Shown here: in pieces, positions 1 to 64,000 of the stretch
How positions within the stretch are numbered: position 1 is the stretch's first letter
Layout of the letters: each line of letters begins with the position of its first letter
Notes under the pieces: generated by a model
Told to the model about the DNA's origin: nothing
What the model saw: only the letters and a program-made list of their open reading frames with translations
Databases searched by the model: none
Translations under genes and position numbers: made by a program
NCBI GenBank assembly: GCA_040954595.2
Contig: CM082581.2
Span: forward strand, 13,403,921-13,467,920
Length of the DNA stretch: 64,000 nt
Reading direction: 5' to 3'
Origin: Balanoglossus misakiensis
Taxonomy: Eukaryota; Animalia; Hemichordata

Positions 1-400
1 ATTACTCCAACGTATTTCGCCTCAATGAAACCGATACACACAAAACCCCCACTCAACTCACATCTATTAGCAGAATATCTATTCTAACAATCCCTGGGCC
101 ACTTTTAAGAAGGACACTTACTACGCCAACAGCTCTCCCTTTGGAATTTCCCTGACAGCAACGATCACGTTAGAGCATCGTTCATCTGTCACCTCTCATA
201 GAAAGTTGTAACAAACCACAAAAATAAGTTTTCTGAAAAACACGACAGTGTACAATCACCCTCACCTCCATTACGCCTGTTAAAGTGTTAAAAGCCACTC
301 CCAATACGCAGCACAGATTTCACTTTTGACTGGTCACTTCCATTCGATTATTCAAGCCTTTTTATGCCTGACTGCTCCTCTATTTTGTACAAATAACTTG
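1..400 (+). mobile_element. Possible decayed 3' end of a CR1/L2-like LINE
   Basis: Allowing one frameshift, ~100-210 reads TFKKDTYYANS/LWNSLTATITLEHRSSVTSHRKL*, resembling the LWNxLPxxI..S...FKxxL C-terminus of LINE ORF2. C/A-rich composition. Based on motif recognition only. Confidence 0.35.
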
Positions 401-1606
401 CTCCTCGCCACCACTGTCATAGGAAAGCTCTATCATGAAACACTCAAGGATACAACATACAAAACAGACCCGTTCGTATAGGACAAAATTTTGGACAAAA
501 CTTGCTAATTTTTTCCTATAACCCCTTTCCAGGTATAAGCGCTATCAGCTATCACTTTCAATTATGGATTTTGATTGATAACGCCTATAAATACACCAAT
601 GCTCACTGAGCAGTCGAGGTTCATTAATTGATAAGGCGCTAGCGTCCAAACTCCAATAAATAATACAGGTTGCATGAGAAAATGCAACTTTATCAGTGGG
701 TGAACACTAAACAAAAGGTCGTAGCTATAAAATAGCAATTATATCTTATTTATTAAACAGCATATATTTTAGGCAAAGCAGATATTTACAACTGGTATGG
801 GAAATCTGCCAAAATATGACATTGTCAGCATTTTGAAAATGCCTTTCTCATTGACAAGCGGGAAGGGTTTGAACATCACTTAAACCGGTGAAAACTGAAA
901 TTGTCTCAGTCGATTTAGGCATGAGATAATCACTCAAGCCATGAAACAGATTAGTATAAGTGTTGATTGTAAAGAAAATAATACACAGACTCTATGCAAA
1001 TTCATCTCAAAAAAGCAGTCAGAGTGCCGACCAATATCTGAATGACCTCGTGTACATTAATTATTCGGCGCGCAACACCTGGTGTAAGACATGACCAATC
1101 CCGACGCACACGCTGTTTTCCTGTTAGCCAATTAACAATTAGAGCTTCACCAGGTGCTGTTTTGCATGTGCCACCCATACCCATGAGAATTTCCGTTGTG
1201 AAATAGTGTGCTTGATGACGATGGCATGGATGGTGTATTCTTTCTGGACCAGAAAACGCATTAAAAAGTGAAACAGAAAAACATCGGAGGATGCTGAGGA
1301 CGACTTGTTGTTCCTGGATTTGAGAGAACTTCCCGGAGAATATTTGCAGAACTGTATGTCGGAGGAAATTGCCATTCCATCAAGTTTGTCGAAGTCTGAC
1401 CCATCAAGCAACAGGTACAGGTGAGCACATAGGCCTTCCGCCATGTTATGTTAGTGATAACATGGCACGATTACAAGCTCATACTCCCCGAGAACAAGAT
1501 GGCGACCCGTCACATTCATTGCACACGTGCAACCTATGAAGACCGTAATTCGTTGCTATATCTTTTTCTAGGGAATAGTAAATAGTAATCGTGGCTTGTT
1601 ACAAAC

Positions 1607-1784
1607 TACTGTAAAACACTTTATTTTCGCGAGCAATTATTTTTCGCCAAATACGCGAGAGCCAAAATAGCGTAAATTGTTTTTGAAGATAACGATGCAG
1701 TGAATGAAATAAGAGAACGCGAAAAAGTGGCCTCTCTCGATATCGCGAAAAATTTAACTCGCGAAAATAAAGTGGTTTACAGTA
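1607..1784. mobile_element. TA-flanked MITE (non-autonomous DNA transposon, Tc1/mariner-like ends), copy 1
   Basis: 27-bp terminal inverted repeat TACTGTAAAACACTTTATTTTCGCGAG ... CTCGCGAAAATAAAGTGGTTTACAGTA (1 mismatch), with internal CGCGAAAA sub-repeats. Confidence 0.85.
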
Positions 1785-2127
1785 TGTTGTTTATATGTCC
1801 CTTGTTTATATTGTTCGGCATTTGAGCTAGCAATGGCAAATGCCCCCAAGAGGAGCAGCATCTATGATAATGCACCCCGCGTGGTAAACTTGTTTAGCAT
1901 CGCGACTGCGGAAAAACGTCGTCTAGCTGAAACAGGTACAGGTGAGCACATAGGCCTTCCGCCATATTATGTTAATGATAACGTGGCACGATTACAAGCT
2001 CATACTCCCCGAGAACAAGATGGCGACCCGTCACATTCATGGCACACGTGTAACCTACGAAGAATGTAATTCGTTGCTATATCTTGTTCTGGGGAATAGT
2101 AAATAGTAATCGTGGCTTGTTATAAAC

Positions 2128-2335
2128 TACTGTAACTTTATTTTCGCGAGCAATTATTTTTCGCCAAATACGCGAGACCCAAAATAGCATGAAAATAAAA
2201 AGTCGCGTAAATTGTTTTTGAAGATAACGATGCAGTGAATGAAACAAGAGAACGCGAAAATTAATACTTGCGAAACGGTGGCCTCTCGCGATATCGCGAA
2301 AAATTTAACTCACGAAAATAAAGTGTTTTACAGTA
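2128..2335. mobile_element. Same MITE, copy 2 (inside the second duplication unit)
   Basis: TACTGTAA--CTTTATTTTCGCGAG ... CTCACGAAAATAAAGTGTTTTACAGTA. Longer internally than copy 1. Confidence 0.85.
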
Positions 2336-5300
2336 TGTTGTTTATATGTCCTTTGTTTATATTGTTCGGCATTTGATCTTGCAATGACAAATGCCCCGCA
2401 GACGAACAGCGTCTATGATAATGCACCCCGCGTGGTAAACTTAGTTTAGCATCGCGACTGTGGCAAAACGTCGTCTAGTTGAAACTGTCTTAGCCAGAAT
2501 GTGCACTTGTTAACCGCCTCCTGTATCGTCTCGCTGATACGCAATGTACTTTGTTCATAAAAGACTTGTATCGCGAAAATGGCAGCCATTGGTCAGAAAT
2601 GTCACCACAATGCGCATCGCCATGGCGGCGATTCTCGCAAGTGGCTTCACACCATGAAACAGTTGCTGTGATCACCTGTAGCTTGATTACCATCCCCAAG
2701 TGTTAATTTCAATCACTACCAATAGCCTTGTCTAGTAATTGTAAGTCGTTAACCTGTACGTATCCGTAAACACCGATCCACTCCCTTGTGAACATAATCT
2801 ACGCCTGTACATATTGGATGCAGATTTTTAACGTTACTTATCATGGGCATAAAACCTGCTTCTTCTTCTCATTTAGTTAAACCGTGTCTACATTATTGTA
2901 GGCTTGTTGTTAATGTATAATTGAATCCCTTCCATAGTATTCAACGATCATTATCAAAGGAACAAATCAAGAAACCAAGTATTCTAATTAACAGTTAGCT
3001 AAAGTGCCAATAGTTAAAATGTCTGATGATGTCTTGACCTCGCAAGGATTTCTCCGCAATCAGACATTCAACAAGATTGTAGTCGTTAAAATTAGCTATG
3101 TATTTTTCCGAGTGAGAAATTCAACAACAAACTTAAGGTCATCGCCAAATTAAGGTCACAAGACTTTGCTTCTCGTCATGATGTAATCCTTGGCGACTGT
3201 TACATTTTATTGGCTATGAGGTTGAAGTTGCTGTTAAACTGAGTGTTGTTTATTTGCGTCCAAGTCCTTTTATGACCGTATTCTGGTGCATTTTTTCAGG
3301 TGAAAATTTGCAGTGGGTAGTTCTCTGCGTTCCATGGTAATTGTCGTCAATTTTACATAGGTGACCGTACATCTTTAATACCAGTATATAGCAAACACAG
3401 AAAGTATCAATAAGTCGAAATGTTTATAGGGCAGAATAGGAAATGTACCTGAAACCTTAAAGATTTATGAGCTATGGACGATGTGTTATCTCTATGTGGA
3501 AATTCTGGTTATAATTCGTTGTTGTTTCGCCATCTTGCCTTTGTTGTAACGTGCATATTGGGTTTGGAAGTGTATCACCAATGTACATAGTATATAGACA
3601 GTGCCACTGTGATGTATTTAAATCTGGATGAATGGTATGGCAGATTTTGAGTGCAGTTTATATTTTGGGTGATCGTAAAACTCGGTGGATACAGTTCCCG
3701 CGTTATTTTGTTATCGTTTACAAAAAGATCACGTGATCAATATTTTGCCACTTCTGGCGAAAGCTTCTCCAATGTGTTTGATTTCCTCACACTTGAGCTT
3801 GTGTGAGAGTGCTTCAAAGTTTCCTTTTAAATTAGGGAATTGAATCACGTCCACGACTTGTTTTATTTTCACAAAGGAATTATGATGAACCCGTACAATT
3901 TCCGCATTACACTAAATTAAATATGACAAAGCCATCTGAACGCCGACATGATGTGCAGCCGCGGGTGAAGAGGAAAATCTAATTTCTTTGACGTTGACGT
4001 ATGTAGGAAGTTCTTTCCTATGTTTCTTTCAAATGCCATTGGAAATTGCTTGACTCCTAACATTGTTTGTCGTTTCCTCTCTGCGTCACATCAAGTTGCT
4101 TTTGGTTTTATCTGTCGGCTCTCTTACAAAATCACTGACAGCTTATGATTCGAGATAAAGCGTAAATATTAATCATGGTAATCATCTAATTTTTCTTCAA
4201 TTTAAGTCAGCCCACGCCAGACTGGGAAAAGGACTTTCAATCTTAGCGATGAGTCAGTTTTATGTGTAAAATTAGTGATATATGACACGGCTTGCATTTG
4301 CCTTAAAGAAACAGTCCATGTTAGGCCTACAGCGAGACTATGATAGGTTTAGAACATAATTTCAACGTTAAGTCCGAACTATCGCTTCTGATTTTTTAAA
4401 CATTTCCATCCTGTGTCAAAGTCAGTTGCTCTACTTAATTAACTGACAAAAATTATCATGATTTAATTTGAAGACTGCAACCCTGCTGCGCATGTGCTGG
4501 ACAGCCGAGGAACAAAAATGGAGGCAGACAAAAAAGGGCAGCTGACGAATACCTCCCTTCAAACAACGCAATGTACTTAAAGATTCCTCCGCTATCTCTG
4601 ACTATAAAAAGGCAACTTCCTTGGGTGTACTTTATCACAGTTTATAGCCATTTACAGTTCATTCGAAAAATGTTCTGGGCTTATTCATGCCCACTCAAAC
4701 GTTTACAGTGGTCACTAGGGAACGCCGGCCCCATACGTGAGATGCTTCGCAAACGATACCAGGTTCCCTGTTCATTACTTGGGTACACCTGTAGGTTCCC
4801 TGAAGCCTCCATCTGACATTCAACTCAAGGGTCACAATATCGGGTTCAGCTTTTGAGCACGTAAAAAACATTCATATTGGAAAATTTCCATTTGGTGAGG
4901 CATATATGCTCTCTAATGTATATTGTAATAGACACATTGCTTCATCTCAGGACCTCGAATTCCAAAACAGACGGACAAACCCCCCAACCACTCACTTTCC
5001 ATGTTCCTATCTTCCTATAAGAAAATGCCAAGGAACTTTGTTCATTGTTTTACAGCATACAATCACTTTTCCTTTTATGTGGTTATCTCCCTTCTTCATC
5101 CAGAAGGGAGATTGCACGGAGATCGGACTAAGATAACACAGACGCAGTGAGTGGCAATCGTAAAACACTGAGCAAAGTATCTTGGTGTTTTCCAAGGGAG
5201 ATGGGAAAGTTGCAAGGTAAATGGATAGTGTTTTACCAACTTTAAGTATTATATGACACTAGCTGTAAATGCGTAGAATAGAAAGCAAGTATAAGCAATG

Positions 5301-5934
5301 TGCAACACCCATTATGACATTAATACGAGTGTTGTATATATAAAAAAGATTTCTTTTTTAAACTTTGATTTCTGCAACAAAATGCTATATTATTTTATCA
5401 CAGTAAGCACCGCCAGTAAAGGTAATGACCGCGAAAATGCGATGGTCTTGACCGCTCGATGAATGGGCATGACGTCAAAATGCAATTAAACGGCAATTAC
5501 CTCGATCCACTTTGAAAAGATTATTAACCCTTACAATGCCATAGACTTTTATGCACTGCTACTCCCCATTGCCAAGATATTTTCAGAACATACCAAAGAT
5601 ATGTTTCATCTATTTGAACTGACTGTAGCTCTCTGTCTGTTTGAAAAAACCCTGTAAACCCTATATGAATTTCCATCTACATAAAACGGAGAAGCCAACA
5701 GTTAAGATCTCATCCCTCTATCGCAGACAATTCGCTCGCTTTCACATCATTATTCTTATATAGTAATGACTTCCCGTGTCAGATTTGCATCATGATTGCT
5801 TGAATTACTCCTGTCCATCCAGAAAATGATGGGATGCTAAGAAAACACAGCTTGTATTCGACAAAATTAACTCACGTACTCTGTAAATATTGCTTAACGT
5901 GTGAGAATCAGAGTTAGAGTTAGAGATGGAGATG

Positions 5935-5951
5935 GAGAGAGAGAGAGAGAG
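5935..5951 (+). repeat. (GA)n microsatellite
   Basis: About 8 units, preceded by GAGTTA/GAGATG hexamer variants. Confidence 0.85.
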
Positions 5952-7170
5952 TCATATTATATCTATCAACACAATTGACAAAATATGAGACGGTACGTTC
6001 CAGCGCCAATCAGCAGTATTTCGCTTCTCCTCTCTCAAATGAACTTAAAACATTTCCGCGTAAATCAAATCGACTTTAGCGAAAATAAAAAGAAACATCG
6101 GATGCATTCAGGACATAAATATGAGTTAGAGGCTTATAAATTCAACATATGCCATAAACAATATTCTCAATATACTTGTGTGGGTTGCCCCGATTGGACT
6201 ATAAATGGAAATTATTGCACCCATAATATGTCATCTTTTACCTGAAAGAAGTATTTCTTCATAGTAGTACTTGCATGTGTGTAGTGAAGGGCCATTCAAG
6301 CCACAACGAGCACCCTAATGATGGAACTGGTGCAGGTTAATGATATAGGGCTTCTTCAAAATGCATTAAACTGTTCAGGTGTCGAGGGAGTCTTTTTACA
6401 GGATTCCCGCCGGCAGTTCGCCGGGTCTACGTAGACGCCTTTGTTGAAGAAAGAAGCGAGGGTGAATTGCTTTAGAGTACTGTACAGTAAATATTTCCCT
6501 AAATTCACAGCTAGTAAAATTCTTTATGTGCATCTAAACGTTTTCAAACCTAAAGGAGGGAATTTTTATAACGTATCATAATGCGGCGCGGCATCTAACA
6601 AAAAGAATACAAAATCTAACAGACTGAAACCCTTGTCAAAATAACGTTGACCATGTACAATGATTTGGATATTTTTCTTTGACATCTGGTGACGAAAATA
6701 GTTAAACAACTTCCAAATGTTGATACAACAGTTACCCATCTCAGCTTTTCTATACTGTTCAATGATGTTCCCGACAGCCATCTGTCAGCGAAGTCGATGA
6801 GCTTTACAGTCAAGTGTTGCCCCATAAATTTCTGGGAAAGAAAATTGCCAGCACATTATTTTTGGGAGGGATTAGGTATGCAATGAGCAATTATTTTGGT
6901 AAATTTCTTCTGTTAAAACACCAATAAATAATCTTTCGACTATAATTTTATCCGCTGATTGCATTGCAAAAGCTTCACCAGGCTTATGTTTTATATTACC
7001 TATTTCCGGTGGATATTATTTCACTTTAGTTTGAAATTATTTCTGGTCACGGACCATTACAGTTTCTAATCATGTGGTACAGCATTTAACGAGCACGCAG
7101 TACGATGATGCAAGTGTCTGCATTGCATTAAATATAAAGCTAAACTGAAACTATACTTAGCTGCAGTATA

Positions 7171-7218
7171 CAATACAACACAGCACAGCACAACTCAACT
7201 CAACACAACACAGAACAG
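7171..7218 (+). repeat. Degenerate pentanucleotide repeat (CAACA/CAGCA/CAACT)
   Basis: caata caaca cagca cagca caact caact caaca caaca cagaa. Confidence 0.8.
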
Positions 7219-10200
7219 TATAATAATTGTTCCATTTTACAGGTCACGCCAAACTTTGAGGCAAGTGATAATATATTAAATGATGCAGTACATGCAACTA
7301 AAACGAATGAAATTGCAAACCTACTAGTACTTGTCAATCATCTTTCTTCGATTCTCCATATCACTTGAATTCTAAAGGGGTATTGGGAAACGGGAAATGA
7401 AAGAGAAAGACTCGGACTATCTTAGCGCCCTCTCCAGTCGGGATCAAATGTTTCAGGTACATTTATTGCAGTGTAAAGAGAATATGTCGACGTTATTGCC
7501 GTCTTGATAATGGATTTTCAAGGAAACGCCCGCTTTCGCTTGTTTGTTTCCAATCGGTTTGTTTCAAATGACACCTCCAAGCGACACAGAGTGTGAATCG
7601 GAAACTCAGAGACGCAGATAAACGAAGAAGCCCTCGAGATACAAATACACCGTTGGTGGCGGCATTGTTTTGCAACATACACGAAGCCCATGACAGAACA
7701 GTTTGATGCCAGTGATGTCAGACTTTTGATAGACATTTAGTGTGGAAGCACAAGACGTTTACAGATGAAATTAAAATTTAATTCTCCCTGAAACAATTTT
7801 CTTTTCTGAGCCAGCTGTAATACCAGCATGAAGTAGTGATCCAACTAGGGAAGAAACTACCAACTGGCCTATATAGGACCACTGATACTTATCACGGAAA
7901 TCTGTCAAGCAGTTTCAGAGAAGAAAGTTTTAAAAACGGCAAAAATTAACCCAAAACTACTAATATAAAAATTTCATCACAATGTGAACAAACTTTACTT
8001 AGCATACAATTTATAGGTGAGACGTTCGTGTCCATGATAAACAAAACTATTAGACTCGGTCGTCCCAAAACAAACCTGAAAACTACACCAGTCCGATCGA
8101 TTGAAAAATTACTATGCTCGTTGTTATTGGTATCCATCTGAGGGAGGCATATTGGATTGCGGAGCCCATATAAATAAATTCAACCTTTTGATCTGCACAG
8201 TCCATAGGTCGACATCATTATTTATACCCATTAGTGTCTTATGCGATATTTCGTAGCAGAGTTGAAAATGGTTAACATTTATGGCTGACATTTTGATGGG
8301 AGGTTGTCGTGTAGTACACCCACTCTCTGGTCACATCATTTCTTTGTCAAAGAAGGTCATTTTTCATATGATCTTATCTCAGACATGCACGTTGGAACAT
8401 AATATTCTGACATTTGAGGTGTCTTGCAAGCAATATACACGATCAAGGTGCATCCAAGCATACCCGAAGGCATAGAAAAGGTCACATTTGAAAAATAAAC
8501 CTTTGAAGTTACCTGATAACTGGAAATCTCTAGCTTTGAACCGTCGACTGTGTTTTGCAGTCTAACCTCGAACAAGGACAACATACACGAGGGCTATCTC
8601 CTACTACACTAAAAGGTATTTTATCGCGGGCATTAGTAGAATTACGACTTCTCTGGCGCCTGGCTTACGACCTTCATTGACGATACAAATTAAGCGGGAA
8701 AATCGCAGACTTTTCGCATGTTTCCACACGTTCAAGTTTTCGTTACCGATATTATCTTCGGCAGTTATGTGTCTTGATTCGGAATTTATGCGCAAAGGGA
8801 GGAATTTGCCACGACTTTGATGGCGCCTAGCCCGAAGGCCCTGATTTCCAGTAGAGACCCAGATAGCAGACAGTACATGGACACAATTAACCAATATTCA
8901 ATTGTTCTCGCTTGAATAACCCCTTGTAGACAATCGTGTGTCTCCAAACAGACAATGTATTTCTTTAAAAACACTTCCAAATTTTGACCCAGAAAAACAG
9001 ACTACACGCCTTTATCACCTTCTGCAAATTATCTTCAGAATGTTTTTTGTTGTTTAAGAAGTCGATAAGCTTCCTTCCTGTGTTAAGTATATCATCAGTG
9101 CATGTTTGGATGACAATGACTAAGAGCATAAACGTTTAGAGGGTATCCGATACTACGCACCATTTTGACTTATCATCTGCTATTAGAAGTCTCTTTGTAG
9201 CAAACGGTCAATTTATAAAATTCGATGTCAGTTACAACTAGAACGATAGAAGGAATTACTTGTTTGTGAAGATAAATGAGATATTTTGTTACGCGAGTGA
9301 TTTTAAAGGGCGTATTTTTCATAAAGCCATAAATTCTGCTCTAAATTGAAACAAGCAAAAGTGATCCTGTCAAACGATACTCTTATGTGTATTATCAAAG
9401 ATGTTATTGTTGTTTCTCCTGAAAAGAAAAACTAACGTTTACATGGACACGTAATGGTGGTGTGTTCATCATATCCATTGATGTTTGCACGTGTGCCACG
9501 TTGTAGCAAACCATGATTTTCGACTAGTTGTCGTTTCTGAATATTAGTTTATGTGTAGCCTTAAGAGTGTTAGAGCACATGCCTTGTGAATTTGGCTGGG
9601 ATTCACGTAGTAGAGCGTGTGAGCAAAAGGGCGTGGCGTTAGCTCAACATCCACAATACTTATACCCGATCCGAAAACAAAGCTCTCAATAATAACAATT
9701 CTTGCGGGTGTTATGACCAATTTGCCATGATTCTTAATGAATGCAGGACTTATAAACCGTGTGCTCATGAAAAAGTTGATGCATTTTGGACTTAAGCATG
9801 TTAGCACCACAGTTCGGCTACCTGCCGATGATTTCTGTCGTAAATTATACATACAAGTCTAAATAATCGCGCTTGTATCAGATAAATATGATATTTCAGT
9901 AAACGTGAACGGCGCTTGAGCCTTTTGACGTGGCTATCGCCATGGAATGTACATTTTAATGACAGGTGCACCATTAAGGAACAAAACAATGTAAATTCGT
10001 GACAAGACACATCTCTTTCCGTCTGCAGTGATAATAATATCCCCGTTTATGGCAATACCTTTGGGCTTCTAAAATAGATTGTCCTGTCGGTGGGGAAAAT
10101 AAGGCGATGACATGTTAAATCTCCTCTCCAATTCTATCCCCAGATAAACTTAAAGACATGTCTCACAAGAACGAGTTTGATTTCTTGTTTTCACGCTCCT

Positions 10201-10773
10201 AGAACTTTGGTGACGTCACCGAGCCCCCTGTTTTGCATGTAGGTGGATGTAGTCTCTATTTTGTGACTCTGCTATCTCGATCAGGATCTGCCATTCTTTA
10301 AGAATGTGGGACTTAAATGACTCTCGCGGGTGGACAATCCATAGAGATGAATGGCAACCAAAGAGAATGGTCATCGCTCACAGAATGCTGCCCCGTGCTG
10401 TAAAGAGGCACTCGCCAAGGAAACTATTTTGTGTTATCAGAATAAAAGATATTCCATGGCGCGAACTAATCATACTAAGCATGAAGCAGGCATCTAAATT
10501 GAGCCTAAGTGTCGGGAAATAAACCCCGGAGTTTACAGTCGAACGTGACGTGCTCTGTGTACTTATAGACGGTTTACGATGCAAATCAACTCTTGCTTTT
10601 GTTCAATGCATGTCATCGTTAGAAAAAATGGCTTTGTTTTCGCCGAAAAACGACACAAAGATACATAAATTGCAAATTGATTGAATGAGAAAGGTTATGA
10701 TGGCGACATCCTATATGTTTGTCAATATACTTAATTTGAGACAGTAAAATACGAAGAAGATATCCGTTACTAG

Positions 10774-10775
10774 AA

Positions 10776-10810
<35 letters not shown>
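10774..10810 (+). repeat. (AAAT)n microsatellite
   Basis: About 9 perfect units. Confidence 0.95.
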
Positions 10811-10813
<3 letters not shown>

Positions 10814-10851
10814 TTAAGTTGACATTGTCAAGGTGATAGCGCGTAGTACAG

Positions 10852-11086
10852 CCGGGATTCAGTAATTTTGCAGAGGTATCGCGACTTTCAGTTTAACATG
10901 TCTGATTTTGTAACTCCGAAGGATAAATCACTTTGTTGTGTCGTCATTATTAAACAATTGGATTTTTTAAAGTTGGCACTCAATAGGTGATAACAACGTC
11001 AATTACAAACCGGGATTCTGTAGTTTCGCTGAGGTATGGCAACTTAAGTGTAACATGTGCGATGTCGGCAACTTTGAAGGATAAAT
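10852..11086 (+). repeat. Diverged direct repeat, ~77 bp x2 (10852-10928, 11010-11086)
   Basis: CCGGGATTC.GTA.TTT.GC.GAGGTAT.GC.ACTT..AGT.TAACATGT...GAAGGATAAAT in both copies, period 158 bp. Confidence 0.75.
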
Positions 11087-11152
11087 TAAACCATAAGTGT
11101 CATATTCATCTTGCTGTTATTGACTACGGTACTTCATTGAAAGACCAGAGAC

Positions 11153-11470
11153 CTTCAAGGTATCGTGGTCCTCGAGAGTCTTCTGGCGAGGAAATGAATT
11201 ATTTTAAAATGAGTACTGTAGCGCTTCTGATTTTTAGAGATGAGCCACGAGTATCCACTTACAGAGTGTGAGCCCATTCAGCATTTACCTCGAACATTTA
11301 CGTATAATTGCTCAAGACAGCTTCAGATTATTCTTTCTTAAAATTGAAAATAAAAATTTCGCCTCACCCTGGAAATTTTTGAATGAGAGAACTAATATGT
11401 CTCAAATTTGTAAGGTTTGGAGGGATATCATTCTTCTGAAAACATGTCCCTGAGGTGCATACTACCATAA
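11153..11470. mobile_element. Decayed MITE-like element
   Basis: The right end TGAGGTGCATACTACCATAA is an imperfect inverted repeat of the left end TCAAGGTATCGTGGTCCTCG. Its reverse complement closely matches TTAAGGCAGTACGCACCTTA near 59964, implying a dispersed family. Confidence 0.4.
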
Positions 11471-14400
11471 CTCGAGACAATGGGTTTTACTCAAGGATTT
11501 CAAACCATGATAGATCCAGATGGTGGAAAAATTCTAGGTTGTCAACCGTGCCTTAAAATTTTACCCGACTCTCACCCGCTTTTATACACTTCGCCTTTAA
11601 ATTTGAACAATTGCTTTCCCCATTTTCACCTGCCCCGTAATTTAGTGCTGCAATTTAGTCTCAACTGGCAGATAGCTGTGTGATGTCACAGGTTTCCTGT
11701 TAGTTCCAAAAACTGCAAGGTGTACACGTGCTACCATGCAACAAAGTCATCAGGAAATGAAAGATTCCGCCAAGTAATGATGAAAACTGTCTTGGGAATT
11801 GGAGAGAGATAAACACATGTACTGGTTCAAATAGCTGTCTCAGTGTCAAGGCCACCTTTAATTTTAAGGTGCTGTTATCGCCATGTACTCCTTCATTGAT
11901 GTGTGTTTTCCTGCCCGCGGAATATTCCCCATGGGAACATCTTAACATCTATTGGGCGTAGTGTCTAGTATGTTGACATAGCACAAACATTTTCATTTAA
12001 TTTTCGTTTTGCATGTTATTTTTTCCAAACCAAATTGTAGCTACAGGCACGGAATGAACATTTCAAAACATCCCTCTGGAAATTGTCGTTTTGTAATAAG
12101 TACATTTACTGTACAACAGCAAGTGCATATACGGCCAGTTGACTTGATAGAAGACAATATCGTCTCATTTCCTCTCTTTTAAAGAGTGCCTTGGTATTTT
12201 CTATTTTGTAAAGTGCAGAGTCTCTTTCGAACAAAGTGTGAAAGGAAGTAACAGGTTAAGCGCATGGGCATTCTTAATGACATTCATTCTGACATGCGTA
12301 TGGGAAGATGCACTGGCTTCTCCTGACGCAGCTCTGGGTATAGTTTGCAGTACTGCACAGCGTGCTATGGCTAAAGAGATAATCTAATATAGTCTTAAGT
12401 TAGCGCTAATGACTGCCATTTAATGGGTAACAGCCGTTTGTCCGATGTTATGCCGCAGTTGGCTTCGCGATATTTCCCAACTAAGATTATAGCAAAGTAA
12501 ACAGTCCCTTTTCTTTTTAACGCAAAATACTGATATATGCCAATTAACACGTGTGTGTTATAATATCTAGCAGAGTGCATCTATTAGCGTAACTGATGCG
12601 ATGTGTCTCCTGTCCAATAAACGTTGTATGATGTGTGATGTGAAGAATTGCGAAACATTTTAGCGAATTTACGAGATAAATTCAGAGGGCAACTTTCACA
12701 AAGCTCTGTTCCATTATGCCTTAAGTGTCCATTCTTCTGTGAAGACATGCTTATTTTGTGGCTTGTTGAGAGGGACGTCGGCGCCAGTGCCTTATTAAAA
12801 GCAATGGGCACTTCGTCGGTCCTCTTCGATGTGACGACAATGCGACAACTAGCACCTCCTTGGTGTGAAATTTCCCACAATAACCTGACCTTTGACCCTC
12901 TCCTTAGCTGCTCAACTTGAAACAAGCGCTGAATCTTTCATGCATGAAACTACAATCAAGCGTGTTTCAAGTCACGTTCTTCAAGGGAAAATTCTTCTAC
13001 TCAATGTAATATATAGTTGACCTATGAACTCAAGATCGAGTTAGTTTCCCCTAACAATCGTCCGTGTAATGTCGTAATTCGTCTACCGTGAGATTGAATG
13101 TAAGATTCATCACTGGATTTTTCTAAAAGGGCTTAGCCTTCGATTTCCTGATGATCTACCCCATCAAACACTTCTATCGCTCACTTTAAACATGAGGCTG
13201 AGATAAAAAGAACATAGACCCTAGATTTCTCGCACACTCAACTATCCCAATGCATACACACTGCATATAATTGAGTGAATGTTGTTTCTGTTTGCTGCAT
13301 ACAAAATCGTCATATTCCGGCCCATTTATTCCGCGTGATATCAGGAGAAATACCCCAAAGGTAAATATTCGGGTAGAAACTGAATACGTGCTTTATTCCC
13401 CGGTTTCAAGGATTCTCTACAAATTTACAAAAAAAAAATTGATCACAAAGCGGAGGAATACCGCAAAGTCATCGACCCCCCTCCCCCTTCCACCATAAGC
13501 TAGTCCACGTTCAGTCGTAGTATCAGCCATTTGTAATTTGTAATATAGACCGATACTCCCTCTCAAGTATTTAAAATATATGGAGTGATTCAACAGAGCA
13601 AAAGATAAGAAAATGTAAATGTTGTATCACTATTTCAAAATTTAAAGGAAAGTGGAACTAAATCAATCCCCCTGACCCCCTTGAGGGTACAGTTTCTGTT
13701 GTACTAGTTTTGCCGGTCTGAGATCGTTGATGGCCTGGTATGATGCCCACTGTCCGCTGGTAACCTTTCACATGTAGTCTCAAAAACTTCGGCCTTCGTG
13801 ACCAGCAGTTGCTAATAATACAGTAGGAAACATCAAACTTTTCCACGCATCAGTAAACATGTAAATATGACATTTGACGCTTCCGGAATCCCGTTTGACA
13901 TTCGCTGTTAACCGATCCGGCCTCGTTCCCCTCTCCCTAATTTTCAGATGGGAAAGATAAGATCTTTATTAATCTAGGAAGCGTTTTAAATTCCCTTATC
14001 CAAATTTTCTTACAGTTTCCTCTCATTGCTACTTTGTTTAAAGAGAATTCGATCACAAGTCCGTTTTCACACCTCTTTTTTTATGACAGGTTACCTGGCA
14101 GATATATTAACTGCTCTGATTATAGACGGCTGTTTCTTTTTAGAGAAATAGCGTTCGAGATCTCAATCTTGTTTCTTTGCCGGCTTGATACCTGTTGACA
14201 TGGATAGATATACAAATGTAGATATATCTTCTTTTTGAGATCCAATCTTTTCAAAGCGATTTTCGTACTTAACGCCAAATCGGAATTGTCTGTGGACATC
14301 TGCGTCATGGCTACGTCACTAGACTATTTTGTAACTTTGACGCACAGGTGCCGACATCGTCTCGTAAAGTATATCGTGACATGTGCAGCGCGCGACGATT

Positions 14401-14663
14401 AAATAAACTGTCAGATCAAGTTTTGATTACTTATTATCAAAGTGAGTATCACTTGCGAGACACAATTGAAGTTCTTTTCTCCAAAGGAATAACAATATAT
14501 TTGATATCGGTAGGGTTTTTGGAAAAAACTTACGGCACCACCATAGTGGAAGTTAGCATTAATCGTACAGAGAGTGTCATAAAACAAGAACTTTGATAAC
14601 GGTCTCACCAAGTTGTCGATGGTGATCGGCTTAGACTTCATCCTCGTTGAAATTCGTGGGAGT

Positions 14664-14947
14664 GGGCGGACGTTTACAAGTGAGATTGTGACGTCACCAG
14701 CGGGCTCTGTCGCTTGGGTTGTGTGAGCGCCAAGCCATGCATAAAGGTGCTGAGACTTCACGCTTCCACAGGTGGTGTATTTGAAACCTTTGCACACACA
14801 CACACTGAGATTCATCGCCAATCAACAAATCAGAGGAAACGCCAATCGATCACCGGACAGGCTCAACCGCTCCACGGCTTTACTTTACCACGGAAAACTC
14901 GACCACCCGCCAAGTATTCTTGTGAGTCACTCAGCGGACATAAAAAG
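14664..14947 (+). promoter_or_regulatory. Putative promoter of the corazonin-type gene
   Basis: GC box GGGCGG 14664-14669; palindromic CRE GTGACGTCAC 14688-14697; CCAAT 14818-14822 and 14842-14846; AP-1 TGAGTCA 14923-14929; TATA-like CATAAAAAG 14939-14947. All are in a sensible order upstream of the exon. Confidence 0.62.
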
Positions 14948-14969
14948 CGGCCACAAGACTATCATAACT

Positions 14970-15058
14970 GCATCCGTCCCATACGCATTCGAGTGGACAC
15001 ACAACGGAGCACAGTTACCCTAGCCACCTAGTGAACATCTAACAAGTACGAAGCAAAG
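14970..15058 (+). other. Putative non-coding first exon of the corazonin-type gene (TSS approximate)
   Basis: Perfect donor AAG|gtaagt after 15058. No ATG. Starts about 30 nt downstream of CATAAAAAG. The coding exon at 19078 begins at a splice acceptor, so an upstream exon is required. Confidence 0.65.
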
Positions 15059-18000
15059 GTAAGTTCTTTTTATTTTCTCTAATCATTTTACATTGTGAAC
15101 ATGATGAACACGTTACGGTGTCTTTAATTTCGCAAATGCATATCCAACAAACAACGTTTTGGACAGGATCTTGTTGTGTTTTATCCACCTGCAGTTTGGA
15201 ACTGTATTTTGACAAACAGAAGGCAACCTTTGATGCCAGCTTTTAACAACCCAATATCTCCTAATAACCCATGGAAACGATAGCTTTTGCATGTTGTGTG
15301 GGTCAATCAATTTCATCTAAACCATCTAATGATATAAACGGAATTGCTTTCAATGACTTTAATGCCCAGTATTTACGAGGCCGCCGAGTAACGCTATCCT
15401 CTGATGGAGTAATTTTCCGAGTTGTAGACTGTTTCTATAGGGTCAAAATTTATCTCTCTGAAAATATACACTGACATGACGATTTTCCGGTAAGCCAACA
15501 AAGAGGAAAAGAAATAAAATCTCTGCGGGAAAATACGCGGTTGCTGTAGATAAATAGCAGGGAGCTCATGCTGCCCCCCCAAAAGCAGTACACATGAGAA
15601 TTTATTTTGTTACTAAATCATTTTGAAATAGCTGAAAATTGAATGGAGCCTCCGATTGAAAGTACCCTTCTCACTTTGTCGGTAGAGGGTTTCCAGATGG
15701 TGCAAATCAAAACTTTGACAAACAAACATAAAAAATACAATACAACAAAACACGCGAGTCTGGAAAAAGAAACCATTACTTTGTAATTCTTCTGGTTATT
15801 TAGTCATTGTGTTCAGTTACGTTTGTATAGGGATAATTTAGTCTACGAACCAAACAAATTTTCAAGTCTTAACATGATTATGTGTGTTAAACTCAGCTTA
15901 CTTTATATTAACATACTGGTATGTTCTTTGTACTGTAATGTCGCTCTTCGAAAACAAATGTTAAGATAATCAAAGAGCAAACATTTATTCTGAGCACTTC
16001 CTCGAGGTCATTGAGTATTTAGACTCTTCTTTGCTGTCTAAATGATAGCACCGATAACATCGCTGTGATAACACTGTGCTTCAGATTAAGGGCAAGAAGC
16101 CACACACTCTTTGATTGACAACACAAGGTGATGCGTTAACCACATTTCCGAGATTTCTTCACAAAAACCTATCTGTCCAATTTCCGAGAAGTTAGCTCGT
16201 GGCGGGTTCAGTGAGCTTGACATGGCGTAATACCGTGTCTAAATGGGGTATTTTAATGTTATTTGCTGAGTAGAGGACGCTCAAATGAATTAGATGTTAA
16301 TCGAATCAAAACCGGAGGGTGCCTCCTTTACGAACGCTAACTGACAGAAGAGCTTTTAGATTTAATTCTGAGACAAATAAGAAAGTGGGTTTCAGTGCAT
16401 GGGAAAGCATTCACTGTCTGATGGCCATTAGGTAGACGTGGCAATGAAGGTGTTTTCCGCGGGTCTCGACCACACATTTCCACGTTTCGCAGTTAGCTGG
16501 GCGGCTCAAGTAAAAAGGTTCGTGCTCACGCATGGATTGCGCCGACTTTAAAACATCGATAACGCCTGACACCAGTGTGCCCTCTTTAATAGGTCTATAG
16601 GCATATTCTCTCCCCGTGGCGTTTTGCATGCTCTATCGCAAGATTTTCCCCGCGGTATCATATCATGGGAAGTTGCCATTTCAGAATCAAACCACTTAGG
16701 AGAACGCACAACATAATGCATCATATGGTTATGTTCATCACCCCGTACACATACACAGCACATCTCCAGAACTACTAAATACCACACCATACATCAAATA
16801 TCGTACATTAAATTATAAAATACGCTGTACATCAAAACCCAGAAATCGATAGACACTGTATACACTAATTAGATTTGTACATTTTTCTGGCTCAAGTTTT
16901 CAAAAAGTTTAACAATGCTCATTGTAAATTTTGTGAGTAGACAAGCTACAGAAAGAAATGGGACAGGCGAACAGGCAAGCAGGCAGGCAAGCAAGCAACG
17001 ATACAGATGGAAAGAGCTGCTGATCGAAGATACTTGAAGTCAAATTGTTTCTTCACATGAACATTGCCGATCTCTAGTGCATTTTAAAGCCGCTGAGAGT
17101 GATAGTTTTTATCTGCCAATTTTCTGTTTGGAATGATTTAATGGGCACTTAGCTAAAAAATTCCCAAGGAATGGAATATGAAGGACCTTTAGGCTATTTA
17201 AAAGGATGCCAATACCATTGTTACACTGTCTCGCCGTATGATTTGAAGAAACGAGCTATGCAGGGAGGAAAAAGTAGGCCTATATGTCTGACACACTTGC
17301 TTCCATGTGGCCACCAATTAAAAATATGCTATAGGCTAGATCTCGATCACAGGTGACTGCTCGTACGAACTTTCCTCCAGTAGAATGCCTTCATTCCTCG
17401 ACTCATCAAAAATTAGTAGCCGCTGATATCTCATAAAGGATGTATTAGCTTACTTAGAGAAAAGCCGCGTAGTTATGAGAACATTACAGCATGTTGTGTT
17501 AAACACGACCCTTTCCTTACTGACTTTCTACTAAATGTTCCATATGCTTGTATAGCCGCAACATTTTAGAAAATGCTTCATCAGGTTTTCAACTGAAAGT
17601 ACCGGTACATCGTAAACTTTACCGACTGAGTTACTTATTTCAGCATTAGGCTTTTCTCAAAGGAACAAAAATCGATAAATGTCTTTCAAAATGGTTATGA
17701 AAATACGTTCTGTCTCTTTTAATGTCTTGCCTATTTAAACGTTAACTTTTATATCGTATGATACAATAATCATTGTAAATGCAAATGTTTTATTGTAATG
17801 AACAGTACATTAAACATAAAATTACCCTATTGTTGTACGTTAATATCTCGACTCGGATACAATATTTACAACTCTGGCCACATGGTTTGCATTTCAATGG
17901 CTTTGCTTGTTTCAGAGTGCGTGTGCGATGGACTCAGATTTATTTGCAAAGTATTAACTTCATGTAATTGTTCCTTTTTGTTGATTGAACGTGAAATTTA

Positions 18001-19084
18001 CGATTCTGAAACAGCGGGAGACATCGACCTTGGAGCCACCACTAATACTGGGAAAATCTCGGCAGCACTCGTAAAACATATTTGTAATTGAAGATTCCTG
18101 AGTAAAAACTACTACTTGTTTGGCTTCGATGCAACATATACAAAACAACAAGTCATTAAATGGCATAATTGATGAAGGCGTCTGCTTATATTGCTGAAGG
18201 AAAGGTTCTTTAAAGTCAGAAAGTGCTTATCGAAATGATTAATCGAGCCCAAGACGCACTCCGTGCTAATATTTAAAGAAGGAAGCAGATAGCAACGTTA
18301 AATGTGATCGTTGAGTTGCCCAGTAATACCTTTTTGGTTAAATTCCTGTAAATGTGAAAAGGACCTTTCGCTTAATAAATAGGTAGAACGAAAGCCTTAC
18401 TTGTCAGATTAATGCGTGACCAGACATGAAAGTGTGTATCTAATTTGATGTCCATTGCAAGCAATAAAGTTACATACGACAGATATTTTCTCTCTTGTAT
18501 CCGATCCCTTGGTTCCCGCCCTTCTTTACAATCAGGACTCCTAATTAAAGTTCACCATGATCTATATCAAGAAGACAGCAATTAGATTTCTCAAAACGTA
18601 TCTTATGTGCAAATTATTCGTCTAACGGGGGAAAATCCGCAAAGATGGACTGCCTATTAGCAAAATTTGCCAACATTTAGTGTCCATTATCACGACTTTG
18701 CAGAAGTGGGTTCTCATCAAAGGCAGAATTATACGACTCCGTTTGGGACGCTCGCATACAGATGTTGTATTAATGGCCAGAGCTTTGACAAAACAGTCCC
18801 AGTGGTCGAGAAGTCCATATGGATATTATTTCGGTGCCAGTTACACAAAGACTCAGCTCTCATTAAGAAATCCCGCCGGTGTAAGAAATCACACCATATT
18901 CATTGAAGTGGCATCTATTTTCCTTGTTTTGCTGAAATAATGGAGTAAAGGTTTTAAGATCTGTCCTTATTTTGCTACAAAGGTAAAAACAATATAAAGT
19001 GAAACCGAAAGCTCGTAAAAGAGATCTCAGGCTTCCATTTATTCATTATTTTTCTCTGATTTGACTCTCTATTCTAGAACAACC

Positions 19085-19234
19085 ATGAAGAACTCCACGA
19101 CATGCATAACTTGTTTACTGCTGGGGTCATTGCTCCTCGCACAGCTGCTGGCTTCAACACAGGCACAGCCGCACTTTTCCCTAAAAGACAGATTCCGATG
19201 GAAGGCAGGCAAGCGTGCCAGCACAGGCCTCAGG
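19085..19234 (+). CDS. CRZ: Corazonin-type precursor coding exon 1 (signal peptide, mature peptide 19166-19207, GKR 19208-19216); exon starts at 19078
   Basis: Acceptor ttgactctctattctag|aacaaccATG (exon from 19078) with good Kozak context accATG. Donor AGG|gtaagt after 19234. 150 nt = 50 codons. Confidence 0.93.
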
Positions 19235-20992
19235 GTAAGTGCATTATGACTCCTCGCAGGAATTATGTACCACTCGTTGAAGCATCATGGATTGTTGAAA
19301 TGACATGTATCCATGCATGCATGTACTGGTATGGGTCAGGAAGTTCTTGTGTTTGTTCAGAGGCTGAACATCATCAGCACCATTTAATTAGTTCACACAG
19401 CAAAATATCTCCCGCATTATAATTTAATATTCTGTCTACCCTTGTTTGTGCAAATTTATATATATTTGGAAAACCACCCATATGGACCTTAAAGGTTATC
19501 TTAAGCAACTGCAGTTTCAAAATTGTTGAATATGAAATTATGCATTTCAATACTTATCAAATCATTTGTAACTTGAATCACAGTCACGTTGGCATGGCAG
19601 TGGAAATTTCTTCTCCTTTTAACTGGGGAAAACATTTGCTGCATCATTCGCAGAGAATATACACCACCTGGATCCCTCATTTGAATTTAACACGGTTGCT
19701 TATCAGAGACTTTACAAAGTATCCTCTCATGTCATGCCATCAACAGGGAGTAGTTAGCACCAATGTGTGAAAAATGATTCATCTTTACCGAAAGCTTGGG
19801 GTGTGGTTCCCTCGAAGATAACCGACAGTTTGAAATAGAATAGCATAGCCTTGTTCATGTCACAAAAACGTAAACGTTGCACGTTTTCATTCTGAATAAA
19901 AAAAAACAAGAGTCTATGAAAAAGAGCACTTCATTTTAAAAAGATTAAGAACATAAACCCTTAGTGTCCGATACGATCTGAGTCAAATGGATCCTCGATT
20001 TTTGCCAGTCATCGGTGTTAATGCATGCTTTCCCAAGGGCAGAATTCAGTGCAACTTAACGAAACATTGTCGTTTCTTCTCAAATGGGATAAGACTTTAT
20101 CTAATTTTATCTCCCTGCCATATCTTGTCCCACTCCCTCCTGGGTCATTACTGTAATGAAAAAATGGTCGTTGACGAAGGTCTATTCATGTTGCCTCTCA
20201 GTATCAAATTATTTCAGTAATTGCATTGAAGGCACCATATTTTTGATGCCTTGAAATCATAGCATGCTTCCCATCAGGTTAATATCATAACTTACAGGGG
20301 ACACAGTGAACTCCTGATGCGTGTAAATTCATGGGTGTATTTATCTAAGCTTGGCGTGATTTTTATAAAACTACACGTAGCCCTGTCGGAGTGACAGAAC
20401 TCATTACTTGACTTTTGAACTAGTGATTGGTAAAAGAGTTTGTTCAGCTAGATCACAGGAGAGATTATCGGGATAGTTAAAGACTGTGATGAGGCGGATA
20501 TGTTCTTGAAGGTCATTCGCAATCGCTTGATAGCGTGAAGTGTGATCTGTCATTCCAACTGAACGCGGAAATTTCAACGCATTAAAGTTGAGGGGGAGTG
20601 GGAGGAACCCTTAATTCTTGTCAGCAAGAGAGTGTCTTGTGATTAAGCTCACAGGTCGGTCAATAGCAGTCAGGGCGTAGGTGGCGTCTGAACATTGACG
20701 TCACATTGTGGTTGTCGCAAACTTTGACACTGCCTGCCGACACTGCCCGAGTGCCTACCTGCCTGACTGACTAACTGACGATTTCAACAGCAATGAAACC
20801 AAACAAATCGACTAAAGAATATATTTAACTTTGACGTGTTTTCATCATTTATTTTCCCGGCAGTTGCCTTCCACCCTGAGTGCGCTATTGAAGGAATTAG
20901 ATTCGGATCTCAGGACGCGACAGATGCTGAAGAACCTTCCTGTTGAAGAAAATGTCTTGACATCCGGAGAAGACAACCTTGAAGAATACTGA
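19085..20992 (+). CDS. CRZ: Corazonin-type (GnRH/AKH/CRZ superfamily) neuropeptide precursor, spliced CDS join(19085..19234,20864..20992), 92 aa
   Basis: Spliced translation: MKNSTTCITCLLLGSLLLAQLLASTQA|QPHFSLKDRFRWKA|GKR|ASTGLR^LPSTLSALLKELDSDLRTRQMLKNLPVEENVLTSGEDNLEEY*. A hydrophobic 27-aa signal peptide ending T-Q-A is followed directly by a Gln-initiated peptide with Trp near the C-terminus, a Gly amide donor and KR. It closely resembles the Saccoglossus corazonin/GnRH-like peptide as I recall it (pQPHFSLKDRYRWKP-amide). Canonical phase-0 GT-AG intron. Precursor status is firm; CRZ versus GnRH orthology is less certain. Confidence 0.9.
20864..20992 (+). CDS. CRZ: Corazonin-type precursor coding exon 2 (acidic precursor-associated peptide, 42 aa + stop)
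   Basis: Acceptor ttttcatcatttattttcccggcag|TTG. The phase-0 frame is open for 42 codons (LPSTLSALLKELDSDLRTRQMLKNLPVEENVLTSGEDNLEEY), with TGA at 20990-20992. Helical, acidic composition typical of GnRH/CRZ-associated peptides. Confidence 0.82.
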   Translation: MPSTLSALLKELDSDLRTRQMLKNLPVEENVLTSGEDNLEEY

Positions 20993-23900
20993 TACAAATA
21001 GATACAAGATATACCAGCCCCATAGTTGTGACAACGTCACTGGGTCGAGAGAAATGATTCTGTTATTCATTCATTCATTTGTTTCGTTTATACCACTCTG
21101 TAGTAGAACTCTCCGAATTCAGTCGTTTTGAATTAAAGAAATCTCTCTCCCTTCTGGTGGCGTGTCTTCTAGTAGTTAATTAGACAGACACCTTTCACAT
21201 CGAGGCATATTGCCCACACTGATGTTACATGTAAAATTGCTTGTTTTCATGAAATGCATTATTGTTTTGTAACCTAACGTCCTTCAGTTCATTTTCTTGT
21301 ACTCAGTTTAACCCTGATTCGATTAACTCCTGGTCCACTCGGGAAAGACCGTACATGACATCGCACCCATGTCCAAGCAACGGCCATGATTAGAATATCG
21401 CAGCGGAAGTGTATCCCCAATATTCACGTTTTAAAATTCGGTGTGAAAAACTTGACAGCGTGGTAGGTAACAGATGAGAAGGTATACATTATTGGCGTGA
21501 TCACGCGTCACAGTAGACTCACAGGGAATCTGAGAAGTCGAAACGACACAGACAAGGTGATCTTTTAACACTACCACTTGTCTTTCTGTCCGGGTATGAC
21601 ATTTGTTGTCGCTTATATTTTCATTTCAAATGATGATGGTGCGATTGGTGTTTGAAAGTGCCGTGCATTCATAGTGCTGTCATTGAACGCTGTGAAGGTA
21701 ATCGTATCCAACTGCAGCAATGTATAGGCACACTTCACTTCAACATACATGTAGTCGAGCAAATCAGATATTCTAGGACTGAACTCTGTTTTTCCTTTTG
21801 AAGAGTCACATGACTTCAGATAAACATGCCAAGTCTACAAATTAGTCATATCGCGCATCTATCACATACTATTAGAGTAGCATGCGATACAGGTTATCCA
21901 GCCTGTTGTTGTCGGGGTTATCAATGATCTTATATTTGTATAATTTCTGATCAAGGATTTGTTTACAAGCAGTTGCTTTCATTTCGATGGCAGAATTTGA
22001 AAATGAATTGTACGACAGTATATTTATATGTTCAATAAAAGTGAAAGTTGCAATTACTTTTGGTAAATGTTATTTCGAGTTGAGGCTCTCTGCTGTGTGC
22101 ATTAAATTTGCCATCAGCCGTGTAACTTGTCAAATACACCACCTGTATATTCCAAAAGTGAGAAGGAAGCGTTTGGTGAAGTTGTTGTGTTGAATGTTCT
22201 TCAAAATAACCCCTGGAATAAAATATTCTGCTTGCTATCATTTCCAAATATGGACACGATCATTTTAAAGCAATGCGGTCGTCTATAGTACGCATGTCAC
22301 TTCACAAATGTGCAACTTTTTCTATCGCTGCCAGTTATTACGCCGGCACTAATATTCCTCTATTTGATTAACAAGTAAAATAGATTGTATTTATTGAGTT
22401 CAGAGCCATTATAGTTATCAACCTATAGCAAGCGCCGTGGGTATTCAATTGGAATATATGCAGAAGTGGGTAAATGCTTGATCGGTGCATTTTCTCGCAG
22501 AGTGGAAATGCCACTTCTCAATGGGATTTGTCAGTCATTACATTACGCCTGTTGACGTTGCCCAACAAATGGCTTGTGCTGTACTTATTTACCTTCAGGC
22601 TGGGCTTCTAAAAGTGCACAGCACGCCTCTGCTACCAAGTTCACTTTCTCCTTGACGGACAGGAGCGTCACGTTGGCGCGAGGCTAGCGAGCGTAATGTC
22701 GAGACACTGATATTCCTTTCAGTGATATTTGAAGGCACCTAGTATGGTTCTCACTTTGCTTTTAGTGTGTTGTCCTCATTATACAAGGGAAACGAAAAGT
22801 GTACTTGGTGAAAAGATCAAATAATCTGAGACTCCTAAGAGGTGAAGAACGCGAAATTTCACTTCTGAGTATACTTAGGATTTGGTTCTCCGTAATTTAA
22901 AGGTTTCACACGGTTTACAGTTGGGCATAGTGTCAAACATCAATTTGTTCACGACTGTATCCCACCATTAGTTGGGAGACATGACAATGGTACCAAGACT
23001 TGTTTCCTATGATAAATGTCAGAATGAGACAAACCAAACGTGTAGCGCCCCTTACGTTGAAGATTCTATGGCATCATGGCTGTGTCTGTGTGTCTGCATG
23101 AATTGATATTAGTGACTATTTAATTCCGTTATCATTGCCCACGGTTCTGATACAAGACAGCGCTACTATGTTGTTTATCAAGGAGAGGAAAGATGACGGG
23201 CGTTGAAAATTGAATTCCCGAATGAGGAATTGGTGTAATGTCATTCCCACTGTACCGCGGAGTTTTTGCGTTTGTGTAATACAGCCTATGCGAAGTTTAA
23301 ATGATTGAAAACATTCTTCTTGACTGAATCTAACGCATGGCAACGTTAACAACAACAACAATAACAATTAATTAATCGCGTGTGTAAACAATGTAGTCTA
23401 ATGAGTAACGTCCTGCAGACAAATCTGACATTACATGTACTTATCTTGTAATGTCAGCCAGAAAGCTTGCAGTACATTTGTAGAACATGCGAGACCCGAT
23501 TTTCTGACAGTGTTATAACGATAACTATCTCAATATCAGTAAAAGATTACTTCATTTGAAAGTAGCTGCTTCTTATCATGGACACTTAATTGGGTAGGAG
23601 GATTCAAAGAATATATGAGACAATTGAGAGCTGTTTGATGTTAGAAAATGCAAATAGTATTTGCTTTTATTGATCTCACGCAAAGATCTGTTTGAAGAAA
23701 GACATTCACCATTATCTTGTGCATTAACTGTGCATTTGTACATTTAATGAAAGTTTGAGACGATATGTACGCAGAACTATTGCACTAACTTAATGAACTT
23801 GCCTCTATTAACGATTATTATGATCTCACAGACACGTGACTGAATTGAGAAACATACAGCCATGTCCTGTCATGTACCATCTGACTTGCAACTTTAATGA

Positions 23901-25705
23901 GCATTAATAATTGTGTATGAATTTCCAGGTATGAGTCGCTAAAGGTGATAAATTATGCTATTGATATTGACATACAGACAAACATACATGTGCATTCATT
24001 CATACATACTTACTTGGGGGCGCCATACTGTACAATCGTCTTTCCTTTCCTTACCTGCTTATAAGATCTTCCTCACAAGTCAGGATGAAAAATGGCCAGG
24101 CAAGGCCGCAATCAGATCAGACAGTACATTTCTGCTGGATCCCACGTACTTTCCTTGAATTCGATTATTTAAACGTGATATAATATACAATATACACAAC
24201 CGTAGTGGGCGTGAAATGGAAATAAAGACAAGAAACCAGCTTGCTTTTGAAACATAAATAGCATTGTTTATTCATTCGTGAAAATATGCTATCAGGCGCT
24301 TTCTACTGTCTTTTCATGATACAGTGATTTTTATCCGTTTTATATGACAATTTGGGTAATACATTTATGATTTATTGAATCTCGTGCCGTCCAAATACCT
24401 TGTATAATTAGTGTCAAGGAGTAGGAACTATATGATAGTGTGTGGTAGCAGTATTTGTTTTTCACAGACTCGTAACCTCCTTTCAATAAAACTGGAAAAA
24501 ATTGACACAGTTACTTCATGGTTTCTAGAATCTAATGTTAATGCGTTATTGCAATCATTTAAAAGTCTTTGGTAAGGGCGTCAAAAGAAATCCAAGATTG
24601 CAAGCCCCGCACAAAATTGAACCTGGCAGTGTGTACATATGGCTACGTATAAACTTTGGCTTAAGATTCAGATGTAATTTTTTGTGGGGTATCCGGAATT
24701 GATATGTTACAGAGTGATCTTTCATTTTTCTGTGAGTCTCAGTCTATCTTTTTGCTTAAACATGGGCTCTTTGCGCAACATCGGTAAATAATAACGTGTC
24801 GAAAAATGTCCCCATTCATTTTTAACAATTCATTTGGTTTAGTAGATTTTTAGATCTGAGACAGCCATCGTAAACTTAATTTCACCGTAAATCTAAAATT
24901 AGCAAGTCAAAAAGTCACCACAGGCAAATCATGCTTGGAACGTAAAATGCCAGTAATTGATCATAAAGCTGCGCAAAGGGCCACCGCTTTTCTTTTATCC
25001 AAATAAACTATTTTTCCATGCAAAGTCAACTGATAGATTTTGCATCCTGAATATGTTCTTAACCGTTTTTAGTAAGCCCTTCGGAAAGTCAAACCTACAA
25101 CATTAACATGTAATCCGATTTATAATAAAAATTAAAAACAAACCCACAAATGCTGCTTTTTGGCGAGGGGTTTGTCGGCGAGAGGGGTAACTACAGCAAA
25201 TAAATGACCTTGAGAGTTTCGGCAGCGGTACTCCGTTGACAGTTGTAGTCAACGAAAAACTTTAATTGACAGGAACACGAAGTGGACAAACTCGAAAATC
25301 TACCACTAACACTACGATTTACTATCTATATGTAGAATTTCTCCAATGGTACTGATGACAGTAGCCCGCTGCCAGACCCATTTTACGTACTTAGCCATAC
25401 ACAGGTGGGCCTGAAAGACGTCCCGGTAGTTTTTCAATGAGCACAGGTCAACACACTTGTAGAACAAACGGGCAAAGCTACAAATAAGCTATGGAAACTT
25501 GATAAAATTTTGAATTATGCCTTGAATTTACAAACGACCCCGTTTCAGACGTGAATAATGATCGATATTGAAGATGACGTAAATAGTTTGCAATCTCAGA
25601 TGCGTTCTACTCGTACGTGGCAAAATATTGCACACACTCATTGAAGACTTATTTTTTAGAATATAAGTTTTCAGATTTGCTATATTGATGTACACTATTT
25701 ATGTT

Positions 25706-25711
25706 TTTATT
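25706..25711 (-). terminator. Candidate polyadenylation signal of the NG-peptide gene
   Basis: AATAAA on the minus strand about 235 nt after the stop codon. Alternatives exist at 24267-24272 and 23666-23671. Confidence 0.3.
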
Positions 25712-25945
25712 TGCATCAAATTCCCTGTGATTTTCTTGAAGAAACGTGCTCGTTTCTTTTACTTCTAAGATTTGAACGTGATGGGTTTGATGAATCAAAA
25801 CAGACAAACAGCCGCGGAATAGCGCCACCAAGTGCTCAAAACCGATGAAAATCACACGGAACTTGATGCTAGATTTTTTATGATGACTTTGCTTAAATTT
25901 TATACAGTCATTGAAAACTTCCAGTTCATGGTGGTGTTTGTGTTA

Positions 25946-26194
25946 TCAGTACCATACAATATCACAGTCTGGGTCAACGGAACATGAGTTCTCGGTCGAA
26001 TCGCAGCAAATTCCATCGGCAACACATTTCCCGCCATTTCCGCATTCTATGTCGCTTCCACCACAGAGGGCCGTCGGTGGATTTGTCATGCAGACATCGG
26101 CTTCTTTGGTGAGCATGAAGCAGCCACTTTTCAACTCGCAGCAGACACCGTACATGACGCACTGACCTTTTCCCTCTGGTCCACACGGAGTACA
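25946..26194 (-). CDS. NG-peptide precursor coding exon 3 (neurophysin domain)
   Basis: Acceptor tattgattgctttcag|TGT. Translation CTPCGPEGKGQCVMYGVCCELKSGCFMLTKEADVCMTNPPTALCGGSDIECGNGGKCVADGICCDSTENSCSVDPDCDIVWY*, with 14 Cys in neurophysin spacing (CxxCGP..G.C....CC...GC...C...C...C...C....CC...C...C). Confidence 0.96.
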   Translation of the reverse strand, partial: CTPCGPEGKGQCVMYGVCCELKSGCFMLTKEADVCMTNPPTALCGGSDIECGNGGKCVADGICCDSTENSCSVDPDCDIVWY

Positions 26195-29100
26195 CTGAAA
26201 GCAATCAATATAATATAGACAAAATTAAAACAAGGATTGCTAAATTCTACGTTACGTGCAAATGACTGGATGTGCGAGAGGGGGGGGGGGGCCAAAGGGG
26301 AACAAAAACATTTTACAAATTCGTCAAAGGGCCCTAGCCAAAAAATTAATGTCAGATACCGGTATGTATTGTCCAAATTGTCTCAGGATTGTGCACTGTT
26401 CAAAGTTGACCGACGGGTACACTAGTTAGAACATTTGAAGTGGTCTTTCCCCCAAATGTAACCATGGTGCTTTTCACGCGTTCATGGCCCCAAATGATAA
26501 CAGCCTTGTAAGGTGGTGGGGTCACTCCCTTGACGCGAAACGCCTGATATCGATGTGATCAATCATGACCCGCATGGCAGGTGAAACGTAACTCACAAAT
26601 TGCATAAAAGATTAAATCATCTGAAATAATACAGTATCCGGCCTGAGGACATGTTAAATGCTTCGCAGTCACCACTACCGACACTGTGTAATCTCCTCTC
26701 CATCTTATCCCCTTATTTCAGACCTTCTCTTGATTTTCACTCAAGTGGAACGGGGATGATTGAAATACTGTGTTTTCTTTTTTGAAACGTCAAAGATAAA
26801 CTAATTCTACCCCCAAACATCGAAGCTTTACATGTCCCTGGTTTAATACTTGTATCAATCTAATTGTCGGTAAATCTCTCTAAATCCTAGCATCACGAGA
26901 TCTTGTTTCCAACGTCACATGCTAAAACTGCAGGCAAGCACTAGGTTTTTGGCCTGTTGTACTGTTTTCATCCAATGTATGCAATATGCTATGTGTTTTC
27001 GTTACACACACATATACCATTAATAATTATGGTTTTATAATATAAAACCGCTTCAACAGTTGTAGCCATCCCTGAAAACTTATGTATACCTTTGAGTGAT
27101 AAAGCAAAGTTAACGCAAAATAATTGAAATTAAACATAGTGATAAGTTTATGTTTCCAAAGTACAGTAATGGGAAAGGAAGATATACGTTGTACTGTTTG
27201 ACCAAGAAAGATTGAGTGTCACTTGTGTAATTGACATGGTGATATTTGACCGAAAACCAAGCATTTTGAAAAGCAAACAACACCTGATCACACACAGTGT
27301 CATCACACTTTCCATTAAAGTAACAAGCTGGGACAGTCAAGGTGTATACATTAACACCAGCGCTGTCATGATTTCACTCTCACGCAAAGGAGGCAAGACA
27401 TTGAAGCTTATCCGAGCTCCGCTGTTCCAATAATACACGCATAGCATCCTTTCAGGAAGAAAAGCCAGTAGCAATTTTTTTGTGATCGATGATTGTATTG
27501 TTTTCTTGGGAACATGATAATATCCTAAGCCAGTCCGCGATGATTTTTCAGCAGTCGCTGGGCGTGTTTTGTCTGTTGGCAATCAAACACTCTGCTCTGC
27601 AAACCACAGATGTGCTTCGTTCGTTCATTTCGTGTTTTCAACGTGGAGGGTCAACAGGTTCAAGCGAGCAAAGAAATTGTATCTGACGCTGCCATCAGCA
27701 GGTGTGACGTCATAGATAAGATTGGATAAATTGACCAAAAGCGCCCGCTTATATTCAATCGAAAGTTTAAAATTCAGTTCAGTAATCGATTTCACGGGGA
27801 TACAACGCAACTCTCTGCAACGGGGTCGAGTAGTTCACAACAGTTCTCCTCAAAGACTAAGTGCCACCGTGTAACCTCCATTGAAGTCTTATCAACCCCA
27901 AAGTAGCGTTTGGCACAGACCGTTTTTTTTGGATCTAAAATATGGCAATCTCCTCCCAGGAAGTATTTTTCTATTTCCCCTCCATTACTCTAGAAACTAT
28001 TTGCATGTGTAAACATATTTATTGAACATCTATATCAATTTGATATGCTGTTGTTGTTGTTGTTTTTCGAGTGGTGACCAGTATCAAGGCTTTATTCTAA
28101 GGACTTTGGGTCAAAGTGACATGCGCAATGCCATGCTCCTACCCAACCCCCAACCTTGCGGAGACCCAAGCGCACGCCTAAAATAGCGCAAATATTATTT
28201 GCCAATTAATTTCTTATATACAGTGACCACGGTATATTTGGAAAGCCCTTGTATCTCCACGTCCACTGGGAGAGATCCTCAGAGAAATACCGTGCTACTC
28301 AGTGAAACGCCGTGCACCCAAGGGTCTGAAATGTACACTCGTAGCATATCAATGAACAACTTTTCCGGATAAACTTCCTTGCATGGTAATTGGTGTTGCG
28401 TGGCAACCCATAGTTACCCGAAATCCATAGTGCATTCCATGTAGCGCAGCGTTTAAAATGGCTGCGGTAAATAGTCAATCCGGTAAATTTACGTTTTACG
28501 TATATTGAGAAGTAAAGATATGGTCTAGTCTTGTTTTAATTTCAGTAGAATGCATTACCAAAATATGAAAGTTGCAGGTCTTTTCTCGTTAGTATAGTTG
28601 TAATTCTGAAAAGACGGCAAAACTTAAGAAGCGTGACACGGGGGCCGGGCTTGAGATGAGTACTGTCCCACTTTTATGCGCATGTCAGCCATCACTTTGA
28701 TTAACTCACAGAGAACATCTCGTTAAGCCAGAGTGATCAATGTACATGCAATCTGAATAAGTTAAGATCCATTTTATGCATCGTGTACTGCGACGCTCAA
28801 TTCACTGAGCAGCAGCCGAATACAAGAACCAGTCATCTACGTTCGTTCTGATTGCAGAATAGTGTTGCCAACATTACTTAAATTGAAAATAGTCACGACA
28901 ACAAATTGTGATTAAATTTGGTCGTACGCGAAAAATGGGCGGAGTACGAACTATAGCATCGCTTCTGTATACCATGACAACTTCAAGGGAGACTATATTG
29001 TGAGATTCAAAATGGATGATGACATACACAGTCTCTGCATTGCTGTCCTAATTATAAAAAAATCAAAAATAAACACAGAGAATTCACAGCGGGCACTCTC

Positions 29101-32082
29101 TTGATGTGTATAGTGCATGGAGAGGTAATTGCGTCAACATAGGTTTGTCAAGTCAGTAACTTAAAGATGTATTTATCGAATCGAGTTTGCCGCTCGCACA
29201 TCAAGCAGATTCTTACACCCTGACACTTGGCCATACATTAGAATACATATCACCGTGGGATACGCGTGTAAGGCCATTAATTGCCGACTAAAGCGCGATA
29301 CAGCCTTAGTTTCGCGCCATCTTAAGAATTCTTCTTGACAGTTACAGGGCAATGTACTTCTAATACGCACTGAAACTACTAATAAGTCCGGGTTCAGTAC
29401 GATCACGTTCTACGCTATGAAATCTCGCTGTGTCAAATTCATATGTACAGTATCAGAGACGAATCATTCGTAAATTGGATTTTGTTTTATGACCAGAGGT
29501 GTGAATTATTGAAGTTTGGAAGAATTGTGCACTGGTTGTTCAACTATAGTTGGAAACTACCATTTTCAATAAGCTATTCTGTATCCCTAAAACATGACAA
29601 AATCACAAGCCTTACTCAGGCTGCGATTATTGAATGTAGCAAGATTACTTTACGATGTTGTTTTTGTGTTTAATTACTAAGGGCAAAACTGGCTCGGTAA
29701 ATGTTGGTGTACCCCAGAAAATACTGCTGCAAGAGTTTGAGGTTTAGATAAACTACGAGGGGAGATACGCGCGCCTGGTTAAAACATCACTGAAGCAAAT
29801 AACAATTATAAACTGACCCTGTAGCATAAACTAGATAACCTGCTTCAAATGATTATTTTGTAACAGAAGTATTATATTTCTTTTTTAAAAAATGTGTTTC
29901 GGGGAGGTACTGTTAAATTTTAAATTTAAGCCGGAATTGCTCTGGGATTGCATCGTAAAGGGACGAAAGATAAGCTCAGATACTGCTTAGTGACTTCGTT
30001 TGTGCAATGTTTAATGAGCACTTTTTAGAGATTGGGGGTAACATGGATATGTTCGTTAAAAGTTATTGCTCAAAGACGCAGCTATTGTGGTATTAACTAT
30101 ACTATACCGCCATTAGAACAGAAACTGGAGTATCTTAATACCAAAATGTAGGAGCAAAGTGGTTGTTAACTGAAGCTTATTGATTTTGTTCTGTACCTCA
30201 GCGGGCAATGGTCTACCCTTACTATCTAACATTAGCTTACAGTCAGTTTTGAGTACATTAACAGAAAGTGACGTCATCCTATGTCGTCACTAATATGCTG
30301 TTCTGAGTCAACCAATTAATACAATCTATCCAATGAATATAGGACAGATCGTAACAGATTAAAGTGTACTGAAGGAAGTTCATGAAAGTCGAAATAAGGT
30401 CATCATGACCCTTCACATAGGTGACATAGTGGACACTGCATGAAGGCTCAGCAATTATGTATGCTATTATTAGATTGTGCTTATATCGCACTTGTATAAT
30501 ACCTTTTCGTTTTCTGGTGCTTTTGATGAGAGCAAATTCAGAAAGGCGTTCTCCGTCTCTGCTGCACTCCTCTTGCCATTCCAGAATCCGTTCCTCTTCA
30601 TTCCGGCAGCGCCACTCGCCGCTGTGTTTCTTTTCCCGTTGTAGAACCCATTCCTTTTCTTCTCCTGATCAAAGCTCCTCTTGCCATTCCAGAAACCGTT
30701 TCGCTTGCCGTTCCAAAAGCCGTTCCTTTTCCCGTTCCAAAAGCCATTTCTCTTGTCCTCCTCTCTCGCGTTGTCACCAAGAAGGGACGAGCTTCCCACC
30801 TCTAGAAGTTCTTCTGTGGGCCAATATTTTGGTATTTGCAAAACCTGCAGATTAAAATATAATCCTGCATTATTTCGTTGCGTCATATTTCCTGTAACCC
30901 TACTGCACGTTTTATGCTCTTGCGAGTAAGACTATAAAATAACATTCAAATTCCTCAAAAGACTCATAACATGGCTTTCTTAACATGGAAAATGTTTAAG
31001 TCGATGACAATGTTTATGTTGATCGGTGATAAATAATTCAAAAGTATCCCTTCTCCGCCCCGCCCACTTCTGCACCCTTACGTCATGAAGAGAAAAATGA
31101 AGAAACAACGTTAGGATGTATTTCCATGAATAATTTGTTTTCTGGGTTAATGGGGATCATTGAGAGTTGCGTGCTTTTTGAGTGAATCTTTTCAACGCCA
31201 TATTCAAAACGCTTCTGTCGGTGTGAACTGTTCCTTCGATCGCGTCCTGTCGTCACGATTGCAGGATGTACAATACATTAATCTATAAACCCCTGTTTTC
31301 ATAAGCGAGGGGTATACCAGTACATAACGGTATATGCACATCGAAATTGTAAGAACGTGTTGGGGGAGGGGAAGATCAGACTGCGTTCTTTGCAAGAACG
31401 GGTCTTTTAATCAGTGAAATGAATGAAAGCCCCAAAGGAGGCATGATGATCCCCCCAAAAACTGCACTAGGGAGAATTACAGAGCGGTGACGAATTGGCT
31501 AGCTCTCACAGATTCAGAGGATTTAAACAGACTTTGGCAGATGGCACAAAAAATAACCCAACAGCGATATAACAAATCCACCAGATAAACTTTTAGCACA
31601 TATAACAATGGGATACTTGAATGATCGCAGGCAAGATTAAGCTGGTATACCAAGGCTTATACTAGATTTGATTTCAAGAAAGTCCAGTCACAGCCCAATA
31701 TTTGAATTCGCTGAAAGAATCGGTCAGTTTATTTATAGCAGCGAATATTCATGATGCAATAAAGGATAGGTTTAGGTATGGGGGACTAGATAAATACCTT
31801 GTGCACTATACGATTTGATGGAAGCCCATAAAACGATTCATTATAAGCCACAAGACTTTACTGCGTTTAAATTATTTCAGAATTAGCTGACATTGCACCA
31901 CAGGGGTCGTGCATAATTAAAACTTCCCTCCATATGACATAGGTAATTTATCGAGCATTTGAAGAAACACACACCTGATCATCTGTCAATTCATTGTTGT
32001 CGTCCAAAGTTACTGCCGATGTTGTATACAGTCCCACTATGGCAACTGTGAAGACTACAGCTACAAAAATGTGTCTAAGCAT
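25946..32082 (-). CDS. NG-peptide (NGFWNamide/NGFYNamide; NPS/CCAP-type) precursor with C-terminal neurophysin, complement(join(25946..26194,30503..30844,31975..32082)), 232 aa
   Basis: A signal-peptide exon, an exon with KR-NGFWNG-KR x4 and KR-NGFYNG-KR x1, and a 14-Cys neurophysin exon. Both coding introns are GT-AG and phase 0, and the frame is continuous. Matches the known deuterostome NG-peptide architecture (hemichordate NGFWNamide/NGFYNamide, sea urchin NGFFFamide, starfish NGFFYamide). Confidence 0.96.
30503..30844 (-). CDS. NG-peptide precursor coding exon 2 (4x NGFWNamide, 1x NGFYNamide)
   Basis: Acceptor atattttaatctgcag|GTT, donor AAG|gtatta. 342 nt = 114 codons: VLQIPKYWP...DKRNGFWNGKRNGFWNGKRNGFWNGKRSFDQEKKRNGFYNGKRNTAASGAAGMKRNGFWNGKRSAAETENAFLNLLSSKAPENEK. 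Confidence 0.96.
31975..32082 (-). CDS. NG-peptide precursor coding exon 1 (signal peptide); exon starts at 32163
   Basis: Minus strand: strong acceptor tttacttttatctttttttctctgtag| (exon from 32163), ATG at 32082, translation MLRHIFVAVVFTVAIVGLYTTSAVTLDDNNELTDDQ (36 codons, hydrophobic core, likely cleavage after TSA), donor CAG|gtgtgt. Not in the supplied ORF track. Confidence 0.9.
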
Positions 32083-33775
32083 TCTAAAATCGGGTGTGTT
32101 TACGATCTTCTCTCCTTTGGCTTCAAGTTCACCTTTGGTTCAACTGTGCTTCAGATGGAATCTCTACAGAGAAAAAAAGATAAAAGTAAAGCCAGTTAGT
32201 TAGTTTGACATTTAACCCCACACAGTATTTAACAACAAAATAACTCCTCTCATGCCTGAGTGAATTGTCGTGTTGGGACCGAGAAGCTTTGAGATAAGAT
32301 CGTAGGGTGTGCGACAGTTTCTTCTGGCGTCTTTAGGAACAATTAGCAGCCAGGTGGAATCAGATATTTTAAATTGATGCGATAGATTCTCTTATTCTGC
32401 AGGAGACAAATCCCGGTGGTGGTGATAAGATGCTTTATCCTGACGTTTCATCAGGTTAATCTGTTTCGTAACCGATATACCAAATATGCTCTGCATATTT
32501 ATTTCATTTATAAAATCATCCTTGCTTCCAGTGTCACGACAAAGCTAGAGACGAATCCTCAGAGCATTCGTTTGTAGTTTGTCACGAAAACTGCAGAAGA
32601 CGACGGATGAGCATGTGAATGGAATGACTGAGAAACTTGCTAACACGTCCATTTTCTTCTGTCTGTCTGACTCAAGTATTTTGCTATAACACTGAATTAT
32701 ATGCTTCTGTTTACATGGCCTTTATTTCATCAGCGGTGAACACTGTGCACTGTCATTCTTAAACATGAGTTGTGGCTCACTTGTATTATAAACACTAATG
32801 GTCATATGAGATGGCTTTAATTTGCTAAAACGTTTGGCAAATGTAGTTATTAACACCATATGTTGATAAATCACTCCATAATAATGCTTTAGTAAAGTCA
32901 CAAAATATGCTCGATTTCCTCTTTTTATGGAGCCTTTTCACTTTTGGCACATGATTGATATAAATGGGCAATATTTCTAAATTAAATCCAAACTGTGGCC
33001 AGCTCATTTTCAAATTGCTGATCACACGATGCTTTACCCGAAAGACAAGCCATTTTCAACGCTCTTGAGACCTATGTACAATGCGAGCTTCTTCCATTAC
33101 GGGAAATTAGTTGTTCTGTGCCTTTGTTCGAGAGTGTGTGGACAGATTTGTTTGCGAGAGGGTTTATCAGTCAAGATTTTCTCATTTACACATGAAAAGT
33201 GGAACGAAGGCGTTGTAGCACCACAAACATATATATGATTTTGAGTTTTTTTAACAATCTGCCTGCGCAATGTAAAAAAAACAAAAAATGCATCTTTTGG
33301 TCCATTTCAACAGCCATTGTTAGCAAAGGATCATGGGTAAGGGCAGATTTGTGAGATGTCGACTAGGCCACGTTCATGGTCTTTATGTTCCGTAAACATG
33401 TTGCAGTTATGGTGTTCAAGATAAAAGGGCGAACAGCGATGGACCCCAAAAATGTATAAATCATTCATGGATATTTCAAGAACGTGTGACGAATGCCAGA
33501 AATAAATGATATTTACGAAGCAAGAACGGCAATTGCTGTCATTAGTAGACGTAATCAAGACTGACTCCGTTGATCGACTTTACGTGTAAACCTTCAATAT
33601 GCGCCATCAATTCTGCATTGAACGTAATTGTGTGAACTTCCGGTTCAAAAAAACCTTCTTCCGGTCTATCACAGCAGACGTTAAAGCATTCCATGTTATT
33701 ATAAGTGTCACTGGTTGCATTATGTCTAACGGTCAGATCGATTAAAGATCACTAAGTCCTGTCAAAAGTACTCAC

Positions 33776-33879
33776 GACCGGAAAACAGTACTATGCTGAC
33801 CTGTTTTCTGAGCCCACTGATATAATTGTGTTGGATAAAAAGTATAAGACGACACAGCTAATTTATAGCGTTTCCGCCC
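33776..33879 (-). promoter_or_regulatory. Putative proximal promoter and non-coding first exon of the NG-peptide gene
   Basis: Minus strand: GC box GGGCGG 33879-33874, TATAAAT 33867-33861, a short ATG-free segment, then donor GTC|gtgagt after 33776. It lies 1.6 kb upstream of the acceptor at 32163, which needs an upstream exon. Confidence 0.55.
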
Positions 33880-34074
33880 TCATTCATTCGTAGAAGTACA
33901 ATTATGTGGCAAGTCAGTTATTTTTAGCTTGGCAAGATGATGGCAAATTTCTAAGAAAGAGATCACATTTCTATAGGAAACTACGTCAAGGTTGTAGACA
34001 TAGTTGATAAAGATTAACCGAATCGTTAGGCTGAATTACTACTGGTAAAAGATAATTTTCAAGTGATACATGTA

Positions 34075-34202
34075 TTAATATTATCTCGTGCGTAGGATTT
34101 AATATCACGTGGGCACGAGTTAGTTTCTCGTGACCATGTTCTTGTGCGCGCGAGACAGTTTCTTGTGACCATGTGATGCTAAGTAATATCATCTCGTGCA
34201 CC
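34075..34202. repeat. Degenerate CTCGTG/CACGAG palindromic tandem array (probable DNA-transposon internal repeat)
   Basis: Recurrent ATCTCGTGC, GCACGAG, TTTCT[C/T]GTGACCATGT x2 and GTGCGCGCGAG. Confidence 0.5.
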
Positions 34203-37200
34203 TTTTGGAAAAAAACAACAGTACAGACTCTGACCTTATATCTGATACTAAAACACATCACACAGTCTGTACGTCGGCGTGTGTGCCTGGAGCATGCGTT
34301 GTGCAAGAATTAATATTTCACATGTACATGTAAACTGAGAATGCTAAAAACGATACTTTTAAAAGATTTGCATAGTAATGCGCATGTGTTGCAGACACTA
34401 TTTTGTTAAACTCTTGGTTGGTTTATCGAATTTCTTTTTCAAGTGTGAAAGCCTTATCAGATTTACATTGGATTGAAAGACATTTTGCCCGCCATCAAGA
34501 TCCAATATTTTGATAAAAGTTTCCGACAAACCAGAATTGAATGATTGGGTAACAGTGTGGGTTAGCCGAAATGCATCAATCTTTCTGATGCACAAAGTAA
34601 CCTCCCTTAAGTGTGTTCAAGTGTAAATTCTACAGCAGTAATACTGACAATAACCATTTTTTCTTGTAATTTCGATCAAGGTCTTTTAGGTGGGACGGGT
34701 CACCGCATTGTGTAAACACATCGGCTCAAACAAACGCCAAAAATCTAATCAAAGATTACGATGCTTGAGGTGGCAAAAGAAAGAAAGTAACAGTGGTGGT
34801 TGTTGCATTATGTATGAAATCAAATGCGTGGAGACAAAGCATGGCGCCAATCATTTTATTTGTTGATTGACCCTACAAGCACCGCTGTCGGTTTTAAACG
34901 GCGCGGTATACAATCAACCTGACTTCGACGTCAGTTTGCACGACTTATCAGATCTTAGTCCTCCGAACTACGAATTCAGACTAATAAACATGTCCAACCT
35001 CGTGTACTTTCTTTCTTTATGTCCCAGAATGATCCAATTATTGTTAGTGAGGAAATGTCAAAATCTCTACTCTCTTGCAAAGTTTCCATGTCCCTGATAA
35101 CAGATCGTTATCTGACCATTGAAGATAACATCACAGGGACTTTTACGAAACTAAAAGTATGTTTGAAAAGGCAGGCACTCTTAATAATTAGTTGAACGTA
35201 CTTCATGGATACCTCCAATTGTATGTGTAATTTGTAGATTAGCCATCAGTGAACACGAACCTCCTGACCGCGTAATTATTCGTAAGTAAACAGTCGTCAT
35301 TGCGATAAAGATTTCAATGAGACATCACTAATGTAAGCCTTCAACACATTTCAATGAAATTAATTAATAAATACCTAAATAAATATATAAATGAGGTAAA
35401 ATCGGGTGATGTCTACTTTACCATTCAGAAACTTTCACCGAATTGTAATTCTGAGAATGGGATTTGCCCTCAAATCTTCTTTACACCCTATCAGGCCCGA
35501 GATTTAATTGAGGGAGTCAAAATCTAGCGGAGATTATGGCTTGACTTCGAATGCAAGTTGGCATGATGCGCACGAAACAGCCTCGGTTATACATGTCGTT
35601 GAGAAGCAAGGCGCCATGGTGGATTTTAAAGTCGTGTCATATATTCCCAAACAAGAACATATTTGGCCGTCGAGTGTGATTTCCTTTTAGCCCACAAAAA
35701 AACGAAAAATGCCAGATTTTGCTGACAAATACAACGAGGCAACGATTACAATGTCATGAAAAAGCACAGAAAATGTCAAACCTCAGTAGCCTGACGCCAA
35801 AGGAACTTAAGCTCCTTTAAATATTTTATTTTTAAGATGGTGCCAGTTTAATTCAGAATTGTCTTTTTGGGATATGATTCTGACTGTGCTCCTTTTGGCG
35901 TTGTCAGCCGTTCAGTGTTGTGTTTTACCTTTTGAATCCCCACGGAACAAATGTTTTTTCTTTACTGAGTTTGGACGCCAAACTTTTTAAATCATATGTT
36001 ACGGTAACACGAACAAAAATGGTGGCGAGGTAGTTTTTATCCGACTGTGTCGGTTTTGTTACATTCACGTACGGTCTACTTTTGTCTGGTTCTACCGGTA
36101 TACCTGTTCAGTTACCTTTTCCATTCAGCATACACTGCTGCCTATTTTTTACAACAACAACCAGGTAATAATAACTAGCGGCCCCACATTTCAGTAACAT
36201 AGGATACCAGTCTTGTATTTTAATGGTTACATGTAATTCGCTTTTAAAAACAAATTCGAGAGTAATTCGCCCTCTAACAATGTTTGGGTGTAATGAAACA
36301 GCGCGGTGTGGTCTCCTATGGTTTCTTTTAAAAATGTTTGAGTAGTCTTGGTCTGGAAATGGTTTGGGCGGGAAGATGAAAATTGTACAAGCTGTGCATA
36401 ACAGGGTAACAAGTCGTTGATGTACTGTAGCACGCCGCGGGATAATTGAAAACCACGCCGCGTATCGATTTAAAACTATCAGGAGCGGAAGAACCAACAC
36501 AGCATACTATGAGAATGCCAAACTTCTGAGAGACAAGTCGCGGAAAGGCAAACGTTGTGAAACCACGGCAACGCCAGGGCAAATAAAGTACACAAGCTAG
36601 TTGGCTGGGTTATGCTTTTCAAAATGAAACTCAAACAGAACATCAGGAGTGAATTTTTCCGTGTGGACATAGCATAATTGAGAGAAGCTGGACAAATGCT
36701 GTGTATCCTCATAATGCACGGACAAATAAATCACCCGTCTTCTGGGATTCGTCCAGTTAATATTAAAAGTGGAATGAAACTTGTGTTCAAACGGACTCTT
36801 TGCTCAAGTGTGTTCACACAGAATTCCACACACGTTAAGATTTGTACCGTTGAAAACTAGATGAGATAATCCTTTATCTTTCTGTAACCCGAGCTCGTCA
36901 TTTCTATACATTGATCTTTCGTGCAGGGTAAGGCTAGGTTGAGATCAGTTTACACGGTAAAGTATACGACTACCTGTGTACTGTCCTGGGACAGTACTTA
37001 AACTTTACTTAACAATGTCTCTCGGGGACGGTTAAATTACATATGTGATAATCATGGCTGTAATAGTCTGAATCCTGGAATAATAACGAGCTGGTCCCAT
37101 GGACATTTTTTGACAGACAATTCATCTGCCTTTGTTGATTTGTAACTTGATTCTGAAAATGAAACCATTTTTAGTCCCAGAGCAGTCAAAGAAATAGATC

Positions 37201-40200
37201 CGTAATGTGGACATTTTGATTAGCTGATTGGGAGAATTAGTTTTCAGCGACTCAGAGCCGGGTACAATATCAGAGTTGAGTTTCATCCAAGACAGGTCGC
37301 ATAAAGCTGAAATCACATGACTTCCAGATCAAGATTACGTCAGCCGTAGGTGCAATCATGATGAAATGTCCTCTCCAACAGAAAACCAAATGTTAAAAAA
37401 AGACGGTGCGCATTTCATACTTCCCGACATATAGATCACCCGCAAGCTTTGACGCGAAATGTCTGATTCACACTATGCTAAAGACTACGTGTCATTTCAA
37501 CAAATCACCCCATGACTGATTTCCCCCTGAAGAAATATGAGGCTTAAATGAACTTTTCTCCTCTTAATTCTCTAATGGTAACAGACGGACAATACATTTA
37601 ATAAACTACGGTCGGTTTAAATTAAGGTTGGCACATTGTGCTAATACCTTACAACACTCAGCTGCCAACAAATTGAATAACATAGGGTGCTATTTCCTGT
37701 TCCGTTTCCATGTCCCGCGGAAAAATGGAAATCACTGTCACAGCAAAGCCGTAGTTTAAAATTTAGTCTTCTCTATTTCGTGATCTTAACAACATAACCT
37801 TAAATTTGATTAAGGGGCTCCATACTGTTGAAAGCTAACTCAGGCATGTGTAGTGTTTGCATTTGTTGACGTGCTCTCTGTTCTCTTCAACATCGGACAA
37901 TGTCAAATGTTTGCCTTGCATGACACACACACGACCACCTGTTCAAGATTTTATTGGTGCGACAATTTTACTTTTTTACGGCAATGACGTCATCCACGTA
38001 AAACCACATACAAATGTCAGGGGTCACCTTGGTTGACCATTAATTGATTGTTACTAACTCGATTAGCGAAAAGGTTGATAGGGCAAAACTGTTCACGTAT
38101 CGACCCAATCACGGACTTTATTTTTTGTCTTTTTTTCTGTACCGGCAGTTGTTAAACAAGATCACGCGTGGAGACGACTTCAAAGAGGTTAGGATTGTCG
38201 TTACAGTGAACCTTAGTCGCGCTAACAATGCCTTTATTGAATTAGCGCCATCCCCGATTTGCCGATAGTTTCTTATATGTCAGTTTTTTTTTCCAACGTT
38301 CTGGTAAACAGATTAGAAAGTGTGAAGTCACCAGGCAACCGGAGCAACTAATAATGTAGACAAATCTCCCAATAGCACGTTTTTTTTTCTCGGAACGATT
38401 AGTAATTGAAAGCCTCGGAAGGTTTGATGTCGCTGGTTTGGTGGTATTAGGATTTTGGCGGAAATTTGAGTAAGCCGGTACGTTTGCATGATAGAACATC
38501 CTGTCTAACAACATGCCCGCTTTGCTTCTACGCATTGCACAATGGCAGGATCGAGTGACCCAGGCGTTAAAGGGCTTAGTGCGCAAAGCGTTCAGAAAAC
38601 CATTTTTTTGTACATCTTTTCCGAGAAATGTTGAAATGGAGATATTCATTCGCAATATTTAGTGTTGGTGGAGGTACAGACGGTAATGTGTGGTCATTAT
38701 AATGCAGGTAGATGTGTATGGTCATGACAGTTTAATGATCAGCAAAGCGGATTTCGCTATGAATTATCTTCCATTCGAGTAACTCAAAACCCATTTACCA
38801 ATCCAGGTATTTTACTGTCACTTGAAGCGATACCGTGCAATTCGGAGAAAATGTGTGTTATTTAACCCAAATGAACCAGTTTTCTGTCTTTACATGTAGG
38901 TCTGATCGGAGGCTAAACATTTCTCATTGAAATTGTCCGCGGCTAATTATCATCCTTGACCTTGATTTTAGTTTTACTCATTTTTTTATGTTGGTTAATT
39001 TACGAAAGGTCTGTTTGGAATCTGAAAGTTGAGAACACGTGACAATATTAAAACGGAAATGACGTCTTACGCGTGAACAGAACAGACAGCCATCTTGGAT
39101 ACACATTGTGTCTTGTCCTTATCATTTACTTAAAAAAATGGTGTCATCAAATCAGTGTCAGAACTCGCAAAGAACCACATAAGTGATTGAATAGCCGAAG
39201 TTTAGATATAAAGATATATTAGTGGACCCAGATTTGCCGACACACGTTAGTGGACACAATAGGAGAAGATCGATAATAATTTCCACTGTGTATTGTTGAA
39301 CGGAAATCAATGGGGAAAGTAGACGCTTGCAATTCGCACAAGTCTTTTCATGGCGATTTGTTTTGAGCAATAATCCATAAAATGTATTCTTTCGCTAATA
39401 TGACTGGCTATTAAGTAATCGCAAAATCGTAGCGAACACATTAACTGTCCGAATTGATTGACGGAAATCTGTTTTCACGTATAATAATCGTGTGTGTATT
39501 CCAAAGGTATCAACAAAACCCAAATGTATGTAAAAAGTCAGAGAATGGAGAAGTAACCCTAGCAATATGATGCATTTATAGTCAAATCAAACAGACAAAT
39601 GCTTCGTGCATAGCGTTCACAGACTTTGCATCGCTGATACATGTACATTCTCTCTCACCGAATCATCAGTTCTCGATGAACCCAACACGCTTTCAATGCA
39701 GACTGATAAATGCTTTTGCAAGAGAGGATGATATGACATTCAGATGATAGAAACTAATCAATCATTTTTATCGCCTGCCCCAGCAGAAAAAAATGGTTTA
39801 TTACAAAAATTGTGACATTTCAGTTATGACCTTTAACCATATATTGATTGGTCAATCATAAAATTTAAAAATCAATAAAAGGCGGGAATGGCACAAATGT
39901 TAAGGTTCACGACCACTAATATAGTTCAAGTGGATCAACTCTAGTGTCAGCATATTTGTATTCGTAATTACGTGAGTTTTTCAGTTTTTGAGTTCAACAT
40001 TTAGAAAACTTAAAAAGAAAAAAAAACTTCCAGAACACACAAACATACGTATGCTCTATCAATATGGAATTAACAAAAGCGTGCGTCAATGATTTAATGA
40101 TTTCTTTCAAAAAATTAATATCCGGTAAATGTAATTCAACCAAAAACACTAATCTCTATTTTTTCAGTTTATATTAGACTATTGAAATACAAAATACAAT

Positions 40201-43200
40201 TGGGTGTGGAGTAGAAGTGAGACAGAGAGACAGACATACAGAAAGACAGACAGTGGGGTTAAATTTACGATAATAGATTTATAATTAACTGACTGGTCTT
40301 ACACGTAAATGGCAAGAGGCACTTCTGCCATTAAAGTGTTGAGCAAACTATTTTTGTACTTGGATTTCCGTGTTACTGTATTTTCTCCGAAATGCTATGT
40401 TCATTAGCTGAGACTCGGTGTTTCGAAAAAGAAAGGGCTTGACAAGATCTGATTAGCTAAATGCATAAGGCACTGAATGCGAGAGCGCACACTTGGGTAC
40501 TTGGTAAATTGGTCGCCTAAAAGCTTGCTTGATTCGCAGATTGCTGTTCAGAAACCCGATGACCGACAGACTTATATCCGTGTTGTCATGGATACAGGCG
40601 AACTATCGAATGGAATGTTGAGGGGTTGTGGATGTAAACGTGTATGGGAAAGTACAAACAGTAGTTATAGTAACCTAAGAAAAAACATCCTGGCAATCTC
40701 TGTTATGCGAAAGCTTTCTGAAAGATTTAGAGAAACTGCCACCTGGTAAACGCAACAAACTTTGTCGTAGAGAGTAAGTGACGATGGTATACCGCTGTCA
40801 AATGCGTACTCCTATATCTCCAATACCGTAGCAAACACAAGTCACCTAGAGTTAATTATTCAACGCCGAAATGGTTCAAGATTTGGGGAAACTTGAATGT
40901 TCAATTAATTAACACTGGATTAAAGTCTAAAATCGGCTTAAACGTCAACGCATGGATCTTATAACATGCAAGGATTACACGTTTGTGTAATTTATAAGAC
41001 ACGAGGAAAAGGCGAGGGGGGGGGGGGAACGGCGACTAAGATGTGTGATTACGTTATAAGCCGAGGCGTAGCTGTGATGAAAGGGAAGACGCGCCCGCTT
41101 GAACAATAGCACCTTGGACTCATCATGAAAGCAACAAATGTCGAGACAGCTTAGAGACTGGTGCTCAGATCAGGTGTAACAACGAGGAAAGAAAAACACA
41201 AATCCGGTCATTTTGTTAGACATTTTTCTCATCATTTCACGAGGTTCAACTCGTTCCTTGCAATCCCTTTTAGCGCGGTCCCCTGGGGTTCTACAAGGCA
41301 TCAGTGGAGTTAATCTCTTATTTCACTTGGGTAGAAATGGGAGGAGTCGGCGTGCTCAGAAAATCGGCTTTTCAGACAACAAGAATCCATTTGCCCCCGG
41401 GAAACGATCAAATACAATGCGAGCATTATTGTTGTCATTTTCAATATGGCGGAAGGCTTTGGTGATGATACGAGTTGCCATTGGCGGCACAGCACACGGG
41501 AGACCTATACCCAGGCCACATCTCCCTCTGCCCCGGTGTTACAACACCAGCATCCGGTTGCCATGGAGATGGGTAATCTAAATATATTGGAACACACCAG
41601 TAAATGGCAAATGTTACCTAACCAGTTTCTCTGTCGTCTAAATCATTTATGGGGTGCTGGTCCCCGTGATATGAATCATTGATCGGAAAATCTTGTGATG
41701 TTGGCGGAAGCTTGTTAAATCTCAACTAGAGTTACTCCCACAGTAATCCAATCTGACACGGAGTAAAAATCCAACTGCGGGTGCAAAGTGACTTTATTTT
41801 CGTGGGGGAATGTAAGGTGTACTGTGTGGACATAGGGCTTCAGGCCGGGAAGGCAGGTAGTACTTAGTATTTGAGTTGTGCGTGGTTGCTGCCGACACTT
41901 CTTAGAGTTGCCGAACACCTTCCTGTAAACTGTTTCCCGTTAAAACTTTGATCCAGGCAGAAAATACAATGCATGCGTTCTTTAAAATCCAAAAATGTGT
42001 ATACTGTTAATAATGACGCTAATTTTTGACTTTGGTCATAGCTTGTAGTAATTACTATCGATTGCTGCTCGAAGCGCTGCTTCTCAACGCCAAGGCGCGA
42101 CTTATGCAATATTATCGAAAATGACTTAACAAAGTATGCGCAGACTATTCTCCGCGTCTGGCACCCCCCCCCCAACTCCATTAATCTATTAACTCGAGAA
42201 CCAATTAAAATCATTAATTAGATTACACATGAGATTTTGTCTTTGAGGTATGTGCCAAATTTGACAAGTCTTCAGTAGGTGACGCTTGAGTGTATTTTGT
42301 TATTTGGTAACGACTGTAACTCTCTCACTGCCGTCCATTTCAGGAAATCAATCACTTCAATTTATATTTGGTTTGACAGCGCGACAGTCGACTTCCGAAA
42401 TAAATTTGAGAACAGTGCACAGATAAAAATCTTTGTGATCATAACATGTTAGTTAGTATATTCGTTTACAAACAAACTAGTGTCTTTCTCTATACTTGCT
42501 TACCGAAGGTCACGATCTCTTCTAATTTCCATTACTCCATTAACGGGAAAGTTAATTAAACGTAATAATTAGACCTGGATGTTACATTTTTGTTGCTGGG
42601 GCATCGACCTTTGCATATCTGAGATGATTCATTTCTGTTGAGTGGAGAGACGAAGCCAGATCTCTGTCTAACGCCAAAGCAGTTTCCCTCAATTCCGCAA
42701 CATCAGCTAATATTACTTTAGAACTCGTTTGATGGCTCACCACTTTAGTTTCATCGTTTCCCACTTTTGAAGAACCTCGGCGTGTAACAGTCGCGGTGTA
42801 ATGTTCGCAAATGTTCATCGCATCTTCACCAGTCACGCCGCGTATATTGCGAGTTCCGCGCATCTTCCTCAAGTCTCCCGGGGAAGATTCCAATATCCAC
42901 CCTACAATCGCTAATTTTATAATATCTTTTGATAGCAGCAGACGTGTTAGACTTTATTGTGTGAAAAGTTGGACTCAACGCACGATAAATCTTTCCAGGC
43001 ACGATTCAGCCATCGATAATTGCCTGCCGCCCACTGTGTCTACTTTCCTCTCTGTGGCTGAACGCCAGTGACGGTTCACAACGCTGATGTTAAATGCCAT
43101 CACGTCAGTCGCAGCTTGCATCGTCCCAGTTCAACTGAAATCACTCAACGTGTATAGAAGAGTTCTAAGATTGGCTTAGTTCGCGTCTTCCATGTCGTGT

Positions 43201-45229
43201 AATTTTTACACCATGTTTTACAGACTTTTGTCATCATCCTGTGAATGCCAGTATAATGTCATAATGCTTTATTTGGAGTTTCTGGCATGGATGTTTTGAG
43301 TTTCATGCTATGGGTCTGGTTGAAACCATCTCCTGGTTGTGACAGAATTTCCCGGGTCCGGGATACTCAGCACAGTAGCTCGTCACATGTGATTAAATTA
43401 GTTGTGCTTGATTGGGGTGATCAAATTGACTTTCTGTTTACACTTAAATTAGTGTTATAGTAGGGTTTGTACCTTGGAAACACAGGGAGGTCTGTGTGAG
43501 AGATACGGGTCGAAGTTTGGCGGCAAAAAATAATTACGTGCAGTTAAATTTTAGACTCGCACCTGCTCTGTTTTATGATGTTGTTGGTGACGGTTCTTTG
43601 GAACCATGGCGACTTTTCCAGCACGCTTGTAATATTTAACATCCGCCGAGTCACGATTTGAAGGCTACGTCTAATCGCATGTGACGGAGAAAGCACTCAC
43701 TCTTCTTTCGGGAACAGATAAGTGTATATGAAAAAACACTAAAATTTGCTTCCCGGATGTTTGCAGCATCTCAAACAGGGACTGAGATTAATAAAATGTG
43801 ACTGATAAAATCTAGATTGGTGCTGCTGATATGGGCTCTCCCATTTGGTGAATAATAATGGAAGGGGGGAAAATGAAAAAAAAGATGCTGAAATTTGCGT
43901 GGTAATACGTGCGAGAGCCGATCGATTGTGCAAATTGGATTGTTGCGACAGATATAGGCGGTCTTAATTTCCCTGTTTGTACTCAGAATTGACTGTTGAG
44001 TGTAAATAATGATATGGTGTAAACGGTGCAAAGACCGCAATCCCTGCTCGCTGAAAGAAGCGAGTCTTGTCGCCACGAAATGTAACTATTAGGGAGAAAA
44101 TCATGACAACTCTGGGATCGCTCGTGGAGATATTGCTTGTCGTCGAAGCGGGAACTCCGGAGGTTGCAATCATGGGTGTAAAAACACGCCTCTCAAATGG
44201 CTGACTGTTAAAAATGAGAAGAGACAGTGATCGCGTGTTCACAGGTTCCGAACAAGAGTTAGCTTAGACCATGGAAGGTAGAGATAATTCTATTACGCCG
44301 CCAAATGGCCGTGGACAGGAAACCAAGGAGTCACAGGAGACATAGAACAGGTATCGAGATATCTGTTTGTGGTATGCTGTCGTTCGGTGCCGCTATCGGT
44401 AACGCTTGCCGGTGTTGTTTAGACACCATGCTTCCACTCAGCGACCAGGGTGAACAAAATAGCGAATGATAAAAATGACTGTTTCAGTTTGGACATTGAC
44501 TATCATGAAAAACTTGGCAGATGTATTGAGATGTCAGTCTTACGACAGAAAGTGATTGTTAAGGGTTTTGTGTTCGTTGACAGTCACACAAAAACAATGA
44601 CGTGAATGGACCCCTTTCCATACTAGACGTTTTCTTTTGCAGCGCGAAATTATTGAAATTAAAGGAAAAGTGCTTTTGTTACAAGCGGAATGAGTGACAA
44701 CGTCCTCAGTTGTCATTTGACCATCAAGCTCCGATGTACATGTAGTATTTGTCACACAATCGTCTTCATATATAAAACGCTCTACGTTAGGCCAAAAAGT
44801 TTTGCAAAAAGTAGCGACGTTATAGCCGCGGTAAAGAGCAAAAGTAATGTAGCTTTATGGCAGAATTGTTGAGTATTTCGTGGGTCTGCTTATAAAGATG
44901 GCAAATTGCTGTTGTTTCGAGCCTTTCAAGACGTAACCCGACTGTGCGTCAGTATGCCGGCAGACTTTTGAACATAACGCAGTTTCATTATCGTGGGTCG
45001 AAATGTACAGCACAGTGAATCATTGAATTTAACCAAGCAGGGTCTAAAACCAACGGATCATGTTCAGAATTCAATAGGTATAACACGATGAAATGCCACC
45101 AAGACTTCTTGCGTGTTACAGTACATCATAGCGGGGTTCTCGTGGAAAGAGATGACAATCGCAAAGTTGGTGCCGTCCGGCGCTGTATCTGCTACAGTCA
45201 CAAAAGTGAGAGCTAATATAAATCCTTAC

Positions 45230-45584
45230 CTCAACTACAGGTTACTTTGCAGCCAATGCTAACTTCACACAAGCACAGTTATCAGCTCCCTCTGTCCGAC
45301 TGCTGTACAAACGATCTGCCGAGCCCTACTGAGGTCTTTTCCTTGACGCGATATCGTTTGAACTAATCACGAAAGTAAGCACTTTTATAATGTATTTTAT
45401 ACCCAGGAAAAGTGTTTGCGTTGGTAAACTGCCAACCCACGTAAAAGTATATACTGTCAGCTCTCTCGCTTAATCAGTTTATGTCCTTCCCCTATGGCCC
45501 ACGCCGCGTTGAACTTCGAAATCCCGCGAGACTGTCAGCCATGCCACTGCGCAGCCCCTGTGTTTGCCAAGTTGCCATGGCTAC
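45230..45584 (-). promoter_or_regulatory. Orphan promoter plus non-coding first-exon candidate
   Basis: X-box GTTGCCATGGCTAC 45571-45584. On the minus strand: TATAAAA twice (45401-45395, 45389-45383), Inr-like ATTAGTT near 45364, an ATG-free ~135 nt exon, and donor GAG|gtaagg after 45230. Confidence 0.45.
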
Positions 45585-48500
45585 ACAAATTGCGACACGT
45601 CATCTGGTAAATGGCAGCTCATTGGAGAAAGAGGGAGACGGGAGAACAGGGAATACTCATGCGACTTTTCGGTTTATTTTGATCTCATATCTGTAGTGGG
45701 CTATCTGCTGATGATGGAAATGAAACATAGCTCGGTTTAGGTACATTTATCTCTGCGATGACTGTTATCGATAACTGAATGCGACTATGAGGTCGAGAAG
45801 ACCTGCAAACGCGTCGGGTTAACGGCGGAAAAACCGAACATTGAATTCTGATGAGAAATGTCCAACGTGAATGATGTACCATGCGAGTTCGCCAAACATT
45901 ATAGGGTGAAAATGATTCCTTGCCCTTGTTGAATTTCAGCAGCGGTTATTTCCGTTTAATTGCTGGTCATGCTGGAAGCCCTCTTGCAATTTCGTTTTAT
46001 AGTTTGGAAGTGCAGTTGGGTACATTTTATTATCTTTTGCGATCTCTTTACATAAAATGCAAATAGTCATGGTAAAGATAAAGCACCCAGTTTCATATTG
46101 AGATATGGAAACGCAAGATGCCAAATATTTAATCACACACCTTTCGCCAGAAACCCTATATGCTATTAAACTTGGAGGAAGTTAATTCCTAATAGGGAGA
46201 TTATAATAATCGCCAGAGTGTGGGCCAGAGAGTTTGAGAATGCCTTTGACGTCACGTTGAATCGACACCTTTTGTCACTCTTGTGCTGAAAAGATGATCA
46301 TTTCCTCGAAACTGATATCTACAAAATGAACCACCCACAGGTATTCGCTGGATTTATGAAATTCCTCGTCACAAACTCAAAGTTCATCTTGCCACACTAA
46401 AATGGAAGCACAGTCGAATTTGGTGCTGTAAAGTTCTTCAGACAGGGAAATTCTGGATCAGAGAAAACAATATTGGCTATAGACACGCAGGAATGTTTCA
46501 TGGGGGGGGGGGAGGGGGGGCAACATGACGTCCGTTTTTGCATTACTTTAGCCTTTATGTACGTTATAGACAGCAGCAGACGCAATTTGATAAAATATGG
46601 TAAATAATCCATGTTTCTGGTTTGGTGAGGATCAAAATTTTAGGAGAAATGTTCTGATTGCAATTGTTATTTTTTCACTGGGAATGAATGACTGTTGAGT
46701 AATTGATGCAGCATTATGTTATTTTCGATTCTGATGTTTCAACAGCCATATCTCTCTGCAATCTAAGTGCATCTTTCATTTTTCCGTCCATAAAATGCAA
46801 TTTTAATGCGACTTGTTCAATGAAGAATGACTGTATATTGAAAATTTCCAACATTAATGACAAAATCATGCCGATTACCCCGTTTTAAATTTTAAGTAAT
46901 CACCTAAATTTTCGAGGAAAAAATTATCGAGAAAAGGAATCTTTTACTAAATTGTACGATGAAGAAAAAACTTTGCTCTTGGCGTCACAATACAAGGTCA
47001 AAGCCCTCCTTTACGTACGATGGGCATCTGACGTGCACATACAATTTCTGTATTTAGGAAGGGTATATAATATATTGCTGTGGGCCTACGACTCTACATT
47101 TCTTTGCAGATAATATAGAAGCATATGTCAAATGCAGACCGAATCTTTCATATTGACATATTGATACCGATTTCAAAAATCCGCAAAGTACCACAACCCT
47201 AAAGCCAACACAACCATCAGTCATATTACCATGACGACCAGAATCGAAAGTATCTCTCAACAATACATTGGGCAGTAATTTGTCTTGTGGTATTAGACAA
47301 ATTATTTTTGTATTTATCGTTCAAAGAAGCGCCGAATGATCTCGGGATGTACAATAGTTTACGAGGAAGCGTGACATCTAATACATACCATTGATGAAAT
47401 ATGCTGACTCAGCAGTTTTCTTCATTTCAAGTTTGGCTAAACCCACGAACATAAGTTTCACTAGCACGAAGCATGGGTTGATGAGTGGTAAAGAACACAA
47501 CTTATCACTAACTGTACAAATAATCACATAGTGTATACATGGCATAGAATAGAAATTATTAAAAGAATTGACACGGTAGACAGATTCCAATGAAAGTACA
47601 CATCCACTTAGATATTTAGCATATACGCTGGAAGTTACAGAGAACTCACAAACTTTACTGTCTTGAATTGAAATGAATTCAGTTTAAATGGAAGAGAAGT
47701 CCCCCAACGGGATGTTTGGGAGTACTTCGTGGTATCATGGCCTTTTTTGTAGTTTGCACATGTGTGGAAACCTTAATGTACGTACGCAATGTCCATTGGA
47801 AACACTCAATTATTCATTCATCCGGATCATGTTCCGTTTTCTTATAATTATGTGCACTTAAGTCTCCGTTAAATATTTTAAAAAACCTGTATTTATCTTA
47901 AGGGGTGTTCAATTTTGAATATGAATGAACCTGTTCCACTAGACGTTGACGTCTTGGCACCATTTGAGTATAAACTCCCTGGGTAACACCCCCCTCCCTA
48001 TGTACCATCTGGGGACTTACCTCACAAGCAATAATCTCTTAAACCACCAAGAAACACCTGTGTATCGCATTAAGTCGAGGTTTAGATGTACAGCAACTAT
48101 TATTCTAAAGTTGAGTTTTGTAAAGTCAAACTTTCGGTGTCTTATCATGCATGGATAATTCATGTCAGTGGATAATGAGCGATGACGTTCATTCATACAT
48201 TCATTCGTTTCGCCTGAGGCAGTCATTAAGTGTTATTAATACAAAATACTCATCCTTTGATAGAGCAAATCTTTAAGTTCTACAAAGACTTCCTGCCCAG
48301 TATGGCAAAGAAGGAAGGGCGCATTTCATTGCAAGATTACCTGCTTTACAATCCTACTTTAAGTCTCTCTAAGTCTAGGAGAAATGGGCCAGTCTGTCCT
48401 ACTATAAAGTCAGACATACTGTAAATGTTAGACTTTCTTGTGCAGAAAAAGTAAACTTTTGACAAAGGCTGTGTAATAATACTGTTGCTTCAGTATACTC

Positions 48501-50666
48501 TCATATCAAATTGCCGTCTCCAGCGCCACAATCGAAACTGTGTCCAGACCTTGCAAATTGTGCTGTGGCATATCACGAATTCCCGTCGGTCGTCGGAAGA
48601 ACTGGCGCCTAATAAAAAATAACTTCATGTGGATGGAAGTTTCTTTTATGTCCGTGTGAGAATACCTATGCGTTTACCACGCTCAGTGTTTGATATTGCC
48701 GAGCAAGGTTGTCACCATAAAACCGAGCTATTGATTCGAGAACTTCAATAGGTATGACAGAAATGAAAAGTACACATCTCCACTATTTTCACTCAAGTCA
48801 GGAAAGAATCAAGAGTTATCCATTCTGTCAGCTTAAATGTTAACAGCCTTGGGGACAGCTCTCTATGCAATTATAATACTTCCAAATTACAGCCACTCGA
48901 TTTTCCACGTTTGTTCTCTTTTTGTCCTGGAGCTTTGTGCAATAGCTGTGCTATTTCTATTAGGCGTTCTGCTTTCGCCGTACATTTGAACGAAATGCTA
49001 GACTTCAGTGTGAAGGAGTGGGCGATAACTCTTTTATGTTGTATCTGCATGGCCAGTGCTTTGATGGTTGACATACTGTATATCCGGCCTTGCTTTGAAG
49101 TCATCCAAAGACCCAAGGGCCGTAACATTTTATGTCTTCTGCTTCTCTGGCACAAGCCTTGGCTTTTTATTGTTATTGCTACCCTTCGAGTCGCTACAAC
49201 ATGTTGGAACTTCCACTTGTATACACAGAATGACAATAAAATGAAACCAAAAGTTATTTGAAATAGATTACTGTGTTCCTAAAATTGTGGTCGTAGCAGA
49301 TTGGAAAATAATCGCTACTAAGGGAGATTTCAGTACTAACGAGAAGGGGGGGGGGGGCAACTTGTGCTTTCAGTGTGACCCCAAGTCTTTTATTGAAAGT
49401 CACCCCCACCCCATTTTTCATGAAGACTGAACAAAACAGGGAAAATGTACTGTCAAATAGTGGTATTATCAAATTTTAATGTAATAGTGGTAACTAAAAT
49501 GATCGTCCTGGATGTTTGAAAGTTATGTTCACAGAAATTCTCGCCGAAATTTGTAACAGCACCTGTTGAACTGAAATGTTATCTATAGCTTATGTTGGAC
49601 GTTTGCTTGTATCAATCCGGTTAACAGATAACCCTGGGGAGTTTTACGGGTAGCTTAACGACGTGTTCGTGTAAGGGTCGCCTGATAAAACGCCCAATAA
49701 TTAGGCTTTGGGAAATGTCAGGAGAGAAAATGAAATCGGGTTTACGCTGTCAATTCCCCGAAGGATTTAGAAAATAAAATACTCTTCAAAGTACTCAGTG
49801 TACTTAAAACCCATTTTTCAATTTGTCTTCAGACTCCCGGGTAAGTTCGAAGCTTTAAGATGATGTACCGTTCTTATCAGGAAACCCACATATCGCGCAT
49901 GCGTACGTTTCTTTTGCTCAAATAAGCGAACGGTCCGGACTCTGTTTTACTTCTAAGAGAAGAGACGCTTGATACGGATATGGCCACTTCTGAAATGGTA
50001 ACGCCATTCGGCAAATTACATATGCTTTTCCTGCCGTGCTGAACTTACGACGATATAATGTATGTCCCTACAACATGGTTTGCAGTTGAGTTGAAATCAG
50101 TTACTGGAAACTCAGTGATCGACCGTACGATAGTTCGATGAAGAAAGCAGTCTTTTGGTGATTTTCTTGTCTGAGAACAAATACAGGATTTTCGAGTCGG
50201 CAATCAGGAGATAATGTCAAGTAACAGTGTACATGATTTCCTTCGTGATTAAATGACAAAAATGTCAAGAATGTCCTTGACAGCTTTTCCAAAACCTTGC
50301 CTCATATAAGAATAAATGTAACTGACACACTGACGGTCACTGCCCTGGTCTTAATGATTCAAGAGGGGTCACTTTGGAAAATATGGTCATACGAAGAGGA
50401 AAAACACCAGCACCAGAGTCATTTGAAAAATACTGGCCCAATAAAGTTGATGAAAGAGTAGGAAGGCGCCTTGCATAGTATCTAACTAAGTGTACAGTGG
50501 TGTTCAGAGATAATTCAATGCTGGGAACTAATGGGCTGTAATTGGTTATCTGTGTCTGTCTGTCTCGCTTTTGGTAATTTGGTTTCGTACTTGAGTACGT
50601 ACTTGATAATTAATTTGGTAAACCATGTCTGTTGCATGAAGCCAATAAGTTTCTTGTACATACACA

Positions 50667-50750
50667 TTAACCCCATGGTTCAGTCCAAGCCCATTGTTTT
50701 CTATGGTAAGTTTGGACCACTAAAGAGGGAACTGGGGTTGAAAGGGTTAA
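50667..50750. mobile_element. Short TTAA-flanked, piggyBac-like MITE
   Basis: Ends TTAACCC ... GGGTTAA (TTAA target site plus CCC/GGG termini), 84 bp. Confidence 0.45.
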
Positions 50751-53700
50751 GAAATAAGTCGACGCTATATTGTGCCATGTAACATTTCACCGCAAGTTTA
50801 CCGTAGAGGCGTACGCATGGAATATGGTTATATGTGAGGAAGTGATCAACCTGTACCTATTGAACTGTCTCTGTGAAATGATCAAATCTGTTAAGGGCGT
50901 TAACAGTGTCCCAATACAGCTTCTATTTTTACTTGATAAAGCAGAGAGCATGGTACATTAATTTTTATGAAGACCAGGCAAGATGGCCCAGAAAGTTGGC
51001 CGCTTTAGATATGAAGATTATTTTATCGTCAGCCATATCTGGAATTCAATCGGCCATGGTTATAGTAGTTATAGACGTGTTACAACAGTAGAATGCCTTT
51101 GATGGGAGAATTCAAATGAATGATAGGCGAACAGAATGCGGCATACATGACCAGAATCGGCAACTTAGAAAACAATTCAGTTATTACTCACACGATCACA
51201 GGGATCCAGTCGTCTTCGTTGGAACCGTAATTAATTAGCCACAAAGTGCAAAATCGGTAAACCAAAGCTGTGATTTGAGAACCTTATGCAATTAGATAGT
51301 TGGGGATTTTTGGGGTGCTTGACACTTGTTATACGGTAGTTCACAAAAAGCACACCGCTCTCGAAAAGCAGTAGTCTCGGCGACTTGTTTTTTCGTCCGT
51401 TGAAAAGAAATGCCACTGTTCTGTTGTTCACCCATCCCCCCTCCACGTTCACTCAAAAACCGTTCATGTCAGGATGAGCAAAATACGCAGACGGTCAGCT
51501 GCTGCACAATGCACAGGGGATGCAGGATTCTGTAAAATAGACTGAAATGATATATTCACTACGGATGATGGATGTCTCCCATGTGCATTTCCATTGCTTT
51601 ACCCGTGCTGTGAAACAATTTCATCAGAACGACTCGATCTGCACTTCATATAGGGAAAGTTGACTATTGGAAAAACGCTTTTTTTGTAATTTCAATTCAG
51701 TTATATTCGCCGACAGTTACCTTCATACTTAAATGTAACATGTTCCTATGATACATTGTATAACTGTACGACTTTTTAACGGTTAAAATATGGTTTAGAC
51801 AAGGCATGTTCGTGTGCGAAGCAATGGTGTCATTTAAAGCAATTCAATTAGCACTGATGACACCTATACGTTGCTTGGTTGATCGCATGGTTGGTTAACG
51901 TCGATAATTTCTTCAAATTAAAGGAAATGAGATAAAACATTTGACCATGATGCGTTTTTGCAGTCAGTCAGACAGCCGTGGCAGTTTCAATGTGTTCTGC
52001 TTCGAACAAATTTAGACAAACCTCGCTTCCAGAATGGTACGTTTATACACAGGAATAAGCGTAGGTGTAGTCGGTCTTGTGAGGGCGATGTGTAATTTGG
52101 AGAGACGACAAGAGCGTGTATGGAGTATTTTAAAGAGCTTCTCCATCCTATAGTAGCACCTTTGTACGGTACATCCTTCACACCTTTTGTTTTTGAGGTT
52201 AAGCCATGTGTCTGTTTCTTTTTATAGAATGTTGTGCAAGAGAAGTATGAAGAAACTTGGGTGAGTGAATAATTTTTGGTACACCCCTGAAATATGGCCG
52301 CACGATGTACAGCTTCATAGAAACCTAAACATTGTAGGAACCCTGAGTAATTTAAAGGTTATATTGTTCGCCAGCAATCACTGCAGTTAATGTTTATATT
52401 TTATTAAGCCGTTTTATAACGATAGCACACTGTCGTTCCCATAACACAGACTTTTTATAACCATTACAAATTTGAATTTGCCCACTGTGTTAACGACACT
52501 GACACTCACTACGAGATGGCCATAGCAACAAAAACAGGTAGCTTTAAGAGTGGGGAACATCTTTATTTTGGTTGCAACTGATTACATTCTTCAGAAGTCA
52601 CGAGCTTCATTCTTGTTGTGCGGATGACTGGGTTGATGATGTGTTTATCTCCGAGAAAAAAACTGCTTTCGTTATCGTTGATGCAACAGTCCATAGGAGA
52701 ACGCTCAGCTACAAATAGTATCTGACAGTATAGACACGATATTTCTACAACACGCCACTATCCGTCTCTCATAGGTGTAGTTTCATTAAGTATGCATTAA
52801 TTGTCTTCTAAGTGTTGTGGGAGTAACCTTTTGTTGAATGCGTCTCTGGAGCCCAATAGTGAACATTGGGGCGGGCATGCGCATCGCCAATTAAATGAAT
52901 CAAAAATACACGGTGACTTATTGCATGAAGAAAGACACGCTTCATTGAAACCAGTGGATAAAGCAAACATGGCGCTATATGCATATACCCGTTCCATTCA
53001 AGCCTATCATGCTGTTTTTGCAATGTCTTATGGTGACGTCATAGCACAACCTGCATATTTATTGATCCTACATTAATAAATATGCAAATTATTGAAATCA
53101 ATGGCACATTGTTAATTCGTTCGCAATACATTCTTCAAAAATGTCATTTACCAGAAGTTCAAACAGTGAGAACATGACACGGTCCTAGAGCAGATGCCAA
53201 CGACACAAGCCAGTTTCTCATATGTTACGTTATTCAATCATTTTTTACTTTGGATGAATAGACACGTCTGGCAAGGATGCAGTAGATTCAGACACACGGA
53301 CACTGCAGTGTTATTTCACTTTGATCTGTTTCCATTTCTGCAAGCCTTGTGTACATGTGAATGAAACGGAATAAACAACAGGGCAAGCAACTTCTGGTGC
53401 AGTAACCATATAAGTATCAGGAACAGTCTAAAGGAAATCTAAGAATATTTTTTATTCATTAGTGACAAATTCTAAAACGTCCCGGGAGAGGTTAGGAAAG
53501 GGCATGTCATTATCTGGTTAATTGTTTCACTCAATGAGTTTGTGTTCGGGAACACTTTAAACATGACGTGTGTGTTCAGGTGCAGGCCTTTCACCAATTG
53601 AGGTTTAATAACTTTGGCCTTCTACTCTTGCTAATAAAATATCCTAATTTACCCGACGTGTTTCCTTGTAAAGTGCTTAGCCGACAGTCCCGGCATGATG

Positions 53701-54017
53701 TTCAATGATTTGAGTGACCTCCGCAAATGTAAAAAGGTGATCAGTATAACCCGACAAATGAAATGTTTTATCACACGCGTTAATGACCAGTTTATTGTCT
53801 TGATAGTCAATTTCAGAGCAGTAGAAGGTAAACATGGCATTGTGACAAGAACACATTCTGAGACGCATTGTTACGTTGTCAGTGAAACAGAGCATACATG
53901 TAACAGCGCGAAAATTATTTGCATTACGCTTGCAGAGAACACCGAAGTGACCAATTTGGTGATTACTTCTCATTTTCATTGTGCTAAGTTCTCTCTCTCT
54001 GTCACTCATTGTCTCCT

Positions 54018-54064
54018 TGTCTGTCTGTCTGTCTGTCTGTCTCCTCTCTCTCTCTCTCTCTCTC
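54018..54064 (+). repeat. Compound (TGTC)n(CT)n microsatellite
   Basis: Directly visible. Confidence 0.95.
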
Positions 54065-57000
54065 GAGTCCCTCTCTTTCTATATATACATGTACAATGTA
54101 TATACGGTATATGTAGTATACGATCATCTTTCGTCATAGCTCAGTAAACATTACTTACTTGTTGACCACGTCAGTTACAAAGAAATCTCTTCCGTAAAGT
54201 GACTTTGATCGGAACGACCTATCATCAGAGGGCATCAGCGGTATATTTTTATCACAGCCATCCGCAAAATATGTCAGTTCGCGCCCAACAACATCGGAAT
54301 GAGCAAACTTGAAGAAATGTCAATGAGGCTTAAAGTTGATGAGAGTGCGACAAATATTGTGGCCTCTTGACAGCTTCCATACAAAAGTGTTGTAGATCTC
54401 ACTATCAATATTAGTTTAGTAGTTCAACTTTCCTCGTCAGAAACTGAAAACTCACAGTGTGAGCAGTATAAACCACAGGGCAATGATGTTGTGATTTAAC
54501 ATAATTGTATTTCCCAAGCAGTATTCCTTTGTGGTATTAATATCCTCCACACAGATCTTAAATATCTGGCTTCTTGAAACTTAAAATTCATGTGAGATTA
54601 TCACCACCGTCAACTGAACAAAAACGGATATACTTTTATCTTACTAAGTGATTCTCATACGTGAGTTTACAAAAATATTTGGGCTTCAACAATCGTAGCA
54701 ACTTGCTAAATTGGTAATCTAAATTCAAACTCACAGAGTCTTACTTTCATAGTGACATGGCATTGCTAAAGTATGCTTACAGTTGTTTTTCAACTGTATT
54801 TATATGAAAACTGGAACTCGTCTCACATCAGTAAATGACCAACACCACCATAATTATCACCATCATCCTAGTATACGTCGTTGCCAGCACCACCACAAAC
54901 ACCACCACTACTACTTATTTTATGTGGATGAATATTGATGGCACAGTCTGTATTTATTAATATTTCCTCCAACTCAGTGTCGTCACATATAATCGGAAAG
55001 ATGACAGCAGCGGGATGATGTGCAGCATAAATGTAAAATAAGATGTGATGTGCTTTTTATAGTTTGACAAATCACGTCCGGTAAATTATTTTGAGGATGA
55101 TTATTTCCCCTTCACATTGCTAAAATCAATTATTTACCCAGGGATGGTATTAATCAAATGTAGCCAGGGCTTCTCGGTCACAGAAATCATGACGGTTTTA
55201 ATTTTGCATAAGACAGGATTGCGCGATCGCAAAGTGACACGAAGATTAGTGTTGATTCAGCAATAATGCAAGTCGAGATGAAGGCGTTCGCATTAAAATT
55301 AATCACCGCGTTTAAAAAATCATTACATTAGTAGCCTGCAATTTTAACAGCCAAGGCGTGACCAATCCTGGGAATTATCAAACATGTTACAATTACAAGT
55401 CAACGTAGTTATGGCAATCGTTGCATAATTAACATTTGCAACTGAAAAATTCAGGCTTTAACCAGTCTAATATGACACATCGCGTTTACGATGTAGAATT
55501 CATCAAGTTCCTTGTCATGTTTTCGTCGCATACCAACCCGGTGCTCGTATTCTTGATTGTGTATATTAATTATAGAGACTTCACTGCCAACAATATAATC
55601 AAGATGCTACTTGGTCTTCAAGTTGTCACTTGGCATGAAATAAAATAAAACTCCGTCTACAGGTCTACCGTTGTCAAGCGACGCTTGTTTAACATCACAT
55701 GGTATTTGTGCTATCAAGATGTTTTGCCAAAAACCCGTAGGCGCAGGTGGAGGCTCGTGCAAATAATTATGTGATACGTTTTGCGCACAGAGGAGCGAAG
55801 TCGATGACACACACTCAGCCGTCCTCCAGTGTTGACAAATATATTCAATGTTAGGGAATCCTGGCACTTACCAAATATGGAATCCTGCTGGTAAGGTTAT
55901 CTTCTTATCACTATGCAAAAGTTTCCTCCTGCAGATCAAATTAAACAGAAAAGCAATTTCATGTTAAGCCAACCTAAAACACGGGCCAGAAACCGGTTGA
56001 ACGAAACTTTGCAGACCGTTCTCCACAACTGAGTGAATAAAGTCGCCTCAACAAGCTTTCGGGAGATATCATCGAAGTCACGGGACGTTCAGATGAACCA
56101 ATAGACAGCAGCCAACGTTGCATTATGATTCGCGTGTTAGTGCTTGGCCGCACGCATACACAAGACCGTGACCAACGCAACGGCTGCGCATGCGTTGCTG
56201 AGAAAAGAAACCTCAGTCGCATGTGTACGCGAAAACGTGAGCACCGTGCGTCATACATCATCGCTTCTTGACATCAATATTATAACCTCACTGATTTCCC
56301 CATTTGGACACATAATGTCACATTTCAAAGGTACAGATTTTGAAGGACTGATTAGCTGGGCAGTGTGCGGGGATCGGGAGAAGATACGGTTTATCTTTGT
56401 TGCCGACTCTCGTATGGAAACCACGTACTATTTTATTGCCCTTCTGTTAAAGTTGTTGACATGTAGAGTCTTTGATAGGAAAGAATTGCCACGGATGTTA
56501 CTACTATAAAAATTCAATACAATCATAGACACATTAAACAAAAATTGATTCTAACCAATGTGTTTTCTTTGATACTACAATGCACTTATTGCGTATTAAG
56601 ACTTTATAAAAATTAATAAGCCCAAAAATGAGCCTTAATTAGATAAAGCCACTATTAATAAGTTATAACTAACGGGTATATGCGAGAAAACCATTTAATA
56701 AAATTAATGAACTGTGTATCTGTCCAAAAAGCCATAATGACATCTTTAATCTACGTCTTTAGGATAAGAAGTCACAGTGTTTCTGTGCTAAAGACAACAT
56801 AACTCATTTGTGCCGGATTTCGCGTGAAAAGACAGATTACAAGTGCAATTGAAAGATTATTAAATTTTCAAACATGGGTCTCGTACAGGTGACATGATTT
56901 AACACCTATAAAAATAATATCGCACTTGTTCTTGTCAATAAACAGTAATTTATGTTTAATGTTTTTTTCCTAATCGCTTTAGAGTGGTTTTGGTCTGTTA

Positions 57001-58994
57001 TTTTTTTCTTTCCGGACGTACAAATCATTTACTTGAAATTTTATATTTGGACATTGTGACAAGGAGTCTGATTGGCAGTTGTACATAAATGGTAATCTCC
57101 ATTTGATAATATCAGGCGATCTGCACATGCACAGGTATAACATGATGGCACATGCGTTCGTTAGTGCAAATGAAGAATGAATCGAAGTTGTGCCTTTAAC
57201 CGTGTTGAGTTTGACTGTTTGTTAAATGTGTATGCTTCATTCTGTCAGGATAACAAGGAACAGGCTATCCCTAAACTAGAATTGAAAGTACGAATACATA
57301 AGTCTTGTTTGAAATTTATTGGACAGGTCCTTATGGATGATTTTCAAATTCTTCCCAAGCATTTCTCATAATGATATATGTTGTGTCAAATGTCACAACA
57401 GAGCTCAAGTATCAGTTGCTATGTCACTGGAACGTGTTAACGCTTGACTGCACGTTGAACTATACAAACATTACTGATTGTGCAAATGATGTGACTAATT
57501 ATCAGGGGGTCAAAGCAATTTATCTTTATTTTCGCAGTAAAAAATGACAAGATATGGAACTTCTCCCCCACCCTCCCCCAATCTCATCTTGGCCACCTGT
57601 GAATTTATACATTTTAAAGAACACTTGAAAATACTCTCTTTTTCACGCGGATATGGTATACTGCAGGCTGGTTGGTCAAATGTACCGAGAAAGTTGTCTC
57701 GACGATGTATGTTTGTAGATCAGACTTAAACATATGTTGATTGAATGGGGTCTTGCATGTCGGCCAGAGTAGTTCTTGAGAACAGCACCATCTGTCCTGG
57801 TGTACGTGTACTAAAGCTTTTACAACTTCTATGATTTGAAGTAGCCAGTGTGTAATATCGTAGTGTGTACTGGACAATTTACCAATTGGTTAAGTGACAC
57901 GCAACCCTTTTCGTTTTTTGTTTACGATGGAGAAAAATCACCCAGATACTTCAGAGTGTCAACTGTATGCTTGAATAATGTACAGGTTTCCTGTGACATG
58001 TCTAGTACCAACTGACCCGTACCCACGTACCCGCAATAAAAAAAACACTCAATGTAATACGAGTTATCTTCTGATTCTTGTTTGCCCTAGTTTCACTTCT
58101 TCAGTCAGTTTTTCCAGTGTGTTGCTTCCTTCAGTAGAAGTAGATTTCTTTATTTCTCCGAGGGATCTGAACGAATGTATATTCCTGCATTAATTATTAA
58201 GCACCAGATGGTAACTTTATTCTCTGATAACCCCATTTAGGTTTACACCAGAATTAAGTCGCAGGCTTTCATGAATATGGATCAGTTGCACGAAATTCAA
58301 ATCTCATCCCCTGTGATTTTCACTTTAATTGAATTATTATTTGAAAATATTTATAACTCGTCTAACATTCCCCTCCATCTTGGACAGTGAGAGAACAGTG
58401 CTTTGTCCCCAAAAAGAGTGTTGTGTTATATTAAATTATGGAGGGGCCGGTCGATGAACCTTACAAATGTGTGCAAGGATTATGGGAGCGTTTTCCCAGG
58501 AAATATAAAAAAGCCGAAGTTTGAAAGGAAATGGCTATATATGTTTCAAATCCAGGACCCTTATATGGTCATATTTAAATGTCCTGATGTTCAAGACTTG
58601 CACGATATAGATATAATGTGTTTACTGGAAATTTTTTATTTATAAGAGATAGTGTCATACATATAGAAAATACCGAGATTCCATGCATACGTTCGCACTA
58701 GCGCTTGAACGGGTGATGTTTGTGTGCGTGATTGTCAAAACATTTAAATAAATTATGAAGAACAGATATCATCAAGTCATTGATCTGGCCCAGATACATT
58801 TAATGCTACTAAAATCCTAATGGAATATTGATCATAACATGTCAAAATGAAATAATAATAATAATAAATCACGAAAAGACTTAAAAAAAAGTAAATCCCC
58901 TTTTCAGCTTAAGTATACAGGAAACCCTATGGCCAGAAAATTTGAGGTCATTTTAAGATTATCTTCTGCGATTATCTCACCTTGTGAGAGACTA

Positions 58995-59330
58995 CATAGC
59001 TAAAACTTAATTCTGTCTTCCATATAGCTAAAGGATAATTCTATTTTTCATATACGAGTGATGGTTTCTTCCATATCCAATATAGAGAGAGTAATATTCC
59101 AGTGAATCCAATTCGATATAACTAAAGGCTACTTCTACTTGTAATCTCCCCTTACGATTATTTCTGTGTCCTATATATTAACTTAAACTGACTTCCATAT
59201 CCCATATAAGCAACGGTTACATATAACTGAAGGCCACCTCTATGCTCATACAGATTGAGCTTACTTCCATGTGCAATGTATCGCATAGGCAAAGTTTACT
59301 TTATATCCCAATCTGTGACGCAACGCTAAA
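58995..59330 (+). repeat. Highly degenerate tandem repeat, period about 100 bp
   Basis: ATATA[G/A]CT[A/G]AAGG at 59022, 59116 and 59221; CTTCCAT[A/G]T recurs four times. Confidence 0.5.
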
Positions 59331-62300
59331 TCTCAAAGATTGTATCGTAGTATGGATTTAGGATCTATTCTGACGTTTGTATCATCTATGAAGGAGTAAG
59401 CTTAGAGATGTTTCATGTATTTCGGTCCTTTTTCGATTAAATAGTCCACCTACATATTGCCAATGTTTGTAGAACCACACAGAGTCCATTTATTAGTCCT
59501 CTGGTATCATGACTGAATTGCCGTCCACATGACAAAAAAATACCGAATGCAATTATGACTTAACGACTGCCGTGGGGTTAATTGGCAAACTGAATGTAGA
59601 CTCAGGTGATATCATCGATAGATTGCAATTTGCTGCTCGTACGACTCACGAATAAACAATTTGACATTGATTTCATACAAAATGATAAATGCGAATATTT
59701 ATGTTGCCCGACATTGCATCTATTAGCTTATGCAAAATGGAATGAGCAAAGCTGATGCTAATGAGAATTTGTCACCCTGTACAAGTGTTTTGATTCTCTT
59801 GCATCATTTATAACGATTTTAATTAAAATTTACCAACTCATCGATCATCAGTCAATTTTAAACATTGATTATCTTATGAATCGTGCAAAACAACTGTCCC
59901 ATCGTCATGTGGAGAGTTTGTTTCAAGGAAGAAAACTCTGGAGTACATTGTGCTTGAGTTACTTTAAGGCAGTACGCACCTTAAGCTTGGGGTGATATTT
60001 TCAAAAAAAGTCTTCCAAACTTTTCAATTCTTGGCTATATTAAAGTGTGTGAGGGGTCCATATGACGTAAAAGAATAAAACATGGTGGTTACCGTCTTGT
60101 TTTTTCTCCGTAGATTTAAATCAATTTCGATAGTCACCTTTGCAGGAGTGTAAATTTAGTAACGTCGACAGGTTTCCCTTTGGCGTTAGGATGACACGTA
60201 CAGAGGTTCTGCTTGTGCCAAATGCGTTGACTTCTCGCTCGATCGAGGCGCGTTCTCAGTCAAAATTAGAATTTATAAAGCATATGGACGTACTCTCAGG
60301 TAAACCTTTCGTGCTGGAGTTTGTGTGTGCGACACAAGACCCCCAAGGCGAGAATTATACACTCCGATCTAATTATTTCTCTTAATGAAGTCGATGGCAA
60401 TGAAACTACTGAAATTACTAAGACCGTCTGTCGTCTGCCACTGAATGAATTCTTATCACAACGGCTGATGTCGAAGAATCGTGATTGAAGTTTAAATTAT
60501 AGGCACACACTGAAAGAAGTTAGACATCCTCAAGGATAGAAAAATAAATACAAAAATCACATTACTGTAGCACACTGTGTCCTGAGCACAATAGTTCATT
60601 TATGTGCATTTAAAGGAGTGTTGCCATTTAGTATTTGACCAAAGACTGATCACATGATGAATGGTCAATGTCAACCCGAGCAAAATTTAATACGAATTAA
60701 AAGCAATAACTCACAAGCTAGTATTTTCTTCAATAACCTTATCGTGTGGGAACGTCACATCAAAACAAGCCAGAAAATCAATAAAATATCAAAATGTGTG
60801 TGTTCGAACTTCTGGTTGCTCTGCTCTTGAAAAATCTGGCATACATTATTGAGAACGTGTATATTATTACCCATGTTAGATGAGGCACAGTCACTTTAGG
60901 TAAATTGAAACGAGGCCTCTACTTTCAGAAGGCAGTAAATTCGTGTGATTAACACTTCCGTTGAAGAATATGTCTAAACGCCGCAATCAACTCTGCCGGG
61001 CGATGGAATCCCTTGCTAATACAGAGCACTTAGTAAAGCGAAACAAAAGAAAATATCAGTGATCTTCCATGCATGCCAGTTCTCTCAACTGATTTTAAGT
61101 AAACAACTGCATTTTCCATTTTTGTATGTTTGTTCAATGAATGATTTTAAAATAGATGTAGTCGTGATGTGAGACGAAATCGATACATTTAACATTTTGC
61201 GTCGTGTAAATATTTCCGATGCAGAAAATGGAGGATCTTTGTCGTGACGTATTTAACTTGTCTGAAGTTAAAGAGTTCGCTAGAGTGATTAAGGTCGATG
61301 AAAGTTTACTCGTTTTGGAGTTTTTACCTGCCTGAAACGACAGAATGTATTAGAGAAATAACTTTTACCTTTCCTATGTTACACCGTTAAATTATCATCT
61401 GTATGAAGTGTTGTAGAGAATGTTTATGACATATACACAATGTACTGCTCATCTACATACATATCTATCTACTGGTACATGCATGTCACATATCCACGGA
61501 AATTGATGGTTTAAGTGACAAATTGAAGTCACCTAGTTCATTCTGAAATTCAGGAGTAGATGTGTTTTCAATGCGATTTAAAACGGGGCTTATACATGTA
61601 GGTCTCAACGACACATCGAAGGCATTTTCCATCAATGGATTCGATTGGACCTGAAATTTGTAGCAAACATCCACAACCAGTCCAGTTCTCACGAGATATT
61701 GAGCGTAGGACGATAATTCTTCTAACACGATGCTAGCCGTCTGCTTTCCTTACTTTAAACGTAAGTAGCTCAACAAGATAATACCTTGCCCCAAGCAACC
61801 ATAAGGTACCGCGATACTATAGCAGAGTTATCGAAAAAGAGATATTTCTGAACTGACTTGAAGTGGAAGTGGTGTAGATGGTTTCGATTAAATATCGAGG
61901 AAGCAAATGCATTTGAAATGACTTCACCATTATCGTGACTACTTTATCAACGTTTGAATCACACACCACAACCCTCGCTTTTCCACACAGAACACAAATT
62001 AAATACACGCAACCTCCCCCCCCCCTCAGTCAGACCAGCGCTGCCCCTTTTAAAGCTTAACCTTCAATTAGTTACAGCAGCAATGTCATCAATGTGTCTT
62101 AATGTCAGCTGATTTTCCCGTAAAATGAAAATAAAGTTCTCTCTTGAGTCACCGAGTTAGGAAACTTGGAGCTATAAAAATGTCTTGCTAACTATACTAC
62201 TGCAAACTCTCTAGCCGGCCATATGCGTTTCTCTATACTCAAAGCGGCAAATGTTAACGCTAGAACGTGTCATTCTTCCGGCGTTTTTCTCGTTTTATTT

Positions 62301-64000
62301 GTTCTTTGTAATCACAACTTTGATGAGCTGTGTTAGATTGAAATATACTGCCGCGAATAGAAGGCTAAGTCTTTACAACTGCGTACACAACAAATCATAA
62401 TTAATTCTGCCTTAACCGACCTCCGACAAATTACAGCTCGTAACACCTCGCCCGAAGCAGACAATACATAGCAATGGATACCTGATCAATTGTATGATAT
62501 ACGGTCAATGAATACACTAGTAATGTTTTTGTGTGTGTTTGCCTATTGGATAGTGTAGGTTGTAAGTTACAGAGATATGACTTAACATGGCATTTGTGGG
62601 CAGAGAAATAGAACTTATCTGCACTGAAGCTAACGAGGAATGATCGATACACCAATTGCAAAAACTGAACATTCCATCTTGTTTGTAATCACTTAAAGTC
62701 AATTGGTGCAATGAGATATGCAACGTGATATGTTAAGAGTCAGTACCCTTGACGCACTGGTTTTAGAATCATAGATATTAGAATTCTCTCGAATTAACCA
62801 TATACGGTACTTTGTCCAAGTCGGTCGATAAAAACCGTAGTTTTAAACAGTTTGTGTGTCTCTATTTAATATAATACTATTTGAATTAGGTAAACATATA
62901 AACATTCGGCATCGTGGAGAATAGTCTTTACTTTTTTGTCAGGAAGGAAACATTACTGTAGTGAGCTATAAGTCACCACCCAGACACGGCGATGAAATTA
63001 TTCAAAATGATGCATATAAGGACAGTGACCTGTGTGACGACATTGGCAACACGTGTGGCGTTTGCCCTGCGATAAGGGGAGAATGTCAGAATATGGGAGC
63101 GTAGCAGAATACCTTATTTAGTAATTTATCAACTTGAATGATTCTATTTTTCTGTCAAACGACCAAATCCAGGGCTAATATCAGTCTTGTATTTACTTAT
63201 TAACTTAAGACCTTGGAACACAACTGAAATAGAAGCTATTTGATCAAAATAAAAAATAGTAGAAACGTTCCCAAATATTGAAACATACACTATAAGTAGT
63301 AAACACTTATGGAAGTATGCCGATTTTATGATCTACTGCATGCTAGGAAACACACACGACTTACGTTCAAGGGCGGCTTTTTATGATGGATGTTTTTGCT
63401 GGTGAAATATGAGAATCGGAGCTGTAACAAGGGACAATTACTGGAGATGTTGCTCCGCTCAGCAAGCAAGGCTCAATAAAATATGTCATTGAAATTTATA
63501 GCACCATTTGTCAGAAATGCTCGATTGTAAAGTGTCTCTGCGTAATGAAAATGACTGATTGCCTGTACGACGCATAGAAACGTAGAAATTATGACAAAGA
63601 CCAAGAGCTGTTGTCATGGGTTGAAACCAGTTATTTGATTAAAAACTGTTGCGATTTCCAAAAAAAAAATATTAATAACAAGTGAGCACTTAAATGTCAA
63701 AAGCTCAACAATAATTATCAGATGAACTTTGTTTTACAGAGTCATCTGTCGAATCTCCCCGGGGTATGCCTGCACCCGGTGCAAATATATATTTAATTGT
63801 TTTACCTTAGATATGAAATATCTTGTGCTGGACAAACTGACAACTGGCAGTAACGTCTATACAAAGCTTTCTATACATTCCCTAAATGCAGTTGACACTT
63901 CAAAATCAAATTGTTATCCTAAGACAGGTTTTCGTCTCCTGTAGGCTAAATCAATACGCCACCCAAGAATATAAGTTATGCAAACAGACATTTCTCGGGA

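Follow-up and report, generated by a model that had tools for sequence, protein, structure and literature searches.

The window, i.e. the whole 64 kb stretch of Balanoglossus misakiensis DNA that was analysed, contains a corazonin (CRZ) gene on the plus strand and an NG-peptide/neurophysin (NG) gene on the minus strand. The genes are convergent (tail-to-tail), with a stop-to-stop gap of 4,953 bp. The first-pass annotation had described two intact convergent neuropeptide genes with stops at 20992 (+) and 25946 (-), and frames, splice sites and stops were confirmed. Both gene models are predictions from splice signals and homology and comprise the following features:

14664..14745, plus strand: likely CRZ promoter, read from the sequence, with what we take to be a GC box (14664-14669), a CRE-type palindrome (14689-14696) and a TATA-like CATAAA (14740-14745); function putative
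14770..15058, plus strand: predicted non-coding first exon of CRZ, start approximate, splice donor at 15059
19078..19234, plus strand: CRZ exon, acceptor to 19078, ATG at 19085, predicted signal peptide of residues 1-27
19166-19216, plus strand: CRZ mature peptide (residues 28-41) and GKR
19235..20863, plus strand: CRZ coding intron, single and phase-0, diagnostic of deuterostome CRZ genes
20864..20992, plus strand: last coding exon of CRZ, with the CRZ-associated peptide and the stop TGA
20993..25945, no strand: stop-to-stop interval of 4,953 bp with both predicted 3' UTRs and no recognisable gene
25946..26194, minus strand: NG last exon, with the whole neurophysin domain, 14 Cys and the stop TGA
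30503..30844, minus strand: NG middle coding exon, four NGFWN-GKR and one NGFYN-GKR
31975..32163, minus strand: NG signal-peptide exon, acceptor 32163, ATG 32082
33776..33879, minus strand: likely NG promoter and non-coding first exon, read by eye, with a putative GC box (33879-33874), TATAAA (33867-33862) and a donor at 33775

The CRZ and NG precursors

The plus-strand gene encodes a predicted CRZ-type precursor of 92 aa with a signal peptide (best 11-residue hydropathy 2.5), a 14-residue peptide and GKR. Its coding frame is intact (ATG 19085; exons 19085-19234 and 20864-20992; TGA 20990-20992) and interrupted by one GT-AG intron in phase 0; candidate AATAAA signals follow the stop at 22034 and 22217. 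The peptide lies straight after the signal peptide, in single copy and followed by Gly and a dibasic site, as is typical of deuterostome CRZ-type precursors. This is the only ORF in the window that combines a signal peptide with GKR in this way, against 0.17 expected in 30 shuffles.

The one-intron model gives a complete protein collinear with the CRZ precursor of S. kowalevskii (Tian 2016, PMC4923880, Fig. S9), with which it shares architecture, near-identical length (91 aa there) and the single coding intron. Counted by eye on that figure, 12/14 mature residues are identical, with two substitutions (F for Y, A for P), as are 31 of the first 49 residues; the last coding exon resembles the C-terminal half, likewise judged by eye. 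According to two studies (PMC4923880; PMC10321317), a single phase-0 coding intron characterizes deuterostome CRZ genes and two coding introns GnRH genes; the intron numbers in the main text of Tian 2016 (PMC4923880) are the reverse of those in its own Fig. S9 legend. The predicted gene thus combines similarity to ambulacrarian CRZ peptides with the CRZ-type intron. On intron number and peptide match a GnRH-type identity is rejected, and from the earlier label "Corazonin/GnRH-type" only the corazonin part stands.

Searches of protein collections retrieved no CRZ ortholog, neither the one candidate of near length nor any of 84 longer candidates qualifying, and 1.84 billion representative proteins held no CRZ match. 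Such genes are likely annotated as non-coding, as illustrated by the S. kowalevskii transcript with its XR_ accession, XR_438542, and accession order is therefore unusable as a proxy for linkage.

The minus-strand gene encodes an NG-peptide precursor of 232 aa with four NGFWN and one NGFYN, each with amidation and dibasic sites, and a C-terminal neurophysin (PF00184), the combination typical of NG-type precursors. The coding frame is intact (ATG 32082; exons 32082-31975, 30844-30503 and 26194-25946; TGA 25948-25946), both coding introns are GT-AG and phase-0, and a candidate polyA signal lies near 25706. The same three exons were recovered by tblastn with the P. flava and Glandiceps orthologs. 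The neurophysin domain in the last exon scored 49.7 bits (E 6.9e-13; cut-off 27.2); this exon also matched mammalian neurophysin structures at E about 1e-10, with eight solved neurophysin sequences at E <= 1e-9, and shares 78% of its residues with the ortholog of P. flava and 71% with that of G. talaboti. Over the full length, identity is 77% to P. flava XP_070540260.1 and 64% to G. talaboti XP_077992726.1, the product of LOC144446769. Hemichordate NG precursors, including that of S. kowalevskii (Semmens 2015), share the signal peptide, the NGFWN/NGFYN repeats and the C-terminal neurophysin, and differ in copy number (NGFWN+NGFYN 4+1 here, 3+1 in P. flava, 5+0 in Glandiceps and 5+1 in S. kowalevskii).

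A likely promoter of its own lies at the far end of each gene, so that the two are independent transcription units. Secretion, cleavage at dibasic sites and amidation are predicted for both precursors. CRZ would yield a single pyroglutamyl 14-mer amide as ligand of a CRZ-type receptor; NG would yield five pentapeptide amides as ligands of an NPS/CCAP-type receptor, and neurophysin as a by-product. CRZ-clade receptors are known to be activated by starfish and amphioxus peptides only, and activation of an NPS/CCAP-type receptor by an NG-type peptide was demonstrated in sea urchin.

The interval and the rest of the window

A survey of the 287 stop-to-stop ORFs of at least 58 aa in the window against Pfam yielded one ORF above the curated cut-off, the neurophysin exon, and four with sub-threshold matches. 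None of these five lies in the gap, although the method would miss shorter exons of an unknown gene, and there were no Rfam matches. The earlier claim that no recognisable gene separates CRZ and NG therefore held. The gap is also free of N, tandem repeats, GC steps and repeats common to the rest of the window.

No recognisable genes besides CRZ and NG were found in the 64 kb. The first-pass annotation had proposed scanning the flanks for vasotocin (VT)-type and GnRH genes. Inside the window, which reaches about 14.7 kb beyond the CRZ promoter on the upstream side, there was neither a second neurophysin by profile nor a VT-type nonapeptide pattern, and the signal-peptide-plus-GKR scan disclosed no hidden GnRH gene. 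LGI, carboxypeptidase and HMG20 families matched 0/287 ORFs, a search that would miss short exons. Two ORFs are probably chance occurrences. The one at 41180-41578 (+) contains GKR but lacks a Met or signal peptide ahead of it; the other, at 4472-4813 (+), contains Cys and matches nothing in Pfam. A metagenome scan for related loci gave 79 pattern matches, none of them confirmed.

CRZ-NG linkage in other animals

In amphioxus, three consecutive listed models on scaffold 36 are VT (2,320,673), "GnRH" (2,335,013) and NPS/NG (2,349,219) (Roch 2014 Table S1, PMC3969558). The "GnRH-like" gene thus lies between VT and NG/NPS, in steps of about 14 kb (14.3 kb from VT). It was later reclassified as CRZ (PMC4923880; PMC10321317), and a receptor assay identifies it as such. 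CRZ and NG/neurophysin are therefore immediate neighbours in the VT-CRZ-NPS/NG cluster of Branchiostoma floridae, as they are here. The hemichordate pair is convergent and 4.95 kb apart from stop to stop, whereas Roch 2014 Table S1 gives no strands for amphioxus. The two loci further differ in that no VT gene was recognised in the stretch before the CRZ promoter, of which the window covers 14.7 kb. LGI and carboxypeptidase, located within ~19-28 kb after NPS in amphioxus, were likewise not recognised here over the 30 kb past the NG promoter.

The linkage as such is not a new idea: Roch 2014 (PMC3969558) had put forward both an ancient linkage and common regulation of VT-CRZ-NG, with bilaterian depth indicated by limpet AKH-VT, human GNRH2-OXT/AVP and NPS in the GNRH3-ghost paralogon. 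The human linkage named in the annotation is thus described there, and a figure legend of Yanez-Guerra & Zandawala 2023 (PMC10321317) describes a CRZ/GnRH/NPS/CCAP/VP synteny panel. In human GNRH2-OXT-AVP and limpet AKH-VT a GnRH-superfamily ligand gene adjoins a neurophysin-family gene, as here; the paralogues differ, GnRH/AKH lying beside VT in human and limpet and CRZ beside NG in acorn worm and amphioxus. No published case of CRZ-NG adjacency in a hemichordate was found in open-access full texts, a search that left several key reviews outside, and the accessible part of Tian 2016 (PMC4923880) does not report the gene neighbourhood of S. kowalevskii CRZ. One species constitutes the whole hemichordate sample for this adjacency.

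As the same two genes are neighbours in amphioxus, the pair likely extends the published ancient cluster to a new phylum. We infer, with a probability of roughly 0.8, that the adjacency was inherited from an amphioxus-type vasotocin-corazonin-NG/NPS cluster. Slow rearrangement in both lineages would be the main reason why the two genes have likely not separated since the chordate-ambulacrarian ancestor. The linkage is not universal. In the sea cucumber A. japonicus, the NG gene occupies 413,399-449,427 on the minus strand of Li scaffold17 (published draft), while all CRZ alignments, in both drafts, fall on other scaffolds; provided that the assemblies are correct, the two genes are therefore not adjacent in this species. 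The adjacency is very probably ancient, as the amphioxus orthologs indicate, but appears not to have been kept everywhere.

Retention and origin of the linkage

Compatible with inheritance, and differing only in the cause of retention, is that the linkage was actively held by enhancers in the interval or the gene-poor flanks that would drive CRZ, NG and also VT in one set of neurosecretory cells. Shared enhancers are possible, and the idea was raised by Roch 2014 (PMC3969558). It agrees with 64 kb free of any other recognisable gene, with the trunk domain of the S. kowalevskii "GnRH" probe (by eye the CRZ ortholog), described as similar to that of vasotocin, and with the in vitro contraction of starfish cardiac stomach by both CRZ and NGFFYamide. 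The promoters, however, face each other about 19 kb apart, the linkage appears dispensable in the sea cucumber, and starfish CRZ elicited no stomach retraction in 10/10 animals in which NGFFYamide did. The CRE palindrome occurs nine times in the window (1.0 expected), evenly spread and with 4/9 in the two-gene span (p = 0.27), and RE1-like sites gave 0 matches. With motifs free of locus-specific signal, the shared regulation suggested earlier is unproven, and we consider it rather unlikely as the cause of retention.

Both genes could also have resided on one ancestral chromosome and been brought together independently in acorn worm and amphioxus. The separation in the A. japonicus drafts, a window devoid of VT and of the amphioxus flanking genes, and the sampling of one hemichordate are in line with such a coincidence. 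It is opposed by amphioxus, where precisely these two genes adjoin, and by human and limpet, which retain linked remnants of VT/GnRH/NPS. Chance adjacency of one pre-specified pair amounts to ~2/N. With assumed gene numbers this back-of-envelope value is roughly 1e-4 genome-wide and rises to ~2e-3 when the two genes can lie only on a single chromosome with some 1,000 genes, which makes independent adjacency improbable. A misassembly in the 21-26 kb region, by which separate loci were fused, is most improbable: the join is known here from assembled sequence alone, but the gap shows no N, repeat or GC step, and a chance misjoin is not expected to recreate the amphioxus neighbour pair.

Similarity between the CRZ and NG precursors was not detectable, and the genes are convergent and not head-to-tail. 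A tandem origin of CRZ from the VT/NG locus, as would follow from the earlier proposal of tandem duplication at one locus, is therefore unproven. A broader scenario, which we offer tentatively and regard as doubtful, is a bilaterian four-gene array (VT, GnRH/AKH, CRZ, NG/CCAP) formed by local duplication, of which lineages kept different neighbours: GnRH-VT in vertebrates and limpet, CRZ-NG in amphioxus and acorn worms. A VT-CRZ-NG triplet might then persist in hemichordates, VT lying immediately to the left of the window, and the gene-poor flanks might contain shared neurosecretory enhancers.

Because peptide ligands are too short for phylogeny, the origin of the GnRH/CRZ and VP-OT/NPS-CCAP systems can be approached through few independent kinds of evidence, of which gene position is one. 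In the open-access literature covered here, direct CRZ-NG adjacency had been documented only for amphioxus. The pair in B. misakiensis confirms and extends the 2014 result and overturns nothing; new is the second phylum with direct adjacency, which would shift its likely date from a chordate to the chordate-ambulacrarian ancestor. The adjacency would also support orthology between ambulacrarian CRZ and the 7-residue CRZ of amphioxus, which is very divergent, and the locus would show where hemichordate VT might be sought.

Two convergent precursor genes

The plus strand carries a corazonin-type (CRZ) precursor gene and the minus strand an NG-peptide/neurophysin (NG) precursor gene. Both gene models were built from splice signals and homology.

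19085, plus strand: ATG and start of CRZ coding exon 1 (150 nt, predicted model)
19235-20863, plus strand: CRZ intron (GT-AG, phase 0)
20990-20992, plus strand: CRZ stop codon TGA, closing the last exon
32082-31975, minus strand: NG coding exon 1, ATG at 32082
30844-30503, minus strand: NG coding exon 2 (predicted model)
26194-25946, minus strand: NG coding exon 3, ending at the stop codon and containing the whole neurophysin

Reading frames, GT-AG splice sites and stop codons place the two spliced genes precisely where the first-pass annotation had located them. In the CRZ product of 92 aa, a signal peptide predicted to span 27 residues precedes a 14-residue peptide and GKR, a form unique to this ORF in the window (0.17 expected, 30 shuffles). 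Counted by eye against the S. kowalevskii CRZ row of Tian 2016 (PMC4923880, Fig. S9), identities amounted to 12 of 14 positions in the mature peptide and 31 of the first 49 in the precursor, and the second exon was collinear. Among deuterostomes, a single intron interrupts the coding sequence of CRZ genes and two that of GnRH genes, the first being in phase 0 (PMC10321317; PMC4923880, legend of Fig. S9). The single coding intron and the peptide match thus rule out a GnRH-type identity, and of the earlier label 'corazonin/GnRH-type' only the first half is retained: judged by its sequence, the plus gene is CRZ-type. The main text of Tian 2016 (PMC4923880) reverses the CRZ and GnRH intron numbers relative to its own Fig. 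S9 legend and to Yanez-Guerra & Zandawala 2023 (PMC10321317). Protein searches recovered no CRZ copies from protein collections; the S. kowalevskii CRZ transcript is filed under a non-coding XR_ accession (PMC10508912, S1 Table), which is likely the reason why such searches miss CRZ.

The NG gene comprises three coding exons and two phase-0 introns. Its 232-aa product has a hydrophobic N-terminus, four NGFWN-GKR repeats and one NGFYN-GKR repeat, and a neurophysin with 14 Cys (PF00184, E 6.9e-13) that also matches eight solved mammalian neurophysin sequences (E at most 1e-9). Two relatives were found among four candidates of a protein search, an uncharacterised Ptychodera flava protein (77% full-length identity) and a Glandiceps talaboti protein (64%), both aligning to the same three exons. 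By these two comparisons the organism is an acorn worm nearer to P. flava than to Glandiceps, although it does not match the P. flava record. The minus gene encodes a typical NG-peptide precursor for a hemichordate (cf. Semmens 2015).

The two stop codons are separated by 4,953 bp within a 64-kb window that contains zero N and has a GC content of 35-44% (2-kb bins). A Pfam scan of all 287 stop-to-stop ORFs of at least 58 aa in the whole window returned one match above the curated cut-off, the neurophysin exon, and four sub-threshold matches, all outside the gap between the stop codons; 282 ORFs were without any match, and Rfam gave none in the window. The earlier statement that no recognisable gene lies in the gap agrees with these scans. 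The flanks (1-14600 and 33900-64000, ~45 kb) likewise contained no Pfam-recognisable ORF of at least 58 aa and no Rfam match, and may be regulatory space poor in genes, or else part of a long intron whose gene lies beyond the window. A 133-codon stop-to-stop ORF at 41180-41578 (plus strand), with a dibasic site followed by GKR, lacks an upstream Met and signal peptide and is probably due to chance. The sole internal duplication in the window is a tandem pair with a unit of ~550 bp (1410-2485), whose copies (1410-1933 and 1931-2485) share 88% identity and are non-coding by Pfam.

The neurophysin of the NG precursor

A phase-0 intron (acceptor 26195, minus strand) enters the neurophysin exon immediately ahead of the Cys that aligns with residue 10 of neurophysin, the place of the first intron in vasopressin/oxytocin-type (VP/OT) genes. 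That VP/OT intron is also in phase 0 (PMC10532012). The VP/OT genes described there carry a later phase-1 intron, whereas the NG neurophysin is encoded by a single exon without it. The acidic pair at neurophysin positions ~46-47 is replaced or gapped in NG when aligned to mammalian neurophysin; an acidic residue is likewise missing there from the orthologs of P. flava and Glandiceps. Glu47 is presumably the residue which binds the hormone amino group. Because the acidic pair is missing, the NG neurophysin may differ from VP/OT neurophysins in peptide binding, as far as the alignment indicates, which bears on a question left open in Semmens 2015.

A probably inherited neighbourhood

Roch et al. 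2014 (PMC3969558) described an amphioxus 'GnRH-like' gene between the vasotocin (VT) gene and an NPS-like/neurophysin gene (scaffold 36, Table S1: VT 2,320,673; 'GnRH-like' 2,335,013; NPS-like 2,349,219), the trio being bounded by HMG20 and LGI/carboxypeptidase. The authors tied it to human GNRH2-OXT/AVP, to NPS in the GNRH3-ghost paralogon and to limpet AKH-VT, and already suggested shared regulatory elements. Later work identified the product of the 'GnRH-like' gene as the ligand of the CRZ receptors (PMC4923880, PMC10321317). With CRZ as the middle gene, the immediate neighbourhood of CRZ and NG, like most of the ligand-cluster interpretation offered in the first-pass annotation, was therefore already published; what stands of that interpretation is a probable inherited linkage, the pair being adjacent in amphioxus too. 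The text and methods of the 2023 synteny panel name B. floridae and Drosophila (PMC10321317). Hemichordate CRZ-NG linkage is unmentioned in the open-access literature searched, including PMC5818035, PMC11521371, PMC10532012, PMC3316597, PMC7181382 and PMC10508912, and the adjacency provisionally appears unreported.

Chance adjacency of a pre-specified pair amounts to ~2/N, roughly 1e-4 to 2e-3 for assumed gene numbers. Inheritance is thus the simplest account of a pair adjacent in two phyla, and the two genes are probably what is left, by descent, of the VT-CRZ-NG/NPS neighbourhood already in print. A duplication origin of VT and NG is well founded, since neurophysin is common to both. Direct comparison of the CRZ and NG precursors revealed no similarity; for CRZ, a duplication origin is suggested by receptor trees, precursor layout and position alone, and the convergent orientation means that tandem duplication must be joined by at least one later inversion.

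The linkage may not be universal. In the sea cucumber A. japonicus (PMC6586643) both drafts place NG on a minus strand, at 413,399-449,427 of Li scaffold17 and at 40,428-88,140 of Zhang scaffold84, CRZ aligns only to Li scaffolds 3826 and 4299 and Zhang scaffolds 2745 and 831, and holotocin is found on yet other scaffolds. Provided that these drafts are right, CRZ is absent from the ~413 kb downstream of NG. In the Balanoglossus window, no second neurophysin was detected, and its one neurophysin exon finds mammalian neurophysins at ~1e-10; no VT-type nonapeptide pattern was found, and no LGI, carboxypeptidase or HMG20 exons were recognised by Pfam among ORFs of at least 58 aa. Upstream, the window extends only ~14.7 kb beyond the CRZ promoter, close to the amphioxus VT-CRZ step of 14.3 kb, so that a VT gene may sit just beyond the window.

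Regulation and peptide products

As read from the sequence, a likely promoter with a GC box and a TATA-like element stands at the outer end of each gene; separate outer promoters would make CRZ and NG independent units that meet 3' end to 3' end. Under standard processing, the CRZ precursor would yield one pyroglutamyl amidated 14-mer for a CRZ-type receptor, and the NG precursor five amidated pentapeptides for an NPS/CCAP-type receptor; this was demonstrated in orthologs only (Semmens 2015; PMC4923880; PMC10321317).

The CRE-type palindrome TGACGTCA occurs nine times in the window against 1.0 expected, spread over positions 5470, 10211, 14689, 20696, 27705, 30269, 37985, 46247 and 53034, four of them inside the two-gene span (p = 0.27). 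Eight other palindromes, mostly with small counts, exceeded its observed/expected ratio. TACATGTA was comparably frequent (12 vs 2.0 expected), and an RE1-like pattern had no match in the window. Motif counts therefore lend no locus-specific signal to the shared regulation that had been tentatively proposed.

The 'GnRH' probe XR_438542 of the Saccoglossus nervous-system atlas (PMC10508912, S1 Table) reads by eye as the CRZ precursor in Fig. S9 of PMC4923880. The 'GnRH' expression pattern published for S. kowalevskii is thus likely, on this sequence match, a corazonin pattern, that of the ortholog of 19085-20992. Its signal was likened to the trunk vasotocin domain (PMC10508912), a resemblance which is one lead toward shared regulation. 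The Balanoglossus pair adds a second phylum and a resolved orientation to a known neighbourhood, a useful data point for a concept that is not new.
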